Notes under the pieces: model-generated
What the model saw: the letters and a program-made list of their open reading frames with translations, nothing else
Told to the model about the DNA's origin: nothing
Database searches by the model: none
Shown here: positions 1 to 64,000 of the stretch, one piece after another
Layout of the letters: every line of letters starts with the position of its first letter
How positions within the stretch are numbered: the first letter of the stretch is position 1
NCBI GenBank assembly: GCA_015233115.1
Contig: JADFYJ010000002.1
Coordinates: 38,016-102,015 of the forward strand
DNA length: 64,000 bases
Direction: 5' to 3'
Source: Candidatus Omnitrophota bacterium
GTDB lineage: Bacteria > Omnitrophota > Gorgyraeia > Zapsychrales > Zapsychraceae
Made by a program: the position numbers and the translations under genes

Positions 1-611
1 TCCGTTGCCATAACCCGATTCAAATTTCCCAATGAATCAATATTGACATAAATCACATTTTTTTTGGTTTCAAAATGAATCTGCTTAGCCAAAGCATGCG
101 CGTATGTGGAACTGCCAGTTTTTCTAACCGGGCTGTACACGGAAATAATCTTGCTCTCAAACGCAGCAGCGTGCCCTTTGACTCTTCGTCGTAAACGCCG
201 GGACAATGCTTCGGAAAATTCAACGCCGAGCTTGGGTATAGTTTTTAAAACCTGTTGAAATTCATCTTTAGGAATCTGCAAAATAACGGAATCATTAATT
301 GCTTCAAATGTCATCGAATGCGTCTTACCGGTTAAAGCGGAGATAATCCCGAAATACATGCCGCGGTGGATAAAATCGACATTTTCTTTTCGCCCGTCAT
401 CCGCCGTAACATAAGCACGGATCCGTCCAGAGACGACACAATAAAAATTATCCGCAGGATTACCTTCCTGCCGGATCAAATCGCCCTTCCGATATTCTAC
501 GACATAGGATTTTCTAGCAATTTTATGCAGTTCCAGCCAATTAAGACTCGCAAAAACCGGAAGCTGACGCACAATATTAAACTGGCTGAAAAACGCGTTA
601 AATCCTTCCAT
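1..611 (-). CDS. cyclic-nucleotide-binding domain protein with downstream P-loop-like region (partial, runs off window start)
   Basis: Minus-strand translation from ATG (revcomp of 609-611) gives MEGFNAFFSQ...YRKGDLIRQEGNPADNFYCVVSGRIRAY, a cNMP-binding beta-barrel signature. It continues into ISVYSPVRKTGSSTYAHALA, a deviant Walker-A-like segment. No stop occurs before position 1. It is absent from the ORF track because it is truncated. The start overlaps the stop of the upstream gene (TAATG). Confidence 0.5.
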   Translation of the reverse strand, partial: MEGFNAFFSQFNIVRQLPVFASLNWLELHKIARKSYVVEYRKGDLIRQEGNPADNFYCVVSGRIRAYVTADDGRKENVDFIHRGMYFGIISALTGKTHSMTFEAINDSVILQIPKDEFQQVLKTIPKLGVEFSEALSRRLRRRVKGHAAAFESKIISVYSPVRKTGSSTYAHALAKQIHFETKKNVIYVNIDSLGNLNRVMAT

Positions 612-1687
612 TAATGACCTCCAAATTTTAGATTGACCAATGTTTCGATATGTTTGGTCCTTGGAAAAAAATCAAAGGGGATTACTTTTTGAATCTGCCA
701 TCCGTGGGGCGTCAGATCATTTAAATCCCTCGCTAAAGTCTCCGGATTACAGGACAAATAAAAAATTTGATCAAATCCTGCTTCGATAAGCATTTGCCGC
801 GACTGAACACTTAAACCTCCACGGGGAGGATCTATCATGGCCACTTTAACCTGACCGGTATATTTTTTCAGCGCGGCGGACAAATGTTTTTCCACCCGTC
901 CTTCTATCACTTCACAATTGGTCAGATGATGATAATCTACATTATATCGTGCTACCTGAATTGAAGCGACACACTCTTCAATTAAAATCGCCTGATCAAC
1001 TAAGTCTGCCACACACAAGGTAAAAAAACCAACCCCGCCATAAAGATCAAAAAATACCGGTTTTTTAACCCAGACCTCAAAGGAACGCAGGACCTCAAAC
1101 AAACGCGGCAAAATAGAAGTGTTAGGTTGAAAAAACGTGTCTAAAGAATAAAATATCCGGCAACCATTAATTTCGGTCCAAAAATAATTTTCCGGTTTAA
1201 GACGGGTTGACAACTTACCTATGCCGCCCCACAACACCTTCCCCTCATCGCCAGCCCGCACGCTTAAATTCGCCATACGGTATTTAGGTGGTAATTTTGG
1301 TATAGCCTCTTTTTTCAAGCTGGAAAGAAATTGTGAAACAGGCTCCACCGCAATAGGGCATTGTGTCACTTCGACCACGCCCCGGCCTTCTACTGGAGTA
1401 AAACCGACTTCAATGTTTCCAGTCGATTTATATTTTTTTAATTGCAGATTTAAACGGTTTCGATAATGATAAATTTGCGGAGATGGTTCAATGGGCGAGA
1501 TTAATTGAGGATCAACCAGTCCCTTGGCGCACAGTAATTCACGAATTTTTCCATCTTTGATCTTCAATTCTTCTTCATATGAAATATCCTGATAACAACA
1601 TCCGCCGCAGTTGCCGAAAGCGGGACATAGGGGAATCGCCTTGATATCAGCCATGTCGATTTTATCTCGTAATTTTAAACGATTCAA
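611..1687 (-). CDS. 23S rRNA (uracil-5)-methyltransferase, RumA/RlmD (TrmA) family
   Basis: N-terminal Fe-S cysteine cluster CPAFGNCGGCC. SAM-MTase motifs DLYGGVGFF and IDPPRGG. C-terminal catalytic region SCNPETL. The true start is probably M of MADIKAI (~1654), which removes the overlap with the upstream ORF. Confidence 0.75.
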   Translation of the reverse strand: MNRLKLRDKIDMADIKAIPLCPAFGNCGGCCYQDISYEEELKIKDGKIRELLCAKGLVDPQLISPIEPSPQIYHYRNRLNLQLKKYKSTGNIEVGFTPVEGRGVVEVTQCPIAVEPVSQFLSSLKKEAIPKLPPKYRMANLSVRAGDEGKVLWGGIGKLSTRLKPENYFWTEINGCRIFYSLDTFFQPNTSILPRLFEVLRSFEVWVKKPVFFDLYGGVGFFTLCVADLVDQAILIEECVASIQVARYNVDYHHLTNCEVIEGRVEKHLSAALKKYTGQVKVAMIDPPRGGLSVQSRQMLIEAGFDQIFYLSCNPETLARDLNDLTPHGWQIQKVIPFDFFPRTKHIETLVNLKFGGH

Positions 1688-2255
1688 TCATCCGGTCATA
1701 TGAATCTGAATACAAATCAAACGTTGACACATTCCCTGCGCAAGTAAATTGATAACCTTTATTATTCACAATTGTCCAAATATGCTTCATCTTAAGGTTT
1801 CCTTTACCAGGAAATTTGACAATATAAGAAAATAAATACGCGGGTTGGCCTGATAATTGAGTAGGTTTTGATTCAATGACATCGATATTGTCTTTAAAAA
1901 CAACCCGTACCTGATTGATTGCCGTATCCGTATACTGATCTAATTGTTTGGGTGATTTTTCTAAATTATCAACCACAATATTAACTGATTCGGGAATAGG
2001 TAATGGCTTAGATCTCAAATTTTTAATCTTAGCTATAAACTGTGAACTCACACCAGGGACTGGGGGTGAAACAAGCCAATCCTCCGGATATATCAGGCTA
2101 TAATGATCTTTATCGCTTTTATAAATTTGGTACCCTTCAGGCGCGGTTTGAGTATTTCCCTTAAATAAAAAAAATCCAACAATGATAACAACAACCAGCC
2201 CTACTCCCAGCAAAATAAAAGTCAATTGATCTTTCTTTCTCATGTTATCCTCCAA
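1662..2255 (-). CDS. hypothetical membrane-anchored protein
   Basis: Single N-terminal TM helix (LTFILLGVGLVVVIIVGFFLF) followed by a ~165-aa soluble domain. No motif recognised. Confidence 0.4.
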   Translation of the reverse strand: MEDNMRKKDQLTFILLGVGLVVVIIVGFFLFKGNTQTAPEGYQIYKSDKDHYSLIYPEDWLVSPPVPGVSSQFIAKIKNLRSKPLPIPESVNIVVDNLEKSPKQLDQYTDTAINQVRVVFKDNIDVIESKPTQLSGQPAYLFSYIVKFPGKGNLKMKHIWTIVNNKGYQFTCAGNVSTFDLYSDSYDRMIESFKITR

Positions 2256-3022
2256 AATACCGCGTCGCCATCATGTTCAAAATTTTTGGGCGCGGTTAAT
2301 TTTTGAGCCGCGTCTTTATCTAAAAAATAATTGATTTTCCCCAGCCGAGGATGAACGCGTCCGGCAGGGACATCAATGTGGTCTTCGAGCATTTTCTTTA
2401 CAATATCTGCTTTCTGCCTTCCTGTTACCAAAAAACCAACTTGACTGGCGCTATTAATCGCAGAAAAAGTTAAAGAAATCCTTTTATGCTTGACCCGTGG
2501 ATCCTCAACGGCGCAAACCAAATCTTTTTTAATTTCATCCGGCAGATAATCAGGAAATAATGATGCGGTATGCCCGTCTTCTCCCAAGCCCAAAATGACC
2601 AAATCAAAATAGGGAGCAACACCTATTTTCTGAAAAAATTCCATCATATGCTTCTGAGATAAAGCCGCAGCTTGTAAAACATCTTTAGCTTCTGTAACAA
2701 AAGGATGAACATTCCCCTGAGGAATTGATAAAAAATCTAATAAACATTCCTTCTGTATCCGGTAATTGCTTTCTGAACTGTCTGGTGTAACAAACCGTTC
2801 ATCGGTCTGAAAAACCTGCACCCGGTTCCACAAATCCATATCACCAACACCGGCTAATTTCGAAAAAAACTCAATAGGGGTTTTACCGCCGGGCAAGGCC
2901 ACCATAAAACAGCCGCGGGCTTGAATAGCTTCTTCAGCCGCTTTAAGCCATAATTTCAGAAGATGATTGGTCAGCTTATGAGTATTATCAAAAATGAATA
3001 ATTCTTGAATGGGAAATGGCAT
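2240..3022 (-). CDS. pgl: 6-phosphogluconolactonase (NagB/6PGL family)
   Basis: ILGLGEDGHTASLFP motif, characteristic of 6PGL and glucosamine-6-P deaminase. Lies next to transketolase (pentose-phosphate context). Confidence 0.65.
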   Translation of the reverse strand: MPFPIQELFIFDNTHKLTNHLLKLWLKAAEEAIQARGCFMVALPGGKTPIEFFSKLAGVGDMDLWNRVQVFQTDERFVTPDSSESNYRIQKECLLDFLSIPQGNVHPFVTEAKDVLQAAALSQKHMMEFFQKIGVAPYFDLVILGLGEDGHTASLFPDYLPDEIKKDLVCAVEDPRVKHKRISLTFSAINSASQVGFLVTGRQKADIVKKMLEDHIDVPAGRVHPRLGKINYFLDKDAAQKLTAPKNFEHDGDAVFWRIT

Positions 3023-3035
3023 TCTTAATCTTGTC

Positions 3036-3117
3036 GTAGGGGCGATCTCCCGATCGCCCGCATAAAAATTATTAAAATTTTATATTTAATCGGACAGGTC
3101 GGGGACCAGTCCCTACG
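3036..3117. repeat. degenerate copy of GC-rich palindromic MITE-like element (family A)
   Basis: gtaggggcgatctcccgatcgcccgc, then an AT-rich spacer, then gtcggggaccagtccctacg. The left TIR is identical to those of the elements at ~4098 and ~38326. Confidence 0.55.
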
Positions 3118-3131
3118 CAAATCAATAAACA

Positions 3132-4073
3132 TTATTTTAATTTTCTCAAAACCGCTTTTTTTGCTGTATCGGCGATATTAACCGCTCTCAAGCCATATTT
3201 CGCCAACAATTCATCCGGCGAACCGGTTTCTCCGAAGGAATCATGGACCGCCACCATTTCCATTGGCACCGGATAATTTTGAACCACAACTTCAGCGACA
3301 GCGCTTCCTAAGCCGCCGGCCATCTGATGTTCTTCGCTGGTCACAATCGCGCCGGTTTCTTTGGCGGATTTGATAATTAAATCTTTATCAATAGGTTTGA
3401 TCGTATGCATATTAATCACTTTAGCCTGAATGCCTTGCTTGGCTAAAATTTCAGCAGCTTCCAAAGACTCGGAAACCATGAGCCCGCTTCCGATTAAAGT
3501 CACATCTTTCCCTTCGCGCATGACAATGCCTTTACCAATTTCGAAAGGTGTTTTTTCGTCTGTCAAAACCGGCACAGCATTGCGGCTTAGCCGTAAATAA
3601 AACGGTCCAAACTGTTCTGAAATAGCTTTGGTCGCTTTAGCTGCCTCGACAGTATCCACCGGACAAATGACCCGCATGTTCGGCAGGACGCGCATTAAGG
3701 CGAGATCTTCTAATGATTGGGCTGATGCCCCGTCTTCACCCACAGTCAACCCTGCATGCGTGCAAATAACCTTGACGTTTGTGTTGTTGTAACACACGTC
3801 CATGCGTAACATATCATACGCACGGTTAGTCATGAAAACAGCGAATGAATTAATGAATACTGTAAACCCTTGGAGAGCTAATCCAGCGGCAGTGCCGACC
3901 ATATCCTGTTCAGCGATACCAACGCTAAAAAACCGTCCAGGAAATTCTTTTTTAAAATATTCAGCGCGAGTCGCGTCTTCCAAATCCGCAGACACCATAA
4001 CAATTTTATCATTAACTTTCCCAAGCCTGACTAATTCTTCCCCAAATCCATCTCTTGTCGCAACTGGTTTCAT
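3132..4073 (-). CDS. transketolase, C-terminal subunit (pyrimidine-binding plus C-terminal domain)
   Basis: Sequence typical of the transketolase central and C-terminal domains (GIAEQDMVGTAAGLALQG, ICTHAGLTVGEDGASAQ). Split transketolase with the N-terminal subunit encoded directly upstream. Confidence 0.85.
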   Translation of the reverse strand: MKPVATRDGFGEELVRLGKVNDKIVMVSADLEDATRAEYFKKEFPGRFFSVGIAEQDMVGTAAGLALQGFTVFINSFAVFMTNRAYDMLRMDVCYNNTNVKVICTHAGLTVGEDGASAQSLEDLALMRVLPNMRVICPVDTVEAAKATKAISEQFGPFYLRLSRNAVPVLTDEKTPFEIGKGIVMREGKDVTLIGSGLMVSESLEAAEILAKQGIQAKVINMHTIKPIDKDLIIKSAKETGAIVTSEEHQMAGGLGSAVAEVVVQNYPVPMEMVAVHDSFGETGSPDELLAKYGLRAVNIADTAKKAVLRKLK

Positions 4074-4097
4074 TAATTTCTCCTGATAAAGTACTTT

Positions 4098-4227
4098 GTA
4101 GGGGCGATCTCCCGATCGCCCGCTTACAAAATATTCGCTTTTTTATTTCAATAAAACAAACAAAAAAACCTGAAATGTTAAATTTATAAATCTTTTATAG
4201 TGCGGGCGATCGGGAGATCGCCCCTAC
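4098..4227. mobile_element. MITE-like element, family A (~130 bp, 26-bp perfect terminal inverted repeats)
   Basis: gtaggggcgatctcccgatcgcccgc, then an ~80-bp AT-rich core, then gcgggcgatcgggagatcgcccctac. About 90% identical to the copy at ~38326-38468. Each TIR is itself internally palindromic. Confidence 0.7.
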
Positions 4228-4247
4228 TACAGCGTCATTATTTACTC

Positions 4248-5069
4248 TCAACTTAACTCTTTCAAAGCCGCAGCAAGTTGTTCATTATTCGGCGCTTTGC
4301 CGTGCCACGCTGATTTTAATTCCATAAATGATACGCCTTTACCTTTGATAGTATTAGCTATAATCACATAGGGTTTGCCGGCGTTTATTTTACCGAAATC
4401 CTGATATGCTTTTAAAACCTCTTCAATTTTATTTCCGTCGATTTCAGCGACCACCCATCCGAAACTTTCCCATTTGGCTTTCAAAGGTTCCAGATTCATG
4501 ATGTCATTGACCATGCCGTTTTCCTGAACCTTATTATAATCAACAATCGCGCACACATTATCGAGTTTAAACTGCGCCGCGCTCATGGCCGCTTCCCAAA
4601 CCGACCCTTCCTGAATTTCTCCGTCGCCCATCAAACAATACATTTTCTGGTCTTTTTTAAGCAATTTAGCGCCGATCGCCAAACCATTAGCCACAGCTAA
4701 ACCATGCCCTAAAGAACCCGTGTTGAATTCCACGCCCGGCGTTTTTGTGGTCACATGGCCTTGCAAAATCCCGCCTAATTTGCGGTATTTTTTATATTCA
4801 TCTTTGGAAAAATATCCCGCGTTTGCCAAAACCGAGTAAACAACCGGCGACACATGGCCTTTGGAAATAATCACCATATCGCGGCCCGGCCAGCGGGGAT
4901 TTTTCGGATCATGACGAAGCTGACAGTCATATAACGCGACTAATATTTCCACTGCGGATAAAGACCCACCCGGATGGCCTGAACCAGCCATATTCGTCAA
5001 TTCCAAAATCTCCTGACGCACTAACAGCGCCTTTTGTTTTAATGCGTTAATGTCACAACAATTTTGCAC
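4248..5069 (-). CDS. transketolase, N-terminal subunit (TPP-binding)
   Basis: GSGHPGGSLS and GDGE..EG TPP-binding motifs. 273 aa. Confidence 0.85.
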   Translation of the reverse strand: MQNCCDINALKQKALLVRQEILELTNMAGSGHPGGSLSAVEILVALYDCQLRHDPKNPRWPGRDMVIISKGHVSPVVYSVLANAGYFSKDEYKKYRKLGGILQGHVTTKTPGVEFNTGSLGHGLAVANGLAIGAKLLKKDQKMYCLMGDGEIQEGSVWEAAMSAAQFKLDNVCAIVDYNKVQENGMVNDIMNLEPLKAKWESFGWVVAEIDGNKIEEVLKAYQDFGKINAGKPYVIIANTIKGKGVSFMELKSAWHGKAPNNEQLAAALKELS

Positions 5070-5170
5070 AGTTTCACCTCATAAATATTAGGATTGATAT
5101 ACGATAAAATAGGACTTTAGGATACACCTTTTTGAAAGGAGCGTCAATGAGTTCTTATGAAAAAATTCAG

Positions 5171-5398
5171 GTCACAAGGACACAAAGTCACAAGGTCACA
5201 AATAAAAATAAAAGTACAAAATAAAAAAACGACTGGTAAGCAGTTAACACCGAAGATAACTCAAACTGGTGATAAAATTTTGTTACATGTTTGACAAGTT
5301 ATGACTTTGCGTATATTTTTTTTGGCATTATTATTCGTTTTTTCCGAATCTTTTCTATCCTTTGTGACCTTGTGACCTTGTGACTTTGTGACTTTGTC
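5171..5398. repeat. IR-flanked intergenic element, family B (TIRs are tandem gtcacaaR octamers)
   Basis: Left arm ggtcacaaggacacaaagtcacaaggtcacaa. Right arm cctttgtgaccttgtgaccttgtgactttgtgactttgtc. About 160-bp AT-rich core. The right arm supplies the stop codon of the large REC-domain gene. Confidence 0.6.
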
Positions 5399-8300
5399 TA
5401 CGCTTTACTTCCAGCCTTATCATTCATCAGTTCCGAGAAGATCGGCAGGCTGGAAGGCGCTATGGGTTTGATATCAATTATATACGGACTTAACCCGTCA
5501 ATTTTGATGCTATTGATATCCTGCATTTCCACGGGTAAAGGCACACCATTGCCATCGCGTTTAATCTGCATATTTAACATAGCCGCGTTTAAGTCGATAC
5601 CACCGACGTCGTCTCTTTTTAATTGCGCGCTATCGGATTCATTTTTCTTTTGAACAAATAAAGCGGCTATAGGATCTACCGCGGCATAAATGGCATTAAT
5701 ACCATCCAATTTAGAAACTAAGCCATCAATTTTTGCTCGCGATACCGCCAATTTAACTTCATCCGTATATGCGTTAGCACTTATAATAATTGATTTCACG
5801 GCGTCCATTCCAGGAATTTTCCGTATTGATTCAATCATTTGAACGCCAGTTTTATTTTTCATGTTATAATCCGAAAAAAGCAATTCAGGTTTAAATGCGC
5901 CATCTGATATTATTTTTTCAGCCTCTTCTGGAGAGCTGGCAAGAACAACTTCATAGCCTCTATCTTTTAAAACCATCTCATACAATTCTCTGGTAAATTG
6001 ATTATCATCCACCACCAAAACCTTCATGGCGCGATCAGCAGCACCGGCAGCAGCTAATTTAGGGCCAATAAGCCATGGTGTTTTTGGAGCAGTTGTAGCT
6101 TTAATATATTTAAATGTCATTTCAGCAATAGCCATAAAAAATTTTACGTTTGAATCAGAATCGAGATTTTTACCTTCAGGCGAATCCAAACGTTTTTGAA
6201 TATTTCCGATTGAAATATAAGAACTTCCGCCTTGCATTATTAGAGCAGCCCTAATTTGCGAATCTGTAGCATCAGCTAAGGCCACTACGTTTCCAGTCTT
6301 GGCTGCTTCCGCCGCTACCATAGGTTTTAAATACTTATTCACTTCATCAACTAATGTTTTGACAGTTTCATCCTTGATCGGTGTGAATGCACCCTTTTTC
6401 CCCAGCATAGCCTGATCTTGCTCTAATAGCCTCACAATTTCTTCCACAACCATATACCCAAACAAAGTTAAATCTTCTGTATCCTCCGGGTTTTCCCCAT
6501 AATTAAAAGTTTTGTAATTAACTATAATTTTTTCTCCCTTATCCTTCGCTTCTCGTAATCTCTTGGCTACAGCGAGTACAGCTTGTTCTTGTTTTTCTTC
6601 AGCACTATTATAATCTAAACCTGCTATATGAATTTCAAATTCTACCTGGGACTCTAATATACCGCTAATCGCTTTCGGCGAACGCATAAGCACCTTAAAT
6701 GCCTCAGCAAGTTCCCCTTCTTTCAAAGGTGCGGCTGTTAGCATAGCATTATCATTAAAAATGCCAGCTTGTATAACCGGCCTAAGCAAATCAGTCCCTT
6801 CTACATCTGTTTTTCCTTTTGCGTCAGTTACTAATCCTGATATAACATTTCGTCCATTGGCACTTAAATCAAAAAATACTTCAACTTTCGGATGCTTTAA
6901 TAGAAAATTTATAAAAGCTCTTATCTCTCTTTCATTTTCTTTGTTTGCTCCATTATTAAGGGCCGTTTGTAATTCATTAATCAATTTTTTATTATCCTGA
7001 ACGCCCGCCATATGATTGACAAAATTATGACCTTCTGTTTTCATAAATCGAACCAGTGAAGATGCCGCCTTCTTGATATCTCTTCCCGGATTCCGGCCGG
7101 TCAGCCCTTCATAAAGAAAAAAGTTCATAGCAGAAAATAAAATCAGAACCGCTAAGATCCGGGTTGTTCGGTTAAAATTAATCCCCTTATCAAGAGCACG
7201 AATTATAAAATCATCATCTTTATTTTCATTTTTCTGATAAGTCTCGTTAATGTGTTGAGCAATTGCAGTCGATAAAAGCTGGGGGGAATTTAAAATTTGC
7301 TCAAAAGTATAATATTTATTCTTATTTTGCGCATCCTTGACAAACTTCCCCTCACTTTTTTTTGATTCTTGATCAATTGCCAAACATGCTCCAATAATCA
7401 TTCCATCTAAACTAAATAGTACTGTCCTCACTACTGCGAGAGGTTCTTCACTCAATTGTTTTCTTACTGATTCCCGCACTAGCTCAGGGTCATTCGTCTT
7501 CAAAATTTCTTCCAACATGGCGCGATCTGCCTCATTAGGTATGAGGGCATTCAACTCAGTTTGTATACGCGGTTCTTCACCTGATGATTCAAACATTTTT
7601 GAATAACGAGTGATTAATTCCAATCCATTTGGTTTTTGAGAAATTCTTGACCGCTGACGATCCAAACTAATACCGACTTCATCGATCGTTCTTTTTGTTC
7701 CATATATCTCCAGCAATTCTCTCTCTCGGGCAGTTAAGCTATCTTCTCTTTTTACTAATAAAGCATTGTCCATCTTACCTATAACCCCACCTGAAAAATA
7801 TTTTCTGGGGATCACCTGCTGACTGGTTGGGTCGTATTCTTCCTTGATATAGTCGTACACGCCTTTTTTAAAGGCTTCTAAATACTGTTCATAAATTTTC
7901 TGATTGGCTTCTTTGTCCGTTAAATCCACACCTTTGACTTTGGTTTTATCCGCGTAAATTTTGCCTAAAAGGCTTTGTTTTAAAGTACGTTTATACCAAG
8001 CGGCTAAGATCATGGACTGATAGATCTGGCGCAATAAGGCGAAATGTTCTCCGGAATTAACTTCTTTTTCCAGGGCCGGAATAATGATTTCCCTCACGAC
8101 TTGAGTGGTTACTGTGCTGGACTGATCAAGTTCAGATGCCTGCATTTGATTCGCGCTAATGGCTTCATTATTTTTGTTTTTCTGCAGGGCAACATAATCT
8201 TTGTCCAACATCACTTTTAAACTGCTGTCTACAATCCAGGCCACATTGTCTTTTTCATAGACCACAGCTTTTTGCGGGACAATCCACACCTTATTAAAGG

Positions 8301-8832
8301 TATTCATCGGCAGTTCAGTCACGCCGTATTTTTGAGCAGCTTCTTTATAAACTTTTTCCCAAAATTTTTTACCTAATTCATCTTCCGGGTACATTAAAGA
8401 CGCGGTTAATTGCTTAAGAATGTAATCCTGGCTTAAAAGATCGCGGCCCATTTCTGTCTGGCCGAAATCCTGCGCAATAATGCGGTTATTTTCATAGGGC
8501 GACAAGTTGACCCATTGGTTATTTTCAGGGACAGTTAAAGAAGCCAAGAAATATTTGACTAATTTTTTATATTCATCTTCCTGTATGGAACCGGTTAAAG
8601 GCTTATCTCCGGCTTCAATAAGGAATTTCATCTGCAAAGGATTTTTGGTGTCAATTTCAATACCGCGCACTAAAGCAGGATTAAATACAGCGGATGATTT
8701 GACCATAGTTCCAGCTGGAGGCATGAACATAGCAACCTGCGCCATAGCCCGGGACTGGAAACACGAAGTCCAACCAAAGGTTATAATAAGAAAACTACAA
8801 ATAAATTTGAATAACAAAGTTTTTTTATACAT
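5398..8832 (-). CDS. large (~1144 aa) signal-peptide/TM-anchored protein with C-terminal response-regulator receiver (REC) domain
   Basis: The track ORF extends to 9015. The likely start is MYKKTLLFKF at ~8832, preceded by GGGGG. N-terminal hydrophobic segment, ~900 aa without a motif I recognise, then KVLVVDDNQFTRELYE...LLFSDYNM...SIIISAN...KIDGLVSKL (REC). Confidence 0.5.
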   Translation of the reverse strand: MYKKTLLFKFICSFLIITFGWTSCFQSRAMAQVAMFMPPAGTMVKSSAVFNPALVRGIEIDTKNPLQMKFLIEAGDKPLTGSIQEDEYKKLVKYFLASLTVPENNQWVNLSPYENNRIIAQDFGQTEMGRDLLSQDYILKQLTASLMYPEDELGKKFWEKVYKEAAQKYGVTELPMNTFNKVWIVPQKAVVYEKDNVAWIVDSSLKVMLDKDYVALQKNKNNEAISANQMQASELDQSSTVTTQVVREIIIPALEKEVNSGEHFALLRQIYQSMILAAWYKRTLKQSLLGKIYADKTKVKGVDLTDKEANQKIYEQYLEAFKKGVYDYIKEEYDPTSQQVIPRKYFSGGVIGKMDNALLVKREDSLTARERELLEIYGTKRTIDEVGISLDRQRSRISQKPNGLELITRYSKMFESSGEEPRIQTELNALIPNEADRAMLEEILKTNDPELVRESVRKQLSEEPLAVVRTVLFSLDGMIIGACLAIDQESKKSEGKFVKDAQNKNKYYTFEQILNSPQLLSTAIAQHINETYQKNENKDDDFIIRALDKGINFNRTTRILAVLILFSAMNFFLYEGLTGRNPGRDIKKAASSLVRFMKTEGHNFVNHMAGVQDNKKLINELQTALNNGANKENEREIRAFINFLLKHPKVEVFFDLSANGRNVISGLVTDAKGKTDVEGTDLLRPVIQAGIFNDNAMLTAAPLKEGELAEAFKVLMRSPKAISGILESQVEFEIHIAGLDYNSAEEKQEQAVLAVAKRLREAKDKGEKIIVNYKTFNYGENPEDTEDLTLFGYMVVEEIVRLLEQDQAMLGKKGAFTPIKDETVKTLVDEVNKYLKPMVAAEAAKTGNVVALADATDSQIRAALIMQGGSSYISIGNIQKRLDSPEGKNLDSDSNVKFFMAIAEMTFKYIKATTAPKTPWLIGPKLAAAGAADRAMKVLVVDDNQFTRELYEMVLKDRGYEVVLASSPEEAEKIISDGAFKPELLFSDYNMKNKTGVQMIESIRKIPGMDAVKSIIISANAYTDEVKLAVSRAKIDGLVSKLDGINAIYAAVDPIAALFVQKKNESDSAQLKRDDVGGIDLNAAMLNMQIKRDGNGVPLPVEMQDINSIKIDGLSPYIIDIKPIAPSSLPIFSELMNDKAGSKA

Positions 8833-8942
8833 ATTTTTGCCCCCTTCTATAATAATCGGCCTACACTGAAAATATATACTATATTTGGAGAAAAACAAGA
8901 GCTGTAGGAAGATTATAAGAAAGCGGTTACAATAAAAAGTTA

Positions 8943-8973
8943 TAAAGGTGGTAAAGGTATAAAGGTGATAAAG
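8943..8973. repeat. tandem nonamer repeat (taaaggtgR x3.5), family G
   Basis: ataaaggtggtaaaggtataaaggtgataaagg. The reverse complement recurs at ~61366-61395. Confidence 0.4.
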
Positions 8974-8983
8974 GAAAATAAAA

Positions 8984-9030
8984 CTAAAAATAAAAAAGCC
9001 GCAGGTTGTGAACAATTATCCAACCTGCGG
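8984..9030 (-). terminator. rho-independent terminator downstream of the SET/speH-like operon
   Basis: Perfect 10-bp stem ccgcaggttg/caacctgcgg, followed on the minus strand by cttttttatttttag. Confidence 0.5.
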
Positions 9031-9054
9031 TTTGAATGACTCGTTGACTGATCC

Positions 9055-9510
9055 TTATCTCGCAAAAGCCGGAGCTAACGCTTCTTCTCGGCTGGATACG
9101 TATCCGCGGCAATTAGGCGCGCCACAGGAACAGTTGAACGGCTTAAACAGCACATCTTCTGTTTGTAGGTAATCCATGGTGATCAGTTCGCCCGGGTTAA
9201 TCGCCTGCACAGCAATGAATTGCCGTGTTTCCATGTTGCAGTACGTATTAGGATTACAACAATGCAAAACTTTACCCATAAAAAATGGGTCGTGCACATG
9301 TAAACCATTGCGATAACGCAAGGAATACTGAGTGATCTCAGTGACTAAAAACCCTGTAAACGCGAACACAATGTCGCCAGGCAGAAATGACTTTAAAGCC
9401 ATAACGCCGTTGCCGACACTGTCACCGATTTTTTGAATACGGAAATCTCCTGGTTTAGGCTCATAAGGAAATTCAGGTAATGAATCTGGATAGAATCGAT
9501 TTTTTATCAT
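9055..9510 (-). CDS. SET-domain protein (putative protein-lysine methyltransferase)
   Basis: GNGVMA (GxG). HCCNPNTYC matches the NHSCxPN motif. GELITMDY matches ELTFDY. Post-SET CSCGAPNCRG is present. Confidence 0.8.
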   Translation of the reverse strand: MIKNRFYPDSLPEFPYEPKPGDFRIQKIGDSVGNGVMALKSFLPGDIVFAFTGFLVTEITQYSLRYRNGLHVHDPFFMGKVLHCCNPNTYCNMETRQFIAVQAINPGELITMDYLQTEDVLFKPFNCSCGAPNCRGYVSSREEALAPAFAR

Positions 9511-9884
9511 CTTAATAGCACCTGGTAATTTGTGGTTGTTGGTCCAAAAGTTTTTTTCAAGAAGTCAACTACGGCTTCTTCCGAAAAAGTCTTGCAACTA
9601 AAGACATCCAGATACATATCGCCCGCCTGGTCATTGGTATGCATGGTGATAGCGCTGGTCTCGATTAATTGTACGCCTGAGATACCGGTTTGCACTCCTT
9701 TGCCAAAACGTTCGACAACAGGGTCACCAAAGGCAACCATATCAATCAATTTGACAAGTTTCGTTATCCAACCTGAAATAACTTTTTTGTCCAAAATATT
9801 GTCATTGCAGCCACGGGCGGTAATGATCAAATGTTTGCCATAATAAACAACCCCATCATATTTAATACATCTATATTCCTGCAT
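9507..9884 (-). CDS. S-adenosylmethionine decarboxylase proenzyme-like protein (SpeH/AdoMetDC family)
   Basis: GKHLIITARGCN, VQLIETSAITMHT and YLDVFSCKTF align with SpeH GRHLxAEFYxCD, ESHxxIHTWPE and DxFTCG. The canonical ES|H processing site is replaced by E-T-S. 4-nt overlap (ATGA) with the SET gene. Confidence 0.6.
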   Translation of the reverse strand: MQEYRCIKYDGVVYYGKHLIITARGCNDNILDKKVISGWITKLVKLIDMVAFGDPVVERFGKGVQTGISGVQLIETSAITMHTNDQAGDMYLDVFSCKTFSEEAVVDFLKKTFGPTTTNYQVLLR

Positions 9885-10097
9885 TAGTTTTATTCATCCT
9901 CCATAACTAAAGTTAATTTTATATCGCAAATCCCTATTCATGCGTGTAAGGCATAAACAGAAAGTACTTTCTCATCTCCCTTTAAATATTTTAGCGTTAA
10001 ATACCTAACTAATTTACAACATTCGGATTATTAGTTGAGGTCCTTATCGATAAACCCTCCTTTTATTAGGTTAACCAAACCCGCAATCTGGGTCAAT

Positions 10098-10583
10098 TTA
10101 TTTTGCAGCCGGAGCCGGTTCTGTCATGCCTGTTGGAGCAGAATTAGCCGGTTCTTCTTTTGTTGTGTCTGATTTAGATATCATTTTCGCAGTTTTTTTA
10201 CCATTCAAATCCTGATATACTACTTCTATCACATCTCCCGCTTTAAGATCCGCCAACCCAGCGATGCCTTCATAGGCTGTTTCCGCATCAGCCACAGTTT
10301 CTGTGTCAGTAGCTTTTCCTGATACATCGTCTTGTTCTGTCACAACAATGGTATTTCCATTAATACTTTTTAAACTTCCAAAAGCGAATCCCAAATTTTC
10401 ATCTGTCGCGTCACCGCCTTGAGTCGTTTCTTCCGGAGCAGCGGCTGTATCAGGTGATTTATCTGCCGGCGCTGTTACCGCAGCCGCGTCAGGGGCAGCC
10501 GTTGGAGCAGTTTGAGCGAACAACAAAGAACCAGTCAAACACACACCCATCACTGCCATCCATAATATTGTCCATTTACGCAT
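10098..10583 (-). CDS. secreted low-complexity Ala/Pro/Thr-rich protein
   Basis: Signal peptide (MRKWTILWMAVMGVCLTGSLLFA) then an APT-rich acidic region. Confidence 0.45.
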   Translation of the reverse strand: MRKWTILWMAVMGVCLTGSLLFAQTAPTAAPDAAAVTAPADKSPDTAAAPEETTQGGDATDENLGFAFGSLKSINGNTIVVTEQDDVSGKATDTETVADAETAYEGIAGLADLKAGDVIEVVYQDLNGKKTAKMISKSDTTKEEPANSAPTGMTEPAPAAK

Positions 10584-11130
10584 ACCATCTTCTCCTTTGT
10601 TTGAAACGCATCACTTTAAAATTTCTATAACCCAAAATAAAAAACGCATCCGAATTTTTCAAAAGCCACTAAGCCCATCTGGTAAGCACAGGGTTAACAA
10701 CTTTAAAAAATTTAAATGCGTTCAACTTTCTTTCCTCGTCAGTCCCAAATATTTGTTTGGCCTGATACTAAGCATTACACCTAGATTTTTCGGGAACTTC
10801 GCTCCTTCTTCATCTTTATGATGTTATTAAAGCAAATTTAAAACTAATGTCAAAAAGAAATACATTTATTTTTAAAATATTTTCAATGCCATAATCACGG
10901 TCGAAAAGTAATTGGAAGTATAACATAAATTCAAAAAAAAACATCTTTTTTTAAAAAATAAATTTTGCGCGTTTTTTAAAGACACAGAAATATCTCGCGC
11001 CTTACGCATATTTTAAAAATTCACTTGCTTAACCAATCGCTTTATCGTAAAATTCCAACCTAAAGTGGAATGCACAGCATGAAATGGTGAGCGTAGTCGA
11101 ACCATTGAATGCGAAATCGGCAACAGACTG

Positions 11131-11142
11131 TTTGGTATATAG
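11131..11142 (+). promoter_or_regulatory. candidate extended -10 promoter element for the tRNA gene
   Basis: tggtatatag fits TGnTATAAT and lies ~10 nt upstream of the mature tRNA 5' end. No good -35 found. Confidence 0.25.
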
Positions 11143-11151
11143 TTTTTTCAT

Positions 11152-11227
11152 GGCGGGGTAGCTCAGCTGGTAGAGCATACGGTTCATACCCGTAGCGTCG
11201 AGAGTTCGATCCTCTCCCCCGCCACCA
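11152..11227 (+). tRNA. tRNA with CAT anticodon (Met elongator or Ile2-lysidine type), CCA encoded
   Basis: 76-nt cloverleaf. Acceptor ggcgggg/ccccgcc. D-arm gctcagctggtagagc. Anticodon stem tacgg/ccgta with loop ttCATac. T-arm gagagttcgatcctctc. G1:C72 argues against initiator tRNA. Confidence 0.85.
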
Positions 11228-11244
11228 TTTCTACGAGGGCTCTT

Positions 11245-11916
11245 ATGAAACTCTGGGGCGCAGTCGTCGCAATATTATATGTTTTTATTTTGCTATTCCT
11301 ATTTGCTCCGCTTTCGGCATTTCTGTTGTCTTCTAGTAATTCCCCCATTTCGGCACAAACTATTCTTTCCGTCTATAATTCAGCTGGTGTCAGTTTATGG
11401 TATTTCGCCGCAGTCATGCTTATCGCAGAAAGCGCACTCTTATCTATACCTGTCAGTATTAACGAAAACAGGCCCATAAATAAACGATCAATTATTCCCC
11501 TTGCCCTTGCCTCTTCACTAATGATGACCCTTTTATTGACCGGAATGCTGTTAACGCTATGTGAAGTTTTTGCACCAAAATTATCCGGTGGGACTCAAAA
11601 CGGAAGATTTTTTTTAATCTTATGCGCAGTGCTTTGGATTTTTTGGTCCATTATCTTTTTTCTTTGGAGCAAGAAAAATGAACCGATGCCCTTTATTAAA
11701 ACATTATGCCGGTTATTATACCGGGGAAGTATTTTAGAATTATTGATAGCTGTTCCATCTCATATCTATGTAAGACAAAGGAATGAATGTTGCGCCGGCA
11801 TTGGCACATTTATCGGAATAGCCGCGGGTATTTCCGTCATGCTCTTTTCGTTCGGTCCCGGTGTATTTTTTCTCTTTAAAGAACGATTAGAACATCTCAC
11901 CAAAAAATCTAAATAA
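11245..11916 (+). CDS. hypothetical polytopic membrane protein
   Basis: Several predicted TM helices, 17 nt downstream of the tRNA. No motif recognised. Confidence 0.45.
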   Translation: MKLWGAVVAILYVFILLFLFAPLSAFLLSSSNSPISAQTILSVYNSAGVSLWYFAAVMLIAESALLSIPVSINENRPINKRSIIPLALASSLMMTLLLTGMLLTLCEVFAPKLSGGTQNGRFFLILCAVLWIFWSIIFFLWSKKNEPMPFIKTLCRLLYRGSILELLIAVPSHIYVRQRNECCAGIGTFIGIAAGISVMLFSFGPGVFFLFKERLEHLTKKSK

Positions 11917-12034
11917 AAATTTAATTTTTTTGCTAATAATTTTCCATCTTCAACAGTTTTTTATGTATCGTAGGACTTTTTTAAATTGTCAATTGGTCAT
12001 TTTTATTTAGTTTTTGTCCCATCAATCGCTTTTT

Positions 12035-12069
12035 CTTTGTTACTCTGTTACTCTGTCACTCTGTTACTT
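12035..12069. repeat. solo arm of family C repeat (tandem gttactcN heptamers)
   Basis: ctttgttactctgttactctgtcactctgttactt, preceded by cccatcaatcgctttt as at ~14651. Overlaps the radC stop codon. Confidence 0.5.
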
Positions 12070-12755
12070 TATAACAATCCTTCATCCGCAAAACTGAAGT
12101 ACTTTTCTTCGGCAATAATGATATGGTCCAGAATTTTAACTTGGAGAGTCTCTCCTGCCATTTTAAGGCGCTCAGTAAAAACTTTGTCTTGTCTACTCGG
12201 AGTAGGATCGCCTGACGGGTGATTATGCGCGCAAATAACTGATGACGCGAAACACTCCATGGCTTTTTTATATATTTCACGAATAATAGGATTAACCTGA
12301 TTCACTGTTCCGGTTTGCTCTTCGCAAATATTTAAAATCCGGTTTTGGCTATCCAGATAAATAGTTTTAAAAATTTCAATTTTTAGATGACACACCTGTG
12401 GATAAATAATTTCAAATATTTGCTGTGATGATGAGATTTTAATTTTGTTATCCTGCCGCTCAACTTCCAAAAACCTGCGGCCGATTTCAATAGCCGCTTT
12501 AATCTGGGCTAATTTGGCCGGACCAATGCCTTTTATTTCTGTCCACTCTTTAACTGTCGCGCAACTCATATTACGGAAGGTTTTGAAGCGATCTAGTATG
12601 CTCCGGGATAAATCCAGCGCGGATTGCCCCCTAACACCTGTCCTCAATAAAATAGCCAAAAGTTCAGAACTTGATAGATTCTTTTCGCCGTATTTCGATA
12701 ATTTTTCCCGCGGACGGTCGTCAACAGGCCATTGATTAATTGGATAAACAGACAT
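12069..12755 (-). CDS. radC: RadC-like JAB-domain protein
   Basis: HNHPSGDPTPSRQDKVFTERL (JAMM/RadC motif). N-terminal helix-hairpin-helix-like region. Confidence 0.8.
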   Translation of the reverse strand: MSVYPINQWPVDDRPREKLSKYGEKNLSSSELLAILLRTGVRGQSALDLSRSILDRFKTFRNMSCATVKEWTEIKGIGPAKLAQIKAAIEIGRRFLEVERQDNKIKISSSQQIFEIIYPQVCHLKIEIFKTIYLDSQNRILNICEEQTGTVNQVNPIIREIYKKAMECFASSVICAHNHPSGDPTPSRQDKVFTERLKMAGETLQVKILDHIIIAEEKYFSFADEGLL

Positions 12756-12827
12756 ACTTCTCCCTTGTAATTCTAGGGAAGTATCTTGGTGGGGAAATGT
12801 GAGGAAAATTAATTATATCAAGTGAAA

Positions 12828-12981
12828 GGTCAGAAGTCAAACGTCAGACGATAAATAAGGGATGTGGGGCAAAAACGATTGCGTGAAAAACGATAATTTT
12901 GTTGCGGGAGATCAGGAGATCTCCCCTACGAAAAAAACGAATATCTTATTTCGCCTTTAAACTATTTTCCCTTTGTGACCT
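12828..12981. repeat. composite of repeat fragments (family B-like arms flanking a family A right TIR)
   Basis: ggtcagaagtcaaacgtcagacg ... gcgggagatcaggagatctcccctacg ... cctttgtgacc. Confidence 0.45.
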
Positions 12982-13006
12982 AAATAAGTTGGTTTCACAT
13001 ATACGA

Positions 13007-13309
13007 TTAGGTGAAAAAAATAACATATAACAAAATTAAAACAGCCACACCCATGGCCATATAAAAACGGTTATAATATATCAAATCCTGAATACGTTCT
13101 TGGGCGGAATATTCATACTGTACTGTTTCAACTTTAACAGAACCAACATTTTTTAAGTCCAAGACTTCTTCGTGCTTCAAACGCAAAAATTTATTCGCGA
13201 TTTTATATGCCTGTAATTTGCGTTCTTCAATCAGATCCATGACCTTGCGCTCGGTGACACCTAGCAATTGCGCGCTTTCCCGGACTGAAATATATTGAGG
13301 ACTATTCAT
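13007..13309 (-). CDS. excisionase/MerR-type HTH protein with C-terminal TM anchor
   Basis: The likely start is MNSPQYISVRESAQLLGVTERKVMDLIEERKL (HTH_17-like). C-terminal hydrophobic helix MAMGVAVLILLYVIFF. The track ORF begins earlier, at 13342. Confidence 0.45.
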   Translation of the reverse strand: MNSPQYISVRESAQLLGVTERKVMDLIEERKLQAYKIANKFLRLKHEEVLDLKNVGSVKVETVQYEYSAQERIQDLIYYNRFYMAMGVAVLILLYVIFFT

Positions 13310-13314
13310 GTTTA

Positions 13315-13842
13315 TTAAGCTACTTTCGCTGATCCTGCCCAAATCTCAATTTTTTGCTTTTCAAAAAGCCACGCGCGTCCGCTTTTAATGCCCGGTATCT
13401 CTCCCGTATTCGCCATGCGTTCAATTTCTTCTCCGTCAATCTCCAAATAATGCGCGACTTCCTCCATGGATAAAAGACCTTCAACCATTTGGCATTTACC
13501 GTTAAAAATCGCGCCTTCGACAATATTCACCTTAGGCGAGACAATGTTTCCCAAAACAACTGCCGTCGGCAACAAAACCAACATTTTATGCGCCAGCACA
13601 TCGCCGGTGACTTTTCCGGCAATAATGACATTGTCACTGATAATGTTTGCATCCACTTCCGAAGTTTCGCCAATAGCTAGAGAACCATGGGTATCCAGAC
13701 TTCCGATAAATTTCCCGTTAATCTTCAAATTGACCGGGTCTTTAAATACCAAATTGCCCTGCATTTCCGCATTGATCTCGATGTTACGGCCCATTTCTTC
13801 AGAAGCATTATTCTTATCATCTCTACGCGGACGTAAACCCAT
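13315..13842 (-). CDS. bactofilin-domain protein with C-terminal excisionase-type HTH
   Basis: Beta-helical repeat region ending in EGAIFNGKCQM, which matches the bactofilin consensus EEGARFNGRCRM. C-terminal SMEEVAHYLEIDGEEIERMANTGEIPGIKSGRAWLFEKQKI resembles an HTH_17 domain. Confidence 0.7.
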   Translation of the reverse strand: MGLRPRRDDKNNASEEMGRNIEINAEMQGNLVFKDPVNLKINGKFIGSLDTHGSLAIGETSEVDANIISDNVIIAGKVTGDVLAHKMLVLLPTAVVLGNIVSPKVNIVEGAIFNGKCQMVEGLLSMEEVAHYLEIDGEEIERMANTGEIPGIKSGRAWLFEKQKIEIWAGSAKVA

Positions 13843-13859
13843 ACCAACTTCCTTTATTC

Positions 13860-14312
13860 TTATTGATGACTTTTATGTTTTTCTTTAAGTTTTGTTTCGA
13901 ACGGTTTAATTAAAATCAAAACAGAAGCCACGGCCGCCGTAATAAACATCGCCGTTTGATACATGCCGCATCCGACGGCAATACCTATTCCGGCTACAAT
14001 CCATAATGATGCCGCAGTGGTCAGCCCCATCACATGCGAATCACCCCGGAAAATCGCCCCGCCGCATAAAAAACCTATACCAGTAATAATTCCCGTGATA
14101 ATCCGGGCCGGATCCCCTTTAGTTGTCCCATTGTATATATCAGAAAGGTAAAAGGAAGTCAATACGAGGAGTGTCGTACTGACTCCGACCAAGATATGAG
14201 TGCGCAAACCCGCGTCTTTGAATTTCAGTTCGCGTTCTATTCCGATGACTCCGGACAAGAACATAATCAATCCCACCTTAGACATCACCTGCAAAATAGG
14301 CATTTCCGTCAT
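13860..14312 (-). CDS. mgtC: MgtC/SapB family membrane protein
   Basis: LIMFLSGVIGIERE..AGLRTHILVGVSTTLL is typical of the MgtC N-terminal domain. Confidence 0.65.
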   Translation of the reverse strand: MTEMPILQVMSKVGLIMFLSGVIGIERELKFKDAGLRTHILVGVSTTLLVLTSFYLSDIYNGTTKGDPARIITGIITGIGFLCGGAIFRGDSHVMGLTTAASLWIVAGIGIAVGCGMYQTAMFITAAVASVLILIKPFETKLKEKHKSHQ

Positions 14313-14324
14313 TGGTAACCTCCC

Positions 14325-14697
14325 TTATAGTAACCGAGTAACAAAGTAACAGAGCAAAAGCAAAAAACTATTGGTTTAAAAAACATAAAACCAAAAAGCC
14401 AGATTAACCGAATAACAAAGAAACCGAGCGAAAGTAGAAAACGATTGGTTTAAAACATACAAAACAAAAAAATCATAACTAAAAATTAATTTGAAAAAAT
14501 CAAATAAAGTAACATAAAAATCGTATTGAAAAACTTTGATAAAACAACTCGTAAACATCACTGTCTTTTATCTTTTAAAACCAATATTCCCATTCGTATT
14601 TAAATTTTTTCACCAATCTTTTTTTTCGCTGCCACTTTGACACGTTTTGTTTTTCACCCATCGCTTTTACTCTGTTACTCGGTTACTCGGTCACTTT
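14325..14697. mobile_element. IR-flanked element, family C (~370 bp)
   Basis: Left arm agtaaccgagtaacaaagtaacagag. Right arm ctctgttactcggttactcggtcact. Internal direct repeats aacNattggtttaaaa(a)cataNaaaac. The right arm encodes the last 6 codons and stop of tsaD. Confidence 0.6.
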
Positions 14698-15649
14698 TAA
14701 AATAGTATGCCAATCCCGCCACCATGGCCGCATTGTCTGTGCACAAGATCATGGGCGGAAAAAATACTTTAATCCCGCGCGTCTTTGCCTCTTCCGTCAA
14801 ATGATGACGCAAACACGAGTTAGCCGCAACGCCGCCGCCGATCACAATCGCCTTATTTTTTGTCTTTAAACACGCGTCAATGGTTTTACGAGTTATCACT
14901 TCAATAATACTTTCCTGAAATGAAAAAGCAAGGTCTGCTTTATTAAAATCAGGATCATGGCTGTGAGCTTTCAAATAATACAAAACCGCGGTCTTGATCC
15001 CGCTGAAACTAAAATCAAAACTATCCGGAAATGCCGCGCACTTTAAAGGGATACGTTGACCTTTGGACTGCTTTGCCAATTTATCAATCAAAGGGCCGCC
15101 CGGATATCCCAGCTCAAGAATCTTGGCCACTTTATCAAAGGCTTCGCCGACCGCATCGTCGCGCGACTGGCCCAGTAACTTAAAATTTTTAAAATCCTTA
15201 ATCTGGTAAATATTGGAATGCCCGCCGGAAACAACTAACCCGATACACGGCAAATCAGGGATTTCTTGCTTTTGTCCTTTAAAGGTAAGAAAATTCGCGT
15301 ATAAATGCGCCTTAATATGATCAATCAGAATAAGCGGTTTATTTAAGGCCAAACTTAAACCTTGGGCAAATGAGATGCCAACTAAAAGCGAGCCGATCAA
15401 ACCCGGATGCGAGGTCACGCTGAACGCGTCAATATCCGTCCAACGCAAACCAGCCTGCGACAAGCTTTCCTGTACCACGATATTAATGAATTCCAACTGG
15501 CGGCGGGAAGCGATCTCCGGAATCACTCCTCCGTACTTGGCGTGATCTTTAAGACTGGATGCTATCACGTTGGAATGGATTATTCTTCCATCTTCAACGA
15601 TCGAACATCCAGTCTCATCACACGAAGTTTCAATGCCTAAAATATACAT
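14675..15649 (-). CDS. tsaD: tRNA N6-adenosine threonylcarbamoyltransferase
   Basis: MYILGIETSCDETGCSIV N-terminus plus Kae1/TsaD family sequence throughout. Confidence 0.9.
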   Translation of the reverse strand: MYILGIETSCDETGCSIVEDGRIIHSNVIASSLKDHAKYGGVIPEIASRRQLEFINIVVQESLSQAGLRWTDIDAFSVTSHPGLIGSLLVGISFAQGLSLALNKPLILIDHIKAHLYANFLTFKGQKQEIPDLPCIGLVVSGGHSNIYQIKDFKNFKLLGQSRDDAVGEAFDKVAKILELGYPGGPLIDKLAKQSKGQRIPLKCAAFPDSFDFSFSGIKTAVLYYLKAHSHDPDFNKADLAFSFQESIIEVITRKTIDACLKTKNKAIVIGGGVAANSCLRHHLTEEAKTRGIKVFFPPMILCTDNAAMVAGLAYYFKSDRVTE

Positions 15650-15652
15650 TTT

Positions 15653-16972
15653 CTATTTTTCGAATTTTTTATACACCTTGATTCCATTCAATACATTGAT
15701 CGCGCCTTGAACCTGATTATCATTCAAAAGCTCGTCATGAATTTCAGCCGCGCGTTTTTTGGCCGCGTCTTGCTCCTGAACCGGAGCAGGCTTATTCGTC
15801 TTCTCTACATTTTCAAAAATAGAATCCACATCTTTTTCATTCGGATCTTTTTTCTTGGCATCTTCATCATCCTTCTTAGGATAAATCCGTTCGATCACCA
15901 CATCCGGAATAATACCCTTTTCATGGATCGAAACACCAGAAGGAGTAAAATACTTTGCCGTCGTTAAACGAAGACCGGAACCATCCGGCATCGGAATCAC
16001 GGACTGCACAGACCCTTTTCCGAATGATTTTGTACCTAAAAGAACCGCTCGTTTATTATCTTTTAATGCACCGGCTAAAATCTCGCTTCCGGAGGCGCTT
16101 CCCTGATTGATCATAACCACTGTCGGCCAAGGGACCACATGGTCTTTGTTCGTCGACAAAGCGATTGAATTCTGACTTTCTCTGCGTCCTTTGGTTGAAA
16201 CAATAGTCTTGCCTTCAGGTAAAAACTCTTCGGTAATGGCAATGGCTACATTCAACAGACCGCCCGGATTATTACGGAGATCCAGAATCAACCCTTCCGC
16301 TCCCTGAGTTTTTAACTGCTCAACTGCTTTATGAAATTCCTTATATGAATCTTCACGGAATTCCGTTAAACGGATGTATCCGATATTATCCTTTAAAATT
16401 TGGGTATTTTTAATGTCCTGGATATGTATGATTTCACGGGTTAACGTGAATTCCAAAATTTTCGAATCACTCTCCCTCAAAACCGTAATCGTGACTTTTG
16501 TGCCGGGTTCTCCGCGCAACTTTTTGACAGCGTCATTCAAGGTCATATCACGGGTGATAACATTTTCAATCTTAACAATACGATCGCCGGATTTAACACC
16601 TGCCCGCCATGCCGGCGTGTCTTCGATCGGAGTAATAATCGTCAACAAACCATCTTTGACCGTAATCTCAATTCCCAAACCTCCAAATTTTCCTTCTGTC
16701 TCGGTTTTCAAATCTTTGTACTCATCTGGATCAAGAAATTGACTGTGCGGATCCAGAGATGATAATAGACCTTTCAGCGAGCCATAGATCAAATCTTTCG
16801 GCTTAACATCATCCACATATTCCGTCTTGACCGTGGTTAACGCGTAGCTGAACAACTCGATTTGCGTGAACAAATCATCTTTAACCGCGCGGTCCATTTG
16901 TGAAACAGCCAATGTCCCTATCGATAAAACACCGACAATACCGATAATGGCTATAAAAATTTTCTTACGCAT
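15653..16972 (-). CDS. ctpA: carboxyl-terminal processing protease (S41 family, PDZ domain)
   Basis: Signal/TM N-terminus, PDZ domain (GDRIVKIENV) and S41 catalytic region (GSASGSEILAGAL...SFGKGSVQ). Confidence 0.85.
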   Translation of the reverse strand: MRKKIFIAIIGIVGVLSIGTLAVSQMDRAVKDDLFTQIELFSYALTTVKTEYVDDVKPKDLIYGSLKGLLSSLDPHSQFLDPDEYKDLKTETEGKFGGLGIEITVKDGLLTIITPIEDTPAWRAGVKSGDRIVKIENVITRDMTLNDAVKKLRGEPGTKVTITVLRESDSKILEFTLTREIIHIQDIKNTQILKDNIGYIRLTEFREDSYKEFHKAVEQLKTQGAEGLILDLRNNPGGLLNVAIAITEEFLPEGKTIVSTKGRRESQNSIALSTNKDHVVPWPTVVMINQGSASGSEILAGALKDNKRAVLLGTKSFGKGSVQSVIPMPDGSGLRLTTAKYFTPSGVSIHEKGIIPDVVIERIYPKKDDEDAKKKDPNEKDVDSIFENVEKTNKPAPVQEQDAAKKRAAEIHDELLNDNQVQGAINVLNGIKVYKKFEK

Positions 16973-18401
16973 CTAAAATCCTCCTTTTGATGATCTCCCC
17001 AATCATTTTAGGGTTTGCTTTCCCTTGAGTTTTTTTCATGGTTTGTCCAACCAAAAAACCTAATACATTTTCTTTTCCCGATTTTATTTCCCCTACTGCT
17101 TTAGGATTTTCTTTAATGATTTCGTCAACAATTCTAGTCAACGATTCCTGGTCTGACACCTGCGCCAGACCATTTTCCTGAATGATCTGTTCCGCGCTTT
17201 TGCCGGTATCCAACATAATTTTGAGGACATCTTTTCCAACTAAGTTGCTGACTACGCCGTCCTCAACCATTTTGATCAATCCAGCCAGAGAAGCTGGGAC
17301 TAATTTAAGTTCTGCCAAACTGGATTTGCGGTCACTGATTTCCCGTAGAAGTGGACCGTTAAGCCAATTAGCAATTTTTTTCGCCTCCGGATATAAAGCA
17401 ACGCATTCTTCAAAAAATTGCGCAATTGTTTGATCCAGTACTAAGATGAAAGCGTCATACCCATTTAAATTATATTGATTTTTAAACCGTTCTAATTTCG
17501 CATACGGAAGCTCAGGCAATGACTGACGGATCTCTTTAATCTTGTCCGCTTTAACCACAAACGGCACTAAATCCGGGTCAGGAAAATAACGGTAATCATG
17601 CGCCTCTTCTTTACTGCGCATAGAAAGCGTCATTTGTTTGTTATCGTCCCACAGCCGGGTTTCCTGCACTATTTTTTCGCCCGATAAAATAACTTGCGTA
17701 TGACGAATCACTTCATATTCCAAAGCCGCTTTGACAGCTTTAAAAGAATTCATGTTTTTTATTTCCGACTTGGTGCCCAGCTTGGTCTCTTCTCTAGGCC
17801 GGATCGAAACATTCGCGTCGCAACGTAAACTCCCTTTTTCCATGTCGCAATCAGACACATTCAAATATTGCAGCGTCAATTTCAAAACCTGCAGATAATC
17901 ATACGCTTCCTGCGGCGACCGCATATCTGCTTCAGTCACGATTTCTAACAGCGGCGTACCTGTGCGATTATAATCGACCAGAGTTCCGTCCGCTTCATGC
18001 GTTAATTTCCCGGCGTCTTCTTCTAAATGCGCGCGATTAACCCGAATTTTTTTTAACTCGCCTTTTTCCATCGGGATCATTACCAAACCATTTTTCGCAA
18101 CTGGAAAATCATATTGCGAGATTTGATACGCTTTAGGCAAGTCAGGATAATAATAATTCTTGCGGTCAAATTTGATGTACGGATTAATTTCACAGCCCAG
18201 GGCCAAACCAACCTTAATCCCATACTCCAAAACTTTTTTATTCAAAACCGGTAAAGTCCCGGGTAATCCCAAACAGACTGGGCAGGTCAAAGAATTTGGC
18301 TGTTCACCAAATTGATTCGCGCAAGCGCAAAATATCTTCGTCGCTGTTTTCAGCTGAAGATGCACTTCCAACCCAATAACTGTTTCAAAATCCATTGACA
18401 T
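16965..18401 (-). CDS. gatB: Asp/Glu-tRNA(Asn/Gln) amidotransferase subunit B
   Basis: MSMDFETVIGLEVHLQLKT and overall GatB architecture. Confidence 0.9.
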   Translation of the reverse strand: MSMDFETVIGLEVHLQLKTATKIFCACANQFGEQPNSLTCPVCLGLPGTLPVLNKKVLEYGIKVGLALGCEINPYIKFDRKNYYYPDLPKAYQISQYDFPVAKNGLVMIPMEKGELKKIRVNRAHLEEDAGKLTHEADGTLVDYNRTGTPLLEIVTEADMRSPQEAYDYLQVLKLTLQYLNVSDCDMEKGSLRCDANVSIRPREETKLGTKSEIKNMNSFKAVKAALEYEVIRHTQVILSGEKIVQETRLWDDNKQMTLSMRSKEEAHDYRYFPDPDLVPFVVKADKIKEIRQSLPELPYAKLERFKNQYNLNGYDAFILVLDQTIAQFFEECVALYPEAKKIANWLNGPLLREISDRKSSLAELKLVPASLAGLIKMVEDGVVSNLVGKDVLKIMLDTGKSAEQIIQENGLAQVSDQESLTRIVDEIIKENPKAVGEIKSGKENVLGFLVGQTMKKTQGKANPKMIGEIIKRRILDA

Positions 18402-18420
18402 ATTTAGCCTTAAAAATTAA

Positions 18421-18680
18421 TTGTAACAATGTGCGCCGTCCGCAGGAGCTCCCGGCACTACTCGGACATTACGTCCTCGGTCGCAGTGTAACAATGCCAA
18501 AAAAACTTGAAAAACAAATCTATTAACCGCGTGCCCAAACTCAAGGTTGGCGTTAAAACCGAATCCCCGAGCGAGTTTCCTTGGCGCTTCGCCAAGGTTG
18601 TTTGAGCGAAGGATTTGGTTTAAATGCAAACCGCCCTCCCACGCGCTTCATTAAAAAATAACAATGTAGCATTGTTACGT
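18421..18680. repeat. structured intergenic insert between gatB and gatA carrying a family E repeat unit
   Basis: ggagctcccggcactactcggacattacgtcc is the reverse complement of the gacgYaatgtccg..agtagtgccg..agctccc units at 38476-38558. tgtaacaatg direct repeats, an aacaatgtagcattgtt palindrome, and a ccttggcgcttcgccaagg hairpin. Confidence 0.5.
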
Positions 18681-18682
18681 TT

Positions 18683-20092
18683 TTATCGATTTTGCTCATA
18701 CGTATAGCCAATTCGAAACAGTGTTTCTTCCGCGAAGGGTTTGGCCATAATCTGCAAACCAATCGGTAATCTGTTTTTTGAAAACCCACACGGAATCGAG
18801 ATGGCCGGGATACCGCTTAAATTCGCGGGTGTTGTAAAAATATCGTTTAAATACATACTGATCGGATCATTCATTTTCTCACCTAATTTAAACGCAGTCG
18901 TTGGCGCAGTCGGCGTAATAATCGCGTCCACCTCTTCAAACGCCCGATCAAAATCCATTTTAATCATGGTACGGACTTTTAAACCTTTCAAATAATACGC
19001 GTCATAATAACCTGACGATAATGAATACGTTCCCAGCATAATCCGACGTTTAGCTTCATTCCCAAAACCCTGATCGCGCGTTTCTTCATACATGTCCACC
19101 AGATTCGTTTTCCTCACCTGTGACGGCTGCGCGCGCAAACCATATTGCACACCGTCAAACCGCCCCAAATTAGAACTCGCTTCAGCTGTCGCCACAATGT
19201 AATAACACGCGATCGCGAACTTGCTATGTGGCAAAGAAATTTCTTTAAACTCAGCACCGCAAGATTTCAAAAGCAGAACAGCATCCATGACTTTTGTTTT
19301 AACTTCCGCGTCTAAGCCTTCGATAAAATATTCTTTAGGCAGGCCGATCTTTAAACCCTTCACGTTCTTGACCAAAGCCTTGGTATAATCCGGGTTGGGC
19401 ACATTAGCGGACGTCGAATCTTTAGGATCATAACCGGAAATAATATTCATGAGCAGAGCTGAATCAGTCACATCTTTAGTAATAGGACCAATCTGATCCA
19501 AACTCGACGCGAACGCTATTAAACCAAAGCGGGAAACCCTGCCGTAAGTGGGTTTAAGCCCAACCACACCGCAATAAGCGGCAGGCTGACGTATAGAACC
19601 GCCAGTATCTGAACCCAACGCCCATATGGCTTCGTTCCCTGCTACAGCCGCCGCTGAACCACCGCTTGATCCACCCGGAACTCGCGACAAATCCCAGGGA
19701 TTTCTGGTTGGACCATAACATGACGTCTCTGTTGACGAGCCAAAAGCAAACTCATCCATATTCGCGTGTCCGACAAAAATCGCGCCGGACTGTTTTAATT
19801 TTCCAATAACTGTCGCGTCATAAGGCGCTATAAAATTTTTTAAAATTTTAGAACAGCAAGTTGTTTCTGTGTCCTTGATGCAAATATTATCTTTAATCGC
19901 AATCGGGATAGGAATATTCTTCCCATTAAATGCTGGAAGCTTATCCCCAGAAAATACTTGCGCATAAGCGTGGATATCTTTTTCACTCTGGCTAATTTGC
20001 TCCAGCACAGAACCAACTACGTCGACAACCTTAAGCTGTTGCGCGGCGTATTGATCTAAAATTTCATGAGCGGTAAGCTGAGCTATTTTCAT
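18683..20092 (-). CDS. gatA: Glu-tRNA(Gln) amidotransferase subunit A (amidase signature)
   Basis: [12 protein letters not shown] amidase signature. 469 aa. Confidence 0.9.
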
Positions 20093-20376
20093 TACTCAAT
20101 AACTTTCGGAACTTTGTAACAGCCCTTGTCTTTCTGGACAGAAAATTGCAATGCTTCATCTTGGGACAAAGAGGGATTGACCACATCTTCCCTGAACACA
20201 TTTTGGAGAGGCAAAGCATGGCTAGTCGGCTTGACATCCGTGACATCAAGTTCGTTTAATTGGTCAATATATTTTAATATACATTCCAAATCATTTGCCA
20301 ATAACTGCGCTTCCTCCTCTTTGAGGTGAATCCGCGACAAACTGGCAATTTTTAAGGCGTGTTCTTTAGTAATCAT
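20092..20376 (-). CDS. gatC: Glu-tRNA(Gln) amidotransferase subunit C
   Basis: 94 aa. [22 protein letters not shown]. Start/stop overlap with gatA. Confidence 0.8.
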
Positions 20377-20489
20377 AATTCAAGTCTCATGGTCACAAAA
20401 ACAAAAAAAATTAATGAAAAAACGGATGAAAATTAGTCCATATCATAACATCGGGATACCGGATTGACAAGAAAAAGTAAAATAGAAAA

Positions 20490-20855
20490 TTAAACTAACT
20501 TCACTTTTATATCATCTGGAATAACGGCTGGTTTAAAATCATGAGTCAAGCAGACCAACGTAACTTCCGCTTCTACCAAAAGACGACCATCAGATTTGGC
20601 AATAATATTTTGTTGAAAAAAAATCTGCGCGGCTGTGACTTTTTTTACTTCAGCAGAACAAACAATAATATCCCCATACCGGGCCGGGGAACGGTACTTC
20701 ACATGGCATTGACGCACAGCGTAAAGAAAGGCGCCTAATGGAATTTCCCGATCCAATAAATATTGAGTCCGTGCCTCTTCCATATATTTCAAATAATTAG
20801 CATAATAAACCACACCGCCCGCGTCAGTATCGTGGTAATAAATCCGTTTTTCCAT
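20490..20855 (-). CDS. acyl-CoA thioesterase, 4HBT/YbgC family
   Basis: YYHDTDAGGVVYYANYLKYMEEART (hot-dog fold thioesterase N-terminus). Confidence 0.7.
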   Translation of the reverse strand: MEKRIYYHDTDAGGVVYYANYLKYMEEARTQYLLDREIPLGAFLYAVRQCHVKYRSPARYGDIIVCSAEVKKVTAAQIFFQQNIIAKSDGRLLVEAEVTLVCLTHDFKPAVIPDDIKVKLV

Positions 20856-20926
20856 AAAAATCCTTTCTCTGTGAATTTGATTTTATTTCATTTGAATCAT
20901 TTTCGCCACATGTATTTAAAATATTA

Positions 20927-21047
20927 GGCCTGTTGAAAAATGTCCAGATGCAAGGCATTCCCGAGTGAACGCGGAGACGTACTGTAGATGTACGTCGCAC
21001 AAGCGAACGAGGGAATAACGCCGCAGATGGGCATTTAGCAACAGGCC
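20927..21047. other. nested three-stem inverted-repeat element (candidate structured RNA or regulatory site) in divergent promoter region
   Basis: P1 ggcctgttg/caacaggcc. P2 attccc/gggaat. P3 gacgtac-tgtagat-gtacgtc. cagatg half-sites lie in both inter-stem linkers. Confidence 0.3.
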
Positions 21048-21204
21048 ATTCGTATTTTTCTTAAAATACCCGAAATACTACTTGCACGATGCATAGTCCG
21101 GTGCTATATTCACAATTGCCACGGAAACTTAAATTTATAGAAGTTAATGTGGCTTTTTTTATGCATTCACATTAACTCGAACCATTGAATGAGGGGGACA
21201 TGAA

Positions 21205-21627
21205 ATGGAAAGAGCAGAAAAACCACAATCTGGACTTATGCGTGATTCCGACGACCGCTATTTGCCTCGGTGGGAAGTCGAGAATAAAGTTCTATATCAA
21301 ATAGACGACGATATAGGAATCCGCGAAGCTGCGACCAAAGATCTCAATTGCGCAGGCACTTGCCTCCGCACTCAAAATGAATTTCATACTGATCAAAAAG
21401 TCAAATTAACGATCTATCTTGATGACAATACGCCGGTCACGATTCACGGGCAAATCCGCTGGATTAAAGATTCAGACCACAAACACCCGCAAGAAAAAGA
21501 AGTTGGTATCAGTTTTTTCAATACTCCAGAGACAGTACAAAACCTGATCTTGCAATACGCGTTTGAACTGAATGAAAAAAAGCTGGCTAATTATTGGTTT
21601 AAAGATTGGAATGGCTCAGCTAAATAA
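21205..21627 (+). CDS. PilZ-domain protein (putative c-di-GMP receptor)
   Basis: RYLPRWEV (RxxxR) and DLNCAG (D-x-S/N-x-x-G) spaced as in PilZ domains. One of the few plus-strand genes. Confidence 0.5.
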   Translation: MERAEKPQSGLMRDSDDRYLPRWEVENKVLYQIDDDIGIREAATKDLNCAGTCLRTQNEFHTDQKVKLTIYLDDNTPVTIHGQIRWIKDSDHKHPQEKEVGISFFNTPETVQNLILQYAFELNEKKLANYWFKDWNGSAK

Positions 21628-22408
21628 CTCTTAGCGCCTCTGCGATTTGGATAAATTGCCCTAAGTTCACATCTTCGGCCCTATCCTGTGGATCAATTCC
21701 TAAACCCTTAAAAATCTGCTCAAGCGTTCTTTTATCAGCAAAAATATTTAATGAATTAAGAATTGTTTTCCGGCGCTGTTGAAACGCGGTTCGGATGACG
21801 TGAAAGAGCTGTTTTTCATCCGCAGTTTTCCAGGGAAGATTAGAATACAAGTCATACTTGATAAAACATGATTGCACTTTCGGCATCGGCTGAAACGCCG
21901 ATCGGCCTATTTGAAACAAAATATCCGGCTTCCCATAATATTGAACGAAACAACTGAACGATCCATAGGCTTTCGTGTCAGGAACAGCACATATCCTCTG
22001 TCCATACTCCCATTGCACCATCATAAAAAACTGAGTAAATTTTAAACGATATCCGATAACTTTTTCAATAATGGGTGTGGCGATATTATACGGCAAGTTG
22101 CTGATAATCTTGATGCCATCCGGCAATTGCTCAAACGGAAACTTCAGGATATCCGCGTCGTAAACCGTCACGTTACGATCTTTAAATTGCATTTTTAAAT
22201 GATCCGCCAATACCCGATCCGTTTCCACAGCAAAAACCTGTTTGACCCGCTTCGCAATCCCCTCTGTGATCGCACCCTTCCCCGGCCCGATTTCTAAAAC
22301 AATATCGTCACTCTTCAATTCACAAACATCAATAATCTTTTGAATAATATTCCGGTTGATTAAAAAATTTTGCCCCAGAGATTTTCGTGGTTTATGGGCA
22401 GGAATCAT
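21620..22408 (-). CDS. rsmA: 16S rRNA (adenine1518/1519-N6)-dimethyltransferase
   Basis: SLGQNFLINRNIIQKI and LEIGPGKGAITE. KsgA family. Confidence 0.9.
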   Translation of the reverse strand: MIPAHKPRKSLGQNFLINRNIIQKIIDVCELKSDDIVLEIGPGKGAITEGIAKRVKQVFAVETDRVLADHLKMQFKDRNVTVYDADILKFPFEQLPDGIKIISNLPYNIATPIIEKVIGYRLKFTQFFMMVQWEYGQRICAVPDTKAYGSFSCFVQYYGKPDILFQIGRSAFQPMPKVQSCFIKYDLYSNLPWKTADEKQLFHVIRTAFQQRRKTILNSLNIFADKRTLEQIFKGLGIDPQDRAEDVNLGQFIQIAEALRVI

Positions 22409-23349
22409 GAGGATAATTCAAATGCCAGTTTAATTGCTTCACACATTGACGCCGGATCCGCCATATTTTTCCCGGCAATATCAAATGCGGTTCCGTGCGC
22501 GGTTGATGTCCGGATAAACGGCAGACCAATCGTCAAATTAACCAGATTAGGAAAAAATAAAGCTTTAATCGGACCTAAACCTTGATCATGGTACAAAGAA
22601 ATAATCGCGTCATATTTTTTCGCGTTATGAGGCACAAACAACGTATCCGCGGCAAACGGACCGCAAATTTTCATTTTTTGTTTTTGAGCCGCTAAGATAG
22701 CCGGCAAAACCACCTTAATATCTTCCTTGCCAATCCGTCCGCCTTCACCCGCATGCGGATTCAAACCGCAAACCGCGATTTGCGGATCTTTAATCTTAAA
22801 CATACTCTTAAGAATATGATGAGTCATGGCAATGGTCCCGCCTAAATTTTTCCTGGTTACTGCCGTCGGCACTTGTGACAAAGGAATATGCCGCGTCGCA
22901 ATAATCACCCGCCATGTTCCAGCTACAAAAAGCATTTCCACATTCTTCACGCCAAAAGCTTCCGCTAAATATTCCGTATGTCCATGGAATCCGGGTAGAC
23001 TAAAAGAAACCCATTCTTTACTCAAGGGCCCAGTCACCAGCGCATCAATTTTTTTGGCTTGAATCAATTCAACACTGGTTTTTAAATATTCCAACGATGC
23101 TTGACCACTCTCCAAAGATGGCTTCCCCAATTTCCATTTATTTTTAGGCAATAAATTCACGTCTAAAAAAGTACAATTTTTCAAATTGCGGATCGGAAAA
23201 TGTTCCATCACAAAATAATCACCGATAATAACAAAATGGCCAAGCCGCTGAATATCCGGCCGGCTCAAAGCTTGGGCGGTTATCTCCGGGCCAACGCCGC
23301 AGGGATCGCCTAACGTGATTCCGATAATTTTATTTTTTGATTTCAACAT
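22405..23349 (-). CDS. pdxA: 4-hydroxythreonine-4-phosphate dehydrogenase
   Basis: IGITLGDPCGVGPEI and PdxA family sequence throughout. Classic surA-pdxA-ksgA arrangement. Confidence 0.85.
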   Translation of the reverse strand: MLKSKNKIIGITLGDPCGVGPEITAQALSRPDIQRLGHFVIIGDYFVMEHFPIRNLKNCTFLDVNLLPKNKWKLGKPSLESGQASLEYLKTSVELIQAKKIDALVTGPLSKEWVSFSLPGFHGHTEYLAEAFGVKNVEMLFVAGTWRVIIATRHIPLSQVPTAVTRKNLGGTIAMTHHILKSMFKIKDPQIAVCGLNPHAGEGGRIGKEDIKVVLPAILAAQKQKMKICGPFAADTLFVPHNAKKYDAIISLYHDQGLGPIKALFFPNLVNLTIGLPFIRTSTAHGTAFDIAGKNMADPASMCEAIKLAFELSS

Positions 23350-24265
23350 ACGTTTTCGCTTTTAATTTCAGTAACCATTTTTCAAACTTTTCTTTAAATT
23401 TTCGGCGGTAAACCACTTCATAGGCAAAATTTTTCACATCTTCATACGCCGCTATTTTTTCCGGCGAATGTCCTAGCAATTTAAAAATAAAATACCCATT
23501 TTCAACTTCAAATATGTCAGACGTCTCATCCATTTTAAGGGCCAATAATTTTGTTTCAATATCATCCCTTAATTGGCCGCGCTCAATCGTGCCAATGGAC
23601 GGCGTATCTGAATAATCCGCAGCAATCTTTTTAAAATCATCCCCTTTTTTGACTCTATCCAACGCCGCTTCAATCTTTTTCCGGGCCGCTTGTTTATTCG
23701 TGCCGAAAGCGATGTAAATCGAATCTAAACTTAACGATTCTTTGCGTTTAAATTGATCTTTGTTAGATGAAAAAAAATCTTCAACTTCTTTTGGGTTTAC
23801 GGTAATTTTTTCCCTTATTTCATTATCTATTATATATTTAATCTTTAGCTGATCTCGAATTTTATGGCGTAAATCTGTTAAATTGGACCCATTACTGACC
23901 AGATCCGTCATAAAATCCGCTTCTGAACGGTACTGAGATTTTAACTGATCAACCCGCTCATCTACTCCAGATTCTCGTATTTCCATTTTCTTTTCATTGG
24001 CATAACTCAAAATGATTTTATCTTCAATCATTTTTTCAATCCCATTCGCTTCCAAATCCTTCATCACCGCATCAATCTGCCGGGGATCCATACCATCCGC
24101 TACTAAACTGACATAGGTTGAATGTAGATAATCTTTAAGATCTTTCATGGTGATCAACTCTTTATTGACCACCGCGACAATCGCGTCATCCACCGCCTGA
24201 GCAGACGAAACCCAACCTCCTAGCAAAAATAAAATAACAAAAAAATATTTAAAAAAAGTTTTCAT
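23330..24265 (-). CDS. periplasmic chaperone/peptidyl-prolyl isomerase, SurA/PrsA-like
   Basis: Signal peptide, SurA-N-like region, degenerate parvulin domain. Conserved position upstream of pdxA. Confidence 0.6.
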   Translation of the reverse strand: MKTFFKYFFVILFLLGGWVSSAQAVDDAIVAVVNKELITMKDLKDYLHSTYVSLVADGMDPRQIDAVMKDLEANGIEKMIEDKIILSYANEKKMEIRESGVDERVDQLKSQYRSEADFMTDLVSNGSNLTDLRHKIRDQLKIKYIIDNEIREKITVNPKEVEDFFSSNKDQFKRKESLSLDSIYIAFGTNKQAARKKIEAALDRVKKGDDFKKIAADYSDTPSIGTIERGQLRDDIETKLLALKMDETSDIFEVENGYFIFKLLGHSPEKIAAYEDVKNFAYEVVYRRKFKEKFEKWLLKLKAKTYVEIKK

Positions 24266-24291
24266 GGTTAATCCTCAGTATTGTTAATTAA

Positions 24292-24450
24292 ACGTATATA
24301 GTATGTGGTATGTGGTATGTGGTATATCGTAAAAACGAGAATTAATAATTTTGATCAAACGACAAAAAAAACGTATTTTATTCCTAATAAATTCTTAATT
24401 TGTCTCACCAATCGTTTTTCACCACATACGACATACCACATACTACATGC
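24292..24450. repeat. IR-flanked element, family D (TIRs are tandem gtatgtR heptamers), empty copy
   Basis: Left arm gtatgtggtatgtggtatgtggtat. Right arm accacatacgacataccacatactacatg. About 95-bp AT-rich core. The right arm supplies the mfd stop and last codon. Confidence 0.6.
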
Positions 24451-26341
24451 CATTTTTATTAATTGTAACGTTTTTCTTCAAGTTTTCCACCGATTCTTTT
24501 AATAATCGGCAGTACAAATCAAACCCTATGCTGGCAATATATCCATGCTGTTCCTGTCCCAAAAGATTCCCCGCTCCCCTCAATTGCATATCTTCAAACG
24601 CAATCTTAAACCCTGCTCCTAATTCACTGTATTTTTCGATCGCGTCAATTCTCGCTTGGCTTTCCTGGCTTAATGATTTATAGGCCGGGATCAAAAAATA
24701 AGCATAGGCTTCGCGAGTGAATCTTCCAACGCGCCCGCGTAATTGATGCAAATCAGCCAAGCCAAAGTGATCAGCCCGGTTAATAATTAGCGTATTAGCA
24801 TTAGGAATATCTATTCCTGATTCGATAATAGTGGTCGAAACCAAAACATCAATCGAGCCATCTAAAAATTGCAGCATAATTTTTTCCAAATCACGCGCGG
24901 ACATTTGCCCATGCCCAATGGCTATCCTCGCTTGCGGGACCAAACGTTTGATGATTGCTCCTATGTGCGCAATATCTTCCACCCGGTTATGAATAAAAAA
25001 CATCTGCCCATGCCGTTTTAATTCCCTTTCAATAGCTTCTTTAATTAAATCTTCGTCAAATTCTCGGACAAACGTTTTAACCGGTAGACGTTTTTGCGGC
25101 GGCGTTGTGATCACAGACATATCTTTTGCCCCGACTAAAGACATATGCAAGGTTCGCGGAATAGGAGTCGCGCTTAATGTCAACACATCAGCCAAAAGGC
25201 GGAAATGTTTGAGCCGTTCTTTAGCCTTAACTCCAAAACGCTGTTCCTCATCAATAATAATCAATCCCAAATCTTTAAACGCGATATCTTTGGACAAAAG
25301 CCGGTGCGTCCCAATGACGACGTCAACCTGGCCATCCGCTAATTCAATAACCGTTTTTTGCTGTTCAGCTTTAGTCCTAAAACGGCTCAACATAGCCACG
25401 CGAACTGGATATTTTTCCATGCGTTTGACAAAATTATAATAATGCTGTTCCGCTAAAATCGTGGTTGGAACCAAAATGGCGACTTGTTTGTGGTCCATCA
25501 CGGCTTTAAAAACCGCCCGCATCGCTACTTCGGTTTTTCCAAAACCGACATCCCCGCACAGAAGCCGGTCCATGGGCAGTTCAGACTCCATATCTTTTTT
25601 AACATCCGTTATGGCTTTTTTTTGATCATCCGTCTCTTCAAAAGGAAAACCTTTTTCAAAATCTTTTTGCCATGGAGTATCAAGAGAAAATGAATGTCCA
25701 CGCAAACTGGCACGCATAGCTTGAGTATGCAATAATTCCGCCGCCATTCTCTGCAAACGTTTTTGAATCTGTTGTTTAAGCCTTTTCCATTCCGGACTGC
25801 CGAGTTTATAAATCCGCGGCGGCCGTTTGTTAAAACTTAAGTATTTTTGAATCAGATGAATATCATGTTTGGGGACGAATAATTTATCTCCTCCCTGATA
25901 CTCAATAACAAAATGTTCTTTAACTTCATCACGGATCTCAATGGTTTGCAAACCGATGAAGCGGCCAATACCGTGATAATTATGGACAACATAATCGCCT
26001 TTTTGAATATCGACAAAATTATTAAGAGGAACGTCTTCAGAAAAAACCGCATTTTTGTTTTCAGGTTTATGAGGCAGGATAATCGCGATCTTGTGTTCCC
26101 AGATCACCTTACCGGAACGGATATTGACACTGGCAATTTTTTGGATCTTCTCATCATCAAAATCAACTCGGATAGGACCGTCAAAATTGACGGGATATAT
26201 TTGCAGAATTTCACCGTGGTGGGCATACTCGCCTTCCTTTAAGGCGTGCCGCACATGCTGGTAATGCATGGCCGCCAAATTGTTGAGGACAATATCCAGG
26301 GCAATCGTCTGTCCAACGAAAAGTTCGAGTGATTGGAACAT
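24443..26341 (-). CDS. mfd: transcription-repair coupling factor, short form lacking UvrB-homology module
   Basis: CarD/TRCF RNAP-interaction domain (GDYVVHNYHGIGRF). SF2 helicase motifs (GDVGFGKTEVAMRA, DEEQRFGV). C-terminal TRCF domain. 632 aa, with only 44 nt to the upstream gene. Confidence 0.8.
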   Translation of the reverse strand: MFQSLELFVGQTIALDIVLNNLAAMHYQHVRHALKEGEYAHHGEILQIYPVNFDGPIRVDFDDEKIQKIASVNIRSGKVIWEHKIAIILPHKPENKNAVFSEDVPLNNFVDIQKGDYVVHNYHGIGRFIGLQTIEIRDEVKEHFVIEYQGGDKLFVPKHDIHLIQKYLSFNKRPPRIYKLGSPEWKRLKQQIQKRLQRMAAELLHTQAMRASLRGHSFSLDTPWQKDFEKGFPFEETDDQKKAITDVKKDMESELPMDRLLCGDVGFGKTEVAMRAVFKAVMDHKQVAILVPTTILAEQHYYNFVKRMEKYPVRVAMLSRFRTKAEQQKTVIELADGQVDVVIGTHRLLSKDIAFKDLGLIIIDEEQRFGVKAKERLKHFRLLADVLTLSATPIPRTLHMSLVGAKDMSVITTPPQKRLPVKTFVREFDEDLIKEAIERELKRHGQMFFIHNRVEDIAHIGAIIKRLVPQARIAIGHGQMSARDLEKIMLQFLDGSIDVLVSTTIIESGIDIPNANTLIINRADHFGLADLHQLRGRVGRFTREAYAYFLIPAYKSLSQESQARIDAIEKYSELGAGFKIAFEDMQLRGAGNLLGQEQHGYIASIGFDLYCRLLKESVENLKKNVTINKNGM

Positions 26342-26385
26342 ATGAAGAAGTCATCCCGCCGTTGGCGGGATGACTTTCAAAACTT

Positions 26386-28599
26386 TTAGATTTTTTTCTT
26401 TCCCGTATTTTCTTCCCAAGCAATAACAATGGAAGATGCTATGAATATGCTGGAATAAGTACCGAAAATGAAACCTACCATTAAACAGAAAGAAAACGCA
26501 TTTAACACTTCCCCTCCTTTAAAAAACAAAGCCAACACGACCAAGGTAGTCGCAAAAGAAGTCAAAATAGTCCGGCTTAAAGTTTCATTGACGCTGGTAT
26601 TAATCAATTGCGCCAAAGGTACTTTTTGTTTCTTAGTCATATTCTCACGAATCCGGTCATAAACCACAATCGTATCATTGATCGAATAACCAGCAATCGT
26701 CATAAGCGCGGTCACGACCAACAGATCAATTTGCCGACCAGACATAAGTAATACACCGAAAGATACAATAACATCATGGAATAAAGCAATAACACCAGCT
26801 GTCGCAAAATCAAAATGTTTAAACCGGAATCCGATATAGATCAAAATCCCAACCATGGCCAGCACAATAGCCCAAACCGCAGCCTGACGCAAAGCCTTTC
26901 CGACTACCGGGCCAACCTTTTCAATTCTTAAAACTTGAAATTGATTGTCTTTGAAATCTTTTTTAAATATACCAGAAACAGCATTAAAAGTATCATCTGC
27001 CGTACGGATCATAACTGTTTCCGGATTCTTCGCAAACTGTTGAATAACGGCATCTTTAATATTCGCGTCCTTTAATGCTTTACGAATTTCTTCAGCATTC
27101 ACTGCCTTAGCAAAACGATATTGCTGAATCTGTCCACCTGAAAAATCAATTCCATACGCGCTCTCACCTTTTTTATATAAAACGACTAAGCTGGTAATGA
27201 CCAAAATCGCGGAAAAAATCAACATGATATAGCGCAAGCCAACAAAATTAAAATTTGTATGCTTGAACAAATTACGCATTTTTAAAGATTTTATCCAGCC
27301 TCGCTGCATGGCTAATTCAAATAAATCACGGCTAACTAATACCGAAGTAAATAAACTGGCAGCCAGCCCGATGGATAAAGTCACAGCAAATCCCTTAATC
27401 GGACCAGAGCCAAATTGAAACAACATGAAAGCGGCAATAAAATTCGTAATATGGGTATCGATAATCGTGGTGATCGCCCGTTTAAAACCCGCGCTGACTG
27501 CCGCAGGCAAAGGACGGCCATTGCCCAACTCTTCTCTAATACGTTCGTTGATCAGAATGTTACCGTCAACCGCCATACCTAAGGTCAAAATAACACCGGC
27601 TATACCCGGCAAAGTCAATGTCAATGGTGATCCGGGCATCATTTTATTGATAAAACCCATGATCCCAAAAAGCATAATTAAATTAATGAGTAACGCGATG
27701 TTCGCGATAATACCGGATTCCCAGTAATACAACAGCATAAAAAAGAATACCGCCAAGCCGCCGATAATTGCCGCTGTAATACCATCACGAATAGAATCTT
27801 TACCAAGCAACGGCCCTATGGTTCGTTCTTCCTCAATACTCATAGGAGCAGGAAGGGCGCCGGAACGAAGTGATAATGACAGCACAGACGCTTCTTCAAA
27901 TGAAAATTGCCCATCAATACGGGCTGTCCCGCCCATGATTGGTTCTTTAATATTTGGCGCGGATAATACTTCGCCGTCCATGACAATAGCCAGCCTGCGG
28001 TTCACATTTTGCTGAGTTAAAGTCCCAAAATTTTTAGCCCCTTCCGCATTAAATTTAAGCGAAATATTCGGAGCGCCTAAATTCTGCGAATCATAATCCA
28101 CTCGCGCGTCGGCAACAGTATCACCCTTTAAGGCGACAGACTTTTCGATCAAAACCGGCGGAGCGCCGCCTTCTTTCTTGATATATTTCAGTTCAAAGCC
28201 TTCAGGAATATTACCTTTTAATGCTTCGCTGAGCTTGGTCGGGTCATCATTCACCAGATGAAATTCCAGTTGCGCAACTTTCCCAATAATCGCTAATGCT
28301 TTCTCCCGTTCGGTGACTCCAGGCAGCTGCACTAAAATCTCATTCTCGCCCTGACGCTGAATAACAGTTTCGCCTACGCCCAAACTGTCAATACGGTTGC
28401 GTAAAATTTCAATAGCCCGCAGTACCGCGTCATTTTTGGCATTAGCTTCAATTTTGCTGGAATCGACCAGCAAAACCAAATGCATACCGCCTTTAAGGTC
28501 AAGACCAAGATTAATATTTTTTTCTACCGGAAAAGTCAAAAACAAAGATACCGCAATAATCGCAGCGACAAATAAAAGTCTGTTACGCAAACTCTTCAT
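26386..28599 (-). CDS. secDF: protein translocase subunit SecDF (fused)
   Basis: SecD N-terminus LGLDLKGGMHLVL. 12-TM fused SecD plus SecF. 737 aa. Confidence 0.9.
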   Translation of the reverse strand: MKSLRNRLLFVAAIIAVSLFLTFPVEKNINLGLDLKGGMHLVLLVDSSKIEANAKNDAVLRAIEILRNRIDSLGVGETVIQRQGENEILVQLPGVTEREKALAIIGKVAQLEFHLVNDDPTKLSEALKGNIPEGFELKYIKKEGGAPPVLIEKSVALKGDTVADARVDYDSQNLGAPNISLKFNAEGAKNFGTLTQQNVNRRLAIVMDGEVLSAPNIKEPIMGGTARIDGQFSFEEASVLSLSLRSGALPAPMSIEEERTIGPLLGKDSIRDGITAAIIGGLAVFFFMLLYYWESGIIANIALLINLIMLFGIMGFINKMMPGSPLTLTLPGIAGVILTLGMAVDGNILINERIREELGNGRPLPAAVSAGFKRAITTIIDTHITNFIAAFMLFQFGSGPIKGFAVTLSIGLAASLFTSVLVSRDLFELAMQRGWIKSLKMRNLFKHTNFNFVGLRYIMLIFSAILVITSLVVLYKKGESAYGIDFSGGQIQQYRFAKAVNAEEIRKALKDANIKDAVIQQFAKNPETVMIRTADDTFNAVSGIFKKDFKDNQFQVLRIEKVGPVVGKALRQAAVWAIVLAMVGILIYIGFRFKHFDFATAGVIALFHDVIVSFGVLLMSGRQIDLLVVTALMTIAGYSINDTIVVYDRIRENMTKKQKVPLAQLINTSVNETLSRTILTSFATTLVVLALFFKGGEVLNAFSFCLMVGFIFGTYSSIFIASSIVIAWEENTGKKKI

Positions 28600-28627
28600 G
28601 TTGGTCCTCTCCTTTAAATGAGTGCCT

Positions 28628-28909
28628 TTATTTTTTCACGACACTGACAATAGCGTCTTTTTCAAATTCAATTTTCACATTTTCATCCACCCGCAAAACA
28701 ATGGTGCGGTCTTTAATTAATGTTACAATACCATGAATTCCCGACGAAGTAATGACTTCATCATTCTTCTGCAAGCTCTTGCGCTGCTTATCGAGATCCT
28801 TCTGGCGTTGATTCTGCGGACGGATCACTAAAAAATAAAAAATAAAAAAAACCGCAATAAACGGCACAATCTGGACCATAGGATTTGCTGCAGTCTGACC
28901 TGTAGGCAT
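28628..28909 (-). CDS. yajC: preprotein translocase subunit YajC
   Basis: 93 aa, single TM, LVIRPQNQRQKDLDKQ matches the YajC consensus. Downstream of secDF. Confidence 0.8.
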   Translation of the reverse strand: MPTGQTAANPMVQIVPFIAVFFIFYFLVIRPQNQRQKDLDKQRKSLQKNDEVITSSGIHGIVTLIKDRTIVLRVDENVKIEFEKDAIVSVVKK

Positions 28910-28937
28910 AGTTTCTCCTTTATATTATAAAACCACC

Positions 28938-28975
28938 GCGTCGGTGGTCCAAGGACCACCGATGCGGTGTTCCAT
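28938..28975 (-). terminator. stem-loop (17-bp stem) between rpsP and yajC, possible terminator/attenuator
   Basis: caccgcgtcggtggtcc-aagg-accaccgatgcggtg (one mismatch). On the minus strand it is followed by gttttat, then the yajC RBS aaggag. Confidence 0.4.
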
Positions 28976-28979
28976 GGGT

Positions 28980-29240
28980 TTATTTTGGAACTGCGGCCTT
29001 TTTATCTTTGCTGACGAGTGATTTGACTGTATCAGACATTCTCGCGCCTTGTTTAAGCCATTTCTCAACTTTTTCATGACGAATGACTAATTCAGCCGGT
29101 TTCTTGGTCGGATTATAGTGACCGAGGATCTCCAGATTTGCTGAATCGCGGCTTTGAGATTTGCTGATAGCCACAATACGGAAACAATTAGATAATTTGG
29201 TAATTTTGCCGATCTTCTGTAAACGAATACTGACTTCCAT
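28980..29240 (-). CDS. rpsP: 30S ribosomal protein S16
   Basis: VSIRLQKIGKITKLSNCFRIVAISKSQSRD...LGHYNP matches the S16 consensus. Confidence 0.85.
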   Translation of the reverse strand: MEVSIRLQKIGKITKLSNCFRIVAISKSQSRDSANLEILGHYNPTKKPAELVIRHEKVEKWLKQGARMSDTVKSLVSKDKKAAVPK

Positions 29241-29293
29241 GAATCTGTTTCTCCTGTTAATGTTGACTTAAACGATATATTTTTAAGGTCTCA

Positions 29294-29322
29294 ATAATAT
29301 ATTATATATAGATGGTTGTCAA
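29294..29322 (-). promoter_or_regulatory. sigma70-type promoter for rpsP
   Basis: Minus strand reads TTGACA, then a 17-nt spacer, then TATTAT, ~45 nt upstream of the rpsP ATG. Confidence 0.5.
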
Positions 29323-29344
29323 TTTTTTATTTTACACAAAAAGC

Positions 29345-31357
29345 TTAAGGGTGAATTTTTTTTATTTTGCTCAGCAAATCCAATAACTGAGGATTCTGCG
29401 GATTCAGGTTCAAACCAGCCTGCACAGCCGTAACGGCATCATCGTAACGGTTCATATGCTCCAAAAATTTAACGAGTTTTATATAGGCAGGCACATAAGA
29501 CTGATCGATCTTAAGTGCCTGGATATAAAAGTCAAATGCACAGACAGCCTTTTTTGCTGTTACACAAATATCTCCCGCATTTACTAAATTTTTTTTATCC
29601 TTCAATTCCCGCAATAGTTGTTGCGACCAATTTTGAAATTGCTCCTCATGCCCGGTAAGATAAAACATTCTTAATAAATTCAATTTGGTTAACTCATCAG
29701 CTGGCTCGATGTCCAAACTTTTTTCATACATTTGGGCCGCTTTTATAAAATTTTTTTCTTTTTCATAAATAGAGGCTAAATTATCAACGACTATCTTTTG
29801 ATCTGGGTCCAAAGCCATCGCTTTTTCAAATTCAATTTTTGCCATTTCATTGTTTTCCAAATCACGGTACGCGGCGCCCAAGTTGCTATAACTAATAGCT
29901 TGATGAGGTTCCACTGCTATGGCTTTTTTAAAATAAGTTACGGCTAAATCAATTTTTTTTTCGTTAGCCGCGATGACTCCCAAATTAACTAAATATTTCC
30001 ACTGATTAGGTAAATCGCCCAAAGATTTATTGAACAATTCATAAGATTCAGAATAATTTTTTTTATTAAAATAAGCGTTAGCCTGAAAACCATCAATCAA
30101 ATCAAATTTTTTAGTTAAAATATGTGACCGCCAAAAATTACAATAGTTAATTTCATCGCTCCAAATATTGTTCATAACCCACGACTGACTGATCAGAGCC
30201 ACCACCATGCTTGCGATCAAACCAGGCGTTAAAATTGTTGAAACTTTCTTCCCTAAATTATCCAATAACCATGCGGTTAATGCAAAAAAACCAATAGAAT
30301 TAAAAAATAACCAATGAGGCTCCAAAACGATTCCAACACGGCTAAACGACAAAGACGCCAAAAAAACCGGAATAATCCCTAGAATAAAAAATAAAAGCAA
30401 AAAACCATATACGTATATCTGCTGCTGCATCCATTTAATAATCATCCAACCCATTATGATAAAAAAGAACAACAACGCGGTAATCCACGCTGGCGCCCCT
30501 TGGACTACAACCGGCGTTCCCCAGATTAATACCACTCCCCTGGGATAAAATAATTGGCTCACATACCAAAACCAAGCTTTAGAAACCGTTGCTATAAACT
30601 GCCACGGAGAAATCCCCATAGTTTGATATATTTTCCAATACGAACCGCCCACGTCAGAAAATCTCATCCGGAATAATAAAATAAATCCTAAGATAATAAA
30701 AAATAAAGCACAATATTTAAATGTTTGGCGGATGGATAAGCGGTGAACCATCAAACACAACGCGGCCGCGTAAAATGGTAAAAAATACGCTGTTTCATGA
30801 CACAAGCAGGATAACAAATAAAAAATTCCCGCTAACCCCATCATGCCCCACTTAACCAGCCCTTTCCCCGAATATATGATACTTTTATGCATCAGCCACA
30901 AAGATGCCGCCATAAAAATCAACTGAACAATCAGCACGTTAGCCGTTATGTAATTCACTAACATCCCATTAATGGGGTGAACACAAAACAAAATTGCCGT
31001 GACCCCTGCCACCCAAAATTGGCGGGTCAAAGTCGACAAAAAAATGAAAATAAAAATACAAAGAATGGCAAAAAGGAAACAATTTAAAACATGATAACCA
31101 GTAGGATTATAGTGGAACAACGCAAAATATCCGACTTGCAGCACACTCCGTAAGGGACGAAAATGAGCAGAACCGCTGCTATCAGCTAATCCCTTGCCAG
31201 AAGCAAAAGCAAAAAATAAATTTTTGATATTATGCGTATGATAATTTGCTACAAAATGATTACCATCATCCATCATAAAGGCATTATGCAAACTATTGAA
31301 ATACGTCAAAAACGAAAGAAACAACAGCGTTACGATTATACCAATATTTTTTTTCAT
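29345..31357 (-). CDS. TMTC-like membrane protein: N-terminal GT-C (PMT/DUF1736-like) polytopic domain plus C-terminal TPR repeats, paralog 1
   Basis: LTYFNSLHNAFMMDDGNHFVANY..HFRPLRSV matches the YxNSLxNxFVWDD..HxRPL pattern of TMTC/PMT_2 family proteins. About 10 TM segments, then TPR motifs. Confidence 0.55.
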   Translation of the reverse strand: MKKNIGIIVTLLFLSFLTYFNSLHNAFMMDDGNHFVANYHTHNIKNLFFAFASGKGLADSSGSAHFRPLRSVLQVGYFALFHYNPTGYHVLNCFLFAILCIFIFIFLSTLTRQFWVAGVTAILFCVHPINGMLVNYITANVLIVQLIFMAASLWLMHKSIIYSGKGLVKWGMMGLAGIFYLLSCLCHETAYFLPFYAAALCLMVHRLSIRQTFKYCALFFIILGFILLFRMRFSDVGGSYWKIYQTMGISPWQFIATVSKAWFWYVSQLFYPRGVVLIWGTPVVVQGAPAWITALLFFFIIMGWMIIKWMQQQIYVYGFLLLFFILGIIPVFLASLSFSRVGIVLEPHWLFFNSIGFFALTAWLLDNLGKKVSTILTPGLIASMVVALISQSWVMNNIWSDEINYCNFWRSHILTKKFDLIDGFQANAYFNKKNYSESYELFNKSLGDLPNQWKYLVNLGVIAANEKKIDLAVTYFKKAIAVEPHQAISYSNLGAAYRDLENNEMAKIEFEKAMALDPDQKIVVDNLASIYEKEKNFIKAAQMYEKSLDIEPADELTKLNLLRMFYLTGHEEQFQNWSQQLLRELKDKKNLVNAGDICVTAKKAVCAFDFYIQALKIDQSYVPAYIKLVKFLEHMNRYDDAVTAVQAGLNLNPQNPQLLDLLSKIKKIHP

Positions 31358-33393
31358 TTATTATGTATTTTACTCTCGGCCTGCCATTGCCGTATTTCAC
31401 GCATCAATTGCAATAGCTGAGAATGGTTCGGATTCATTTTTAATCCCATTCGGACAGTCATTAAAGCGTCATCAAACCTCCCCATATTTCCCAATAACTT
31501 TCCAAACTCGACATATACCAAGGCATACGCCGGATCAACCTTCACGGCCTTTGTATAAAAATCCACGGCCAACATAACCTGGTTTGCCAATGCGCAAACA
31601 TCTCCAGCGGAAACGAGATTATTTTTATCATTCACTTCTTTTATCAGCTGTTCAGAATAACTTTTAAATTTTTCAATATTTTTTTCATTATAATACAATT
31701 TTAATAAATTTAATTTTAAGCCCTCTTCAGCCGGTTCAATCTCTAACGCTTTTTCATAAAGTTTTTCCGCCGCTTTAAAATTTTTCTCCTTCACATAACA
31801 AAGCGCCAAATCTTCAACTGTAGCCATTTCATTTGGATCCAAATCAAAAGCTCTTTCAAAGGCCAACCTGGCTTGATCATTCTTTCCTAACTCCCGATAG
31901 GCAACACCCAAATTCGTATAGATAGCAGCTTTATTAGGTTCCAAATCAATAGCTTTTTTAAAATAAGTTATGGCCACATCAAATTTTTTCTCATTAAGCT
32001 CAATTAAGCCTAAATTCACTAAACTTTTCCACTGATAAGGCAAATCAGCCAATGATTTTTCAAATAATGGCCGGGATTTGGAATAAAACTTTTTTTTAAA
32101 ATATGCCGTGGCTTGAAAAAAATCTATCAAATAAAAATTTCGGACTAAAATATTTGATCGCCAAAAATCACAATATTTTATTTCATCCCCCCATATACTG
32201 TTCATCACCCACGTCTGGCTTAACAGAGCAAAAACAATACTTGCGATTAACCCGAATGTTAATATTTTAGAAACTTTTTTCGTCAAACGAACCAACAACC
32301 ATGCCGCCACCACAAAAAAACCAATAGTATTAAAATAGACCCAATGCGGTTCCATAACAATACCTATGTCACGGAATAACATCGCAGCCAAAAACGTAGG
32401 AACAAAACCCAATGTCAATAACAGAACAAAAAAACCAAAAACATTTTTTTGATCACGAATTAATTTTAAAATCGCGAAAATAATCCCCCCCCAAAAAAGC
32501 ATTAACGCCGCGATCCAGACCCATACCATGCCAGAGACCACAGCAGGTGTGGCCCATATCAACACTACTCCTTGAGGATATAACAATTGGCCTAAATACC
32601 AAAACCAAACTTTTGAAACTGAAGCAAAATACTGCCCTGGATTTATTCCCATGCTTTGATATGTCTGCCATAACGAACCACCCACGTCAAAATACTTAAC
32701 CCGGAATAACAAAATTAAACCTAATACAAGAAAAAGAACAAAACAGTATTTTATAGTTTGACGAATAGATAATCGATGAACAACCAAACAAAGTGCTGCC
32801 GCATAAAAAGGAAGGAAATATGCCGTCTCATGACACAAACAAGACAATAAATATAAAAACCCAGCTAATCCAAGCAACCCACACTTAACAAATGTTACTG
32901 ACGAAGAAACAATACTCCGCTGGACTAAACCCAAAGATGCCATCATAAAAATCAACTGCACGATAAGTCCATTTGCCGTAATATAATTCACCAACATCCC
33001 ATTGATCGGATGAACACAAAATAATACCGCGGTTACTGCTGACACCCAGAAATCTTTGGTGAGATCCAGCGAAAAAAAGAAGATAAAAACACAAAAAATA
33101 AAGAAAAGAATGCAGTTTAAAACATGATAACCAAAAGAGTTATATTGGAATAAAACGAAGTTGATGACTATGATAATACTATGTAGGGGACGAAAATGCG
33201 TTGCCCCGGTTTCAATCACTGATCCCTTACTGGAGGTAAAAACTGAAAATAAATTTTTGATATTATGCGTATTATAATTTGACACAAAGTGACTAGCATC
33301 ATCCATCATAAACGCATTATGCAAACTGTTAAAATAAGTCAGAAAGGACACCAGCAGCAAAGCTAATATCAAAAAAATATTTTTTTTCGACAT
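31354..33393 (-). CDS. TMTC-like GT-C/TPR membrane protein, paralog 2 (tandem duplicate)
   Basis: Same architecture. By alignment with paralog 1 the likely start is MSKKNIFLIL (~33393); the track ORF begins at 33462. Stretches of >80% nucleotide identity to paralog 1 near the 5' ends. Confidence 0.55.
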   Translation of the reverse strand: MSKKNIFLILALLLVSFLTYFNSLHNAFMMDDASHFVSNYNTHNIKNLFSVFTSSKGSVIETGATHFRPLHSIIIVINFVLFQYNSFGYHVLNCILFFIFCVFIFFFSLDLTKDFWVSAVTAVLFCVHPINGMLVNYITANGLIVQLIFMMASLGLVQRSIVSSSVTFVKCGLLGLAGFLYLLSCLCHETAYFLPFYAAALCLVVHRLSIRQTIKYCFVLFLVLGLILLFRVKYFDVGGSLWQTYQSMGINPGQYFASVSKVWFWYLGQLLYPQGVVLIWATPAVVSGMVWVWIAALMLFWGGIIFAILKLIRDQKNVFGFFVLLLTLGFVPTFLAAMLFRDIGIVMEPHWVYFNTIGFFVVAAWLLVRLTKKVSKILTFGLIASIVFALLSQTWVMNSIWGDEIKYCDFWRSNILVRNFYLIDFFQATAYFKKKFYSKSRPLFEKSLADLPYQWKSLVNLGLIELNEKKFDVAITYFKKAIDLEPNKAAIYTNLGVAYRELGKNDQARLAFERAFDLDPNEMATVEDLALCYVKEKNFKAAEKLYEKALEIEPAEEGLKLNLLKLYYNEKNIEKFKSYSEQLIKEVNDKNNLVSAGDVCALANQVMLAVDFYTKAVKVDPAYALVYVEFGKLLGNMGRFDDALMTVRMGLKMNPNHSQLLQLMREIRQWQAESKIHNK

Positions 33394-33400
33394 AATATTA

Positions 33401-33757
33401 TCATTGGAGCGGTATGGTTCTATAAAAACACGATCTTTGATTAGTGTGACATGCGGCATCAACTTGTTCTACTTTAATTAAAAGGCAATCGCAGTCGCAG
33501 TCATAGCAGACTTCTTTGACAAATTGAAAATGCCCGGACGTCATGCCTTTAACCCAAAATTCCTGCCGAGAACGGGACCAATAGCACGCTTTTTTATCTG
33601 TTAACGTCCGACGAAGTGATTCATTATTCATCCAGGCCATCATCAAAACATCACCGTTCTTGACATCCTGAACGATAACCGGAATGAGCCCTTCTCGAGA
33701 ATATTTAAGCTGTTCAAGACTATCTATCGTAATTATTAATTCTTCAGGTTTGGTCAT
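33401..33757 (-). CDS. hisI: phosphoribosyl-AMP cyclohydrolase
   Basis: [30 protein letters not shown] and a Cys-rich metal site. Confidence 0.85.
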
Positions 33758-34509
33758 GATCTGATATTAATCCCTTCTTTATTTAAATACTGTTTAACCT
33801 GATTTATTGTCAATTCTCCATAATGAAAAACCGATGCCGCCAAAGCCGCATCAGCGGAGGTACGTTTAAAAATATCAGCAAAATCTTGCAATTTTCCTGC
33901 GCCGCCAGAGGCAATAACAGGAATGTTAACCGCCCGGCATACAGCGTCTGTCAACGCGACATCGAAACCATCTTTAGTGCCGTCCGCATCCATACTGGTC
34001 AAAAGTAGCTCACCTGCTCCCAATTCCTCAACCTGTCTAGCCCATTGCACAGCATCTTTTCCAGTTGGAATACGGCCTCCGTTTATGAACACTTCCCAAT
34101 GATCTCCCTGTTTCTTCGCGTCTATCGCGACCACGATGCACTGACTGCCAAATTTTTCTGCCGACTGACGAATCAAATCCGGATTTTTAATAGCCGCGGA
34201 ATTCATGGATACCTTATCCGTTCCGGCATTCAAAAGAACACGAATATCGTCAATAGAATTAATCCCGCCCCCCACGGTTAGAGGCATAAACACTTTCTCA
34301 GCCGTCCGCTTGACAACATCAATAATAATCGACCGTTTTTCGTGGCTCGCCGTGATATCCAAAAAAACAATTTCGTCGGCCCCAGCACGATCATACCCTT
34401 CCGCGATCTCAACCGGATCTCCGGCATCACGCAGATTAACAAAATTCACGCCTTTGACCACGCGGCCATCTTTGACATCTAAACAGGGGATAATACGTTT
34501 GGTTAACAT
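33754..34509 (-). CDS. hisF: imidazole glycerol phosphate synthase, cyclase subunit
   Basis: [20 protein letters not shown] and HisF TIM-barrel sequence. Confidence 0.9.
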
Positions 34510-34517
34510 AACAAACT

Positions 34518-35243
34518 CTACCTTATTTCCTGAGTCGCTTTCTTTAAATCAATCTTTCCTTCATAAATCGCCTTGCCTGTAATCGCACCAACCACACCCT
34601 TAAGCTCCAATGTTTTAATTTGTTTCAGGTCTTCGAGCGATGATACGCCGCCTGAAGCAATAATATTGACATGTTGAACACTTTCAGCTATAGCTTCCAA
34701 TGCGGCCATATTCGGGCCAGTCATCATTCCGTCGCGGGCGATATCTGTAAATATAATCCATTTAACACCGATTTGTTCTAATTCTTTGGCAAAAACAGTC
34801 GCTTTAACATCGGATGTGCTAACCCACCCATGCTGAGCCACCATTCCATTATGACAATCCAGGCTCACCGCGATTTTGTCTCCCCAGATGCCAACGATTT
34901 CTTTTAAAAAATTTAAGTCCTGAATAACCTTTGTTCCTAAAATCACCCGGCTCACTCCGCCGTCGATCAAACTTTTAATATCTTCTTTGGTGCGGATTCC
35001 TCCGCCCATCTCAATTGGTATTTTTACAGTCCGGGCGATTTGCAAAATAATATTTTTATTCCGGATCACTCCATCTTTAGCGCCATCTAAGTCCACAATA
35101 TGCAGCCACTCGGCGCCTTCAGTTTCCCAAAAACGCGCCATGACCACTGGGTCACGACCATATTCTGTTACCTGGTCAAACTTGCCTTGAACCAACCGAA
35201 CAACTTTGCCGTCTTTAATATCTATTGCGGGAAAAATGATCAT
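34518..35243 (-). CDS. hisA: ProFAR isomerase
   Basis: [20 protein letters not shown]. Confidence 0.9.
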
Positions 35244-35839
35244 ATTTTTATAAAATTTTCTAAAATTTTTATACCGATTGCCTGGCTTTTTTCCGGGTGA
35301 AATTGTACGCCAAACACATTGTGACTACACATTGATGAACAATAATCAATCCCGTAATTCGTTGTGGCCGCAACAATGGTTTCATCATTTGGTTTGACAT
35401 AATATGAGTGACACAAATATACGTTCGAACTGTTTGGCACATCCTTAAATAAAACACAATCTTTTTGCTGTATCTGAATTTGATTCCAGCCCATTTGCGG
35501 CACTTTTAACTGGGTGAATTTTTCAACTGTCCCTTTAAAAATGCCCAATCCTTTGACTTCTCCGCCTTCATAACTGGTTTCGAACAACAACTGAAAACCT
35601 AGACAGATACCTAAAAACGACTTACCACTTTTAATCGCATTCTTAATAACCGATATTAAACCAAGTTCAGTTAACTTGTCCATGGCTGGACGCATAGCCC
35701 CAACACCCGGAAGAACAATTTTCTTCGCGTTTTCAATATCTGAAATATTTTGGGTCACTATGGCAGCCGAACCGGCTTTTTCAAAAGCCTTCTGCACACT
35801 GCGCAAGTTCCCCATTCCATAATCGATAATGGCAATCAT
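35240..35839 (-). CDS. hisH: imidazole glycerol phosphate synthase, glutamine amidotransferase subunit
   Basis: MIAIIDYGMGNLRSVQKA and a GICLGFQ catalytic Cys. Confidence 0.9.
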   Translation of the reverse strand: MIAIIDYGMGNLRSVQKAFEKAGSAAIVTQNISDIENAKKIVLPGVGAMRPAMDKLTELGLISVIKNAIKSGKSFLGICLGFQLLFETSYEGGEVKGLGIFKGTVEKFTQLKVPQMGWNQIQIQQKDCVLFKDVPNSSNVYLCHSYYVKPNDETIVAATTNYGIDYCSSMCSHNVFGVQFHPEKSQAIGIKILENFIKI

Positions 35840-35866
35840 AATTTAATCCGAATTTTGATGGTTCAC

Positions 35867-36002
35867 GTATGTCGTACGTAGTATGTGGTATGTAGCGAAA
35901 AAAATCAAAATAATATTTTTAAAAAACTGGATTCCCACCTTCGCGGGAATGACAAGTCTAATCGTTTTTCGCTCTACATACGCATACCACATACTACATA
36001 CC
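35867..36002. repeat. IR-flanked element, family D, empty copy between hisH and hisB
   Basis: Left arm gtatgtcgtacgtagtatgtggtatgtagc. Right arm ctctacatacgcataccacatactacatacc. Internal attccc-acct-tcgc-gggaat hairpin. Confidence 0.6.
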
Positions 36003-36007
36003 ATTTT

Positions 36008-36619
36008 TTAATCAATTATTCCCTTCGTCGACGGGATCATATTGGGTCTGGAGGGATTGATACGGGTCGCTTCATGTAAAGCCAGACCCAAAGCCTTAAA
36101 AGCGGCTTCCATATTTGTATGCAGATCTTCGCTGGTTCCCTCGATCTTGACATTGATCGTCGCGCCAAGGTTATGCGCAAAAGATTCGAGGAAATGTTCC
36201 AGGTAAGCCATGGCGTAGCCATCTTCATTCTTAATATTAACTTTTTCCAAATTATCAATAACCAGGGTTAAATATCCCCGACCGCTGATATCCACAACTG
36301 CGCGGCCCAACGTCGATTCCATAGGCGCGAACGCGGAACCAAAACGTTTGATGCCTTGCATGTCGCCTAAAGCTTTTTTAAATAATTTACCCAGCACAAT
36401 TCCAATATCTTCATTGGTGTGATGAATATCAATTTCCAAATCAGCTTTTTTAACTGCCAAGTCTAAATCAAAACACGCGTGAAAAGCGAAAAGGTCCAAC
36501 ATATGATCTAACAAACCAATGTTAGTTTTAACTTGAGTCTTCCCTTGCCCGTCGATATTCAACGATGCAATAATCTCAGTTTCTTTGCTTTTTCTCTCAA
36601 TCTGTGCTGTTCGATTCAT
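36008..36619 (-). CDS. hisB: imidazoleglycerol-phosphate dehydratase
   Basis: RTAQIERKSKETEI...HH..ED IGPD motifs. 203 aa, monofunctional. Confidence 0.9.
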   Translation of the reverse strand: MNRTAQIERKSKETEIIASLNIDGQGKTQVKTNIGLLDHMLDLFAFHACFDLDLAVKKADLEIDIHHTNEDIGIVLGKLFKKALGDMQGIKRFGSAFAPMESTLGRAVVDISGRGYLTLVIDNLEKVNIKNEDGYAMAYLEHFLESFAHNLGATINVKIEGTSEDLHTNMEAAFKALGLALHEATRINPSRPNMIPSTKGIID

Positions 36620-36637
36620 ATGTTTTGTCCTATAAAA

Positions 36638-37073
36638 GTATGTGGTATGTAGTATGTCGTATGTAGTAAAAACTACAATTTTTTAATCAAAGCCTTTGTC
36701 ATTTTAGATACAGATTCGAGATCTTGCAATATCGGTTTCGATAATTCAGATTTTAAAAAACCTAATTCTACTGAAATTATAACCTGTGTTTCTAACTCAG
36801 CAACTGAACCCATAACAATATATAAAAACTGTCGATTTTTTTATTATGATATCTTCTAAAACCTTCTGCGATATTTGATGGTATCGAGATGGCTGCCCTT
36901 CGCATTTGAGATACTAATCCAAACTGTTCTTCTTGAGGATAATTTTTTGTGACTTTATAAATATTTTTTACTATTTCAACACCAAACTTCCAAATTCTTA
37001 AATCCTGATAAGTTGTTATCTTTTCGTCCATTGCTTTCCCACCACATACGACATACCACATACTACATACTAT
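36638..37073. mobile_element. IR-flanked element, family D, loaded copy carrying a four-helix-bundle protein gene
   Basis: Left arm gtatgtggtatgtagtatgtcgtatgtagta. Right arm accacatacgacataccacatactacatact. Same TIR family as the empty copies at ~24292 and ~35867. Confidence 0.6.
36680..37061 (-). pseudogene. four-helix-bundle protein (23S rRNA intervening-sequence protein family), frameshifted
   Basis: The track ORF 36792-37061 ends at ...AISIPSNIAEGFRRYHNKKIDSFYILLWVQLLS. The +2 frame continues QFLYIVMGSVAELETQVIISVELGFL...KMTKALIKKL, which is the conserved C-terminal half (GSxxELETQ). A single-nucleotide indel lies in the aaaaaaatcgacagttttt tract. Confidence 0.7.
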
Positions 37074-37075
37074 TT

Positions 37076-38299
37076 TTACTTAAATCTCACTTTAATCGAT
37101 TCTGAATGTTTATTTAAGCCTTCCAAAGTCGCAATTTGGATTATAGCATCTTTTACTTTGTCCAAAGCCTTTTTTGAATAAGAAATCACGTGGCTTTTTT
37201 TGACAAAATGATCTGTTCCTAAACCGGAAAAATATTTGGCTGAACCCATGGTAGGAAGAACATGACTGGGGCCTGCCGCGTAATCGCCCAAAGCTGTCGG
37301 GCTATAAGGCCCTAAAAATATTGCCCCAGCATTCACAATCTTCTTGGCAATCACATTCGGGTTGTTAGTCATAATTTCCAAATGTTCCGGCGCGATCTTG
37401 TTCGCGATTTCAATAGCTTCGTCCATATTTTTGGCATAAACCCCATATCCGGATGGAACACGGTTGCGTAATTGCTTTAATAATTGTTTTGACGTAGAAA
37501 TTAAAACTGCCAACCCTCCTAAATGTTCAATCTGCCCTTCCATATCTGCCGCGACAAAATCCGGATTAGAGCAGCGGTTAGCAATAATCGCTAATTCAGA
37601 CGGGCCGGCTAACATATCAATATCGACAAACCCAAAAACCTGTCGCTTGGCTTCAGTCACATAAATATTTCCCGGCCCAACCACTTTATGGACGCGGGGA
37701 ACAGTTTTTGTGCCAAGAGCCAACGCCGCAATCGCCTGAGCTCCGCCCACTTTGTATATCTCATTAACCTTCAACAAATTCGCGACCGCCAAAACGTATG
37801 GATTCACCTGACCATTTTTATTCGGCGGAGTCATGATGACAATCCGTTTAACGCCAGCTACCTTAGCCGGGATCACAGTCATGTATACGGTTGATACCAA
37901 GGGCGCGGTTCCTGCCGGAATATAAATGCCCACAGATTCCAGAGGCTGAATTGTTTCTTTTAAAATAACCCCTTCGTCAGCTTTCACAAAACACGGTCGT
38001 TGTCTTTGTGTTTTATAAAAAGTCGTCACATTTTTGATGATCATCTTCAAATTATCAACGAAATCATTGGTGATATTCTGAAACGCGGCGCTGATTTCAC
38101 CTTCAGGCACGCGCAGATCTTTGGCGGTTAATTTAACGCCGTCAAATTTCTTCGTGTATTTCAAAACCGCCTCGTCGCCATCTAACCTGACATCTTCAAT
38201 AATTTGGCGCACTTTATCGCTGACACTTTTTTTGTGCACCTGCGAATCACGATTATAAATATCCAGTAAACTTTTGCCGGTCTGTGTTAATATTTTCAT
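37076..38299 (-). CDS. hisD: histidinol dehydrogenase
   Basis: 407 aa, HisD family sequence throughout (VGPGNIYV, GPSHVLPT). Confidence 0.9.
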   Translation of the reverse strand: MKILTQTGKSLLDIYNRDSQVHKKSVSDKVRQIIEDVRLDGDEAVLKYTKKFDGVKLTAKDLRVPEGEISAAFQNITNDFVDNLKMIIKNVTTFYKTQRQRPCFVKADEGVILKETIQPLESVGIYIPAGTAPLVSTVYMTVIPAKVAGVKRIVIMTPPNKNGQVNPYVLAVANLLKVNEIYKVGGAQAIAALALGTKTVPRVHKVVGPGNIYVTEAKRQVFGFVDIDMLAGPSELAIIANRCSNPDFVAADMEGQIEHLGGLAVLISTSKQLLKQLRNRVPSGYGVYAKNMDEAIEIANKIAPEHLEIMTNNPNVIAKKIVNAGAIFLGPYSPTALGDYAAGPSHVLPTMGSAKYFSGLGTDHFVKKSHVISYSKKALDKVKDAIIQIATLEGLNKHSESIKVRFK

Positions 38300-38325
38300 T
38301 GTCTTGGAAATCCTTGTAAAGTGTT

Positions 38326-38468
38326 GTAGGGGCGATCTCCCGATCGCCCGCTTACAAAATATACGCTTTTTTATCTAGATAAAACAAACAAAAAAACTAA
38401 ACCTAAAAACCCTGGAATGTTAAATTTGTAAATCTTTTTGGTACGGGCGATCAGGAGATCGCCCCTAC
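38326..38468. mobile_element. MITE-like element, family A (~143 bp, 26-bp TIRs)
   Basis: gtaggggcgatctcccgatcgcccgc, then an AT-rich core, then gtacgggcgatcaggagatcgcccctac. Sibling of the copy at ~4098. Confidence 0.7.
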
Positions 38469-38475
38469 GACCAAG

Positions 38476-38558
38476 GACGCAATGTCCGCAGTAGTGCCGT
38501 AAGCTCCCTCGAACGGCCGACCGACGACGCAATGTCCGACCTAGTGCTGGAAGCTCCC
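38476..38558. repeat. two direct 33-bp family E units spaced 50 bp
   Basis: gacgcaatgtccgcagtagtgccgtaagctccc and gacgcaatgtccgacctagtgctggaagctccc. An inverted copy of this unit lies in the gatB-gatA spacer. The track ORF 38371-38589 is made of these repeats and is spurious. Confidence 0.5.
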
Positions 38559-38592
38559 GTGAGCAGGGCAACAGCATCCCATCTGTCATTCT

Positions 38593-41253
38593 CTATTCTG
38601 TACTTAATTTATCCTTCACTGTTCTATAAATCATATCAACCGCCTGATCTAAATTTTTGATTTCCTTGCTTCCCGCTTGGGCCATTTGCGGGCGGCCGCC
38701 GCCATTTCCTTTAATAAGTTCCGCAGCTTTCACGATCAATTCATGGGCATGAATGCCTTTTTTAACCAGATCGTCCGAAACCACTGCCAATATAAACGCG
38801 TTGCCATCATATCTTGAGCCAAAAATGGAAACCGCGGAACGGGCTTTTTGCTTAACAATATCCGAAAGTTTTTTTAACACATTGATGTCCACATCTTCAA
38901 AAACATGCACCACAATGCGGCTGTCTTTAATCTGATCCCCACGCTGAATGATCTGATCCATCATCCCTTTAACAGCTTCAAATTTAAATTGCTCAAGTTG
39001 TTTTTCTAATTCTTTAATGCGGTTCACCTGCGCCGCAGTTTTATCCGCCAATTCCCCAACCGGACATTTTAATAAACTGGAAATTTTATCCAAGGCTGTT
39101 TCCTGGACTTCAACAAATTCAAGCGCCCCTAAACCAGTCTTAGCTTCAATTCGCCGTATACCTTGAGCAATCGCGTTCTCCCCAATGATCTTAAACAAGC
39201 CGATTTCACCAGTAGAATCCAAATGAGTTCCTCCGCAAAATTCTTTAGAATAATCTCCGACGGATATAACTCTAACCACGTCTCCGTATTTTTCCGCAAA
39301 AAATGCCAGAGCCCCGGTTGATTTCGCTTCTTCAATTGGCAAATATTCTTTGGCAACGCCATCACAATCTAAAACCAATTCATTCACCCGGCGTTCCACC
39401 TTAGTCAATTCTTCTCTCGTGACTGCTTTGTGATGAGTAAAATCCAGCCGCAAACGATCTTCTGAAACATATGACCCCTGCTGTTGAACATGTGATCCTA
39501 ATACTTCCCGCAAAGCTGACTGCAAAAGATGAGTTGCGGTATGATTGCGCATAATCGCTAATCGTCGCTGAATATCAATTTCAGCCGCCACTAAATCTCC
39601 GACGCCGAATCTTCCTTTTTCCACTACGCCGACATGCAAAAATACCTCAGAAATTTTCTGCGTATCTGTGACTTTAATCGCGTTCTCCCCTTTTCGGATA
39701 TATCCCACATCGCCCACTTGACCACCGGATTCCGCGTAAAACGGAGAGCGGTCTAACACCACTTTAACCGCATCGCCTTCTTTCACTTCATGAACAGGCT
39801 TGTTGTCCTTAAATACCCGCAAAATCGTATCAGTCGTTTTAAACTGTTTATAACCGGTAAATTCAGTTTTAGGAATATTCAATTCCAAATTATTATTTGT
39901 AAAAACATCCCCGGTCATTTTACTCGACGCGCGGGACTTATCCTGCTGTTCTTTCATCAAAGAGTCAAATTCACTTTTCGCGGAGGTAAAAATTGTCTCA
40001 TTTGCGCCAAAAATTTTAATCACTGGTTCTTTCATAGTCTCTAATGTCAAACCAAATGTGTCACGAAAATTAAAAAGTACATTTCCGATATCTTTGCACG
40101 TTTGAACAGTTGCCAATTTTTTATCTTTGATAGCCGTCAATTCTTTTTCAAATTCCGGAATGCGTTCTTTGCGCAATTTGATATATGCCAGCTCAATGTT
40201 TTTAACCGCAGATTCGATATCCTTTTGTTTTAATTTAATATCCGGGTATTGTTCACCCATAGCCGCGATAACAGCCGGAATTAATTGATACACACACGGT
40301 TCACTTTTGCCGATACGGATCGCGATATCAGAGACATTAATAATTAATTTCTTCATCACATAACCGCGGCCTTCATTAGACGGGATAACACCGTCGGAAA
40401 TGCCGAAGGTGACAGCGCGGACATGATCTGCCATAATCCGTTTGTCCCGAAGCGGCAAATCTTTGCTGATATTCTGGTCAATCGCCTGCAATATAGGCGT
40501 GAACAATGTGGTTTCGAAATTATTATGTTTTCCCTGCATAACCGCAGTTAAACGTTCCAGTCCCATCCCGGTATCAATATTCTTACTGGGCAAAGCATCC
40601 AACACGCCGCCGTCTTTGCGGTCAAACTGCGTAAACACTAAATTCCAAATTTCTGAAAACCGGCCCATTTCATCATCCGGATCTTTCGGCGCGTCTTTGG
40701 TCCCGCGTTTTTCCCATTCATAATCATAAAATATTTCCGAACACGGACCGCACGGACCATTAGGGCCGTTAACCCTAGCATTCGATGGCCAAAAATTACT
40801 TTTATCACCCAAGCGGAATAATTTTATATCCGGGATTCCCACTGTTTTTAACCAAATTTGTTCCGCTTCTTTATCTTCTTTGTTGACCGATACCCACAAG
40901 CGTTCAGCTGGAATGCCTAATTCTTTGGTTAAAAATTCCCATGCCCAAGCAATGGCTTCGGGTTTGAAATAATCCCCAAACGAAAAATTACCCAGCATTT
41001 CAAAAAAAGTATGGTGAAAATCCGTTTTGCCGACTTCGTCCAGATCATCCGTGCGCAAACATTTCTGCGCGGTGGTGGCTCTGTGGAAATCGTCAATTTG
41101 CCCCAAAAATTGACGTTTAAATTGCTGCATGCCTGCGGTCGTAAATAATACCGTAGGGTCATCTTTGGGCACTAATGAATCACTGGATATAATTTTATGG
41201 CCTTTTGAAGCGAAAAAATTAAGATATTTTTTGCGGATCTCATTGGTGGTCAT
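38593..41253 (-). CDS. alaS: alanine--tRNA ligase
   Basis: 886 aa, MTTNEIRKKYLNFFASKGH, class II aaRS core plus editing domain (HTATHLL). Confidence 0.95.
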   Translation of the reverse strand: MTTNEIRKKYLNFFASKGHKIISSDSLVPKDDPTVLFTTAGMQQFKRQFLGQIDDFHRATTAQKCLRTDDLDEVGKTDFHHTFFEMLGNFSFGDYFKPEAIAWAWEFLTKELGIPAERLWVSVNKEDKEAEQIWLKTVGIPDIKLFRLGDKSNFWPSNARVNGPNGPCGPCSEIFYDYEWEKRGTKDAPKDPDDEMGRFSEIWNLVFTQFDRKDGGVLDALPSKNIDTGMGLERLTAVMQGKHNNFETTLFTPILQAIDQNISKDLPLRDKRIMADHVRAVTFGISDGVIPSNEGRGYVMKKLIINVSDIAIRIGKSEPCVYQLIPAVIAAMGEQYPDIKLKQKDIESAVKNIELAYIKLRKERIPEFEKELTAIKDKKLATVQTCKDIGNVLFNFRDTFGLTLETMKEPVIKIFGANETIFTSAKSEFDSLMKEQQDKSRASSKMTGDVFTNNNLELNIPKTEFTGYKQFKTTDTILRVFKDNKPVHEVKEGDAVKVVLDRSPFYAESGGQVGDVGYIRKGENAIKVTDTQKISEVFLHVGVVEKGRFGVGDLVAAEIDIQRRLAIMRNHTATHLLQSALREVLGSHVQQQGSYVSEDRLRLDFTHHKAVTREELTKVERRVNELVLDCDGVAKEYLPIEEAKSTGALAFFAEKYGDVVRVISVGDYSKEFCGGTHLDSTGEIGLFKIIGENAIAQGIRRIEAKTGLGALEFVEVQETALDKISSLLKCPVGELADKTAAQVNRIKELEKQLEQFKFEAVKGMMDQIIQRGDQIKDSRIVVHVFEDVDINVLKKLSDIVKQKARSAVSIFGSRYDGNAFILAVVSDDLVKKGIHAHELIVKAAELIKGNGGGRPQMAQAGSKEIKNLDQAVDMIYRTVKDKLSTE

Positions 41254-41717
41254 AGATTGTCAATTACCTTCTTGATTGCGGAGTAAGAAAATCCTCTGCG
41301 TAATAAAAAATTATAAATGCGCGGTTTGATTTTTTCAGGACTGATACGCGAAGAATGAGCAAGCTTCCGTTCCACCAGAGAACGGATAACCGGCAGTTCA
41401 TCATATTCGCCGCTTAGGGCTTGCAGTACTGATCCTACAGTCTCTTTGTCGATACCTTTTTCATAAAGTTCGCGTTTGATGCGCACTGCCCCAAAAGGCT
41501 TGTTCAACCGTGACGTAACCCACGCCTTAGCAAAATCCCGGTCATTAACCAAGCCAATCTTTTTAAAATATTCAATGACCTGGTCAACGACTTCGATTTC
41601 AAACTGCTTTTCTTTAAGCTTAACCCTCAACTCATATTCAGTCCGCGGCCGGTATTGCAACAGCCTAAACACCGCGGTTTTTCCTTCCTGCAACGATTTT
41701 ATCGTCGAAGGACTCAT
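41250..41717 (-). CDS. recX: regulatory protein RecX
   Basis: 155 aa helical repeat protein downstream of recA (AVFRLLQYRPRTEYELRVKL). Confidence 0.8.
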   Translation of the reverse strand: MSPSTIKSLQEGKTAVFRLLQYRPRTEYELRVKLKEKQFEIEVVDQVIEYFKKIGLVNDRDFAKAWVTSRLNKPFGAVRIKRELYEKGIDKETVGSVLQALSGEYDELPVIRSLVERKLAHSSRISPEKIKPRIYNFLLRRGFSYSAIKKVIDNL

Positions 41718-41720
41718 GTT

Positions 41721-42770
41721 TTATTTCAGTCCTAATTTGGACTTGATCTCTTTCTCGATCTTAGCCAAAATTTTCGGGTTTTCTTTCAGGAATTTCCGGG
41801 AATTTTCTTTCCCCTGCCCGATTTTTTCATTCTCAAACGCGAACCAAGCGCCGGATTTCACCACCACATTATTCTTCACCCCTAATTCCAGGAGATCTGA
41901 TTCACGAGAAATCCCTTCAGAAAAATAAGTCTCAAATTCCGCTTCTTTAAACGGTGCCGCGACTTTATTTTTTACAATCTTGGCTTTAACCAAATTCCCG
42001 ATAAACTCATCGCCCTGCTTCAAACTTTCAATTTTGCGGAGTTCAATACGCACAGACGAATAAAATTTTAAAGCCCGTCCGCCGGTCGTGGTTTCCGGAT
42101 TACCAAACATCACGCCGATCTTCATCCGAATTTGATTGATAAAAATGATACAGGTATTAGATTTACTAATCGCGGCCGTTAATTTTCTTAAAGCCTGCGA
42201 CATCAAACGCGCATGTAAGCCCATGTGTGAATCGCCCATTTCCCCTTCAATCTCAGCCCGCGGAGTTAATGCCGCTACAGAGTCAATGACGACCAAATCC
42301 AAAGCACTGGAACGTACCAAAGTTTCCGCGATTTCTAACGCCTGTTCCCCTGTGTCCGGCTGAGAAATGAGCAGATCTTCTAATTTAATACCTAACTTTT
42401 GAGCGTAATTCGCGTCAAATGCGTGTTCAGCATCAATGAATGCCGCTGTTCCGCCTGATTTTTGAACTTGTTTAATAATACTTAATGTCAATGTGGTTTT
42501 TCCCGAAGACTCCTGCCCAAAGATTTCAACCACCCGGCCGCGGGGCACGCCGCCCACGCCTAACGCGCAATCCAAGGTCAATGATCCCGTAGGTATGGCT
42601 GCGATATCCAAACACACACTGCCATCGAGCTTCATAATCGAGCCCTTACCAAACTGCTTTTCAATCGAGGCTAACGCCAACTCCAACGCTTTTTTCTTAT
42701 TTTCTACTTCCGCATTGGATTTTTTCTCTTCCGCCACATTGGATTTCTTTTCTTCCGCCACTTTAAACAT
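41721..42770 (-). CDS. recA: recombinase RecA
   Basis: [20 protein letters not shown], Walker [14 protein letters not shown]1/L2 loops. The N-terminus carries a tandem 8-aa repeat (VAEEKKSN x2), so the true start is uncertain. Confidence 0.95.
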
Positions 42771-42922
42771 CCTTTCCTACCTAAGGGGATTGCAGGGAAA
42801 TTTGAAATGGATTATACCCCACCCCCAAAATGTTGTCAACATATTCGGGACAGGCGCAATTACCGACGGAAAAATTTAAAATATTTTATAGCTTAAAGCT
42901 TAAATAATCTTATAATGCTTAT

Positions 42923-44710
42923 ATGAATTTCGCTAAAAATAAAAAAATCCAGTCTGTTTTCGCCGCGGCCCTGCTAGCCATCCTATGTTTTGTTGCCTAT
43001 AGTCCGACTTTAACCCATCAATTTATGATTGATGACTATTTATATACCACAAAACAAGTCTCTCATACATTCAACCAAATGTCGGATTATTTCACTAAAA
43101 CCGCGTCACATCATTATGAACCATTGAATATTTTTATCAATGTCACGCTATTTAAATTTTTAAAAACGCCCCCCCTGCTTTACCTGACGAATATAGGATT
43201 ATTTAGTTTAAACTGTTTCCTGTTTTTCATCTTAATTTTGCGCTTATCAAAAAATTTTATGCTGGCCCTTATTTCTGCTTTACTTTTTTGCCTTCACCCA
43301 TATAACGCGGATATGATACAACATATTACGTTTAACATTATCTTTGTGACTTTTACTTTTATGAGCTTAAGCCTCATCACGCTTGATCTCTCCTTAAACG
43401 ATCGACTGCTCAAACGATATTATTTCATCAGTTTATTTTTTTGCGTCTTAGCCGCACTCTCCCAGGAAATTTCCATAATATTTCCTGCTTATGTCGCCAT
43501 CCTTTTATACTACAAAAAAACTCCTCTAAAAAAAATTTTTATTCTTGCTCTGCCTTATTTTTTGATGAGTCTGATCCAATTTTCACTATGGTTTTTTCTG
43601 GCCAAACCGAAATTAATGATCATGAACCATGCCCATCGCTTCCAGTTAACTTTTGAAGCAAATATCGCCAACTTTTGTCACACTATCCAATGGTATTTAA
43701 GCAATTTTATCTATCCTCAGTCCATTGTCTTTATGTATAGTTTTGATCCTATAAAAAGTCATATCGGTTTATATTGTCTATGGTTTTTTGTTATCGCTGT
43801 TATTGTTATCATAACCCTTTTTCTTTTTCGAAAACGTTTTTATTCCTTCGCCCTACTTTTTTTCCTGACTGGTTTTATAATTGTTTTTCCTGCCTCCCGT
43901 TCCCGCCCTATTTATGGAATCCTCATGGAACCTTACTGGCTCTATTTTTCTTCCATCGGAATTTTTACCCTTACCGCTTTATTGATCACGTCCGTTTATA
44001 AAAAAATTAACAAAACTTTATATTGGCTGTTTTTATTAACCCTATGCGCTTTTCTTTTTTATCACTCACAAAAACAACTTGCTGTCGGCCGCGATGAATT
44101 AACTTATACGGAATACTGGTTAAAAAAATCTCCGGATAACCTTTTAGCCAGAGGCATCCTGGGAGAACTTTATATTTACAATCCCATCCCCATTTCAAAT
44201 GATTTGATTCTCCCTATGATCAATAACACTAAAATTTATGTCAGAGATAACCATCAAGATCTGGCGTTAAAATTGGGAGAAAAAATTTTATTGAAAACTC
44301 TTCCCACTGAACAACGCATTGATATGCTTAGCCTAATGGCGGCCGCCCATGAAAAAAATGGCGACCCCATAAAATCCCGTAAAATAGTCAATCAACTCAT
44401 CACCACAAATTCTAACCCAAACATTTACATTCAAATCAGTTCAATCTTCGACCAAGTGGCCATGCCGGATGAAGCTATAAAAATACTCGATCAATGTTTG
44501 AATGTTTATCCCCAATTTAAAGAAGCATATTTGTTAAAAGGAATTATTCTAGGCAATCAGGACAAATATGAAGCAAGCATCAAAGTATGGGAAAAAGGAC
44601 TCGAGGTTGACTCCAAAGATACTCGATTTATGCGGCTTATCGAAGATGCCCAAAAACTCTATTCTTTAAGGGAAGGACAAAGTTCGTCTCCGAAGGCTAT
44701 GCGCCAGTAA
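42923..44710 (+). CDS. TMTC-like GT-C/TPR membrane protein, paralog 3
   Basis: YSPTLTHQFMIDDY..HHYEPLN is the same N-terminal signature as the 29345 and 31354 genes. Polytopic domain plus C-terminal TPRs. 52-nt convergent overlap with rsmE. Confidence 0.5.
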   Translation: MNFAKNKKIQSVFAAALLAILCFVAYSPTLTHQFMIDDYLYTTKQVSHTFNQMSDYFTKTASHHYEPLNIFINVTLFKFLKTPPLLYLTNIGLFSLNCFLFFILILRLSKNFMLALISALLFCLHPYNADMIQHITFNIIFVTFTFMSLSLITLDLSLNDRLLKRYYFISLFFCVLAALSQEISIIFPAYVAILLYYKKTPLKKIFILALPYFLMSLIQFSLWFFLAKPKLMIMNHAHRFQLTFEANIANFCHTIQWYLSNFIYPQSIVFMYSFDPIKSHIGLYCLWFFVIAVIVIITLFLFRKRFYSFALLFFLTGFIIVFPASRSRPIYGILMEPYWLYFSSIGIFTLTALLITSVYKKINKTLYWLFLLTLCAFLFYHSQKQLAVGRDELTYTEYWLKKSPDNLLARGILGELYIYNPIPISNDLILPMINNTKIYVRDNHQDLALKLGEKILLKTLPTEQRIDMLSLMAAAHEKNGDPIKSRKIVNQLITTNSNPNIYIQISSIFDQVAMPDEAIKILDQCLNVYPQFKEAYLLKGIILGNQDKYEASIKVWEKGLEVDSKDTRFMRLIEDAQKLYSLREGQSSSPKAMRQ

Positions 44711-45420
44711 GCCAAAACACTTAATGCTGCCGTTTCAACTCGTAAAATAGTTGATCCCAGCGTGACCGGAGTACAACCTTTCTGAAATGCAAAATCATAT
44801 TCACCCGGAGTAAAATCCCCTTCCGGTCCAATCAAAAAAGAAAAATTATTTTGTTTAGCGGGTAATGACAACGCCTCTTTTAAAAGTTTCCGGTTACCTC
44901 TCAAGCTGGGAATAATGACAGTCGAACGGCTGATCAAAAAATCAATGGCAGGTTCAAATTTCATGAAATTGTGAATAATCGGCACACGGGCTCTTTGACA
45001 TTGTTTGCAAGCATTAATCGCTACTGTTTGATAACGTTCTAACTTATGCTCTGCTCCATTTTTATAGGCTGAGAATTCGGTTCTTTGAGTCAATAAAGGC
45101 ACAATTTCCGCAACGCCTAACTCTGTTGCCTTTTCAATAATCAGTTCAAACTTACTCTTTTTAGGGATGGCACAGGCTAAAATAGTCCGCGGTTTCGTTT
45201 CCTCTTGAATAGCTGAAAATTCTTTGATTTGGAAAGCAATCGCCGCAGGTTTAATTTGAGTAATAATCCCAATAGCTTCAACACCCTGGCCATTAAAAAG
45301 ACGGATTTCTTCTCCAGCCTTAACCCGCAAAACATTTTTTAAATGGTGGATTTCCTCGGAATTAATAATCTGATAAGTATTTTGTTCTAAAACCAAATTG
45401 GGCGTGAAGCTACTTTTCAT
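44659..45420 (-). CDS. rsmE: 16S rRNA (uracil1498-N3)-methyltransferase
   Basis: PUA-like N-terminus and SPOUT C-terminus, LIGPEGDFTPGE. Confidence 0.8.
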   Translation of the reverse strand: MKSSFTPNLVLEQNTYQIINSEEIHHLKNVLRVKAGEEIRLFNGQGVEAIGIITQIKPAAIAFQIKEFSAIQEETKPRTILACAIPKKSKFELIIEKATELGVAEIVPLLTQRTEFSAYKNGAEHKLERYQTVAINACKQCQRARVPIIHNFMKFEPAIDFLISRSTVIIPSLRGNRKLLKEALSLPAKQNNFSFLIGPEGDFTPGEYDFAFQKGCTPVTLGSTILRVETAALSVLAYWRIAFGDELCPSLKE

Positions 45421-45432
45421 ATTTAACCGGGG

Positions 45433-46005
45433 TTAAGAACAACTCTGCGCCTCTGGATAAGAACTCATATTAATTGCTGCTCGCGGATTCTTAATCGGAT
45501 CCCATGGATGAGTAGCATCTATAACTTGTGTCGGGTCTGCCTGCAAAGTTAAATCAATGCGAATTTTGCAACCCGTCCATTGAAGAGAAGCCGTCACTAC
45601 TTTCTTGGAAAGTATTTCCGCTCCTGCTACCGCGCAATTAGCCGGATTCTGAGTAGCCGAATTATCAAATCTACAAATTGTATTCTTTGTACTTCCGCTG
45701 GCATCATAACGGTAAACGACCCACTTTGAAACAGAAGCATCTTTTTGAAACGATATTTGATTGGCAGAAGCAACAATTGTAGGTGATTCTCCAACATTCC
45801 CTTGGGTCTCTAAAGCATCCTTACTAATCCGCGCTGCTATAGTCATAGCTTCAATTTTCAATGTCGCAGAAGTTTGTGTGGTAACGCCGAAACGTCTCAT
45901 GGAGATATCAAACCCAATGATACCAAGCATAACCACGCCGATCAAAGTCGTTGCGATTAGAAGCTCCGCTAGTGTAATCCCTTGTTTATTAAATTTTTTT
46001 ACCAC
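45433..46005 (-). CDS. minor pseudopilin with prepilin-type N-terminal domain (PilW/GspJ-like), copy 2
   Basis: KQG|ITLAELLIATTLIGVV prepilin cleavage/methylation motif with E+5. 190 aa. Confidence 0.6.
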   Translation of the reverse strand: MVKKFNKQGITLAELLIATTLIGVVMLGIIGFDISMRRFGVTTQTSATLKIEAMTIAARISKDALETQGNVGESPTIVASANQISFQKDASVSKWVVYRYDASGSTKNTICRFDNSATQNPANCAVAGAEILSKKVVTASLQWTGCKIRIDLTLQADPTQVIDATHPWDPIKNPRAAINMSSYPEAQSCS

Positions 46006-46029
46006 CTTTACCTCCTCATCCTCATTTTA

Positions 46030-46389
46030 TCAATTCGGCCAGGACACATTCATGTAAATATTTCTGGCTTTAGACGAATCATCTACCACATAATAATTGA
46101 TGGTACAGCTGGTATTTGAATCAGCGTTATATACTATCGTATGCGTGCCACTAGGCTTGAGTGGATTGCTGTTGTCATTCCAAATAGTGGCATCAATCGA
46201 TGTCCGGAATGTCGCTAAAATATATTTTGCCGCGTATAAACATCGCGTCTCGCTCGATGATTGGGTGACTTTAGGACGAAGCATAGTCGTGGTCGCCATT
46301 ATCCCTGCCGCAGCGATCAAAAAAATAACCGCTGTTATAACCACTTCGACCATGGATGCTGCTCCGCGCCTTTTAACAGATTTTAACAT
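46030..46389 (-). CDS. small pseudopilin-like protein (PilV/GspI-like), copy 2
   Basis: RRGAASMVEVVITAVIFLIAAAGI hydrophobic N-terminal helix. Paralog of 47007-47351. Confidence 0.5.
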   Translation of the reverse strand: MLKSVKRRGAASMVEVVITAVIFLIAAAGIMATTTMLRPKVTQSSSETRCLYAAKYILATFRTSIDATIWNDNSNPLKPSGTHTIVYNADSNTSCTINYYVVDDSSKARNIYMNVSWPN

Positions 46390-46440
46390 TTTATTAACCT
46401 ATTTTTACTCAAATTTCTGTACTATCTATTCATTATCTCT

Positions 46441-47019
46441 TCAAAAAGAACTCAACACACAACTAAACCCTCCGCTTGAAGTATAACGCGGATTTTTCAT
46501 GATATCAACTACATATCCTGGACTCATATCATAGACCAGAGTAATGGTCACTGAGACAGCATTTTGTTGCTGGACAATATTATATGCTTCAACATTGTCG
46601 AGTAATACCTCTGCCGTAGCCAGATTACACACGCCAGTATTGTCCGATGGGATACATCTTAACAGCCGATGATCATTCGTAAACCAATAAGTGATCCAAG
46701 TATCATCAGCATAGGTCGGAGTTGGGGTTGGGTTGCGGTCTACCCTCACAGTTAATTTGGAGGGCGGAAATACTTGCAAACCTTTATCTAATTTGGAGCC
46801 TATAGCCCGATAAACATTTCGGGACATATCCGCAAAAACACTATCTGCTCTAATGCGAAGAATGGAACTTCTTTGTTGAGTGGATTGAAACCTTTGGAGG
46901 GTCAAACTAAAGCCCATAACGCCTAACAAGATCACGCTGACTAAAACCGTAGCTGTGAGAAGTTCAGAAAGAGTCAGGCCTTTTTTTTGAGGTGCAAAAT
47001 TCATAATTAATCCGGCCAA
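46441..47019 (-). CDS. minor pseudopilin with prepilin-type N-terminal domain (PilW/GspJ-like), copy 1
   Basis: KKG|LTLSELLTATVLVSVILLGVMGF. Paralog of 45433-46005. Confidence 0.6.
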   Translation of the reverse strand: MAGLIMNFAPQKKGLTLSELLTATVLVSVILLGVMGFSLTLQRFQSTQQRSSILRIRADSVFADMSRNVYRAIGSKLDKGLQVFPPSKLTVRVDRNPTPTPTYADDTWITYWFTNDHRLLRCIPSDNTGVCNLATAEVLLDNVEAYNIVQQQNAVSVTITLVYDMSPGYVVDIMKNPRYTSSGGFSCVLSSF

Positions 47020-47351
47020 GTAGCGTTCAGATAAACATTTCTAGCGCCCGTCGTAGCATCATTTATGATCAGATAACTAATCGTGCAGCCGTCTATTGTT
47101 TTACTATATTTTCCTGGATATAAAGGATTGGTAGAACTGTCCCATGTGCTGGCATCAACATTAAACCGTAAAGAAGACAATATATTTTTGGCCGCATACA
47201 TGCATTCTACCTCTTTTGACGATTGAACAGCTTTAGGCCGCAACATAGAGGTTGTCCCAATAATCGCTCCGGCCGCGACCAAAAAAATAACCGCGGTAAT
47301 GACTATCTCAACCATAGACACTGTGCCGCGATTTTTAAGAGATTTTAACAT
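47007..47351 (-). CDS. small pseudopilin-like protein (PilV/GspI-like), copy 1
   Basis: NRGTVSMVEIVITAVIFLVAAGAI. 114 aa. Confidence 0.5.
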   Translation of the reverse strand: MLKSLKNRGTVSMVEIVITAVIFLVAAGAIIGTTSMLRPKAVQSSKEVECMYAAKNILSSLRFNVDASTWDSSTNPLYPGKYSKTIDGCTISYLIINDATTGARNVYLNATWPD

Positions 47352-47420
47352 ATTGCTTTTCTATAAATTTGGGGCTCTTTTTTATAAGGGTACACCTTCC
47401 GGAACCACTCGTTTTCTTTA

Positions 47421-47858
47421 CTAATTCGTCGGGCAATTACCACCCGTGCTGACACAGCCCGGATTTGCGGCCGTTATATCCCCATCCGTTAAAGTAAAAT
47501 CACAAATGTTAGCTCCTGACCTATGACTTAATCTTGCAGTATATCCTGGGTTATTATAAATATAAAAGGTTCCCGCAGTCGGGACCATATTGTTTATATT
47601 CAAATTCAAAACCATGTTAGTGTTTATAGTGGCAATGTCTGCCGTCGTGGCTGGATAAAACGTTCCTGCTTCCGAATGATAAATGGTGTTCGCGCCGCTA
47701 AACGCGATTAACTGGGCTTTGGCATTTCGACAGTCATTATTCCGGGAAGTTTTTTGATATCCGGGAATAGCAATCGTGGCCAATATTCCGATTATCACCA
47801 CCACGATCATCATTTCCATGAGGGTAAAAGCTAATTTATTTTTCATATGCCCTGCCAT
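47421..47858 (-). CDS. type IV pilin-like protein (third pilin)
   Basis: LA|FTLMEMMIVVVIIGILATIAIPGY class III signal sequence. 145 aa. Confidence 0.65.
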   Translation of the reverse strand: MAGHMKNKLAFTLMEMMIVVVIIGILATIAIPGYQKTSRNNDCRNAKAQLIAFSGANTIYHSEAGTFYPATTADIATINTNMVLNLNINNMVPTAGTFYIYNNPGYTARLSHRSGANICDFTLTDGDITAANPGCVSTGGNCPTN

Positions 47859-47916
47859 ATTCGCGCAAATTACTTGCCATCATAAACGCCGTTCAAGTCA
47901 TGCGCTCCTTTAAAAA

Positions 47917-48351
47917 TTAATGAGTACCCGCAAAGAAACCAGTCCCTGAACGGGTGATTCCCGTAGCTGTGGCAGTTAAAACAACTGTCCCTGTTTGACC
48001 ATTTTCAACTGTCGTATCGCGAGTGGCCGTAATGGTTACATTTTGCGCTGTATCAAGATTAGCTACTGCATACGTCCAATGTCTCCCTGCCACCCCATTT
48101 ACATTACCAATATCTAAGTTGGTCCCCCAGCTGGTGCTGGTCATACAGACAGCGGCCGTATTCCCCGTTATCACACACCGATGAAGCGAATTGCGGAGAC
48201 CATCAAAAGTTGCAAAAGCCTCTGCTGTACGGGATCTTTCGACAGTATTAAATAAATTCGGTAAAGCTAAACTGGCCAAAACACCGATAATAATAACTAC
48301 AATAATCAATTCTAATAGTGTAAATCCATTAATTTTTTTCATAGTTGTCAT
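47917..48351 (-). CDS. pilA: type IVa major pilin, copy B
   Basis: NG|FTLLELIIVVIIIGVLASLALPNL. About 90% identical to the adjacent copy. Confidence 0.75.
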   Translation of the reverse strand: MTTMKKINGFTLLELIIVVIIIGVLASLALPNLFNTVERSRTAEAFATFDGLRNSLHRCVITGNTAAVCMTSTSWGTNLDIGNVNGVAGRHWTYAVANLDTAQNVTITATRDTTVENGQTGTVVLTATATGITRSGTGFFAGTH

Positions 48352-48355
48352 TTTT

Positions 48356-48392
48356 TAAAAAGGGGAGAGCATGACCCTCCCCTCATAATTAA
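48356..48392 (-). terminator. rho-independent terminator between the two pilA copies
   Basis: Minus strand reads ggggagggtcatgctctcccc followed by ttttttaaaa. Confidence 0.5.
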
Positions 48393-48402
48393 CAAAATAG
48401 TT

Positions 48403-48834
48403 TTAATGAGTACCAGAAAAGAAACCAGTCCCTGAACGGGTGATGCCCGTAGCTGTGGCAGTTAAAACAACTGTCCCTGCTTGACCATTTTCAACTGTGG
48501 TATCGCGAGTAGCTGTAATAGTTACATTCTGCGCTGTATCAAGATTAGCGGCTGCATACGTCCAATGTTTCCCAGCTACAGTATTAACGTCGCCAATATC
48601 TAAGTTGGTTGCCCAGCTAGTGCTGGTCATACAGAGAGCAGCCGTATTCCCCGTCGTCACACACCGATTAAGAGAACTACGGAGACCATCAAAAGTCGCA
48701 AAAGCCTCTGCTGTACGGGACCTTTCTACAGTATTAAACAAATTCGGCAAAGCTAAACTGGCCAAAACACCAATAATAATAACTACAATAATCAATTCCA
48801 ACAATGTAAACCCTTTTTTATTCCTCATTTTCAT
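48403..48834 (-). CDS. pilA: type IVa major pilin, copy A (promoter-proximal)
   Basis: KG|FTLLELIIVVIIIGVLASLALPNL. 143 aa. Confidence 0.75.
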   Translation of the reverse strand: MKMRNKKGFTLLELIIVVIIIGVLASLALPNLFNTVERSRTAEAFATFDGLRSSLNRCVTTGNTAALCMTSTSWATNLDIGDVNTVAGKHWTYAAANLDTAQNVTITATRDTTVENGQAGTVVLTATATGITRSGTGFFSGTH

Positions 48835-48930
48835 TTAAAACTCCTTTCTTCTGTTTGACAGCGTTCATTCCTATTAAAACTATAACATATTCCTTTTAGA
48901 CAGTCAAAATAGTATTCTTATTAAATATGT

Positions 48931-50163
48931 TTACCCTCCTGTTGACATTTTAAACAAAGGCAAAAACATTGCCACTACAATGGTCCCTATGACTGCACCC
49001 ATAAAAACAATCATTACGGGTTCTATCATCGTTGAAACCCTTTTAATATATACTTCAACCAATTCTTGATAATATTTAGAAACATGTTTCAACATCTTAC
49101 TTAACTCACCTGTCTCTTCCCCTACACTAATAAGCTGAACACACATGGCAGGAAAAAAACCACTTTTTTCCATCGGTGTCACTATGAGTTCGCCCTTTTT
49201 TACTCCTTCTTTTATGCTCCTCACAATTTTCGAACAGGTAATATTATCCACTAATTTTTCGGCAATATCCAATGCCGCTAAAATAGGCACCCCCGCTTCG
49301 ATTAAAATAGCCATTTGCCCAGAAAATCGTTCCACGACTATGAGCCGAAATACTTGACCCACACTAGGAACTTTAAATAAAAAATGTTCAAACCCTTCTT
49401 TCCCATGCGGAGTTTTAATAAATTGAAGAAATAAATATCCTGCCACCCCGATACCCGCGACAATAAACATAAAATAATTCCTGACAAAAGCGAATATGGA
49501 TAACAAAATGATCGTAATCATGGGCAGTTTTATATTCATAGATTTAAATATAGACTCAAAACGTGGTCCAACAAACAAAGCGAAAAAGGCAATTGCTCCG
49601 CACGCGACACAAAATAATAAAATGGGATATATGAGACTGGATACAATGGTCGTCCTAAACCCATTTTGCTGATCCATGTAGAAAGTCAATTTATTCAAAA
49701 CAGTCGGCAAAGAGCCTGAAGCTTCTCCAACCTCAACCAAACTCACCCAAAATTGATTAAACGCCTTAGGATGCTTGGCCAAGGCTTGGCTTAAAGAAAG
49801 ACCTTTTTCCACATCTTCTTTAATCTTAGCGACAATCTTGCTCAAACGTTCACTTTCCACTTGGCCACTGATGACTTCCAAACTGCGCATGAGCGATACC
49901 CCAGCCTCGAGCATGGTGGCTAACTGACGGGCAAAAACAATAAGATCCTGAAGTTTAATGACTTTATGTTTGTGTTTGACTGTAACCCGATGAAGCGGCG
50001 CGCCTCTTTTCTGGCCTGCTTGCAAAGAGAATTCCGTAATACTAATAACAAAATATCCCTGCCGCTGTAACAAATCAGACGCAGTAATACGATCTGAAGC
50101 ATCAACAAAGTTCTCCACAGATCTACCATTTTTATCTTTAGCAATAAAACTAAAACGAGGCAA
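48931..50163 (-). CDS. pilC: type IV pilus assembly platform protein PilC (GspF family)
   Basis: MPRFSFIAKDKNGRSVE start. Two GspF repeats, 3 TM. Confidence 0.9.
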   Translation of the reverse strand: MPRFSFIAKDKNGRSVENFVDASDRITASDLLQRQGYFVISITEFSLQAGQKRGAPLHRVTVKHKHKVIKLQDLIVFARQLATMLEAGVSLMRSLEVISGQVESERLSKIVAKIKEDVEKGLSLSQALAKHPKAFNQFWVSLVEVGEASGSLPTVLNKLTFYMDQQNGFRTTIVSSLIYPILLFCVACGAIAFFALFVGPRFESIFKSMNIKLPMITIILLSIFAFVRNYFMFIVAGIGVAGYLFLQFIKTPHGKEGFEHFLFKVPSVGQVFRLIVVERFSGQMAILIEAGVPILAALDIAEKLVDNITCSKIVRSIKEGVKKGELIVTPMEKSGFFPAMCVQLISVGEETGELSKMLKHVSKYYQELVEVYIKRVSTMIEPVMIVFMGAVIGTIVVAMFLPLFKMSTGG

Positions 50164-50215
50164 TTTTAACTCCTGCTTAATGATTAAATTTTTCTTTGTG
50201 ACCCTGTGACTTTGC

Positions 50216-51958
50216 TTAGTCTACACTGACACAAATATTACAGACTTCTTCATAACTGGTGATGCCTTTTTCAACTAATTTTAAACCCGAATCAAATAAA
50301 GTGTCCATACCATTTTTTCTAGCCGCGTCTTTTATGTCTTGATATCCCGCGCTTTTCGCGATCAGGGAACGGATTTCTTGGTTAACTTCCAAAACTTCGC
50401 CAATGACAATACGACCTTTATAACCAGTATGATTGCATAATTGACATCCTTTGGCCTTATAAATCAAATCACTTTTAAATTTAATGTTCCCGTGGGTTAA
50501 CACATCCGGCTCATACGCCTCTTTACAGTTTTGACACAACCGTTTAGCCAAACGTTGAGCTAAGATCATAACCAATGACGGGGTCAGCAAATAATTAGGC
50601 ACTCCGATATCGATCAAACGGGTAATGGCTGACGGCGCGTCATTCGTATGCAAGGTACTCATAACAAGGTGCCCGGTTAAAGCCGCGCGCACGCAAATCT
50701 GTGCGGTTTCCAAATCGCGGGTTTCCCCTACCATCATAATATCCGGATCTTGCCGGAGAAACGCTTTAAGCGCAGTCGCGAATGTTAATCCGATATCGGG
50801 TTTTACGTTCACCTGATTAATCCCGTCTAATTTATATTCCACGGGATCTTCGACCGTGACTATATTCTTCCGCGGATCGCGGGTTTCATTCACCGCCGCG
50901 TAAAGTGTAGTTGACTTACCGCTTCCGGTCGGCCCCGTCACAAAAAATAATCCGAACGGCATTTTTAAAGACTTTTTCATCAAATCAACTTGCTTAGTAT
51001 CAAAACCTAACCCGGATAAAGCTAAAGGCACAGCGCCTTTATCCAAAATACGCATAACAACTTTTTCACCCCAAATCGTCGGAATAGTTGAAACTCTGAG
51101 ATCAACAGTGCGATCTTCCAATTTAGCAGAAATAGCTCCGTCTTGCGGTAGACGTTTTTCCGCGATGTCCATTTTCGAAAGAATCTTAATCCTGGAAACA
51201 ATCGGCAACAATAAATGCGGAGCAGGCGGCGGCAAATCAACTAAACTGCCATCAATACGATACCTTAATTTAATCTTGCTTTCAAAAGGTTCAATATGAA
51301 TATCACTGGCTTTTGAATCAATGGCTTGACGGATTATAAGATCTACCAGTTTAATAACCGGGGCTTCTCCGGCTTTGGCAATAATCTTATCCATGCTCAA
51401 TTCAGCCGCCATTGACTTGGGCATAACGGATGAATTATCTTCCGATTCCTCGGAATAAGAGTTTTCAACCGCCCGGTCCAGCATGCTCTGATCTGAAGCA
51501 TAACCCGAAACGCTGGGAAAAAGTTCGCTAATCGCTTTTTGTATCGACGTTTTAGTCGCAATAACTAAATTTAGTTCACATCCAGTCATGCGCCGTAAAT
51601 TATCAATCAAAAGCAGGTCTAACGGATCAGCCACAGCGCAGGTTAAAGACTTAAGATGGCGGGATAAAGGAATAATATCATTCTTACGGGCAAAAGTTTC
51701 CGAAATCAGTTTTTTTAAATCTTCCCGCTGATCTTCCTCAGGCAAAAGCAATTGATTGTTATCCGAAGAATAAAACGGTATCCCCAGTTGAGAACCAATG
51801 GCTTGGGTCATATTCTCTTCCGTCACAAAACCCAAACGGACCAGAATTTCCCCGATCCTGCCTTTCTCAACTTTCTGCACCTGAATGGCTTTATCCAATT
51901 GATCTTTAACGATAAAGCCTTGATTAATTAAAATCTCACCTAATTTTAACCGCGTCAT
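50216..51958 (-). CDS. pilB: type IV pilus assembly ATPase PilB (GspE family) with N-terminal MshEN/GspII_E domain
   Basis: Walker A GPTGSGKSTT, Asp/His boxes, tetracysteine CQNC..CQLC. N-terminal LGEILINQGFIVKDQLDKAIQ domain. Confidence 0.9.
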   Translation of the reverse strand: MTRLKLGEILINQGFIVKDQLDKAIQVQKVEKGRIGEILVRLGFVTEENMTQAIGSQLGIPFYSSDNNQLLLPEEDQREDLKKLISETFARKNDIIPLSRHLKSLTCAVADPLDLLLIDNLRRMTGCELNLVIATKTSIQKAISELFPSVSGYASDQSMLDRAVENSYSEESEDNSSVMPKSMAAELSMDKIIAKAGEAPVIKLVDLIIRQAIDSKASDIHIEPFESKIKLRYRIDGSLVDLPPPAPHLLLPIVSRIKILSKMDIAEKRLPQDGAISAKLEDRTVDLRVSTIPTIWGEKVVMRILDKGAVPLALSGLGFDTKQVDLMKKSLKMPFGLFFVTGPTGSGKSTTLYAAVNETRDPRKNIVTVEDPVEYKLDGINQVNVKPDIGLTFATALKAFLRQDPDIMMVGETRDLETAQICVRAALTGHLVMSTLHTNDAPSAITRLIDIGVPNYLLTPSLVMILAQRLAKRLCQNCKEAYEPDVLTHGNIKFKSDLIYKAKGCQLCNHTGYKGRIVIGEVLEVNQEIRSLIAKSAGYQDIKDAARKNGMDTLFDSGLKLVEKGITSYEEVCNICVSVD

Positions 51959-53523
51959 TTTTGGTCGCCTAGCTGTTCAATTGAAGCCAAATCACGATTA
52001 ATATTGTCTAACCGGGAAACAGGAATATCCTGTTCCCGCACTAATTGATCATAGCCATTCGCTTTCGCTAATTGTGGAGATTCGCGAATAATGTGCGGCG
52101 TTAAAAAAACCACCAGCTCTCTATCTGTCACTTTTTTATCCTTATGCCTGAAGGCCGCGCCTATAATAGGAATCTTACTTAAAACAGGCAAACTATTATT
52201 GGTAACAGATTCATCTTTTCGAAGCAATCCCCCTAAAACAATAGTATCCCCATCTTTAACCCTTAAAGTGGATTTTGTGCCACGCTCTTCCGGATCTTTA
52301 AAAGATACAGTTAAAGGATTTTTCGGATCTGAGGAATCAGTGATAGTATCAATTTTAGTGTCTACTACTCTCGGCCTGATCGCCATAGTCACTTCATTGG
52401 TTTCCAAATTAATTTGCGGAGTTACTTTTAAAGAAACTCCCGTCTCATAACGTTCAGCAGTGGTAGCACTGCTCCCTCCTGTTACAGATGCCGTACTGCT
52501 GGAAACCCCAATGGCTTCCTGCGTGGTGATTTTTATTTCAGCCATTTCATTATTCAGTGTAATAATGCGCGGCCTAGCCAAACTTTTGGTGTCCGATTTT
52601 GATCGTAAAAGATTTAACGTCGTCGGAACACTATTCCCTAAGGTCAACGTACCCTCATTCCCTTGCAAAAGTTGGCCCACATTCGCCGTTGGAGTCAAAA
52701 AAAACGGAAACCGGATACTATTAGGAAGCGAAGGCAGACCCGCCGAAACCAAAGGATTACCCCAATTCACACCCAATGAATCAGATACTTGTTTCGAAAT
52801 ATCCAATAATTCCGCTTCTATTAAAACTTCCGGAACAGACACATCCAACTTAGCAATGGCCGCATCAATGATCGGCATTTGCGAAGCAATATCAGAGATA
52901 ATGATGCTATTAGTCCGCGGATCTTGCGCGACAGTTCCATCTTTAGTCAGCATAGATTTCACGATCATAATGATATCACTATTTTCTTTAGCTCCAGCCA
53001 AATTGTCTGTACTCCCGCCACTTGAGCTTGCAGATGAAGATGCGGATGAAGATCCGGATGAACTCGTTTCATTTTGATCGATCGAATACGTTGATTTTAT
53101 TTTGGATGATGGTAATGTCGCGTATTTCAAAGTATATACTTTAGTGACAACCTCTTTTTCCGGTTTAGGAATATTTTTTACAATAAAAATATTACTTCCG
53201 GATTTTAACTCATAGGTCAATCCGTTCGCAGCCAAAATCCGCTCTAATGCCTGCTCAACTGGAACTTTATCCAAATAAATATCAACATTCTTATCCGCGA
53301 TCGCTGAATCCGCGATAAAATTTAATCCTGACTGCTGTGAAAAAATCTTCAGCACATCATTTAAGCTGGCTTTTTTAAAATCCAAAGATATGGTTTTACT
53401 TTGATCCACATCCATTAAGCGCTTGATATCATTATCAATTTCATAATAAGACGCTTGACACAAATATGGCAAACACCCGATCAACAGGGTCACTGCCAAA
53501 ATAATAAATTTTTTATTTATCAT
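51955..53523 (-). CDS. pilQ: type IV pilus secretin PilQ
   Basis: C-terminal secretin signature VLGGLLRKDESVTNNSLPVLSKIPIIGAAF..VFLTPHII. Ser-rich linker. AMIN-like N-terminus. Confidence 0.85.
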   Translation of the reverse strand: MINKKFIILAVTLLIGCLPYLCQASYYEIDNDIKRLMDVDQSKTISLDFKKASLNDVLKIFSQQSGLNFIADSAIADKNVDIYLDKVPVEQALERILAANGLTYELKSGSNIFIVKNIPKPEKEVVTKVYTLKYATLPSSKIKSTYSIDQNETSSSGSSSASSSASSSGGSTDNLAGAKENSDIIMIVKSMLTKDGTVAQDPRTNSIIISDIASQMPIIDAAIAKLDVSVPEVLIEAELLDISKQVSDSLGVNWGNPLVSAGLPSLPNSIRFPFFLTPTANVGQLLQGNEGTLTLGNSVPTTLNLLRSKSDTKSLARPRIITLNNEMAEIKITTQEAIGVSSSTASVTGGSSATTAERYETGVSLKVTPQINLETNEVTMAIRPRVVDTKIDTITDSSDPKNPLTVSFKDPEERGTKSTLRVKDGDTIVLGGLLRKDESVTNNSLPVLSKIPIIGAAFRHKDKKVTDRELVVFLTPHIIRESPQLAKANGYDQLVREQDIPVSRLDNINRDLASIEQLGDQK

Positions 53524-53535
53524 AAAACACTCCTT

Positions 53536-54030
53536 TTATGGTTTAAGTGTGTAAGTCTCGCCTTGAAAAGAAACAGCCACGCCTTCTTTTGTTATCGATA
53601 GAATCTTAATAATTAAATCTTCCGAAGTCGATTGTTCAGAACCTTCTGGTATTCCCACATTATTTTTTGGGGCAGACGTCGATATCGTTGACGTATAGGG
53701 TAACACATCGCCCACATTATATACTTTATTGTCAATAATAGCTTGAGGCCGATCTGAATTCCAAACTAAACCTTTCACCACAAAAGGTGGCAAAGAAAGC
53801 TTCACCGGAGGAGGTGGAGGCGGAGTCGGTTCCGGAGCAGGTGTTGGCTCCGGATTCAGGTTCGGGTTCGGCGTTGGAGCCAGATTCGGTTCAGGCGCGA
53901 GAATTGGTTTCTCTGCTATAGGCATTTGAACCTCAAAAGGATCTTTTTCAAATTCAATTTCTTCAGCCCAAGAAATAACCGGCCAAATTAAAATCATTAC
54001 TGAAATTATAAAAATAATTTTCTTATTCAT
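53536..54030 (-). CDS. PilP-like pilus assembly lipoprotein (putative)
   Basis: Signal peptide, Pro-rich linker, C-terminal beta domain. Assignment by position between the PilO-like gene and pilQ. Confidence 0.4.
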   Translation of the reverse strand: MNKKIIFIISVMILIWPVISWAEEIEFEKDPFEVQMPIAEKPILAPEPNLAPTPNPNLNPEPTPAPEPTPPPPPPVKLSLPPFVVKGLVWNSDRPQAIIDNKVYNVGDVLPYTSTISTSAPKNNVGIPEGSEQSTSEDLIIKILSITKEGVAVSFQGETYTLKP

Positions 54031-54622
54031 TGTGTAACGTGATTGTCCTTAAAGAAACGGTTGCCCGGATATAAGGCTCTGCCCCTTTAGAATCCCGTCC
54101 TTGATCATAATTAACCGGAGTACAACTCATTCTATCTACAAGAACGGTATATTCTGTTTTTTCTAACGCTTTAATAAATTCACCTAAATTTTTATAACGG
54201 GCAGCGGTTAATTCCAACTGCATCGAATCTGTATAATAATAAGTGCTATCATTTTTTTGCCACGGAGAAAACGTGGTAATATCAATTCCATTTTTCAAAG
54301 CCAGACCAGAAACAAGACTGGTTAAAAGATCAGTATTACCGATTTTGTGAAAATTCTTTTTAATATCATCTCGTTTTTTTTCAATCACCTTTAGCTTATC
54401 TAATAAATCTTTCTTTTTTTCACCTTCCGTAATTAACGATCGAGTCCCTTGTATTTCCTGTTTAGGCCCCGAACTTGAATTCAGACAAAAAAACAACCCC
54501 ACCACAATGATAGCAACATTGATCAAAATATCCGGACGCCGTCTCAAATATTCTTTGACCATTGCCGGATCAATGTTCTTCAAATCATCCATGGAAACAT
54601 TTTTTAAACTGTTTAGATCCAT
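54023..54622 (-). CDS. PilO-like protein (putative)
   Basis: Single TM, coiled coil, C-terminal alpha/beta domain. Positional call. Confidence 0.45.
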   Translation of the reverse strand: MDLNSLKNVSMDDLKNIDPAMVKEYLRRRPDILINVAIIVVGLFFCLNSSSGPKQEIQGTRSLITEGEKKKDLLDKLKVIEKKRDDIKKNFHKIGNTDLLTSLVSGLALKNGIDITTFSPWQKNDSTYYYTDSMQLELTAARYKNLGEFIKALEKTEYTVLVDRMSCTPVNYDQGRDSKGAEPYIRATVSLRTITLHNE

Positions 54623-54626
54623 AAAA

Positions 54627-56180
54627 TTATTTCTTCATCTTGATTGAAAAGGCCGTTACTTTGCGGCCATTAAGTTCTCTTGATGTCATATCTTCCCTAT
54701 ATATCGCATTCGGCTGAAAATATGATGTTAATTTAGGACTAGTTTTAAGATTTTGCAAATATTCCGAAATCAAACTGATCTGGTTGGCTCCAGACTCGTC
54801 ATACACATAACCCGCAATCGATATATTCGGCACATAAGCTTTTTCTTTTTCCTGATTGATATCTAATGATCGGCCGGTTTCGTAATCAACCGCAATGCTC
54901 GTGAGCCAAACACCCTTATTGGGCAGAGCAGAAGGAATCGCATTAATAAAAGAATACACATTACTTTTAATCGGCACTCGCTCTAAACCAGCAAGAGTAT
55001 CTTCAGCATCCTTTTTTTTCTTTTCTAAATTGTCAACAGTCAAAGATGAAGACGATCCCAATGTTTGGTTAAGTAAACGGATATCCGCTCTGGCTTTTTC
55101 CAAAGGAATCCGTTGAGAAATTTTTACCAAAATACAAAGCGCTAACGCAATGATCCCTAAGATAGCGGTTATTTTATAATTAGGCGGTTTAATGGCCCCA
55201 AACTCAAACTTAATATCCTCATCATTTTTTATATCGATCTCTTTGATTGCTAAATTAAAGACGGCGGGTAAATTGACATCTAAACATGTTCCCACCGCAT
55301 TTAAATATGATAAATTTTCAATAATTTGATCATCAAAAATTGTGCGCGACTGACAACTGCGCACCGCGATACCTAAATCCGTCGTAAGGGCATTTTGCAG
55401 CGGCCCTTCCTCGGCGGAAGATATCAATACCGCTTCTTTGACTGGAATGCTATTATCTTGGCGGGAAAAATAATCTAACGACACTCTGGTCTCATTAATA
55501 AATTTCTGGACAGTGTCCGCCTTCTCTGTGCCGGAACTAACCGCCACATGGAAATCACGGACAAATAACGGAATTCCTTTGTCAACCACCGTAATTTTTC
55601 CATTTTCTCCATCACATTCAATCAACGCCACAGTTTTTTCTGCGGTCACCTTATTTTTTGTAATCAAAATTTTTAAGAGACTATTGACGGATGGCTCAGT
55701 CAAATTAATACTGATCCCGATCTTATGAAACAAATTTTCATATTTTTGTAATGTGGAATACCGGATCGCGACGAAAATCACTTGAATTTTTTTCATCCCG
55801 CCGATATTTACCGGACTCCAATGATAGACGTGCCGTAATTCTTCGATCCGGAATGGAATATATTTATTAACCTCAAATTGTATAACGCCATCCAATTCAT
55901 TCGGCTGCATCCACGGAACAATAAAAGAACGGAAGATAATATCTTTTCCCGGCAAAGACAAGTTTGCGTCTTTAGTGGTAATTTGATGTTCCGCCAAACA
56001 GACGTTAATCTTGTCAGCTAAATTATGCGAAGGTGACAAAAGCTGGCTGGTTTCAAGTTCGTTGAAATCATCTTGAGTTAAAGGCAAGACAAAAGATTGC
56101 GCAATTCTTCCGCTGGAAACTTCCGCAAAATAGACGGAATCCTGGCCGAAATAAATGCCGAGTTGTTTTTTCTCCCCCAT
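54627..56180 (-). CDS. PilM-PilN fusion protein (actin-like ATPase domain, TM, periplasmic PilN-like domain)
   Basis: The likely start is MGEKKQLGIYFG, preceded by ggggagag. About 340-aa PilM/FtsA-like domain, a TM helix (ITAILGIIALALCILV), then an ~160-aa C-terminal region. Confidence 0.6.
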   Translation of the reverse strand: MGEKKQLGIYFGQDSVYFAEVSSGRIAQSFVLPLTQDDFNELETSQLLSPSHNLADKINVCLAEHQITTKDANLSLPGKDIIFRSFIVPWMQPNELDGVIQFEVNKYIPFRIEELRHVYHWSPVNIGGMKKIQVIFVAIRYSTLQKYENLFHKIGISINLTEPSVNSLLKILITKNKVTAEKTVALIECDGENGKITVVDKGIPLFVRDFHVAVSSGTEKADTVQKFINETRVSLDYFSRQDNSIPVKEAVLISSAEEGPLQNALTTDLGIAVRSCQSRTIFDDQIIENLSYLNAVGTCLDVNLPAVFNLAIKEIDIKNDEDIKFEFGAIKPPNYKITAILGIIALALCILVKISQRIPLEKARADIRLLNQTLGSSSSLTVDNLEKKKKDAEDTLAGLERVPIKSNVYSFINAIPSALPNKGVWLTSIAVDYETGRSLDINQEKEKAYVPNISIAGYVYDESGANQISLISEYLQNLKTSPKLTSYFQPNAIYREDMTSRELNGRKVTAFSIKMKK

Positions 56181-56422
56181 ACTCTCCCCGAATCTTTTAT
56201 ACACGGAACACAACACAAATTTCAGTGGCTGATTTTTAGTTTTTGGTTTTTAGAAAAAAATATATTTGATTAGCAACAACAACCAACCAACGACCAACAA
56301 CCAGTATTACTGTATTGTGCCCCAAGTTTTAAGATTGCATATGTATCTTATGTAAAAAAAAACAATAAGTCTATAATATTCTAAAAAATTTTTTGCTTTG
56401 TGCAAATGAATCCTCCTACTCA

Positions 56423-56851
56423 TTATGGATTACATACCACACTTATCGGAAATGTTCCCTCAGCATTAGCGACTGAACTCTTGGTGAGCCTGAGCAGATA
56501 CGAAAATGTAACAGGAGTTCCGCCCGCCATATCTGTTGTAGCCGTTAATGGAATCGTATACTCTTTACAATAATCAAGTTTTAGTGCCGCGTTATAAGCA
56601 AGCCCCGGGCACGACCACGATCCAGCCGCAGGATACAATGGAACAACTTTGGTTGTGTATTGGGATTGAAATAAATTCAAAATTCCTTCGGTCATTAATT
56701 CGCATTTTAATTTTTTATTTTCTTCTTTACTAACCACACTTTGGCTGACGTTTAAACTAATCATACTAACGACCAAAATCATCATAACCGTAATTATAAT
56801 AATAACTGTGACGAGAACAATCCCAGAATCATTTTTTAATTTTTTAATCAT
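56423..56851 (-). CDS. PilX-N-like minor pilin/pseudopilin (putative)
   Basis: The likely start is MIKKLKNDSGIVLVTVIIIITVMMILV, which resembles the PilX N-terminal domain. The track ORF begins at 56956. Confidence 0.35.
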   Translation of the reverse strand: MIKKLKNDSGIVLVTVIIIITVMMILVVSMISLNVSQSVVSKEENKKLKCELMTEGILNLFQSQYTTKVVPLYPAAGSWSCPGLAYNAALKLDYCKEYTIPLTATTDMAGGTPVTFSYLLRLTKSSVANAEGTFPISVVCNP

Positions 56852-56861
56852 GGCTTTACCC

Positions 56862-57089
56862 CTATTGAGCGTTAATAAAACATTCACATAATGGACAGCG
56901 CATAAAAGCCGCACGACCTGCTTCCTTATTAAAAAATACATGCCCGCAATATTCACACTGACAGAAACAGTTTACTGGTCTCACAACTTTCCTTCTTTTT
57001 AAAGTATAAAATAGAGGAAAAACAAACACAAGAATTAACATTAAAATAACCAAAACAACGACTGCACTGTCAAATCGGATAGGGATCAT
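56862..57089 (-). CDS. small membrane protein with C-terminal Cys-rich zinc-ribbon-like motif
   Basis: TM helix, then CFCQCEYCGHVF..CPLCEC. Confidence 0.35.
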   Translation of the reverse strand: MIPIRFDSAVVVLVILMLILVFVFPLFYTLKRRKVVRPVNCFCQCEYCGHVFFNKEAGRAAFMRCPLCECFINAQ

Positions 57090-57517
57090 TTTAAATCCAG
57101 CCGTAAAGGTTTATATGGTTCGACAGATATTTTTTCCATATCAAGGTCAGCTCTAGGTAAAGCTGACTTTTTTTCCAAAGCAGAACGTTCAAACATCGCA
57201 ACCGCGGATACCTGCGGATTATTTTTAATTTTAGGCAAGGATGGTTTATTCCGCGGTTTATCCTCCGTTGGTGGACGATCAAACACAGAATTAACAGAAA
57301 CCAGATCAACATTTGACACTGACCCAGTTGATTTGGAATTTATCGTCTTTGGATCCAAAATACCCCCGATAGAAATCAAAATCGGACGCAACGCTGACGC
57401 GTGATTCGGAATAATAATAGTAAAAAAACATGCCAGACAAATGTGGATGCCCAAGGCCAACAGCAAAGCTTTGGTAAAAAATAAGCCAGAAGATATTGTT
57501 ATGTTTGGAAATCGCAT
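57086..57517 (-). CDS. TolA/TonB-like TM plus Pro-rich protein (putative, positional)
   Basis: N-terminal TM, RPPTEDKPRNKPSLPKIKNNPQ Pro/Lys-rich stretch. Directly downstream of tolR. Confidence 0.3.
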   Translation of the reverse strand: MRFPNITISSGLFFTKALLLALGIHICLACFFTIIIPNHASALRPILISIGGILDPKTINSKSTGSVSNVDLVSVNSVFDRPPTEDKPRNKPSLPKIKNNPQVSAVAMFERSALEKKSALPRADLDMEKISVEPYKPLRLDLK

Positions 57518-57586
57518 TTCATTTGGAATATTTGGTTTTTAATTTTTAACACCAATCATTTTTTTGACTTTATGACTTTACGTTTT

Positions 57587-57994
57587 TCATTTAATGATCT
57601 GCGTTGTCGCGATATTCACCTTCTCTATTCCTAGATCCCGGCATAAATCCCAAATATCAATAACGCGCCCCACTGATGCGCGGCGGTCAGATTTAATCAA
57701 AAAGGATCGATTCTGCAAATTTTTCTCTTTGAGCTCCCGCCCCAACTCTTTAATTGTAAAAATCTTGTTATTAAAATAAATAACATTCTCGCCGGTAATC
57801 ATGACCACCATGCTGTCTTCTTTGACAATGCGACTGGTCACGGCCTTCGCAAGTTTCACATTAATTCGGGCAGCGGATGTAAATAAAGGAAGCAAAAAAA
57901 CAAAGACGGCTAAAAGTAACGCGACATTGATCAAGGGAACAACCGTGATCCATCCTAACCCGTATTCACAATTTAAATTCTGTTTAAATTTCAT
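57587..57994 (-). CDS. tolR: biopolymer transport protein ExbD/TolR
   Basis: 135 aa, single TM, ExbD-like periplasmic domain. Confidence 0.75.
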   Translation of the reverse strand: MKFKQNLNCEYGLGWITVVPLINVALLLAVFVFLLPLFTSAARINVKLAKAVTSRIVKEDSMVVMITGENVIYFNNKIFTIKELGRELKEKNLQNRSFLIKSDRRASVGRVIDIWDLCRDLGIEKVNIATTQIIK

Positions 57995-58043
57995 AGTATA
58001 AAAATAAACTTAATAGCTTTTGACTTTTAGTTTTTGGTTTTCT

Positions 58044-58706
58044 TTATTCTGCGTACTCTCTATTCTGCCCTTTACCCATGATACTGCTCATCAAATCCAT
58101 CAATTCTGACGCGGCACGCTGCATTTCCAGAACAAAAAACCTGACTCTCTGTACACAATAATTATACGCAACAACCGCGCCAATTGCGACTAGCAACCCC
58201 GCCCCCGTTGTTATCAACGCTTGCCAAATTCCTCCTGCCAAATCACCCATAGTTAATAAACTCAGGGCATTAATTTTCATCTCAATACCACGAAAAGAAA
58301 TAACCAGACCGGCGACGGTTCCTAATAAACCCAAGAGTGTGCTGATTTGCGCCATAGCCGGCAGGATCGTTAAATTGGTTTCCAATTGAGATACAACTAA
58401 TAAACTTTCGCTTTCCATTGATTCTTTGGCTTCCTGACGGGAAAATCCTAATTTAGACAATCCTGCCATCATAATTTTTGCCGTTGGCGAATTGTTGGTT
58501 TCACACAACACATAGGCCTCTTTGATTTTGTTCTGGCGGATCAGATCAAAAACCCGGTCTTTTAATAATTGGACATCGCAGCGGACTGAATTAAAATAAA
58601 AAATCCGTTCAAGCACGATCGTTAAGACCAAAATAGAACAAAAAATAATCGGCACCATAAGTAACCCACCGAGTTTGATTAAATCAAAAATGTTTAATGA
58701 CATGTT
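58044..58706 (-). CDS. tolQ: MotA/TolQ/ExbB proton-channel protein
   Basis: The likely start is MSLNIFDLIKLGGLLMVPI. Three TM helices and a conserved TolQ C-terminal region. The track N-terminal extension (to 58781) is encoded by a family C repeat. Confidence 0.75.
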   Translation of the reverse strand, partial: NMSLNIFDLIKLGGLLMVPIIFCSILVLTIVLERIFYFNSVRCDVQLLKDRVFDLIRQNKIKEAYVLCETNNSPTAKIMMAGLSKLGFSRQEAKESMESESLLVVSQLETNLTILPAMAQISTLLGLLGTVAGLVISFRGIEMKINALSLLTMGDLAGGIWQALITTGAGLLVAIGAVVAYNYCVQRVRFFVLEMQRAASELMDLMSSIMGKGQNREYAE

Positions 58707-58790
58707 GTTATCCTTTTGAAAGTAACCGAGTAACAGAGTAGCAGAGAAACAAAGCAAAAAAATAAAGTATCTAAAAACCAACCACTATTT
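58707..58790. repeat. solo left arm of family C repeat
   Basis: agtaaccgagtaacagagtagcagagaaacaaagcaaaaaa, which matches agtaaccgagtaacaaagtaacagagcaaaagcaaaaaa at 14331. Confidence 0.55.
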
Positions 58791-61275
58791 ATTGATTAGT
58801 CATTACTTTATTATTGATCCATTCCAGCCGCTCTTGAGCGAATTTTTTTTCTTCGGTGTTATAATTCAGGACTTTTTGATATATCTGCTTCGCCTTAATC
58901 CAATCGTCCTGATCTTCGAAAATACGGGCCACGCGTAAATAGGCCTTGACCGCCCAACTCGGCTGATCGGCGTATAAGTAAGGGATTTTTAAATATTCGT
59001 CGAGGGCCTTATCCGTATTATTTAACAACTCAAAATTATCCGCTAAACTAAAACAAATTTCAGCGTCAGATATCCTGCCTTGCCCTTTAATGGCTTTGAG
59101 TGCCTTATCATAATATTGGGTGGCTTTTTGATAATCATTTTGATTTTTGTAAATCTCCGCAATTTTAAATAAAGCGTCTTTCGCGAAGCCTGGAACTTTT
59201 TCTAGCAAGGTTTGATACGTCGCAATGGCCGCTTCAGGCTCCATTTTCTGTGAAAGGATCTCCGCAATGGCAGTCTTGGCTTTCACAAAAATATCGGGCG
59301 AACCATCTTGGGAAATATTTTTGAATGCCCCAATCGCGGCGGTATAATCATTGTTCGCCTTATATGCCTGCCCCAATGAATAATATACTTCTACCAACTT
59401 TTTACTGCCTGGAAATTTTTTAATAAATTCCTGATAATGATCAATGGCATAATTATAATCACCCGCTTCCAAATAATGATCGCCTAACCAAAACAAAGCT
59501 TCTTGGGCGGCATCAGAATCAGGATATTTCGTCGCAATCAAACGAAAGCGCTTCAACGCCTCATTTATGTTTCCGTTTTTATAAAAACATTTGGCCACAT
59601 GCAACTCGGAATTCTTAATAATATTAGATTCGCCGGGATATTCCTTAATAATTTTTTGAAACACCGGCATTGCCTCGGAATATTTTGACAAATTAAAATA
59701 TGACAGCCCCAAAATATAGTAGGCTTCAGAACGAAATTCATTTCCATCGCCGGATTCTTTAAGAAACGCGTTAGACTGTTCAATAGCTGTTTGCCACTGA
59801 TTTTGTTTAAAATACGCGACCGCTAAATAATATTTAGCATCTTTTAAATATTTACTATGAGGAAAATTTGACTGTAAACTTTGAAAAGATAACGTCGCTG
59901 CGTCGATCTTATTCTGTTTTAACAAAGCAATCGCCTGGCGGTACTGCACATAATCCGTGTAAGGACTTTCAGGAAATTGCTCCAAAACTTTATCATAAAC
60001 ATCGACCGCTTTATCCCACTGGCCAGCGTCTTGATATGCGTCACCAATCTGTGTCATAGCACTGATCCGGACAGTATTATTCGCCGTTTTAGTTTTAAGC
60101 GTCTCAAAGGTATGAATGGACAAGTCCAACGCTCCTGCTTTGAGATAACTCCAGCCTAAAGCAAAATAAGCTTTTTCCACAATTTCCATAGCATCAGCTG
60201 TGGAGTCATATTTATTGATGATCATCCGATAATCTTTGATAGCTGCGTCATAATTTTGTTTCTGATAATAAATATTCCCCCTGCCTAGTAAGGCTTCCGG
60301 GACCCGCTGGCTGTCCTGATATTTCGTAATAACATCTGTATACGCTGACACCGCTTTGTCAGAATTATCCGTCTCTGAATATAAGGATGCCAGCCCCACA
60401 TAAACATCATCCGGGGTCAAACCTTTACTCTGCGCAAAAGTTAAGGCGTCATTAAAATTCTTCTCGGATAATTCATATTTCCCAAGTTTTAAATAACACC
60501 AGCCCAGGCTGATTTTAGAAGCGAAAATCGTTTTGTTATCATAAGATATATCGGCGGATTTGGCATAAAAACTAATCGCGTCCAAGGGGCGGCTCAAATA
60601 ATAATACGACTCACCAATATAAAAATATGCTTCGGGGTGCTTAACCGAATCCGGGTAAGTTTTAATATATTTTATGAAAAGATCAGCTGCCTTTTCATAA
60701 TTTTTTTGAGTATAAAGGATCTCGCTAATTTTAAACGCCGCATCTTCGGCCAATTGATGCTCAGGAAACTTTTTCAAAATTTTTTCAAACGTCGCTTGTG
60801 CCTTTTCAAAATCATTTTGTGAATAATATGTCCATCCCAGCGAATAATAAGCCTGCGGGGTATAGGTGGAATCAGGATACGCATCAATGACCTGTTTATA
60901 CATCTCTTCAGCTTGTTTGTAATCTGACCCTTTCAGATAAGTCTCCCCCAGCCAAAACAACGTCGCGTCTTTAAATTGAGGATATTGCAGGGTTTCTTTA
61001 AAAAAATTATAGGCCTTCAAATATTCACTTTTAAAAAAATAACATTGACCTAAAAGTAATTTTGATTCAATAATCTTGGTCGTTTGAGGATATTCCTTCA
61101 TCAGCTGTTCGATATAACGAATCGATATATCATAAAACCCGTCGTCAAACGCCTTTTGCGCGACTAGAAAAAGTTCTTCATCACTGTTAGCGGCAAAAGT
61201 GCTGGTCGGATGATTTAATAGACAGCAGCCAGCTAAAACAATTATAAACATTAAGGACAAGAGTTTTTTTTTCAT
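58789..61275 (-). CDS. periplasmic tetratricopeptide-repeat protein (828 aa)
   Basis: Signal peptide, then about 20 TPR-like repeats. Sits upstream of tolQ/tolR, as CpoB/YbgF-type TPR proteins associate with Tol systems. Confidence 0.7.
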   Translation of the reverse strand: MKKKLLSLMFIIVLAGCCLLNHPTSTFAANSDEELFLVAQKAFDDGFYDISIRYIEQLMKEYPQTTKIIESKLLLGQCYFFKSEYLKAYNFFKETLQYPQFKDATLFWLGETYLKGSDYKQAEEMYKQVIDAYPDSTYTPQAYYSLGWTYYSQNDFEKAQATFEKILKKFPEHQLAEDAAFKISEILYTQKNYEKAADLFIKYIKTYPDSVKHPEAYFYIGESYYYLSRPLDAISFYAKSADISYDNKTIFASKISLGWCYLKLGKYELSEKNFNDALTFAQSKGLTPDDVYVGLASLYSETDNSDKAVSAYTDVITKYQDSQRVPEALLGRGNIYYQKQNYDAAIKDYRMIINKYDSTADAMEIVEKAYFALGWSYLKAGALDLSIHTFETLKTKTANNTVRISAMTQIGDAYQDAGQWDKAVDVYDKVLEQFPESPYTDYVQYRQAIALLKQNKIDAATLSFQSLQSNFPHSKYLKDAKYYLAVAYFKQNQWQTAIEQSNAFLKESGDGNEFRSEAYYILGLSYFNLSKYSEAMPVFQKIIKEYPGESNIIKNSELHVAKCFYKNGNINEALKRFRLIATKYPDSDAAQEALFWLGDHYLEAGDYNYAIDHYQEFIKKFPGSKKLVEVYYSLGQAYKANNDYTAAIGAFKNISQDGSPDIFVKAKTAIAEILSQKMEPEAAIATYQTLLEKVPGFAKDALFKIAEIYKNQNDYQKATQYYDKALKAIKGQGRISDAEICFSLADNFELLNNTDKALDEYLKIPYLYADQPSWAVKAYLRVARIFEDQDDWIKAKQIYQKVLNYNTEEKKFAQERLEWINNKVMTNQ

Positions 61276-61365
61276 ATAAGTTCTTTCTCAAATTTTTATT
61301 CAGGAGGGTCGGGGACCCTCCCCTACGCTTTCTTTTCTCACTAATCGTTTTTTATCATTTTTTTT

Positions 61366-61395
61366 TCCTTTACCACCTTTATACCCTTACCACCT
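61366..61395. repeat. family G tandem nonamer repeat (reverse complement of the 8943 copy)
   Basis: cctttaccacctttatacccttaccaccttta. Overlaps the uvrA stop and the last codons. Confidence 0.4.
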
Positions 61396-64000
61396 TTAGC
61401 ACTTTTTTCAAATACTGTCCTGTATAAGATTTCGGACATTGCGCGACTTCTTCAGGTGTTCCGGTCGCCATGACTTCCCCACCTCGATCTCCGCCTTCCG
61501 GACCGAGATCAATAATATAATCGGCATTTTTAACTACATCCAAATTGTGCTCGATAATTAAAACTGTATTTCCCAGCCCAACTAACCTTTGCAGGACCTC
61601 CAATAATTTTTCTACGTCCGCGAAATGCAAACCTGTGGTTGGCTCATCTAAAATATAAAACGTCTGCCCGGTCGAATGCTTACATAATTCGCTGGCCAGC
61701 TTAACCCGCTGGGCTTCTCCGCCGGATAAGGTGGTCGCGCTCTGACCGAGTTTAATATACCCTAAACCCACATCATTCAAAGTTTCCAGAACCCGTCGTA
61801 TCTTAGGAACATTTTCAAATATAGCAAGACCTTCCGTCACCGATGTATTAAGGATATCATTAATGTTTTTCCCTTTAAACTGAACTTCCAAAGTCTGATC
61901 ATTAAACCGGCGGCCGCCGCACACTTCGCATTGAACATAAACATCCGGCAAAAAATGCATCTCAATTTTTTTAATTCCGTCGCCGTTACATGCTTCGCAC
62001 CGCCCCCCTTTGACATTAAAACTGAAACGTCCCGGTTTATATCCCCGCAATTTTGATTCGGGCATCATGGTAAAAACATTACGGATATGGTCAAAAACAC
62101 CGGTGTAAGTGGCTGGATTGGAGCGCGGGGTCCGTCCGATCGGCGACTGGTCCACTACAATAAATTTATCAATCCATTCCATGCCGGTTATTTTCTTTAC
62201 CTTGCCTGGCTGGTCTTTTGACCCATAAAATTTCTGCGCAAGTGATTTATGAATAATATCATCCACCAACGTCGATTTTCCAGAACCGGATACTCCGGTA
62301 ATACACGTAAAAGTTCCTAAAGGAATCGATAGATTAATATCTTTAAGATTATGTTCCGCTGCCCCCAATATTTTTAATTGTTTCTTTGGATCAATCGGGC
62401 GCCGTGTAGCAGGAGTTGAAATAAATTTTTTACCGCTTAAATACTGGCCAGTCAAAGAAGTTTCCGATTTCAGCAAAGCAGGAACATCTCCTTCAAAGAT
62501 AATCTCGCCTCCAAATTCACCGGCACCCGGACCTAGGTCAATCACATGATCAGAACGACGAATGGTTTCTTCATCATGCTCAACCACGATCAAACTATTG
62601 CCCATATCCCGCAAGGCATGCAAAGTTGATAATAAACGGTCATTATCCCGTTGGTGCAAACCAATACTCGGTTCATCCAAAATATATATCACGCCAACCA
62701 GCCCTGACCCCACTTGAGTAGCTAAACGGATCCGTTCTGCTTCCCCGCCTGATAATGTACCGCTCCGACGGTCTAAGGTTAAATAGTCAAGCCCAACATT
62801 AATGCAAAAATCCAAACGGCGGATGATCTCTTTTAAAATCTGAGCGCTGATAATCTGCTGATCTTTGGTCAGCTTTAGTTCCTGGAAAAATTTTTTCGCT
62901 TCCTTGATTGAAAGCTGAGATACTTCCGAAATATTCTTATCATTAATTCTAACCGCCAAAGATTCTTTTTTTAAACGAGCGCCGCCGCAAGAAGGACATG
63001 GCTTTAAGGACATATACTGGCTAATTTCGTCCTGCAGCCATTCACTGTCAGTATCCTGAAACATCCGTTCCAGATAACGTAAAATACCCTCAAATTGCCT
63101 GCCCCAGATTTCATCATCTGAACCGTGCAATATAATTTTCTTAAACGCCGGTTTCAAATCTTGATATGGAGTATAAGGATCAAACCCATGCAATCCGGCA
63201 ATTTCCCGCATCACAGCACGGTAATACATTAAATAATTACGCCGGCCCCGTTTCGAGGGCGCGATCGCGTTGATCCAGGGCTTGGTTTCATCTGGAATTA
63301 AAATATCCGGATCGATTTCCATGCGCGTGCCTAACCCGTTACAGGTCGGACAAGCACCGTAAGGAGAATTAAATGAAAAGGTACGCGGTTCGATCTCCAC
63401 AATACTAATCCCACAGTCGACACAGGCAAAATGTTCACTAAAAATTCGATCAGCCAGCTTACCTTGTTCTTCGACGGACACAATAATCAACCCCTTGCCC
63501 GCGTCCAAAGCAGTTTCAATCGAATCAGTCAGACGCTTGCGGGTTTCAGGTTTTATCGTGATGCGGTCAACAACTACTTCAATATTATGGACTTTAAATT
63601 TGTCCATCTTAATTTCATCTTCAGTTGTGTATATCTGCCCGTCTACCCGCAAACGTGAATAACCCGCTTTCGTGACCTCAGAAGCAATCTTGCGATATTC
63701 CCCTTTGCGTCCACGAATTAAAGGCGCCAAAATAACAATCTTGGTTCCTTCTTTATAGGAAAATAATTGTTCCACAATTTCTTGTGAATGCTGACGCTCG
63801 ATTTTTTTACCGCAATTCGGGCAATACGCTGTCCCGATACGCGCGAATAATAAACGCAGATAATCATTAATCTCAGTCTGAGTCGCTACGGTAGAACGGG
63901 GATTCTTACTGGTGGTCTTTTGTTCGATGGAAATTGTCGGAGATAATCCGTCAATAGATTCAATATTCGGTTTCTGCAATTGTTCCAAAAACTGCCGGGC
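61379..64000 (-). CDS. uvrA: excinuclease ABC subunit A (C-terminal ~870 aa; N-terminus beyond window end)
   Basis: Zn-finger CPNCG, ABC signatures LSGGEAERIRLA and LSGGEAQRVKLA, Walker A GVSGSGKSTL. The track assigns the start to an in-frame TTG; the gene runs off the window. Confidence 0.95.
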   Translation of the reverse strand, partial: ARQFLEQLQKPNIESIDGLSPTISIEQKTTSKNPRSTVATQTEINDYLRLLFARIGTAYCPNCGKKIERQHSQEIVEQLFSYKEGTKIVILAPLIRGRKGEYRKIASEVTKAGYSRLRVDGQIYTTEDEIKMDKFKVHNIEVVVDRITIKPETRKRLTDSIETALDAGKGLIIVSVEEQGKLADRIFSEHFACVDCGISIVEIEPRTFSFNSPYGACPTCNGLGTRMEIDPDILIPDETKPWINAIAPSKRGRRNYLMYYRAVMREIAGLHGFDPYTPYQDLKPAFKKIILHGSDDEIWGRQFEGILRYLERMFQDTDSEWLQDEISQYMSLKPCPSCGGARLKKESLAVRINDKNISEVSQLSIKEAKKFFQELKLTKDQQIISAQILKEIIRRLDFCINVGLDYLTLDRRSGTLSGGEAERIRLATQVGSGLVGVIYILDEPSIGLHQRDNDRLLSTLHALRDMGNSLIVVEHDEETIRRSDHVIDLGPGAGEFGGEIIFEGDVPALLKSETSLTGQYLSGKKFISTPATRRPIDPKKQLKILGAAEHNLKDINLSIPLGTFTCITGVSGSGKSTLVDDIIHKSLAQKFYGSKDQPGKVKKITGMEWIDKFIVVDQSPIGRTPRSNPATYTGVFDHIRNVFTMMPESKLRGYKPGRFSFNVKGGRCEACNGDGIKKIEMHFLPDVYVQCEVCGGRRFNDQTLEVQFKGKNINDILNTSVTEGLAIFENVPKIRRVLETLNDVGLGYIKLGQSATTLSGGEAQRVKLASELCKHSTGQTFYILDEPTTGLHFADVEKLLEVLQRLVGLGNTVLIIEHNLDVVKNADYIIDLGPEGGDRGGEVMATGTPEEVAQCPKSYTGQYLKKVLKVVRV

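Follow-up and report, generated by a model that had tools for sequence, protein, structure and literature searches.

What kind of element separates the two transketolase subunit genes of this Omnitrophota bacterium? For the 64-kb stretch of DNA analyzed as a whole (the window; 40% G+C), an earlier note had proposed a Correia- or REP-like family of palindromic MITEs with perfect 26-bp terminal inverted repeats (TIRs), present in two full and three partial copies. We find that the repeats are very probably GTAG-type REPs, occurring singly or in head-out REPIN/BIME-like doublets, non-autonomous and presumably mobilized in trans by a REP-associated tyrosine transposase (RAYT). The assignment to the REP class rests on the structural criteria tested and on the absence of the units from relatives. 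REPs and REPINs are well characterized in Proteobacteria and GTAG repeats are catalogued in eight phyla; for Omnitrophota, a candidate phylum that only metagenomes have revealed, no prior description of REPs was found in the literature searched.

The 26-mer that forms the arms of the elements, GTAGGGGCGATCTCCCGATCGCCCGC, has six matches in the window at up to three mismatches, four of them exact (3036+, 4098+, 4227- and 38326+) and two inexact (38468- with two mismatches and 12929- with three). Dinucleotide-preserving shuffles of the window gave 0 matches, so the repeat family and its two full copies are real. Each arm is itself a hairpin, as the earlier note had it: the type called REP-A here consists of GTAG followed directly by an 8-bp GC-rich stem (GGGCGATC/GATCGCCC) with a 4-nt loop. 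As an operational criterion for REPs we took that of Quentin et al. (PMC6006769), which asks for GT[AG]G 0 to 2 nt before a fully paired stem of 7 to 20 nt, a loop of 2 to 5 nt and at least three G/C among the first four stem bases. The scan returned seven perfect units and one with a single stem mismatch (3092-3116), i.e., eight units counted in the window alone against 0.1 expected from first-order Markov simulations, which supports the description as REP-like. GTAG abuts the stem in type A and in the unit ending at 3116 (offset 0 nt) and stands 1 nt away from it in the one ending at 61326; units are 24 to 26 nt long and all of them are extragenic, lying between open reading frames with Pfam-supported identities (Table 1).

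Table 1. REP units, doublets and short tandem arrays in the 64-kb window.
Feature	Position	Strand	Composition	Flanking genes
Full head-out REP doublet, 130 nt	4098-4227		REP-A 4098-4123 (+), 78-nt spacer 4124-4201, REP-A 4202-4227 (-)	tktN (stop 4248) and tktC (start 4073)
Second full REP doublet, 143 nt	38326-38468		REP-A 38326-38351 (+), 91-nt spacer 38352-38442, REP-A 38443-38468 (-, 2 mismatches)	alaS (stop 38593) and hisD (start 38299)
Hybrid doublet, 81 nt	3036-3116		REP-A 3036-3061 (+), 30-nt AT spacer 3062-3091, REP-B 3092-3116 (-)	tktC (stop 3132; 15 nt) and pgl (start 3022)
Solo REP-A' GTAGGGGAGATCTCCTGATCTCCCGC	12904-12929	-	found by sequence similarity alone	78 nt after stop of HTH-domain gene; radC
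Solo REP-B GTAGGGGAGGGTCCCCGACCCTCC	61303-61326	-	8-bp stem, 3-nt loop, 1 nt between GTAG and stem	52 nt past uvrA stop; upstream of TPR gene
Tandem 8-9-nt arrays	12024-12078, 14329-14431, 14659-14705, 58721-58765, 8934-8993, 61348-61407			gene boundaries

The second hairpin type, REP-B (stem GGAGGGTC/GACCCTCC), has the GTAGGG head in common with REP-A. Its two copies, of which the one in the hybrid doublet (GTAGGGACTGGTCCCCGACCTGTCC) has a 9-bp stem with one mismatch, also carry a common ATTTTTAWTC tail, and the region of the solo copy was 76% identical with 3082-3118, including that flanking tail. The fifth site had been described as a partial or solo TIR at 61314-61337; it lies instead at 61303-61326 and is a different hairpin, with only the GTAGGG head in common with the 26-mer, pairing in sequence with the right arm of the hybrid doublet. 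The sites at 3036 and 12904, named in the same claim, do carry 26-mer matches. In the specific case of the solo REP-A', two of the three differences from the 26-mer compensate each other within the stem (C:G to A:T, giving GGGAGATC/GATCTCCC where the other REP-A units have GGGCGATC/GATCGCCC) and the remaining one falls in the loop, so that sub-families of stems related by complementary substitution exist within the window. This unit further has a spacer-like tail of about 25 nt (down to about 12880) that resembles the start of the doublet spacer.

The arms of the transketolase doublet are 26 nt long and 100% complementary, whereas those of the alaS-hisD doublet are 28 nt long and 93% complementary, so that the claim of identical 26-bp TIRs holds for the former and fails at the right arm of the latter. 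The AT-rich spacers of the two align over their full length with about 10 substitutions in 78 nt and a 14-nt indel (about 87% identical; the earlier figure of about 90% was roughly right). Sequence outside the arms does not align between the two full copies, and they are therefore discrete repeats and not a segmental duplication, as had been anticipated. The arms agree at 50 of 52 positions and the spacer at about 68 of 78, a sample too small to make a case for selection on the arms. A shared ACTTTA..AGGA extension past the GTAG end was considered and dropped, being absent from the other units and overlapping the ribosome-binding sites of the downstream genes.

Perfect 26-bp inverted repeats around an AT-rich core of 78 to 91 nt, 130 to 143 nt in total, could also be drawn as a Correia-like or other TIR-type MITE, derived by deletion from an insertion sequence and mobilized by a DDE transposase that binds the 26-bp terminal repeats, and size and outline do agree with bacterial MITEs as summarized by Di Nocera et al. 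(2013, PMC3733652). The junctions, however, show no flanking duplication (...ACTTT|GTAG...CTAC|TACAG and ...GTGTT|GTAG...CTAC|GACCA), the arm is itself a GTAG-plus-hairpin unit, and this unit occurs alone at 12904-12929 and paired with a different hairpin in the hybrid doublet, which a TIR-binding transposase does not predict. Furthermore, no transposase, whether of IS or DDE type or any other, came up in Pfam scans of all the window ORFs of 100 aa or more. With the target duplication missing and solo and mixed units present, the MITE reading fails, and we regard it as very unlikely. Correia elements belong to the TIR-type MITEs and duplicate a TA target, and a transcribed Correia element can form a long duplex that is a possible RNase III substrate. 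The Neisseria elements (CREE/NEMIS) do resemble the window's doublets in size, in having inverted ends of 26 bp and in lying between genes within transcription units; they differ in that the window copies lack the duplication, have GTAG-hairpin ends that are found singly too, and are unrelated to them in sequence.

The GTAG-tagged REP families reviewed by Di Nocera et al. (PMC3733652), which include the E. coli REP/BIME with TnpAREP/RAYT, have like the window's units a terminal GTAG, a G+C-rich stem of 6 to 13 bp and a short loop; they are 20 to 40 nt long, extragenic and mostly downstream of coding regions, and form head-out (HH) dimers with conserved spacers of 20 to 100 nt as well as, in Stenotrophomonas maltophilia, hybrid dimers. 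Sub-families with complementary stems are likewise described there. What differs is the host, here a 40%-GC Omnitrophota MAG, the very AT-rich spacer, and the lack of a cognate RAYT in view; the window stem sequence was not found in the text supplements of that study. The REPINs of Pseudomonas fluorescens (Bertels and Rainey 2011, PMC3116915) also consist of two inverted REPs and a spacer forming one hairpin of about 100 to 140 nt, are read as non-autonomous and moved by a single-copy RAYT, and leave singletons that look like remnants, much as the unit ending at 12929 keeps part of a spacer. All three arm spacings in Table 1 lie within the REPIN/BIME limit of 150 nt. Unlike P. fluorescens, with hundreds of copies and a RAYT flanked by REPINs (PMC3116915), the window displays two full copies.

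With respect to genomic context, we observe that nearly all supported genes of the window are on the minus strand, and three of the elements are inside apparent operons (tktN-tktC-pgl and alaS-hisD). Positions of the two full copies between the transketolase subunit genes and between alaS and hisD are as previously stated, while the copy placed earlier at the 3' end of pgl is in fact 3' of tktC and 5' of pgl, the flanking genes all being on the minus strand. The + strand has a GC skew of -0.12 to -0.20 throughout. All six singleton REPs examined, three in the window and three in the relative GCA_015233195.1, have their GTAG on the G-rich strand, here the sense strand. By the usual skew rule the sense strand here would be the lagging-strand template, on which HUH/Y1 transposases of the IS200/IS605 type act. 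The orientation of the singletons fits lagging-strand-template targeting, an agreement that is inseparable from the direction of transcription.

Both full doublets fold end to end, as DNA and as sense-strand RNA. The transketolase doublet forms one long hairpin, with DNA energies of -38 to -43 kcal/mol (z -9.4 to -10.4) and a sense-strand RNA energy of -70.5 kcal/mol (z about -12); the alaS-hisD doublet gives z of -7 to -8 as DNA and -68 kcal/mol (z -10.7) as sense-strand RNA, so the RNA-fold check named in the earlier note came out positive for both. The two mismatches between the arms of the alaS-hisD doublet become G-U pairs in the sense-strand RNA, leaving its 26-bp stem fully paired, and two sites are too few to argue for selection from this. 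The same pairing, together with the sense orientation of units just past stop codons (tktC, uvrA and the HTH gene, at the distances in Table 1), would also suit hairpins selected by the host as terminators, attenuators or mRNA stabilizers, arisen in place and immobile. We give this explanation hardly any credence: it is not possible for unrelated loci to have acquired identical 26-mers and an about 87%-identical 78-nt spacer independently, the same operon junctions in relatives have spacers of 0 to 44 nt, and a U tract is lacking after every hairpin, whichever strand is read. A terminator scan of 2000-5500 and 37000-39000 on both strands, which holds six of the eight hairpins, reported no REP hairpin, and the stems, those of the two solo units elsewhere in the window included, are followed by GCAC.., GCTT.., CTAC.. 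and CTGAA... Since the U tract is missing and elements lie inside operons, the hairpins are not intrinsic terminators, contrary to one of the roles suggested before.

The alaS-hisD doublet adjoins, 3' of alaS, a G+C-rich tandem direct repeat (38468-38558) of two 41-nt copies 50 nt apart and 83% identical (GACGCAATGTCCG...TAGTGC...AAGCTCCC). The fold of this repeat is not significant (z about +1), the window holds no other copy of it, and the 32- to 44-nt alaS-hisD spacers of the relatives lack it.

We compared these sites with a syntenic relative, GCA_015233195.1 (loci L047, L082 and L086; 79 to 89% protein identity, with synteny over 61 kb), and with more distant Omnitrophota, L083 for alaS-hisD only and L084 and L085 for tktN-tktC and the region downstream of tktC. 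In the syntenic relative tktN and tktC overlap (TAATG), as the tkt genes also do in L084, whereas a spacer of 174 nt separates them in the window; the tktC-pgl spacer measures 12 nt against 109 nt, and for the alaS-hisD spacer, 293 nt long in the window, L082 has 44 nt and L083 has 32 nt. Neither the latter spacer of L083 nor the 35-nt tktN-tktC spacer of L085 holds a REP, and REP-B is absent from the orthologous uvrA-TPR spacer of L086, which has other content. In all, the window's units are absent at four orthologous sites of GCA_015233195.1 and at the one or two sites compared in each of L083, L084 and L085. As units missing at orthologous sites in relatives, the window's REPs are, on this sequence comparison, best described as lineage-specific insertions, and the earlier idea of a mobile family gains support. 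Because the relatives differ by 11 to 25% in protein, an "empty site" indicates lineage-specific gain or loss and not recent transposition. Subtracting the 130-nt element from the tktN-tktC interval of the window leaves a 44-nt spacer that still ends in AGGAG-N6-ATG and is close to that of L085, a resemblance by which the doublet acts as a discrete insertion. The repeats thereby account for the unusually long spacers within conserved operons of this MAG.

GCA_015233195.1 has three REPs of its own, with an identical GTAGGGGC head and geometry and other stems, two of which are related by compensatory change (GGGCACGA/TCGTGCCC versus GGGCACAA/TTGTGCCC). These match the turnover pattern known for REP families. 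One solo REP of this genome (L082 9950-9980, GTAGGGGCACGATACTTCGTGCCC) reaches into the end of alaS, whose annotated stop codon is the TAG within the GTAG of the REP. The uvrA-TPR spacer of the same genome (L086 9723-10000, 278 nt) contains a G+C-rich segment of about 130 nt between inverted repeats (AAAAGACTTAGGTATTT / AAATACCTGCGTCTTTT) as well as a CCCCTCTCC...GGGGAGAGGGTTAGGGTGAGGGG hairpin, both of them other small inserted elements.

Beyond this phylum, a collection with one genome per species (596 Gb, the source MAG not among them) was scanned with the pattern GTAGGGGMGATCTCCYGATCKCCC. It has 51 exact copies at 46 loci in eight genomes, where about 0.03 chance matches were calculated: two Gordonibacter species, an Eggerthellaceae MAG and five Clostridia MAGs, all with 55 to 72% G+C. 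No Omnitrophota genome in the collection matched, and the nearest relative, GCA_015233195.1, has no such stem. In Gordonibacter and the Clostridia MAGs the 24-mer of the window is present, identical, in several copies; this sharing with unrelated gut bacteria is the one unusual feature of the repeats. Head-out doublets of 65 to 104 nt are found in the matching genomes too, as is a compensatory stem variant (GGGCGCTC/GAGCGCCC, in Gordonibacter copies), and their spacers are unrelated to those of the window. Further scans for this sequence were negative: viral contigs gave 0 matches to the 24-mer, blastn of a 146-nt element against plasmids gave only AT-rich chance matches to the spacer, and a literal search of the literature returned only unrelated primers. 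At the gathering threshold Rfam reported only tRNA-Met, no family matching the repeats, and at an E-value threshold only far-sub-threshold look-alikes of plant miRNA precursors, which amounts to "a long hairpin". A metagenome scan with GATCKCCCGCWWACAAAAT, spanning the REP tail and the start of the spacer, gave 34 loci, all attributed to chance since none had a GTAG hairpin upstream; the pattern was too degenerate.

One tentative, on balance doubtful, explanation of the shared hairpin is that a single REP-RAYT lineage moved horizontally between Actinomycetota (Gordonibacter and Eggerthellaceae), Bacillota (several Clostridia) and this Omnitrophota bacterium, keeping the 24- to 27-nt hairpin and rebuilding the spacer to the composition of each host. 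Convergence on a short constrained hairpin is possible as well, and would make the sharing an ordinary finding. Vertical inheritance is what is mostly described for REPIN-RAYT systems, whereas the window's REP is common to distant phyla; if the sharing reflects transfer of a REP-RAYT pair, it would bear on the debate on vertical inheritance by contradicting the usual picture of long-term, vertically inherited residents, and would offer a natural experiment on a REP population re-establishing itself in a new genome. The identical 24-mer could also be a conserved binding site of a shared host factor or of another HUH enzyme, with no mobilization by a RAYT, and the lack of any RAYT in 350 kb around the cross-phylum copies points that way. 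We consider this very improbable, however, as the stems covary within genomes, the closest Omnitrophota relative has other stems behind its identical head, and no candidate factor is known. Stems that vary and covary behind one head suggest that structure is kept rather than sequence, as in REPs.

Reading the repeats as REPs calls for a transposase, and none was recovered in the sequence covered, i.e., the window and loci L001 to L047 (about 380 kb). Pfam scans of all window ORFs of at least 100 aa contain no RAYT or Y1 transposase; tblastn with an E. coli RAYT and an IS200 TnpA gave only noise in the window and L001 to L046; and a scan for the HUH...Y..NP motif in six frames of the window and L001 to L047 was empty. 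In the Gordonibacter and Clostridia loci, REP pairs 250 to 2,500 nt apart enclosed one candidate interval, which encodes an MFS transporter (Pfam) and no RAYT. With no RAYT in the sequence searched, mobilization by such an enzyme is what we infer. Under this reading the non-autonomous elements would spread via a single-stranded DNA stage. The lagging-strand template, while transiently single-stranded, would expose GTAG and hairpin to a REP-associated tyrosine (HUH/Y1) transposase, supplied by a gene in another part of the genome, which would recognize the element, cut it and join it again. Both the dependence on a RAYT and this route are proposed. Inserted between co-transcribed genes, the elements would be carried on the mRNA, where doublets could form 26-bp perfect duplexes expected to act as barriers to 3' exonucleases or as RNase III sites, not as terminators; a putative effect at the mRNA level, as stabilizer or processing site, is plausible. 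The repeats would in this way place 26-bp perfect duplexes in polycistronic mRNAs of central-metabolism genes, and they are also likely break points for short-read assembly.

The window and its relatives hold further small elements. A second, unrelated intergenic family consists of inverted arrays of three to five tandem 8-nt units (GTATGTGG... / ...CCACATAC) bracketing 50 to 370 nt. Between hisD and hisB (36634-37074) such octamer arms enclose a frameshifted 23S_rRNA_IVP ORF (PF05635; E 8e-22 and 2e-5). At 24298-24453 and 35866-36009 these arms recur with no ORF between them, and at 5171-5392 the layout is built from other octamers. The layout is reminiscent of 23S rRNA intervening sequences, which consist of a stem and an IVP ORF, here situated within operons. 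Where the window carries the IVP pseudogene, the his operons of related Omnitrophota have other small ORFs inserted at the equivalent junctions. In L082 these are a DUF559/MTES_1575 gene and a 499-aa ORF without a Pfam family (12766-13128 and 13909-15408), and in L083 an intact 144-aa 23S_rRNA_IVP/bAvd gene (4620-5054).

In addition, short arrays of 8- to 9-nt tandem units (TTACTCTG, AGTAACMG and AAAGGTGGT) lie at gene boundaries (Table 1). Some of them are complementary to arrays tens of kilobases away, as are those starting at 8934 and 61348 (85% over 60 nt); the latter is 22 nt from the solo REP-B. Tandem paralogues are found in the window as well, namely two TPR genes (29345-31357 and 31354-33462; 71 to 73% over 300-nt blocks) and two pilin-like genes (47917-48351 and 48403-48834; 89%).

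Follow-up and report, generated by a model that had tools for sequence, protein, structure and literature searches.

The paired arrays of short tandem oligomers described here are most probably the ends of compact cassettes of ~0.15–0.5 kb, which are operon-embedded counterparts of the 23S rRNA intervening sequence (IVS); we put the probability of this reading at roughly 70%. In its full form such a cassette consists of a 5′ array of 3–5 tandem 7-mers (sometimes 8- or 9-mers), a gene for a PF05635 four-helix-bundle (4HB) protein, and the same array in inverted orientation. In the window, by which we mean the whole 64,000-nt stretch of DNA that was analysed, we observed one decayed gene-bearing cassette (E5), four gene-less derivatives (E1–E4) and several solo arms.

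The window belongs to a metagenome-assembled genome of Omnitrophota. A search with HisB, matched at 100% identity, places it in Candidatus Omnitrophica and overturns a first guess, made from GC content and small palindromes, of a Legionellales or Coxiella-like gammaproteobacterium; exact-protein look-ups with its HisB and HisD gave no match. Its genes lie nearly all on the minus strand. Using Tandem Repeats Finder (at least 3 copies, score of at least 40), we found 12 arrays with a period of 7–9 in these 64 kb, whereas 100 dinucleotide-preserving shuffles of the window, used as the chance control, gave a mean of 0.04 arrays and a maximum of 1. Strict inverted pairs of arrays numbered three in the window and zero in the shuffles. 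At all five paired loci the tandem 7-, 8- and 9-mers in inverted pairs are visible by reading the sequence, and an inverted-repeat search gave inverted arms of 19–55 nt. A preliminary description of this DNA had listed five paired elements together with solo arms; both the reading and Tandem Repeats Finder recovered all of them, two short arms being weak when taken alone. The features, with positions in the window, are as follows.

5171–5397, minus strand: E1, gene-less, the locus around which the preliminary description was written; GTCACAAR 8-mer arms at 5171–5202 and 5362–5397; fold z = −6.9.
8936–8974, minus strand: solo 3′-type arm of CACCTTTAT 9-mers (mRNA sense), downstream of a terminator-like hairpin.
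12020–12068, minus strand: solo 5′-type arm of GTAACAGA, ~4 units (array 12038–12068), which begins at the radC stop codon and is then followed by the sub-terminal box.
14329–14695, minus strand: E2, gene-less, between tsaD and an MgtC-family gene; GTAACNGA 8-mer arms at 14329–14354 and 14667–14695; fold z = −6.7.
24296–24452, minus strand: E3, gene-less, between Mfd-like and SurA-like genes; GTATGTN arrays at 24301–24325 and 24421–24452; fold of −58.2 kcal/mol, z = −7.2.
24406–24419, minus strand: sub-terminal box AAAAACGATTGGTG in exact form; it recurs, with at most 2–3 mismatches, at 5225, 12020, 14363, 14437, 14611, 14655, 35956, 57550 and 61339.
35867–36001, minus strand: E4, gene-less, between hisB and hisH; GTATGTN arms at 35974–36001 (5′) and 35867–35895 (3′); fold z = −7.6.
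36637–37070, minus strand: E5, gene-bearing cassette between hisD and hisB; GTATGTN heptamer arms at 37041–37070 (5′) and 36637–36668 (3′), in mRNA sense.
36673–37031, minus strand: frameshifted 23S rRNA-IVS/4HB gene (PF05635, TIGR02436), the core of E5.
50194–50215, minus strand: short solo arm of AAAGTCAC type, ~2 units, right behind the upstream gene's stop codon; weak alone.
57550–57583, minus strand: short solo 5′-type arm of AAAGTCAT, ~2.5 units (arm 57561–57580), with the box, 3 nt past a stop codon; weak alone.
58721–58751, minus strand: solo 3′-type arm of TCTGTTAC type (mRNA sense), ending ~17 nt short of an ATG that has a ribosome-binding site.
61339–61406, minus strand: solo 5′-type arm of TAAAGGTGR 9-mers, ~4.6 units (array 61367–61406), overlapping the upstream stop codon and then followed by the sub-terminal box.

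Intergenic DNA makes up 8.7% of the window and holds all the arrays of these heptamer, octamer and nonamer families. The statement that the elements are intergenic and leave the ORFs uninterrupted was therefore borne out, and the final codons of two ORFs (ends 14675 and 24443) reach into an array. Read in minus-strand sense, the 5′ arms begin at the stop codon of the upstream gene or within a few nucleotides of it, and the 3′ arms end just short of the ribosome-binding site of the next gene. The elements are embedded in operons, as in the order hisD–E5–hisB–E4–hisH, and E1 begins right at the end of the stop codon of a gene for a 1205-aa protein with a response-regulator domain. A search of the window against Rfam returned no family match to the elements and no rRNA.

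The five elements have predicted folds with z-scores of −5.4 to −7.6. In E5, for which z = −5.4, the entire ORF is enclosed by a stem of ~35 bp; at the base of this predicted stem is the hisD stop codon, and just past it the hisB ribosome-binding site. The 5′ arms of E3 and E5 are identical across 26 nt. E4 has a small palindrome, GTCATTCCCGCGAAGGTGGGAATCC, nested inside it at ~35929–35953, and E2 contains an internal 74-bp duplication with a second, degenerate arm and box. The cores, described at first as AT-rich, do lack an ORF in E1–E4, but that of 36637–37070 is the frameshifted gene. Searching E1–E4 for a remnant of the 4HB gene gave only chance-level tblastn matches (best E = 0.5–0.8); the evidence that they descend from gene-bearing cassettes consists of the arms shared by E3, E4 and E5 and of the shared architecture.

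The preliminary description had sorted the arrays into at least four separate families. The sub-terminal box AAAAACGATTGGTG joins them into one superfamily, since it is common to the 7-, 8- and 9-mer arrays. It has 28 matches in the window against 15.4 expected, and every match with at most 2 mismatches abuts an array. The box lies always on the inner side of the array, beside all three unit lengths alike, and it is common to E1–E4 and three of the solo arms. It was not found beside the arrays of the other 160 loci that are described below.

The E5 gene is the sole 4HB match in the window. Its frame is broken in an A7 run at 36836–36842, which could mark a pseudogene or a slippage site, or be an error of assembly in the homopolymer. 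The frame-corrected translation of 119 aa, used as the query, matched PF05635 with E = 2e-35 (121.5 bits, cut-off 33.8), TIGR02436 with E = 1.5e-33 (115.2 bits, cut-off 24) and NF008911 with 137.9 bits (cut-off 137). Its matches to the Avd models stayed below the cut-offs (PF22296, E = 3.5e-5, score 24.7 against 40; NF033474, E = 1.8e-5, score 25 against 80). To our knowledge, the PF05635 family has had no known function since 1993. In a full HMMER scan the 4HB family comprised 23,748 clusters at 50% identity, and the E5 protein has thousands of relatives. The family carries an invariant polar motif, RRxxxSxPSNxAEG. The deposited structures of two members, PDB 2GSC and 2RLD, have 5 chains each, and the title of the 2GSC paper (Lin et al. 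2006, as cited in PMC10053308) speaks of a quaternary structure of five four-helix bundles. The homologue Avd, which belongs to the diversity-generating retroelements, is reported to work with RNA (PMC6182149; bioRxiv 10.1101/2023.10.23.563531).

We then collected 80 loci of the closest relatives of the E5 protein (50–64% identity), from metagenome-assembled genomes labelled Planctomycetota, Atribacterota, Omnitrophota, Nitrospirae, Thermodesulfobacteriota, Clostridia, Paludibacter (a genus of Bacteroidota) and others. A tandem array was present within 150 nt upstream of the 4HB gene in 66 of the 80 loci, downstream in 64 and on both sides in 53. Period 7 was dominant, and the units on the two sides were reverse complements of each other, matching at 0.7–1.0. 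Period-7 arrays occurred at 6.1 per kb beside the 4HB gene, compared with 0.35 per kb across the remainder of these loci. A second subfamily, made of metagenome loci and seeded from the his operon of a relative, had an upstream array in 54/71 and a downstream array in 63/75 cases, with periods of 7 and, more rarely, 8; arms of 8-mers, as in E1 and E2, are therefore unexceptional. In both sets together (160 loci from many phyla), ~80% of the 4HB genes have an array on each given side, the two being inverted, with heptamer and sometimes octamer units. The same design was seen in a cultured organism: on a plasmid of Nostoc edaphicum the 4HB gene is preceded by (AGTAGGG)x8 and followed by (TCCCTAC)x5. 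We found no relatives in viral contigs and no TAACTGA arrays in the fetched loci.

Within a unit, ~5 positions are invariant and ~2 are variable. The number of units per array is spread broadly over 3–5 in both sets, with rare outliers of up to 21. An arrangement of five units for five subunits is no more than speculation, because an apparent mode at 31–32 nt was lost when the units themselves were counted in both sets (spread 3–5). The sequence of the unit tracks the identity of the 4HB protein, being the same above ~70% identity and unrelated below 60%.

Over the 160 loci, the upstream neighbour is co-directional in 124/134 cases and the downstream neighbour in 115/133; the 5′ array starts at a median of 2 nt past the stop codon (interquartile range −1.5 to 9) and the 3′ array ends at a median of 14 nt ahead of the next in-frame start codon. 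The cassette is placed in sense, after one stop codon and ahead of the ribosome-binding site that follows.

The outer edges of the arrays are also the edges of what moves. In many cassette pairs whose genes are at least 90% identical the flanks are unrelated; the alignment of such a pair covers both arrays up to their outer edges and stops there. In one metagenome-assembled genome of Atribacterota, for example, the alignment of L054 with L063 covers 2398–2892 and the arrays of L054 span 2404–2894. The array–gene–array unit is what is copied between sites. Moreover, the cassette is gained and lost between related genomes, as we observed in the his operon. At hisB–hisH, E4 is present in the window, and the site is empty in two Omnitrophota relatives, L081 (TAAcacATG) and L082 (TAAggggaaacaATG). 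At hisH–hisA an intact 4HB cassette is found in L082, and the two genes overlap in the window. At hisD–hisB the window has E5, L082 has a solo heptamer array and L081 has an unrelated insert. From the ends of near-identical copies and from these empty sites, the proposal that the arrays are the termini of a mobile unit could be upheld.

Target-site duplications were looked for at the element ends; beside the arrays of 60 well-defined elements we saw no consistent direct repeat, the ends being fuzzy enough for short duplications to escape. A GATTAAA repeat beside E4 was the sole hint of a target duplication. No cassette contains a transposase gene, the full-length form encoding the 4HB protein alone. 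We also considered a telomerase-like or target-duplication origin of the arrays and rejected it, since duplication would give direct and not inverted arrays and the cassettes hold no reverse transcriptase gene.

What the arrays would do can be proposed from their pairing and from the homology to the rRNA IVS. In the polycistronic transcript the two arms may pair into a stem of ~25–35 bp, which would loop out the insert and bring the upstream stop codon beside the downstream start codon. In this way the insertion would leave operon expression and translational coupling intact. The stem is probably a substrate of RNase III, by analogy with the homologous rRNA IVS, and the arrays are probably the site of action of the 4HB protein, which is homopentameric in its crystals.

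The stability of the arms is in keeping with such pairing: the arm duplexes had a mean of −36.7 kcal/mol, versus −11.8 for shuffled arms. Sense and antisense duplexes did not differ significantly in stability (under selection at the RNA level, G–U pairs should favour the sense duplex; p = 0.17), so that RNA-level selection is indistinguishable from an inverted repeat maintained at the DNA level. The own arms of an element pair only slightly better than the arms of other elements with the same unit (p = 0.087), and variable unit positions are mismatched in many loci, which argues that a perfect stem is not strongly selected. A pure stem model is weakened by the equal sense and antisense stability and by the weak advantage of own arms, and it gives no reason for the 7-nt period. 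As a reason for this period, a translation stop in all three frames was rejected on inspection, the common units AGTATCG, CGTATTG and CAATACG holding no stop triplet.

A different reading would see in the arrays chiefly iterated sites to which the 4HB homopentamer binds, one subunit gripping one 7-nt unit of single-stranded RNA or DNA around the ring. The stem would then be secondary, or a competitor in a protein-controlled switch, and the solo arms would be further targets that form a regulon. TRAP, which reads triplet repeats, offers a model for such a ring. We regard this as a tentative possibility, compatible with the IVS-type cassette explanation. It agrees with the inheritance of gene and arrays as one unit whose sequence follows protein identity, although linkage alone explains this co-inheritance; with the ~5 invariant and ~2 variable positions, which look like a core and a spacer; with the solved 4HB structures of 5 chains and the invariant polar motif; and with the reported work of Avd with RNA (PMC6182149; bioRxiv 10.1101/2023.10.23.563531). 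It would also supply the binding partner that the work on cyanobacterial heptamer arrays postulates. However, the units number 3–5 per array, with outliers up to 21 and no sharp mode at five, and periods of 7, 8 and 9 occur together in one genome. Since the units are unrelated below 60% protein identity while the motif stays invariant, specific recognition would need a code in the variable residues. The dedicated repeat-binding protein that had been suspected from the arrays has thus gained a candidate, the pentameric 4HB protein encoded by the full-length cassettes, as a putative binder, but the count of units is not fixed at the five that such a pentamer might suggest. A bolder extension is that all PF05635 cassettes, the classical rRNA IVS included, form a single, very large class of heptamer-ended mobile elements, in which the pentamer reads the heptamers unit by unit, as RNA or DNA, and drives mobility or processing. 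We consider this unlikely. If true, it would explain the 30-year-old puzzle of the origin of the IVS, supply the partner of the cyanobacterial and Beggiatoa heptamer arrays and account for the predominance of heptanucleotides among the long simple repeats of prokaryotes, and it might yield a modular, programmable repeat-reading protein.

Two further explanations appear to us improbable. The elements could be ordinary MITEs, mobilised in trans by a transposase encoded elsewhere, with the 4HB gene as passive cargo; their small size, terminal inverted repeats, several copies and gene-less derivatives fit this, and so do the presence/absence differences at sites between relatives. However, no target-site duplication was seen in the 60 well-defined elements and no transposase is associated with them, and an ordinary MITE nature was not supported. 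Both sets carry one and the same protein family as cargo (sets chosen by 4HB homology, which could not show other cargo). The termini are wholly different between subfamilies, whereas a transposase needs conserved ends, and MITEs would not account for the sense orientation and strict placement from stop to start codon. Alternatively, the arrays could be intercistronic hairpins evolved by the host, mRNA stabilisers or operon punctuation like REP/BIME, whose units multiplied in place by replication slippage and into whose loops 4HB genes landed. Solo arrays do occupy intercistronic spacers, for instance at hisD–hisB in L082; Coxiella strains differ in repeat number; and heptanucleotides are the commonest long simple repeat class in many prokaryotes (Mrazek 2007, in the summary given by PMC4679880). 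On the other hand, the arrays move with the gene between unrelated sites, empty sites lack the whole element including both arrays, and arrays are 18 times denser beside 4HB genes than elsewhere in the same loci. The reading of the elements as operon-embedded counterparts of the rRNA IVS is the one that we retain.

The cassette architecture is very widespread, and no description of it was found in the searchable literature. For the general association of the 4HB gene with inverted heptamer arrays in particular, we found none in the full text that could be searched, and an earlier description may exist in subscription journals. Gene, inverted heptamer arrays and precise stop/start placement together make up one copied unit. 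Two questions are thereby tied together: the origin of the rRNA IVS, and what the tandem heptamers close to start codons are for in cyanobacteria and sulfur bacteria. Clear examples in cultured Nostoc strains make the model experimentally accessible; carriers include N. edaphicum pNe_5, in the nrdA–nrdB spacer, and N. punctiforme pNPUN02. There is also a practical consequence for annotation, as gene callers often let 4HB ORFs run on into the arrays, and likewise the ends of adjacent ORFs.

Finally, we compared the cassettes with known systems. The foldback (FB) transposons of eukaryotes have terminal inverted repeats made of tandem short subrepeats; the likeness is architectural only, these elements being eukaryotic, with far longer arms and a different or no coding capacity. 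Iterons are direct repeats of ~17–22 bp beside a rep gene and an origin, whereas the units of the cassettes measure 7–9 bp and stand as inverted pairs in chromosomal operons. MITEs and REP/BIME/REPIN elements are likewise small, repeated, intergenic, hairpin-forming, without a transposase and present or absent between relatives. Unlike them, the cassettes have no target duplication that we could see and no conserved terminal sequence, and what the full-length form encodes is a 4HB protein, not a transposase or RAYT; the remark that termini of tandem oligomers are unusual for bacterial MITEs was correct. The diversity-generating retroelements share with the cassettes a homologous pentameric four-helix-bundle protein, Avd, but the E5 gene is flanked by hisD and hisB, without a reverse transcriptase or a template/variable repeat pair.

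The heptamer repeats of Beggiatoaceae, Cyanobacteria and Bacteroidetes (TAACTGA, MacGregor 2015; Nostoc) come closer. They consist of 2–6 tandem intergenic units, most of them at a distance of a few nucleotides from a start codon and in the orientation of the gene, and the solo arms of the window and of L082 look alike. Arrays of at least 2 intergenic tandem heptamers, near a start codon and oriented with the gene, do occur in our material, with a unit that differs from TAACTGA. The TAACTGA-type arrays, in contrast, are described as direct repeats only, without an inverted partner array or a 4HB link, and MacGregor 2015 makes no mention of the 4HB/IVS protein family.

The classical IVS are inserted in the 23S rRNA gene, at helix 9, 25 or 45. 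The window elements are unlike them in being placed between protein-coding cistrons (hisD–hisB, hisB–hisH) and not at an rRNA site, in having both arms made wholly of tandem units, and in the existence of gene-less derivatives and solo arms. An S23p/PF05635 ORF in the loop was found in E5 only, where the gene is frameshifted. Cutting by RNase III is experimental for the rRNA IVS, while the window elements are known from their sequence and predicted folds; excision of the IVS from the transcript by this enzyme has been established for Coxiella, Leptospira and Salmonella (PMC4990558). [quoted passage not shown] The 23S rRNA IVS with an S23p/PF05635 ORF (Leptospira, Coxiella burnetii), and not the iterons or TAL-like arrays to which the elements had been likened, is therefore their closest known relative: the two have the protein family in common, the terminal inverted repeats of the window elements are likewise predicted to form an extended stem-loop, and in both cases the ORF is carried in the loop of a long stem.

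The cassettes, in which inverted arrays of tandem oligomers (the arms) enclose a gene for a four-helix-bundle (4HB) protein of the PF05635/TIGR02436 family, differ among loci in the make-up and length of their arms. Composite arms of two unit types were found at L116, L123, L128, L130, L133, L136, L141-L143, L149, L153, L158 and L159, where the 5' arm interleaves TAGTCGT with TAGTGAA and the 3' arm has the complements of both, which suggests nested or fused ends. Very long 3' arrays, comprising 14-21 units, were observed in a few loci (L084, 1974-2075; L089, 1854-2020; L148, 859-1000), and these show that great expansion of the arrays is possible. On plasmid pNe_5 of Nostoc edaphicum (L166, 259376-259744), a 4HB cassette lies between the genes for the ribonucleotide reductase alpha-domain and beta-subunit, antisense to both; the symmetry of its arms means that the operon transcript would form the hairpin all the same.

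Within the window, the gene-less element E2, located between tsaD and an MgtC-family gene, contains a 74-bp internal tandem duplication (1.9 copies, 14331-14471). A degenerate arm and the box, which is the sub-terminal sequence on the inner side of the arrays, are both repeated in it, so that one side of E2 has two nested ends. The core of another gene-less element, E4 (between hisB and hisH), has a nested small palindrome, GTCATTCCCGCGAAGGTGGGAATCC, at about 35929-35953, which forms a separate hairpin in the predicted fold.

The arrays also reach into coding sequence. The final codons and the stop codon of the tsaD ORF lie within a 5' array (14675-14695), as do those of the Mfd-like ORF (24443-24452), and therefore the C-terminal residues of these host proteins come from the arrays. 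Among the database proteins of the 4HB family (P0241-P0390), many are 146-185 aa long, with the homologous part beginning only at residue 28-65. Gene callers may have called the ORFs of these long entries too far upstream, through the arrays.

In the gene-bearing cassette E5, between hisD and hisB, the frame of the 4HB gene is broken at an A7 run (36836-36842), and the addition of one A would restore it. The gene may have decayed, the homopolymer may have been misassembled in the MAG, or the run could be a site of transcriptional or ribosomal slippage.

Further arrays and hairpins were present in the window, and the spacer 12756-13006 is another composite of several parts.

Other repeats and hairpins in the window
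12756-13006, composite spacer: one copy of GGTCACAAAGGG following the stop codon; a heptamer array of the TCTGACG type (12820-12850); a family A palindrome; the box in inverted copy, ACGCAATCGTTTTT
56274-56303, array of about 4 G/T-rich heptamers (GGTTGTT) on the upstream side of a gene that ends at 56216; without inverted partner and without box
[quoted passage not shown]
4098-4227, 38323-38471 and about 12925-12950, paired palindromes of family A, GTAGGGGCGATCTCCCGATCGCCCGC and its reverse complement

In L081, a relative sharing the his operon, the hisH-hisA spacer carries a gene for DUF559, a Vsr-like endonuclease, bounded on both sides by CCCTCTCCAGCCTCTGGGGAGAGGG...GGGTGAGGGG-type inverted repeats; this flanking palindrome recurs upstream of hisB. 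These features lie at L081 11240-11690 and 9950-10000. The unit is a second kind of cassette, unrelated to the 4HB type, riding between cistrons of the his operon. The alaS-hisD spacer, which holds one family A copy, measures 293 nt in the window versus 44 nt in L081, indicating that family A, too, varies among relatives. By type, the family A palindromes are GTAG-tagged REPs.

What the first reader, a model, noticed from the sequence alone, without database searches (positions are those of the whole stretch)
5398..8832. About 1144-aa protein with N-terminal signal/anchor, large unrecognised domain and C-terminal receiver (REC) domain
The REC domain has the full Asp/Thr/Lys signature, but sits at the C-terminal end of a protein with an N-terminal hydrophobic signal-like segment and ~900 aa of sequence with no motif I can name. 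It has no output domain of a classical response regulator and no kinase domain. A strong GGGGG RBS and a dedicated upstream region with a family G repeat are present. The protein may be a giant scaffold regulated by phosphorylation.
Basis: partly seen in the sequence, partly recalled or inferred. Interest (0 to 1): 0.5.

Follow-up and report, generated by a model that had tools for sequence, protein, structure and literature searches.

The report
Omnitrophota cargo-carrier protein with receiver domain
This gene is not a lone odd response regulator: it belongs to a very large, undescribed Omnitrophota protein family that puts a secretion-type leader, a conserved 320-residue head and a conserved 60-residue tail around interchangeable cargo, here an orphan 570-residue region plus a receiver domain.

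Summary
The gene lies on the minus strand (5398-8832) and encodes 1144 aa. The receiver (REC) domain is real and has all its phosphorylation residues, but it is followed by about 90 further residues.

The "900 unrecognised residues" are two different things.
- Residues 32-354 are a strongly conserved module (about 55-60% identity), preceded by a Sec-type leader ending A-x-A|Q.
- Residues 359-932 are a true orphan: the only match among 1.84 billion representative proteins is the protein itself.

Residues 1071-1144 form a second conserved module (GGIDLN...IKRDGNGVPLP...).

All 119 best homologues share only the head and the tail. Their middles include full-length PGK, PGI, TIM, FBPase, enolase, GGDEF, REC and HEAT domains, or nothing recognisable. 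At least 581 loci exist in GTDB species genomes. All come from Omnitrophota or likely mislabelled MAGs, with several old paralogues per genome.

A short linker motif, D-x-A-M, is 12-fold enriched in the family and brackets the modules, including this REC domain.

Neither conserved module matches any Pfam, NCBIfam, PHROG, PADLOC or PDB entry, and no paper describing them was found.

Best reading (confidence about 0.45): an exported modular carrier in which REC is cargo, not the master switch. The contradiction between a secretion leader and cytoplasm-type cargo is unresolved and is the interesting part.

The parts
5398..8832 (-). Whole gene, 1144 codons plus stop (stop codon at 5398-5400)
   Evidence: ORF list and translation. 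Identical over 100% of its length to NCBI MBF0478121.1.
8840..8844 (-). GGGGG ribosome-binding site, 7 nt upstream of the ATG
   Evidence: Read directly from the sequence.
8934..8983 (.). Upstream repeat of about 50 nt built from CCTTTAYC/ACCTTTA units. A second copy lies at 61358-61407 in the opposite orientation. Function unknown.
   Evidence: blastn gives 90% identity over 50 nt. Alignment.
8990..9033 (-). Hairpin plus T-run that ends the upstream SET-domain gene. It separates the two transcription units.
   Evidence: Inverted repeat aaccgcaggttg...caacctgcgg followed by ctttttta, read. The simple terminator scan did not list it.
8740..8832 (-). Sec-type leader, residues 1-31: basic n-region (KK), hydrophobic core at residues 5-24, and A-M-A|Q as the predicted signal peptidase I site
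   Evidence: Hydropathy analysis. The same layout, ending in [AS]-x-A|Q, occurs in nearly all of the 48 aligned relatives. No signal-peptide predictor was run.
7771..8739 (-). Conserved N-module, residues 32-354. Invariant motifs: WVNLSPYE, TEMGRDLL-QDY-LKQ, NTFNKVWI, EKEVNEG, PRKYFSGG.
   Evidence: Shared by 119 of 119 top homologues. Mean column identity is 66%. pLDDT reaches 90+ in the full-length model. No match in Pfam, NCBIfam, PHROG, PADLOC or PDB. No fold match.
7759..7770 (-). Linker motif variant D-N-A-L (residues 355-358), directly after the N-module
   Evidence: In 42 relatives a D-x-A-M lies within 40 residues after the N-module.
6037..7758 (-). Orphan cargo region, residues 359-932, mostly predicted helical. 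D-x-A-M motifs cut it into segments of 77, 254, 108 and 123 residues.
   Evidence: Exhaustive phmmer against 1.84e9 representatives found only the protein itself. No internal repeats and no relatives inside the family. The AF2 model is low-confidence here.
7636..7743 (-). Weak helix-turn-helix-like stretch, residues 364-399, resembling sigma-70 region 4. It scores below the Pfam threshold.
   Evidence: PF04545, E 0.003, 17.5 bits against a cut-off of 24.1. Partly shared by 16-34 of 119 relatives.
7516..7527 (-). Linker motif D-R-A-M (residues 436-439)
7102..7158 (-). Borderline hydrophobic helix, residues 559-577 (ILAVLILFSAMNFFLYEGL). It could be a transmembrane helix or a buried helix.
   Evidence: Kyte-Doolittle score 1.62. 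A crude Hessa-scale sum gives 1.9, against 1.5 for the leader. Such interior segments are rare in the family (10 of 120).
6742..6753 (-). Linker motif D-N-A-M (residues 694-697)
6406..6417 (-). Linker motif D-Q-A-M (residues 806-809)
6025..6036 (-). Linker motif D-R-A-M (residues 933-936). Its Met is followed directly by KVLVVDD, the first strand of REC.
5635..6024 (-). Receiver (REC) cargo module, residues 937-1066, with D942, D943, D988, S1018 and K1041
   Evidence: PF00072, 52.8 bits. CheY-family hits in the PDB. Residue mapping onto CheY.
5623..5634 (-). Linker motif variant D-S-A-Q (residues 1067-1070), just before the C-tail
   Evidence: In 35 relatives a D-x-A-M lies within 40 residues before GGIDL.
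5401..5622 (-). Conserved C-tail module, residues 1071-1144. Family consensus: vGGIDLNpAlLNLQIKRDGnGVPLP..QQ.i.n..IdGfvPVIinI.Pv..LP.
   Evidence: Aligned in 118-119 of 119 homologues. Consensus. Predicted beta-rich, pLDDT 62-84. Divergent variants occur in further loci. No database match.

Best explanation
The gene encodes one member of a very large, Omnitrophota-restricted family of modular proteins. This protein is built as follows:

1. A Sec-type signal peptide, predicted to be cut after A31.
2. A conserved N-module of about 320 residues.
3. A variable cargo region, whose modules are separated by short D-x-A-M linkers.
4. A conserved beta-rich C-tail of about 60 residues.

In this protein the cargo is four orphan helical segments plus a phosphorylation-competent REC domain.

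**Shown**
- The architecture itself.
- The coupling of N-module and C-tail.
- The replaceability of the cargo.
- The orphan status of the middle.
- The intact REC residues.
- The enrichment and placement of the linker motif.

**Inferred**
- The leader sends the whole polypeptide across the cytoplasmic membrane by the Sec route. The N-module and C-tail then act as the common handling modules for recognition, anchoring or onward transport. A type II secretion/secretin system encoded 40 kb away is one candidate route. The cargo would end up on the cell surface or in a partner or prey cell.
- The REC domain is therefore a delivered or displayed signalling module, not the regulator of a scaffold.
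- Because REC and the ATP/UTP-dependent enzyme cargoes of relatives need nucleotides or phosphodonors, their working place would have to be a nucleotide-containing compartment. The cytoplasm of a host or prey cell is one example, which fits the host-dependent lifestyle proposed for this phylum.
For: **Architecture and coupling**
- All 119 best homologues align only to residues 1 to about 355 and about 1075-1130. The 120th hit still scores 457 bits.
- Members that first appeared to lack a tail in fact carry divergent GGIDL tails.
- N-terminal and C-tail subtypes are associated, with odds ratio 11 and p = 8e-7.

**Distribution**
The 80 listed loci are all from Omnitrophota or from MAGs labelled Planctomycetales.
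- Up to 7 paralogues from one assembly appear among those 80 loci, and they are often in tandem.
- The paralogues are old: N-module identity is 59.7% within an assembly and 54.4% between assemblies. This points to strong purifying selection on the N-module.

**Leader**
- A basic n-region, a hydrophobic core of 15-18 residues, a proline break and [AS]-x-A|Q occur in nearly all relatives.
- Interior transmembrane-like segments are rare (10 of 120), so head and tail lie on the same side of the membrane.

**Cargo diversity**
- Precomputed Pfam domains of relatives are very diverse.
- The enzymes are full length: PGK 369 bits, PGI 630 bits, TIM, FBPase_3 and enolase.
- 42 of 50 shorter members have no Pfam-recognisable cargo.
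- This protein's middle has no homologue among 1.84e9 representatives.

**REC**
- The REC residues are intact here, and the acceptor Asp is kept in the REC cargoes of relatives.

**Linker motif**
- D-x-A-M occurs 214 times against 17.8 expected.
- It lies at Pfam-domain borders.
- It is absent from other ORFs of the window.

**Export machinery in the window**
- SecDF, a SurA-like PPIase, and GspD/E/F plus a PilM-like gene are all present.
- A preprint reports that a gspDEF-Rotamase_2 locus is conserved across Omnitrophota (10.1101/2023.11.21.568195).
Against: - No signal-peptide or topology predictor could be run, and export has not been demonstrated.
- The cargo domains (REC here; PGK, PGI, TIM, kinases, GGDEF and sigma-54 AAA+ in relatives) are typical cytoplasmic proteins. 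They need ATP, NTPs or phosphodonors that a periplasm or external medium lacks. This argues against simple secretion unless delivery into another cell occurs.
- The N-module has many invariant polar residues. That would also fit an enzyme, such as a processing or ligating domain, rather than a passive handling module.
- No conserved neighbouring gene, and so no dedicated machinery, was found in the 80 loci.
- The T2SS cluster is 40 kb away and is not specifically linked to this gene.
- The query has one borderline interior hydrophobic helix (559-577). If it spans the membrane, REC and the C-tail would be cytoplasmic.
- The structure models are of moderate confidence (pLDDT 65 for the N-module alone, 55 overall). 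The statement that there is no known fold is therefore provisional.
Confidence: 0.45

Rival explanations
1. Polyprotein precursor. The D-x-A-M motifs are cleavage sites, cut by a dedicated protease or by the N-module itself. Cleavage would release the cargo modules as separate proteins, here four orphan pieces and a free single-domain CheY-like REC beginning M-KVLVVDD. The N-module and C-tail would serve only production, transport or processing. This can hold together with the export model or inside the cytoplasm.
For: - The motif is 12-fold enriched (214 against 17.8 expected) and specific to the family.
- It lies directly after the N-module, directly before the C-tail, and at Pfam-domain borders.
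- In the query, D-R-A-M sits immediately before the first strand of REC, so cutting after Ala would give a native-looking N-terminus.
- The motif is encoded by different codons at different sites, so selection acts on the protein, not the DNA.
- The N-module has invariant Ser, Lys, Asp and Glu residues, as a hydrolase might.
- Post-translational cleavage has been proposed for Omnitrophota giant proteins (10.1101/2023.11.21.568195).
Against: - No protease-family match for the N-module in Pfam, NCBIfam or the PDB.
- No known protease specificity corresponds to D-x-A|M.
- Several family members have no D-x-A-M at all: P0014, P0054 and P0025.
- The motif could simply be a conserved helix-capping or linker element, or the retained start Met of captured genes.
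Confidence: 0.25
2. The protein is a membrane-anchored, cytoplasm-facing scaffold or atypical response regulator of the producer cell. The N-terminal helix tethers it to the inner membrane. Alternatively, helix 559-577 spans the membrane, so that the N-module is a periplasmic sensor and REC is cytoplasmic. Phosphorylation of REC by an orphan kinase would then regulate the helical middle.
For: - REC has every residue needed for phosphotransfer, which makes sense only where phosphodonors exist.
- A borderline transmembrane-like helix lies at 559-577.
- The cargo of relatives is cytoplasm-type.
- A 2026 preprint reads many long Omnitrophota proteins as membrane-anchored with cytoplasmic domains (10.64898/2026.06.07.730766).
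Against: - The basic n-region before the hydrophobic core, together with the A-x-A|Q site, predicts N-in insertion and cleavage. That puts the bulk of the protein outside.
- 110 of 120 relatives have no interior segment that could bring the chain back across the membrane. A single spanning helix here would separate the N-module and C-tail, which are co-conserved and lie on one side in the rest of the family.
- REC is replaceable cargo, not a conserved feature.
- No histidine kinase was found among the ORFs scanned in the window.
Confidence: 0.2
3. Self-assembling display system. The C-tail of one molecule docks onto the N-module of another, or onto a common scaffold, in the manner of dockerin-cohesin pairing or donor-strand complementation. 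This would build surface fibres or layers that carry enzymes and signalling domains.
For: - N-module and C-tail are strictly coupled, and their subtypes co-vary.
- The C-tail is a small beta-rich unit with Asp/Gly/Asn-rich loops.
- Genes are often in tandem.
- Dockerin-type giant proteins have been reported in this phylum.
Against: - No dockerin, cohesin or pilin match.
- Subtype co-variation is equally explained by common descent.
Confidence: 0.1

Closest known systems
Type IX secretion cargo proteins of Bacteroidota (signal peptide + cargo + conserved C-terminal domain)
   Same: A Sec leader at the N-terminus, arbitrary cargo, and a small conserved beta-rich C-terminal domain of 60-100 residues shared by many paralogues in each genome.
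   Different: No match to the T9SS CTD models in Pfam or NCBIfam. A conserved 320-residue N-module is present in addition. The cargo is cytoplasm-type enzymes and signalling domains rather than hydrolases and adhesins. The phylum is different.
Two-partner secretion TpsA proteins and CdiA-type polymorphic toxins (signal peptide + conserved N-terminal TPS domain + variable remainder)
   Same: A leader followed by a strongly conserved N-terminal domain of about 250-320 residues, which in those systems is the recognition handle for the transporter. The regions downstream are variable and exchangeable.
   Different: No haemagglutination-activity/TPS domain match. The N-module is predicted to be mixed alpha/beta, not a beta-helix. 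The variable part lies in the middle, and a conserved C-tail follows it.
Classical response regulators and single-domain CheY-like proteins
   Same: A REC domain with the acidic pocket, acceptor Asp, Ser/Thr and Lys all present.
   Different: REC makes up about 11% of the protein. It sits near the C-terminal end behind a secretion-type leader and 900 other residues. It has no adjacent output domain and is not conserved among the protein's closest relatives.
Omnitrophota giant 'multi-enzyme' and dockerin-type proteins (West-Roberts et al. 2023 preprint; 2026 complete-genome preprint)
   Same: The same phylum. Signal peptides and membrane association are predicted for most. The domain repertoire is the same: sugar-metabolism enzymes, ROK kinases, HEAT, REC/GGDEF/HATPase. 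Post-translational cleavage has been suggested.
   Different: Those papers deal with proteins above 10,000-30,000 residues and, in the passages found, do not describe the N-module, the C-tail or the D-x-A-M linker. Whether the giants carry these modules was not tested here.
Mycobacterial PE/PPE proteins
   Same: A lineage-specific, highly expanded family in which a conserved N-terminal domain is coupled to very diverse downstream regions and serves export.
   Different: No sequence or fold relationship. PE/PPE proteins have no Sec leader and no conserved C-terminal module, and they use type VII secretion.

Membership tests
Response regulator receiver domain (PF00072) | Match to the REC profile above the curated threshold | tested here: met
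   52.8 bits against a gathering score of 30.2, residues 938-1052. CheY-family chains in the PDB match at E 1e-7 to 1e-4.
Response regulator receiver domain (PF00072) | Acidic pair, phospho-acceptor Asp, Thr/Ser and Lys at CheY positions 12/13, 57, 87 and 109 | tested here: met
   D942/D943, D988, S1018 and K1041 align to these positions. Position 87 is Ser, not Thr.
Classical two-component response regulator (REC + output domain, partnered with a histidine kinase) | Recognised output domain joined to REC (OmpR, NarL, NtrC, LytTR, GGDEF and similar) | tested here: not met
   No such Pfam or NCBIfam match. There is only a sub-threshold sigma-70 region-4-like stretch 540 residues upstream of REC.
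Classical two-component response regulator (REC + output domain, partnered with a histidine kinase) | Cognate histidine kinase encoded nearby | tested here: inconclusive
   No HisKA or HATPase protein among the 30 larger ORFs of the window scanned. Small ORFs and the rest of the genome were not examined.
Hybrid histidine kinase | HisKA and HATPase_c domains in the same polypeptide | tested here: not met
   No match at E up to 1.
Unnamed Omnitrophota 'leader + N-module + cargo + C-tail' family (defined here) | Sec-like leader ending [AS]-x-A|Q, followed within about 15 residues by P-x-P-G-x-M-V | tested here: met
   The query has ...SRAMA|QVAMFMPPAGTMV. The same layout occurs in nearly all of the 48 aligned relatives.
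Unnamed Omnitrophota 'leader + N-module + cargo + C-tail' family (defined here) | N-module with invariant WVNLSPYE, TEMGRD, DY-LKQ, TFNKVW, EKEVN-G and PRKYFSGG | tested here: met
   All invariant columns of alignment A1 are present in the query, which is 53-63% identical to 35 relatives.
Unnamed Omnitrophota 'leader + N-module + cargo + C-tail' family (defined here) | C-terminal GGIDLN...IKRDG-GVPLP...IDG-xP-I--I-P module within the last ~110 residues (median 18, at most 81 residues follow it) | tested here: met
   Residues 1077-1125 of the query match the consensus, which is aligned in 118-119 of 119 relatives.
Unnamed Omnitrophota 'leader + N-module + cargo + C-tail' family (defined here) | D-x-A-M linkers between modules (present in a subset of the family) | tested here: met
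   The query has four D-x-A-M and two variants, against 0.17 expected.
Type IX secretion cargo | C-terminal domain matching the Por secretion tail / T9SS CTD profiles | tested here: not met
   The C-tail alone gives no NCBIfam, Pfam or PADLOC match at E up to 1.
Two-partner secretion TpsA | N-terminal TPS (haemagglutination activity) beta-helix domain | tested here: not met
   No Pfam match. The model is mixed alpha/beta.
Cellulosome-type dockerin-bearing proteins | Duplicated calcium-binding dockerin repeat (PF00404) | tested here: not met
   No Pfam match. The C-tail has a single RDGNG loop, not the duplicated F-hand.
Sec-dependent exported protein | Cleavable signal peptide recognised by a trained predictor, with experimental export | not testable with these tools
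   Only hydropathy and the -3/-1 rule could be applied. SignalP and DeepTMHMM were not available.

The most novel reading that the evidence does not exclude
The leader, N-module and C-tail define a previously unrecognised, phylum-wide protein-sorting or delivery system of Omnitrophota. The system would carry fully functional cytoplasm-type enzymes, including whole glycolytic steps, and signalling domains such as this REC. The destination would be outside the producer's cytoplasm: either a host or prey cell, or a separate nucleotide-containing compartment. D-x-A-M sites would serve to release the cargo there.
Probability: 0.3. Interest if true: 0.9.

Novelty: new variant of a known kind. Interest (0 to 1): 0.66.

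Why it matters
- Omnitrophota are widespread, uncultured, ultra-small bacteria thought to depend on or prey upon other cells. How they interact with partner cells is not known.
- The family found here has hundreds to thousands of members and several old paralogues per genome. Its two conserved modules have no database or literature record that I could find.
- The family combines a secretion-type leader with cargo that should only work inside a cell, such as PGK, PGI, TIM, kinases and REC.
- If the proteins are exported, this is a candidate effector or cargo-delivery system and gives a ready-made catalogue of what these bacteria send out.
- If they are not exported, the family shows an unusual way of tethering or processing core metabolism.
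- In either case the N-module, the C-tail and the D-x-A-M linker are concrete features that can be searched for. They would improve annotation of a large share of Omnitrophota 'hypothetical proteins' and give cleavage-site hypotheses for their long proteins.
- For this particular gene, the annotation 'response regulator' is misleading.

Tried and rejected
- **Homologue search with the middle region (residues 401-936) in the word-indexed database.** It returned nothing, not even the protein itself, so I treated this null as unreliable. I replaced it with the exhaustive phmmer run, which found only the protein itself.
- **Homologue search with the C-tail alone.** It returned 9 short fragments from tiny contigs. 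This says nothing about whether the tail ever occurs without the N-module.
- **Fold searches.**
  - Foldseek against the PDB with the full-length model gave a best E of 1.
  - Foldseek against viral structures gave a best E of 0.036 with TM 0.09.
  - The afdb50 library was not available.
- **Profile of the N-module against PDB sequences.** No hit at E up to 10.
- **Other profile libraries.** PHROGs, PADLOC and NCBIfam gave nothing meaningful for any of the three unassigned parts.
- **Full-length AF2 model.**
  - The noisy alignment columns in the cargo region spoiled even the REC domain.
  - Coordinates cannot be read, so the idea that the C-tail completes the N-module fold could not be tested.
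- **Conserved-neighbour analysis of 80 loci.** The largest 'cluster' was an antisense shadow ORF inside the N-module. The remainder were housekeeping genes, including trp genes and generic response regulators.
- **Viral origin.** Only 3 hits in 2.9 million viral contigs, so this was rejected.
- **DNA-level recombination site at the D-x-A-M motifs.** The flanks are not conserved and codons differ between sites, so this was rejected.
- **Internal repeats in the orphan middle.** None found.
- **Literature.** Searches by topic and by motif strings, and three Omnitrophota papers queried by keyword search, found no description of the family.
- **Scripting errors.** Two regex scripts failed through my own pattern errors and were corrected.

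Full report
**1. What is at the coordinates**

The ORF is on the minus strand. The mechanical ORF runs 5398-9015 from a TTG. The ATG at 8832 is preceded by GGGGG at 8840-8844. Translation from that ATG gives 1144 residues. This product is identical over its full length to NCBI protein MBF0478121.1, annotated 'response regulator', from a Candidatus Omnitrophica MAG.

All homologues align from this ATG, so the longer reading is an artefact of the AT-rich intergenic region. A hairpin with a T-run (about 8990-9033) closes the upstream SET-domain gene. The gene therefore has its own upstream region. That region contains a repeat of about 50 nt (8934-8983), with a second copy at 61358-61407.

**2. 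The receiver domain**

Pfam finds one significant domain: Response_reg, at residues 938-1052, scoring 52.8 bits against a cut-off of 30.2. NCBIfam and the PDB give only REC-type matches.

Pairwise alignment to E. coli CheY places D942/D943, D988, S1018 and K1041 at CheY positions 12/13, 57, 87 and 109. The domain therefore looks able to be phosphorylated. The conserved hydroxyl residue is Ser, not Thr.

REC is not the C-terminal end of the protein. Ninety-two residues follow it.

**3. The decisive result: the protein belongs to a large modular family**

The homologue search gave 120 listed hits. The 120th still scores 457 bits. Each covers only about 30% of the query at about 50-60% identity, and their precomputed Pfam domains are very mixed.

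Mapping the alignments onto the query gives this pattern:

| Query residues | Hits aligned (of 119) |
|---|---|
| 41-340 | 118-119 |
| 1081-1120 | 118-119 |
| 521-920 | 0 |
| REC | 6-11 |

The family architecture is therefore leader + N-module (residues 32-354) + variable middle + C-tail (residues about 1071-1130).

- **N-module.** Mean column identity is 66% over 36 sequences, with 53 invariant positions. The invariant motifs are WVNLSPYE, TEMGRDLL-QDY-LKQ, NTFNKVWI, EKEVNEG and PRKYFSGG.
- **C-tail.** The consensus is vGGIDLNpAlLNLQIKRDGnGVPLP..QQ.i.n..IdGfvPVIinI.Pv..LP.
- **Coupling.** Family members that at first seemed to lack the tail carry divergent versions of it, such as GGIDL..MNLQT...GEIKF.LDP...GFVPVIINIQP. 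N-module and C-tail are thus essentially always found together. N-terminal and C-tail subtypes are associated, with odds ratio 11 and p = 8e-7. This shows that the two ends are inherited together. It does not prove contact between them.

**4. Distribution**

The 80 loci listed all come from Omnitrophota MAGs or from MAGs labelled 'uncultured Planctomycetales' or 'bacterium'.
- One assembly contributes 7 N-modules to those 80 loci, and another contributes 5.
- Many loci show two members in tandem, or a C-tail directly upstream of the next N-module.
- The query's own MAG has at least one more member, P0005 (HQL26_01210). None lies in this window.
- Paralogues are old. N-module identity is 59.7% within assemblies and 54.4% between them. 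The N-module has therefore been held nearly constant while everything between the ends was replaced.
- Only 3 of 2.9 million viral contigs carry the N-module.
- No conserved neighbouring gene was found. In this window the neighbours are housekeeping genes: split transketolase, 6-phosphogluconolactonase, a PsbP-like protein, a SET-domain protein and an AdoMetDC-like protein.

**5. The cargo**

In relatives the middle carries genuine, full-length enzymes:
- PGK, 369 bits, covering profile positions 3-379 of 379.
- PGI, 630 bits.
- TIM together with FBPase_3.
- An enolase whose two domains appear in swapped order.

Other relatives carry UGPase, phosphoglucomutase, ROK and PfkB kinases, glycogen-synthase-type transferases, GGDEF, sigma-54 AAA+, PP2C, HATPase, REC, HEAT repeats and methyltransferases. 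Among 50 shorter members, 42 have no Pfam-recognisable cargo at all.

The query's own middle (residues 356-936) is a true orphan:
- HMMER read all 1.84 billion representative proteins and found only the query itself.
- It has no internal repeats and no relatives inside the family. The sole exception is a marginal similarity of residues 827-918 to a HEAT-repeat member.
- A sub-threshold sigma-70 region-4-like helix-turn-helix lies at residues 364-399.
- Part of residues 356-420 is shared with a minority of relatives.

**6. A linker motif**

D-x-A-M, usually followed by L, T or V, occurs 214 times in the 120 proteins (the query and its 119 relatives). Shuffles predict 17.8.
- Forty-two copies lie just after the N-module.
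- Thirty-five lie just before GGIDL.
- The rest are interior. Where Pfam domains are present, they lie at domain borders.

The query has D-R-A-M at 436, D-N-A-M at 694, D-Q-A-M at 806 and D-R-A-M at 933, against 0.17 expected. It also has the variants D-N-A-L at 355 and D-S-A-Q at 1067. All other ORFs of at least 150 residues in the window together contain one copy, against 1.0 expected.

These motifs cut the protein into the N-module, segments of 77, 254, 108 and 123 residues, REC (130 residues) and the C-tail. REC begins at the residue immediately after the Met of D-R-A-M. Codons differ between sites and the flanks are not conserved, so selection acts on the peptide. Some family members lack the motif. 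Its function is unknown. Cleavage sites are the most attractive reading.

**7. What the conserved modules are**

Neither module matches any of the following:
- Pfam, NCBIfam, PHROGs or PADLOC.
- A profile search of PDB sequences.

On structure:
- AF2 with 36 sequences gives a mixed alpha/beta N-module, with pLDDT 64.8 and pTM 0.64.
- In the full-length run with 50 sequences, large parts of the N-module reach pLDDT 80-94. The C-tail, beta-rich, reaches 62-84.
- Foldseek against the PDB and BFVD gives nothing significant.

The fold is therefore unassigned, with the caveat that model quality is moderate. Topic and motif-string searches of the paper library, and keyword searches within three Omnitrophota papers, turned up no description of the family. 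Those papers do report that long Omnitrophota proteins mix sugar-metabolism, kinase and signalling domains, mostly have signal peptides or transmembrane helices, and may be cleaved.

**8. Topology**

The leader has these features in almost every member:
- A basic n-region.
- A hydrophobic core of 15-18 residues.
- A proline break.
- [AS]-x-A followed by Gln.

By the positive-inside and -3/-1 rules this is a cleavable Sec signal. That is established knowledge applied by eye, since no predictor was available.

Interior transmembrane-like segments are rare: 10 of 120 by a crude Hessa-scale sum. Head and tail therefore lie on the same side of the membrane, and by inference on the outside. The query has one borderline helix at 559-577. 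A single span there would split head from tail, unlike the rest of the family, so I consider a buried helix more likely.

The window also encodes SecDF, a SurA-like PPIase, an S41 tail-specific protease and a GspD/E/F plus PilM-like cluster. These show that export routes exist. They do not show a link to this gene.

**9. Interpretation**

The best-supported statement is about identity. This is a member of an undescribed Omnitrophota family in which a leader, an N-module and a C-tail frame exchangeable cargo, and REC is part of the cargo.

For mechanism I commit, at about 0.45, to Sec-dependent export with the two conserved modules as common handling units. I suspect, at about 0.25 and not exclusively, that D-x-A-M marks processing sites.

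The main argument against export is the cargo itself. REC, PGK, kinases, GGDEF and similar domains need nucleotides or phosphodonors. Either the cargo ends up in another cell or compartment that supplies them, or the leader does not do what it appears to do. I could not resolve this. It is the reason the finding deserves follow-up.

It is weakened because REC is not conserved in the family and because of the predicted topology.

**10. Verdict**

The gene is a new member of a family that itself appears undescribed. In kind, the family resembles leader-plus-sorting-domain cargo systems such as T9SS cargo, TpsA and PE/PPE. It fails every membership test for these and has an unusual class of cargo.

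Noticed in passing
window 48931-56216 (minus strand): A type II secretion / type IV pilus-like cluster: GspF-like (48931-50163), a GspE-like ATPase with an MshEN domain (50216-51958), a secretin (51955-53523) and a PilM-like protein (54627-56216). A preprint reports that a gspDEF plus Rotamase_2 locus is conserved across Omnitrophota near giant genes. A SurA/Rotamase_2 PPIase lies at 23330-24265.
   Followed up: partly
window 8934-8983 and 61358-61407: A repeat of about 50 nt (90% identical, opposite orientations) built from CCTTTAYC/ACCTTTA units. One copy lies 100-150 nt upstream of the finding's gene. The other lies at the junction between the UvrA-like gene and the next TPR gene. Function unknown.
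   Followed up: partly
window 5171-5202, 5361-5392 and 50188-50214: A 32-nt inverted-repeat pair (90%) sits in the intergenic region between the finding's gene and the transketolase gene. A third partial copy lies between the GspF-like and GspE-like genes.
   Followed up: no
P0101 (relative, 1415 aa), residues 742-1261: The enolase cargo of this family member has its two Pfam domains in swapped order: Enolase_C at 742-1026 comes before Enolase_N at 1054-1261. This suggests a circular permutation or rearrangement.
   Followed up: no
window 3132-5069 (minus strand): Transketolase is encoded as two separate genes, an N-terminal TPP-binding part (4248-5069) and a pyrimidine-binding/C-terminal part (3132-4073). 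They are followed by 6-phosphogluconolactonase (2240-3022) and a PsbP-like protein (1662-2255).
   Followed up: no
window 9055-9884 (minus strand): A SET-domain protein (9055-9510) overlaps by 4 nt with an AdoMetDC/SpeD-like protein (9507-9884), directly upstream of the finding's gene. A paper in the library (PMC10407285) discusses neofunctionalised SpeD homologues and mentions Omnitrophota.
   Followed up: no
loci L016, L030, L032, L034, L041, L046, L048, L060, L073, L077, L078: Some family members carry a second, divergent C-tail type, such as GGIDL..MNLQT...GEIKF.LDP...L..LQNAPGFVPVIINIQP. The BLAST query built from the window's tail did not detect it. The tail module therefore has at least two subfamilies.
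   Followed up: partly
window 15653-16972 (minus strand): An S41 C-terminal processing (tail-specific) protease with a PDZ domain. This is a common periplasmic enzyme, noted only because the family has a conserved C-terminal module.
   Followed up: no

Follow-up and report, generated by a model that had tools for sequence, protein, structure and literature searches.

A coupled SET methyltransferase and AdoMetDC-fold decarboxylase gene pair of Omnitrophota as a candidate route from methionine to 3-dimethylsulfoniopropylamine

Described sulfonium pathways and the AdoMetDC family

DMSP and its relatives are major compounds in the global sulfur cycle and in the formation of climate-active gases, and surveys of DMSP producers depend on few marker genes. 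In Burkholderia thailandensis, BurB and BurI of the bur/malleicyprol cluster open the methionine-methylation route to DMSP by catalysing its first two reactions; in this cluster a SET methyltransferase gene adjoins a decarboxylase gene. BurB is a methionine-specific S-methyltransferase with S-methylmethionine (SMM) as its product (PMC7496086, PMC12542666), most of its contacts to methionine being made through the main chain, and is the lone characterised SET-type enzyme with this activity. Only burB and burI are essential in B. thailandensis, the loss of burD or burE being tolerated. A June 2026 review describes the taxonomic range of burB as narrow, BurB having been reported exclusively in B. 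thailandensis. BurI probably has the PLP-dependent AR fold, because it shares 48% identity with SMMDC, a proven SMM decarboxylase of AR fold that is itself listed as a PLP-dependent diaminopimelate decarboxylase. The same two steps, from methionine via SMM to 3-dimethylsulfoniopropylamine (DMSP-amine), open the MmtN-SMMDC-DMSPAAT-DMSPADH pathway of Streptomyces mobaraensis, which has been reconstituted in vitro (Liao & Seebeck 2019, as summarised in PMC9135737 and PMC12542666). Its methyltransferase was considered as a second SET-type enzyme and rejected, being the class I MmtN.

Pyruvoyl-dependent enzymes of the AdoMetDC family are known to have given rise to arginine and ornithine decarboxylases. 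The SpeDC clade comprises pyruvoyl-dependent L-ornithine decarboxylases derived from AdoMetDC, such as that of Ca. Electrothrix aarhusiensis (RWX43081; Li et al. 2023, PMC10407285). Its diagnostic motif is a T|S site within QLIETS, its members self-process and decarboxylate ornithine, and four residues of the central region, Gln, Thr, Phe, and Tyr, are diagnostic of it (PMC10407285). The activity of a family member cannot be read from its clade alone, since one phage SpeD homolog grouping with the ornithine decarboxylase clade is a true AdoMetDC.

The gene pair and its two proteins

The pair lies within the window, the whole 64,000-nt stretch of DNA that was analysed, and both proteins are identical to entries from a Candidatus Omnitrophota MAG. 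The features of the locus are:

9507..9884, minus strand: gene 1, predicted pyruvoyl-dependent decarboxylase, 125 aa, MBF0478123.1, Pfam AdoMet_dc match
9055..9510, minus strand: gene 2, predicted SET methyltransferase, 151 aa, MBF0478122.1, Pfam SET match
9507..9510, minus strand: stop/start overlap ATGA by direct sequence reading, indicating translational coupling
9654..9662, minus strand: codons of the predicted self-cleavage site E75-T76-S77, the Ser77 codon being 9654-9656
9897..9902, minus strand: ribosome-binding site GGAGGA, 13 nt 5' of the gene 1 ATG, from sequence reading
9885-10097: intergenic leader of 213 nt, containing the GGAGGA site
8987..9031, minus strand: rho-independent terminator of the pair, hairpin CCGCAGGUUGG...CAACCUGCGG followed by a U-run

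A preliminary description of this DNA had proposed a coupled two-gene unit with its own terminator, and both parts hold: the two minus-strand ORFs are exactly as claimed, with ATGA common to stop and start, and a strong hairpin of 10-12 bp (9031-8999) is followed by UUUUUUAUUUUU. The hairpin has an energy of -20 kcal/mol (z = -3.36 against shuffles, 1/200 of which folds equally well), and was missed by a simple scan because its loop exceeds the limit of that scan. No Rfam family matches the leader at 9885-10097, and the regions 5' of the pair in seven further loci, five of them from Firmicutes, likewise yielded no riboswitch or leader RNA.

The gene 1 protein, named S-adenosylmethionine decarboxylase by NCBI, scores 65 bits against Pfam AdoMet_dc (cut-off 25) and 47.7 bits against the curated AdoMetDC equivalog model TIGR03330, under its cut-off of 75.65, in agreement with its first description as an AdoMetDC-fold protein other than canonical SpeH. 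Structure prediction, which that description had named as a check, likewise points to this fold: the AF2 model (pLDDT 92.7) has as its top Foldseek matches the AdoMetDC alpha/beta sandwiches 1tlu, 1vr7, and 2iii at TM 0.75-0.84, the best PDB match being T. maritima SpeD (TM 0.79-0.84, rmsd 1.9 Å). The protein carries the motif I-E-T-S-A-I-T-M-H-T-N-D, and alignment to T. maritima SpeD equates Ser77 with S63, His82 with H68, and Cys97 with C83; T76, S77, H82, and C97 are 100% conserved among 100 non-redundant SET-linked relatives. The proenzyme is predicted to cleave itself at T76|S77, yielding a pyruvoyl group from Ser77 and chains of 76 and 49 residues. The earlier suggestion of a non-catalytic protein with an altered processing site finds no support, as the serine is kept and T|S is the diagnostic site of self-processing SpeDC; with its catalytic Ser, His, and Cys invariant, the protein is no dead subunit. 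The T. maritima residues T69-W70-P71-E72 correspond to T83-N84-D85-Q86, of which N84 and D85 are invariant within the clade. The proline that is invariant in bona fide AdoMetDCs (PMC10407285) probably corresponds to T. maritima P71 and would be absent from gene 1. Judged by these residues, the gene 1 protein looks catalytically competent, yet it is no canonical enzyme.

Class 1b AdoMetDC (SpeD/SpeH; T. maritima 1tlu) has the fold and the self-processing Ser/His/Cys triad in common with the gene 1 protein, and its substrate is likewise a sulfonium amino acid, but sequence identity is only 21-28%, HTWPE is replaced by HTND, and an aminopropyltransferase partner is missing. SpeDC is the nearest sequence relative, the gene 1 clade being sister to it, and the two have QLIETS, YLDVFSCK, and Asp85 in common, the Ca. 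Electrothrix enzyme with proven ornithine decarboxylase activity being among those with QLIETS. Of the diagnostic SpeDC residues, three are kept (Q72, T76, Y91), whereas the diagnostic Phe is Thr83 in gene 1 (HTND versus HFSD); this position is Thr in 99% of SET-linked members and Phe in 10/10 SET-less relatives. Altogether seven conserved positions of the clade differ from SpeDC, its own substitutions besides Phe to Thr being Y15, R59, G61, G63, E65, and N84. The genomic setting differs as well. The SET-linked clade never adjoins CASDC/CASDH or speE and has an adjoining SET gene in 70 AdoMetDC-type genome loci, whereas the SET-less sisters of gene 1 sit 5' of CASDC/CASDH within polyamine operons; when 80 genome loci were clustered, the CASDC- and CASDH-like clusters were confined to nine SET-less loci. 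No polyamine-family gene, speE included, was present among 50 Pfam-scanned ORFs of the window (out of 61 with a length of 120 aa or more), nor among the conserved neighbour clusters and commonest immediate-neighbour families of the 70 loci. The phage SpeD homolog of phiM12/phiN3 falls outside the gene 1 clade (35% identity, D|S and HFCD motifs) and has no SET neighbour, the ORF 5' of it encoding no SET protein.

The gene 2 protein, called 'protein-lysine N-methyltransferase' by NCBI, matches Pfam SET at 24.1 bits (cut-off 22.4) and contains VGNGV, LHCCNPN, GELITMDY, and CSCGAPNC, so that the complete SET domain with a post-SET cysteine cluster noted earlier is borne out. Direct reading of its 151 aa revealed neither a secretion signal nor an extra targeting domain, the protein being a bare SET domain. 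Its sole close characterised relative is BurB: phmmer aligns the two without gaps across 128 residues (PDB 9l4t; 88.4 bits, E = 4.9e-24), the next SET protein scoring 21.5 bits (E ~2e-3), and the AF2 model (pLDDT 90.9) retrieves BurB-SMM-SAM (9l4v) first in Foldseek (TM 0.85/0.80, E = 9e-15), with the next matches at TM ~0.64 or less. Among the SAM and methionine contact residues of BurB, H93, Y124, V130, and R133 correspond to H83, Y114, V120, and K123, and the TEDVLM loop, which holds the amino-acid moiety of methionine, reads TEDVLF; S88, R42, H72, H138, and R70 are changed to M78, V32, Y62, S128, and T60, respectively. The Cys4 zinc site, formed by the core cysteine and CxCx4C (C85, C127, C129, C134), is invariant in the family with BurB included, and BurB is 34-48% identical to the family proteins. 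On the basis of sequence and model, the gene 2 product is proposed to methylate the sulfur of methionine, giving SMM. A histone or nucleoid-protein target, as first envisaged, finds no support, given this similarity and the fusion of relatives to PLP decarboxylases and to an NRPS.

Conservation of the pair and alternative decarboxylase partners

The pairing exceeds chance expectation by far and is conserved beyond Omnitrophota. A SET gene lies directly 3' of the decarboxylase gene on the same strand in 70/80 best genome loci from at least nine phyla, among them Omnitrophota, Planctomycetota, Chloroflexota, Spirochaetota, Proteobacteria, Myxococcota, Acidobacteriota, and Firmicutes, and the pair is present in 43/80 SET-centred metagenome loci. 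The 4-nt overlap of the window recurs in 34 of the 70 loci, overlap or abutment in 42, and gene order is inverted in four loci of some lineages. The two proteins co-evolve, the mirror-tree correlation being r = 0.85 against a permuted maximum of 0.09. This gene-neighbourhood survey upholds the fixed pairing from which a joint function had been suggested. Many carriers come from non-marine or anoxic habitats, and cultured ones include Paenibacillus cremeus, Paenibacillus contaminans, Brevibacillus laterosporus B9, Alicyclobacillus pomorum, Aeoliella, Botrimarina, and Bythopirellula; SET relatives were not found in IMG/VR, which was searched for phage carriage.

Clustering of all ORFs of the 80 loci yielded no third conserved gene beside the pair. 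Among 134 immediate neighbours compared with Pfam, GNAT (7), CN_hydrolase (5), and NNMT-family methyltransferase (4-5) genes recur only sporadically, and the Firmicutes neighbours are housekeeping genes; a 2606-aa neighbour in one locus, considered as an NRPS, turned out to be an S-layer protein. Amine-modifying genes, encoding GNAT or GntF-like N-methyltransferases, are occasional neighbours of the pair. No aminotransferase, aldehyde dehydrogenase, or NRPS-PKS is linked to the pair in the window or the 70 loci.

The decarboxylase partner of the SET family is not always the AdoMetDC-fold protein. Within the same SET clade, an AAT-fold PLP decarboxylase gene adjoins the SET gene in seven loci and an AR-fold PLP decarboxylase gene in four, AR-fold decarboxylase and SET protein are fused in three further cases representing both orders, and one NRPS has a C-terminal SET domain. 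This is non-orthologous displacement, two unrelated PLP folds replacing the gene 1 protein beside the same SET family. One AR-linked SET locus (L169) is 1.3 kb from CASDC/CASDH polyamine genes, and a locus on an Eleftheria terrae plasmid includes an aminotransferase, an aldehyde dehydrogenase, and NRPS-PKS genes. A basic amino acid may still be the substrate, since all three partner folds yield ornithine, lysine, or arginine decarboxylases; the AR fold, however, is no argument for ornithine, because proven SMM decarboxylases have this 'diaminopimelate/ornithine decarboxylase' fold.

A proposed route to DMSP-amine and its alternatives

SMM has a cationic side chain that is nearly isosteric with that of ornithine, making it a chemically plausible substrate for a relative of SpeDC. 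The reading preferred here, with a probability of about 0.57, is a variant of the BurB-BurI route, for both substrates and the product of which we infer the following scheme. The BurB-like SET enzyme would transfer a methyl group from SAM to the sulfur atom of free L-methionine, giving SMM; the AdoMetDC-fold protein would cleave itself between T76 and S77 to generate its pyruvoyl cofactor and would then decarboxylate SMM to DMSP-amine. The gene 1 protein would thus be a pyruvoyl enzyme similar to ornithine decarboxylases but with its specificity shifted to a sulfonium amino acid, filling the role that the PLP enzymes BurI and SMMDC have in the methionine-methylation route to DMSP. This proposal draws on the resemblance of gene 2 to BurB with its methionine-holding TEDVL loop kept, on the competent but non-canonical appearance of gene 1 with its polyamine linkage lost, and on the fixed, co-evolving pairing in which other decarboxylases displace the gene 1 protein or fuse with the SET partner. 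Against it stand the BurB contact residues that differ and the modest identity to BurB, the link of all three partner folds to basic amino-acid decarboxylases, the phage homolog as a warning against reading activity from clade, the missing linked route from DMSP-amine to DMSP, the position of L169 near CASDC/CASDH, and the finding of no Met/SAM riboswitch or other methionine-specific regulator upstream of the pair.

Set beside the BurB-BurI system, the window module has a homologous SET protein (34-41% identity) that shares with BurB the Cys4 zinc site, the TEDVL loop, the SAM-contact His, and the tyrosine of the DY motif, whereas its decarboxylase is of the pyruvoyl AdoMetDC fold instead of the PLP-dependent AR fold, comes first, and is translationally coupled; burD/burE-type aminotransferase or dehydrogenase genes and NRPS-PKS genes are lacking, and the module occurs in many phyla rather than in Burkholderia only. 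Two genes may nonetheless be enough, because burB and burI alone are essential in B. thailandensis, so that in Burkholderia, too, dedicated genes are needed for these two steps only. The S. mobaraensis pathway would have the same first two steps in common with the pair, but both its enzymes are unrelated, the methyltransferase belonging to class I and the decarboxylase being a PLP enzyme of the 'diaminopimelate decarboxylase' type according to the published summaries, which also place its last two steps in the cluster. As no linked aminotransferase or aldehyde dehydrogenase accompanies the pair, DMSP-amine might be the end product, might have its amine modified in those lineages with GNAT or N-methyltransferase genes nearby, or might be converted to DMSP by unlinked housekeeping enzymes.

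Among other explanations, the SET enzyme could act on nitrogen instead of sulfur, methylating free ornithine, lysine, 2,4-diaminobutyrate, or amines, and an ornithine-type decarboxylase would then contribute to an N-methylated diamine. Lysine N-methylation is the ancestral SET activity, gene 1 is sister to proven ornithine decarboxylases with Asp85 and three diagnostic residues kept, and the ornithine, lysine, and arginine decarboxylase folds of the alternative partners, the surroundings of L169, and the occasional GNAT and GntF-like neighbours would fit such a product. That this is nevertheless unlikely is argued by the methionine specificity of BurB, by the absence of polyamine genes from the 70 AdoMetDC-linked loci, in contrast to the SET-less sisters with their polyamine operons, by the replacement of the ornithine decarboxylase-diagnostic Phe together with six further conserved positions, and by the fold of the proven SMM decarboxylases. 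The two steps might also run in reverse, the pyruvoyl enzyme decarboxylating methionine to 3-methylthiopropylamine and the SET enzyme S-methylating this to the identical end product, DMSP-amine. One dinoflagellate is known to reach DMSP by way of methionine decarboxylation, and the decarboxylase is the first gene of the operon; the order of genes, however, is inverted in L128, L129, L173, and L176. BurB moreover binds the carboxylate and amino group of methionine through the loop conserved in gene 2 and refuses analogues without the amino-acid moiety (MMPA, MTHB), and the ancestry of gene 1 lies with enzymes for cationic side chains, with Asp85 kept, methionine being neutral, all of which renders the reverse order quite improbable.

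The joint SAM or decarboxylated-SAM (dcSAM) chemistry put forward in the preliminary description would make the gene 1 product a true AdoMetDC or else a subunit that binds SAM for the SET methyltransferase without being catalytic itself. Its fold, its NCBI name, and the genuine AdoMetDC activity of the phage homolog of the ornithine decarboxylase-like clade agree with the former, but the phage enzyme lies outside the gene 1 clade, the curated AdoMetDC cut-off is missed, HTWPE with its Pro has become HTND, and no speE is linked. The invariant catalytic residues speak against the latter, and PLP amino-acid decarboxylases, which do not have SAM as substrate, take the place of gene 1 beside the same SET clade, leaving this idea very unlikely. 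Some bacterial SET proteins methylate proteins, and the Pfam SET match and the NCBI name of gene 2 would accord with modification of lysines in a nucleoid, host, or other protein, possibly the gene 1 decarboxylase itself. Similarity to histone methyltransferases is marginal, though (E ~2e-3, TM ~0.6), a secretion signal or targeting domain is absent from the 151 aa, and the NRPS fusion points to amino-acid chemistry; a specific protein-protein substrate relationship is ruled out, because decarboxylases of three unrelated folds can serve as partner. Protein methylation accordingly has the slimmest chance of the explanations considered.

If methionine methylation followed by SMM decarboxylation is the correct reading, the pyruvoyl AdoMetDC family would gain a further specialisation, from adenosyl-sulfonium to dimethyl-sulfonium compounds, with one pathway step being filled by three unrelated decarboxylase folds, and hundreds of lineages missed by current marker-gene surveys would be able to make a sulfonium precursor. 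DMSP-amine directly precedes DMSP, a sulfur compound of climatic relevance, and the gene pair is found in many bacterial phyla not known for such sulfonium compounds. It is conceivable, although somewhat short of an even chance, that many organisms make sulfonium compounds by this cassette of SET enzyme and pyruvoyl SMM decarboxylase, a source that has so far gone unrecognised, its product being DMSP-amine, N-acetyl or N-methyl derivatives that would be new dicationic solutes or polyamine mimics, or DMSP formed via housekeeping enzymes. The neofunctionalised AdoMetDC family would in that case acquire a third substrate class, a sulfonium amino acid other than SAM, and the view of burB-type DMSP genes as confined to Burkholderia would be overturned.

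The operon and its conservation

Both open reading frames are present on the minus strand of the window at exactly the positions given in the preliminary description, joined by an ATGA overlap and served by a rho-independent terminator of their own, and their products are 100% identical to two proteins of a Candidatus Omnitrophota MAG. The features are as follows.

9507-9884, minus strand: gene 1, AdoMetDC-like protein of 125 aa (Pfam AdoMet_dc, 65 bits), MBF0478123.1
9055-9510, minus strand: gene 2, SET protein of 151 aa (Pfam SET, 24.1 bits, barely over threshold), MBF0478122.1
9507-9510, minus strand: ATGA stop/start overlap joining genes 1 and 2
13 nt 5' of the gene 1 ATG, minus strand: ribosome-binding site GGAGGA
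9031-8999, minus strand: terminator hairpin followed by a U-run at the 3' end of the pair (-20 kcal/mol, z = -3.4 against 200 shuffles)

The pair is conserved well beyond this contig. A decarboxylase scan with one genome per species returned at least 574 relatives, and in 70 of the best 80 loci, which were analysed, a SET gene lies directly 3' on the same strand. The paired loci come from Omnitrophota, Planctomycetota (including the cultured Aeoliella, Botrimarina, and Bythopirellula), Chloroflexota, Spirochaetota, Alpha- and Gammaproteobacteria, Myxococcota, Acidobacteriota, and Firmicutes (Paenibacillus, Alicyclobacillus). The identical 4-nt overlap recurs in 34 of the 70 and the genes overlap or abut in 42; the 10 SET-less loci carry relatives of the type of SpeDC, the pyruvoyl ornithine decarboxylases derived from AdoMetDC. 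Across 102 distinct pairs the pairwise identities of both proteins co-vary (r = 0.85, against a permuted maximum of 0.09); the pair is inherited or transferred as a unit, in keeping with the fixed pairing first supposed. ORF clustering of the 80 loci found no other conserved gene around the pair, the next commonest cluster comprising 13 loci and being unrelated; immediate neighbours belong to scattered families, most often GNAT (7 of 134) and NNMT/PNMT/TEMT-type methyltransferases (4-5). In Brevibacillus laterosporus B9 the SET gene precedes the decarboxylase gene, as it also does on a plasmid of Rhizobium bangladeshense; on the latter (p7; locus L173, 47949-60377) the reversed pair adjoins an asparagine-synthase-related gene in a stretch with many phage-like genes (RuvC, ribonucleotide reductase, ParB). 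MsrA-like genes within 10 kb in seven loci and a MetH fragment adjoining one locus are weak hints towards methionine.

In the window itself, a Pfam scan took in 50 of the 61 ORFs of at least 120 aa. Those recognised are all ordinary chromosomal genes (among them transketolase, RadC, TsaD, GatA/B, KsgA, PdxA, SurA, SecDF, his genes, AlaRS, RecA/RecX, type IV pilus genes, and UvrA), and no polyamine genes were found among the 50; a Met- or SAM-responsive leader was looked for upstream of the pair and not found. The PdxA gene (22405-23349, minus strand), for pyridoxal phosphate biosynthesis, bears on why a pyruvoyl rather than a PLP decarboxylase might serve in this genome. The next gene 3' of the pair (5398-8832, minus strand) encodes a 1144-aa protein whose sole recognisable domain is a response-regulator receiver (residues 938-1052), its large N-terminal part having no Pfam match. 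An Mfd-like protein (24443-26341, minus strand; UvrB_inter, CarD_TRCF_RID, DEAD, Helicase_C) is, at 632 aa, roughly half as long as Mfd usually is and may be truncated or split. The sole tRNA of the window, tRNA-Met (CAT; 11152-11227, plus strand), lies 1.3 kb 5' of the pair, probably by coincidence.

The predicted SET methyltransferase and its alternating partners

Among all PDB sequences, the sole strong match to the SET protein is BurB (9l4t/9l4v; E = 4.9e-24, 88 bits), aligned over 128 residues with no gaps, whereas histone methyltransferases follow at E ~2e-3, which argues against the histone- or nucleoid-type target initially suggested. An AlphaFold2 model (pLDDT 90.9) has the BurB-SMM-SAM complex as its first structural match (TM 0.85/0.80, E = 9e-15), other SET proteins reaching TM ~0.64 or less. 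BurB, a SET-domain enzyme of Burkholderia thailandensis, S-methylates free L-methionine to S-methylmethionine (SMM) (PMC7496086, PMC12542666) and so opens the methylation route to DMSP. Decarboxylation of SMM by BurI comes next, and BurD and BurE carry out the remaining steps, burB and burI alone being essential for the pathway in vivo. The present SET family shares with BurB the adenine-contacting His (H93/H83), the tyrosine of the DY motif (Y124/Y114), the TEDVL loop, which binds the Met carboxylate through its main chain, and all four zinc cysteines, but several other contacts are changed, notably S88 to M78. BurB is the sole characterised SET-type Met S-methyltransferase, that of Streptomyces mobaraensis being a class I MmtN rather than a SET protein, and this bounds extrapolation to the gene 2 product.

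Seen from the SET side, through look-ups and a SET-centred metagenome scan of 80 loci, an AdoMetDC-like gene adjoins the SET gene in 43. The decarboxylase slot is taken elsewhere by an AAT-fold PLP enzyme (OKR_DC_1; loci L089, L098-L100, L110, L111, L113) or by an AR-fold PLP enzyme (Orn_Arg_deC_N + Orn_DAP_Arg_deC; L154, L156, L165, L169, and Sphingomonas paeninsulae, L177), and in L170 a class-III aminotransferase lies 3' of the SET gene. In a neighbour-joining tree built from 138 SET sequences, distance-based and without support values, a small BurB clade, which holds AR-linked members and L170, stands apart from one large, mostly AdoMetDC-linked clade; the latter encloses the OKR-linked group as well as one AR-linked group, and the partner has thus been swapped inside the SET clade. 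Fusions occur in both orders, AR-decarboxylase to SET (L171, 3780-5474; protein P0272) and SET to AR-decarboxylase (P0295, P0273), and a 4765-aa NRPS (P0259) bears a BurB-like SET domain at its C-terminus. A plasmid of the teixobactin producer Eleftheria terrae (L174, NZ_CP106953.1, 199676-212053) carries a full bur-like array of type I PKS, SET, TauD dioxygenase, aminotransferase, aminobutyraldehyde dehydrogenase, and thioester-reductase protein, a candidate DMSP-derived natural-product cluster outside Burkholderia. Two proteins of ~1450 aa (P0241, P0243) contain 7-8 SET-like repeats. Two SET subclades have no adjoining decarboxylase (L140, L141, L115, L109, L143; L145, L151, L161, L162), some of these loci adjoining an isocitrate/isopropylmalate dehydrogenase gene; any partner is elsewhere in the genome.

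The AR fold can be identified, by homology, as that of a proven SMM decarboxylase, since the S. mobaraensis enzyme (SMMDC) is listed as a 'PLP-dependent diaminopimelate decarboxylase' and BurI is reported to be 48% identical to it. Three unrelated decarboxylase folds thus alternate beside one methyltransferase family, one of them experimentally tied to SMM, and the case for SMM decarboxylation by the AdoMetDC-like protein rests most strongly on this finding.

The predicted AdoMetDC-like decarboxylase

AlphaFold2 prediction from 19 homologues returned the SpeD fold for the gene 1 product (pLDDT 92.7; TM 0.79-0.84 and rmsd 1.9 Å to Thermotoga maritima SpeD, at just 21% identity). The protein is not a canonical AdoMetDC, since it scores 47.7 bits on the curated equivalog model TIGR03330 (cut-off 75.65) and the HTWPE of true AdoMetDCs reads HTNDQ. 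By alignment, the pyruvoyl-forming Ser63 of T. maritima corresponds to Ser77, His68 to His82, and Cys83 to Cys97, each 100% conserved in 100 non-redundant relatives, which speaks against a non-catalytic SAM-binding partner. Nor is the E-T-S-A sequence an altered processing site, as had been thought: the Ser is kept, and the signature QLIETSAI...YLDxFSCK also occurs in the closest SET-less relatives (L071-L080). In seven of these (L072-L073, L075-L077, L079-L080) the decarboxylase homologue lies directly 5' of genes resembling carboxy(nor)spermidine decarboxylase/dehydrogenase (CASDC/CASDH), and L079, from Ca. Electrothrix aarhusensis, fits the published description of RWX43081.

SpeDC enzymes are diagnosed by Gln, Thr, Phe, and Tyr residues (Li et al., PMC10407285). 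Of these, the window protein and its SET-linked clade retain three (Gln72, Thr76, Tyr91), with Thr83 replacing the Phe, and six further positions differ between this clade and SpeDC relatives (Y15/W, R59/H, G61/A, G63/H, E65/A, N84/S), while Asp85, invariant in the clade, is common to SpeDC. Together the three retained residues, the change to Thr83, and the clade-specific changes indicate a separate sister clade of ornithine decarboxylases, predicted to be catalytically intact with an altered substrate-facing signature. At three positions that are conserved in the rest of its clade the window protein differs from the consensus: it has W39 where 97% have F, Q65 where 93% have E, and G88 where 97% have R.

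The proposed pathway and the fate of its product

A three-step scheme can be proposed on the basis of fold, residue conservation, and what characterised relatives do. The SET enzyme would bind free Met and then SAM and transfer the methyl group to sulfur, yielding SMM and SAH; the proenzyme would cleave itself at T76|S77 into chains of 76 and 49 residues, the shorter with a pyruvoyl group at its N-terminus; and SMM would form a Schiff base with the pyruvoyl, lose CO2, and be reprotonated via Cys97 and His82 to give 3-dimethylsulfoniopropylamine (DMSP-amine). SMM is close to ornithine in size and has a cationic side chain, so descent of an SMM decarboxylase from an ornithine decarboxylase would be chemically sensible, with the invariant Asp85 and the clade-specific Tyr15 as candidates for sulfonium recognition.

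In the main alternative, the SET enzyme would N-methylate a diamine or a basic amino acid. The three partner folds all belong to the 'Orn/Lys/Arg decarboxylase' folds, and at the AR-linked locus L169 CASDC/CASDH-like genes (8031-10390, minus strand) lie 1.3 kb 3' of the SET and AR-decarboxylase pair, on the opposite strand; this is the sole polyamine context observed near any SET locus. Activity read from clade alone is unreliable, as the Sinorhizobium phage phiN3 homologue illustrates, which clusters with ornithine decarboxylases yet is a true AdoMetDC; that protein falls outside the present clade (35% identity, D|S and HFCD motifs, no SET neighbour). The joint function first proposed for the pair is supported, its non-catalytic and histone-directed versions are not: a small-molecule SET methyltransferase and a predicted active amino-acid decarboxylase very probably act consecutively, and the specific assignment Met to SMM to DMSP-amine is somewhat favoured, at a probability of about 0.57.

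No linked aminotransferase or aldehyde dehydrogenase was found beside the pair in the window or the 70 paired loci. B. thailandensis tolerates loss of burD or burE, so housekeeping enzymes can finish the route to DMSP. GNAT genes adjoin the pair in Alphaproteobacteria, and GntF-like N-methyltransferase genes, over the NCBIfam cut-off (121 bits against 60), do so in Chloroflexota; the former may N-acetylate the amine product, the latter suggest further methylation of an amine or thioether product, and both hint that some lineages may use the amine itself as their working product. The alphaproteobacterial GNAT genes are divergent in L081 and L083-L085 and accompanied by CN_hydrolase, as a GNAT-nitrilase fusion, in L017, L021, L039, L054, and L066. 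The NNMT/PNMT/TEMT-family gene lies directly 5' on the same strand, of the pair in the Chloroflexota loci L010-L012 and L052 and of the SET gene in L104/L105.

Clustered at 90% identity, this SET family accounts for ~600 clusters in the protein database and the decarboxylase search set for ~740; an exhaustive search of representatives gave 227 SET representatives at E <= 1e-10. No paper linking an AdoMetDC homologue to SMM, DMSP-amine, or a SET partner was found in an incomplete search of the literature. The module is classified with the Met-methylation type of route. Its decarboxylase fold would be new to that route, its architecture is minimal at two genes, and it is distributed more widely than expected.
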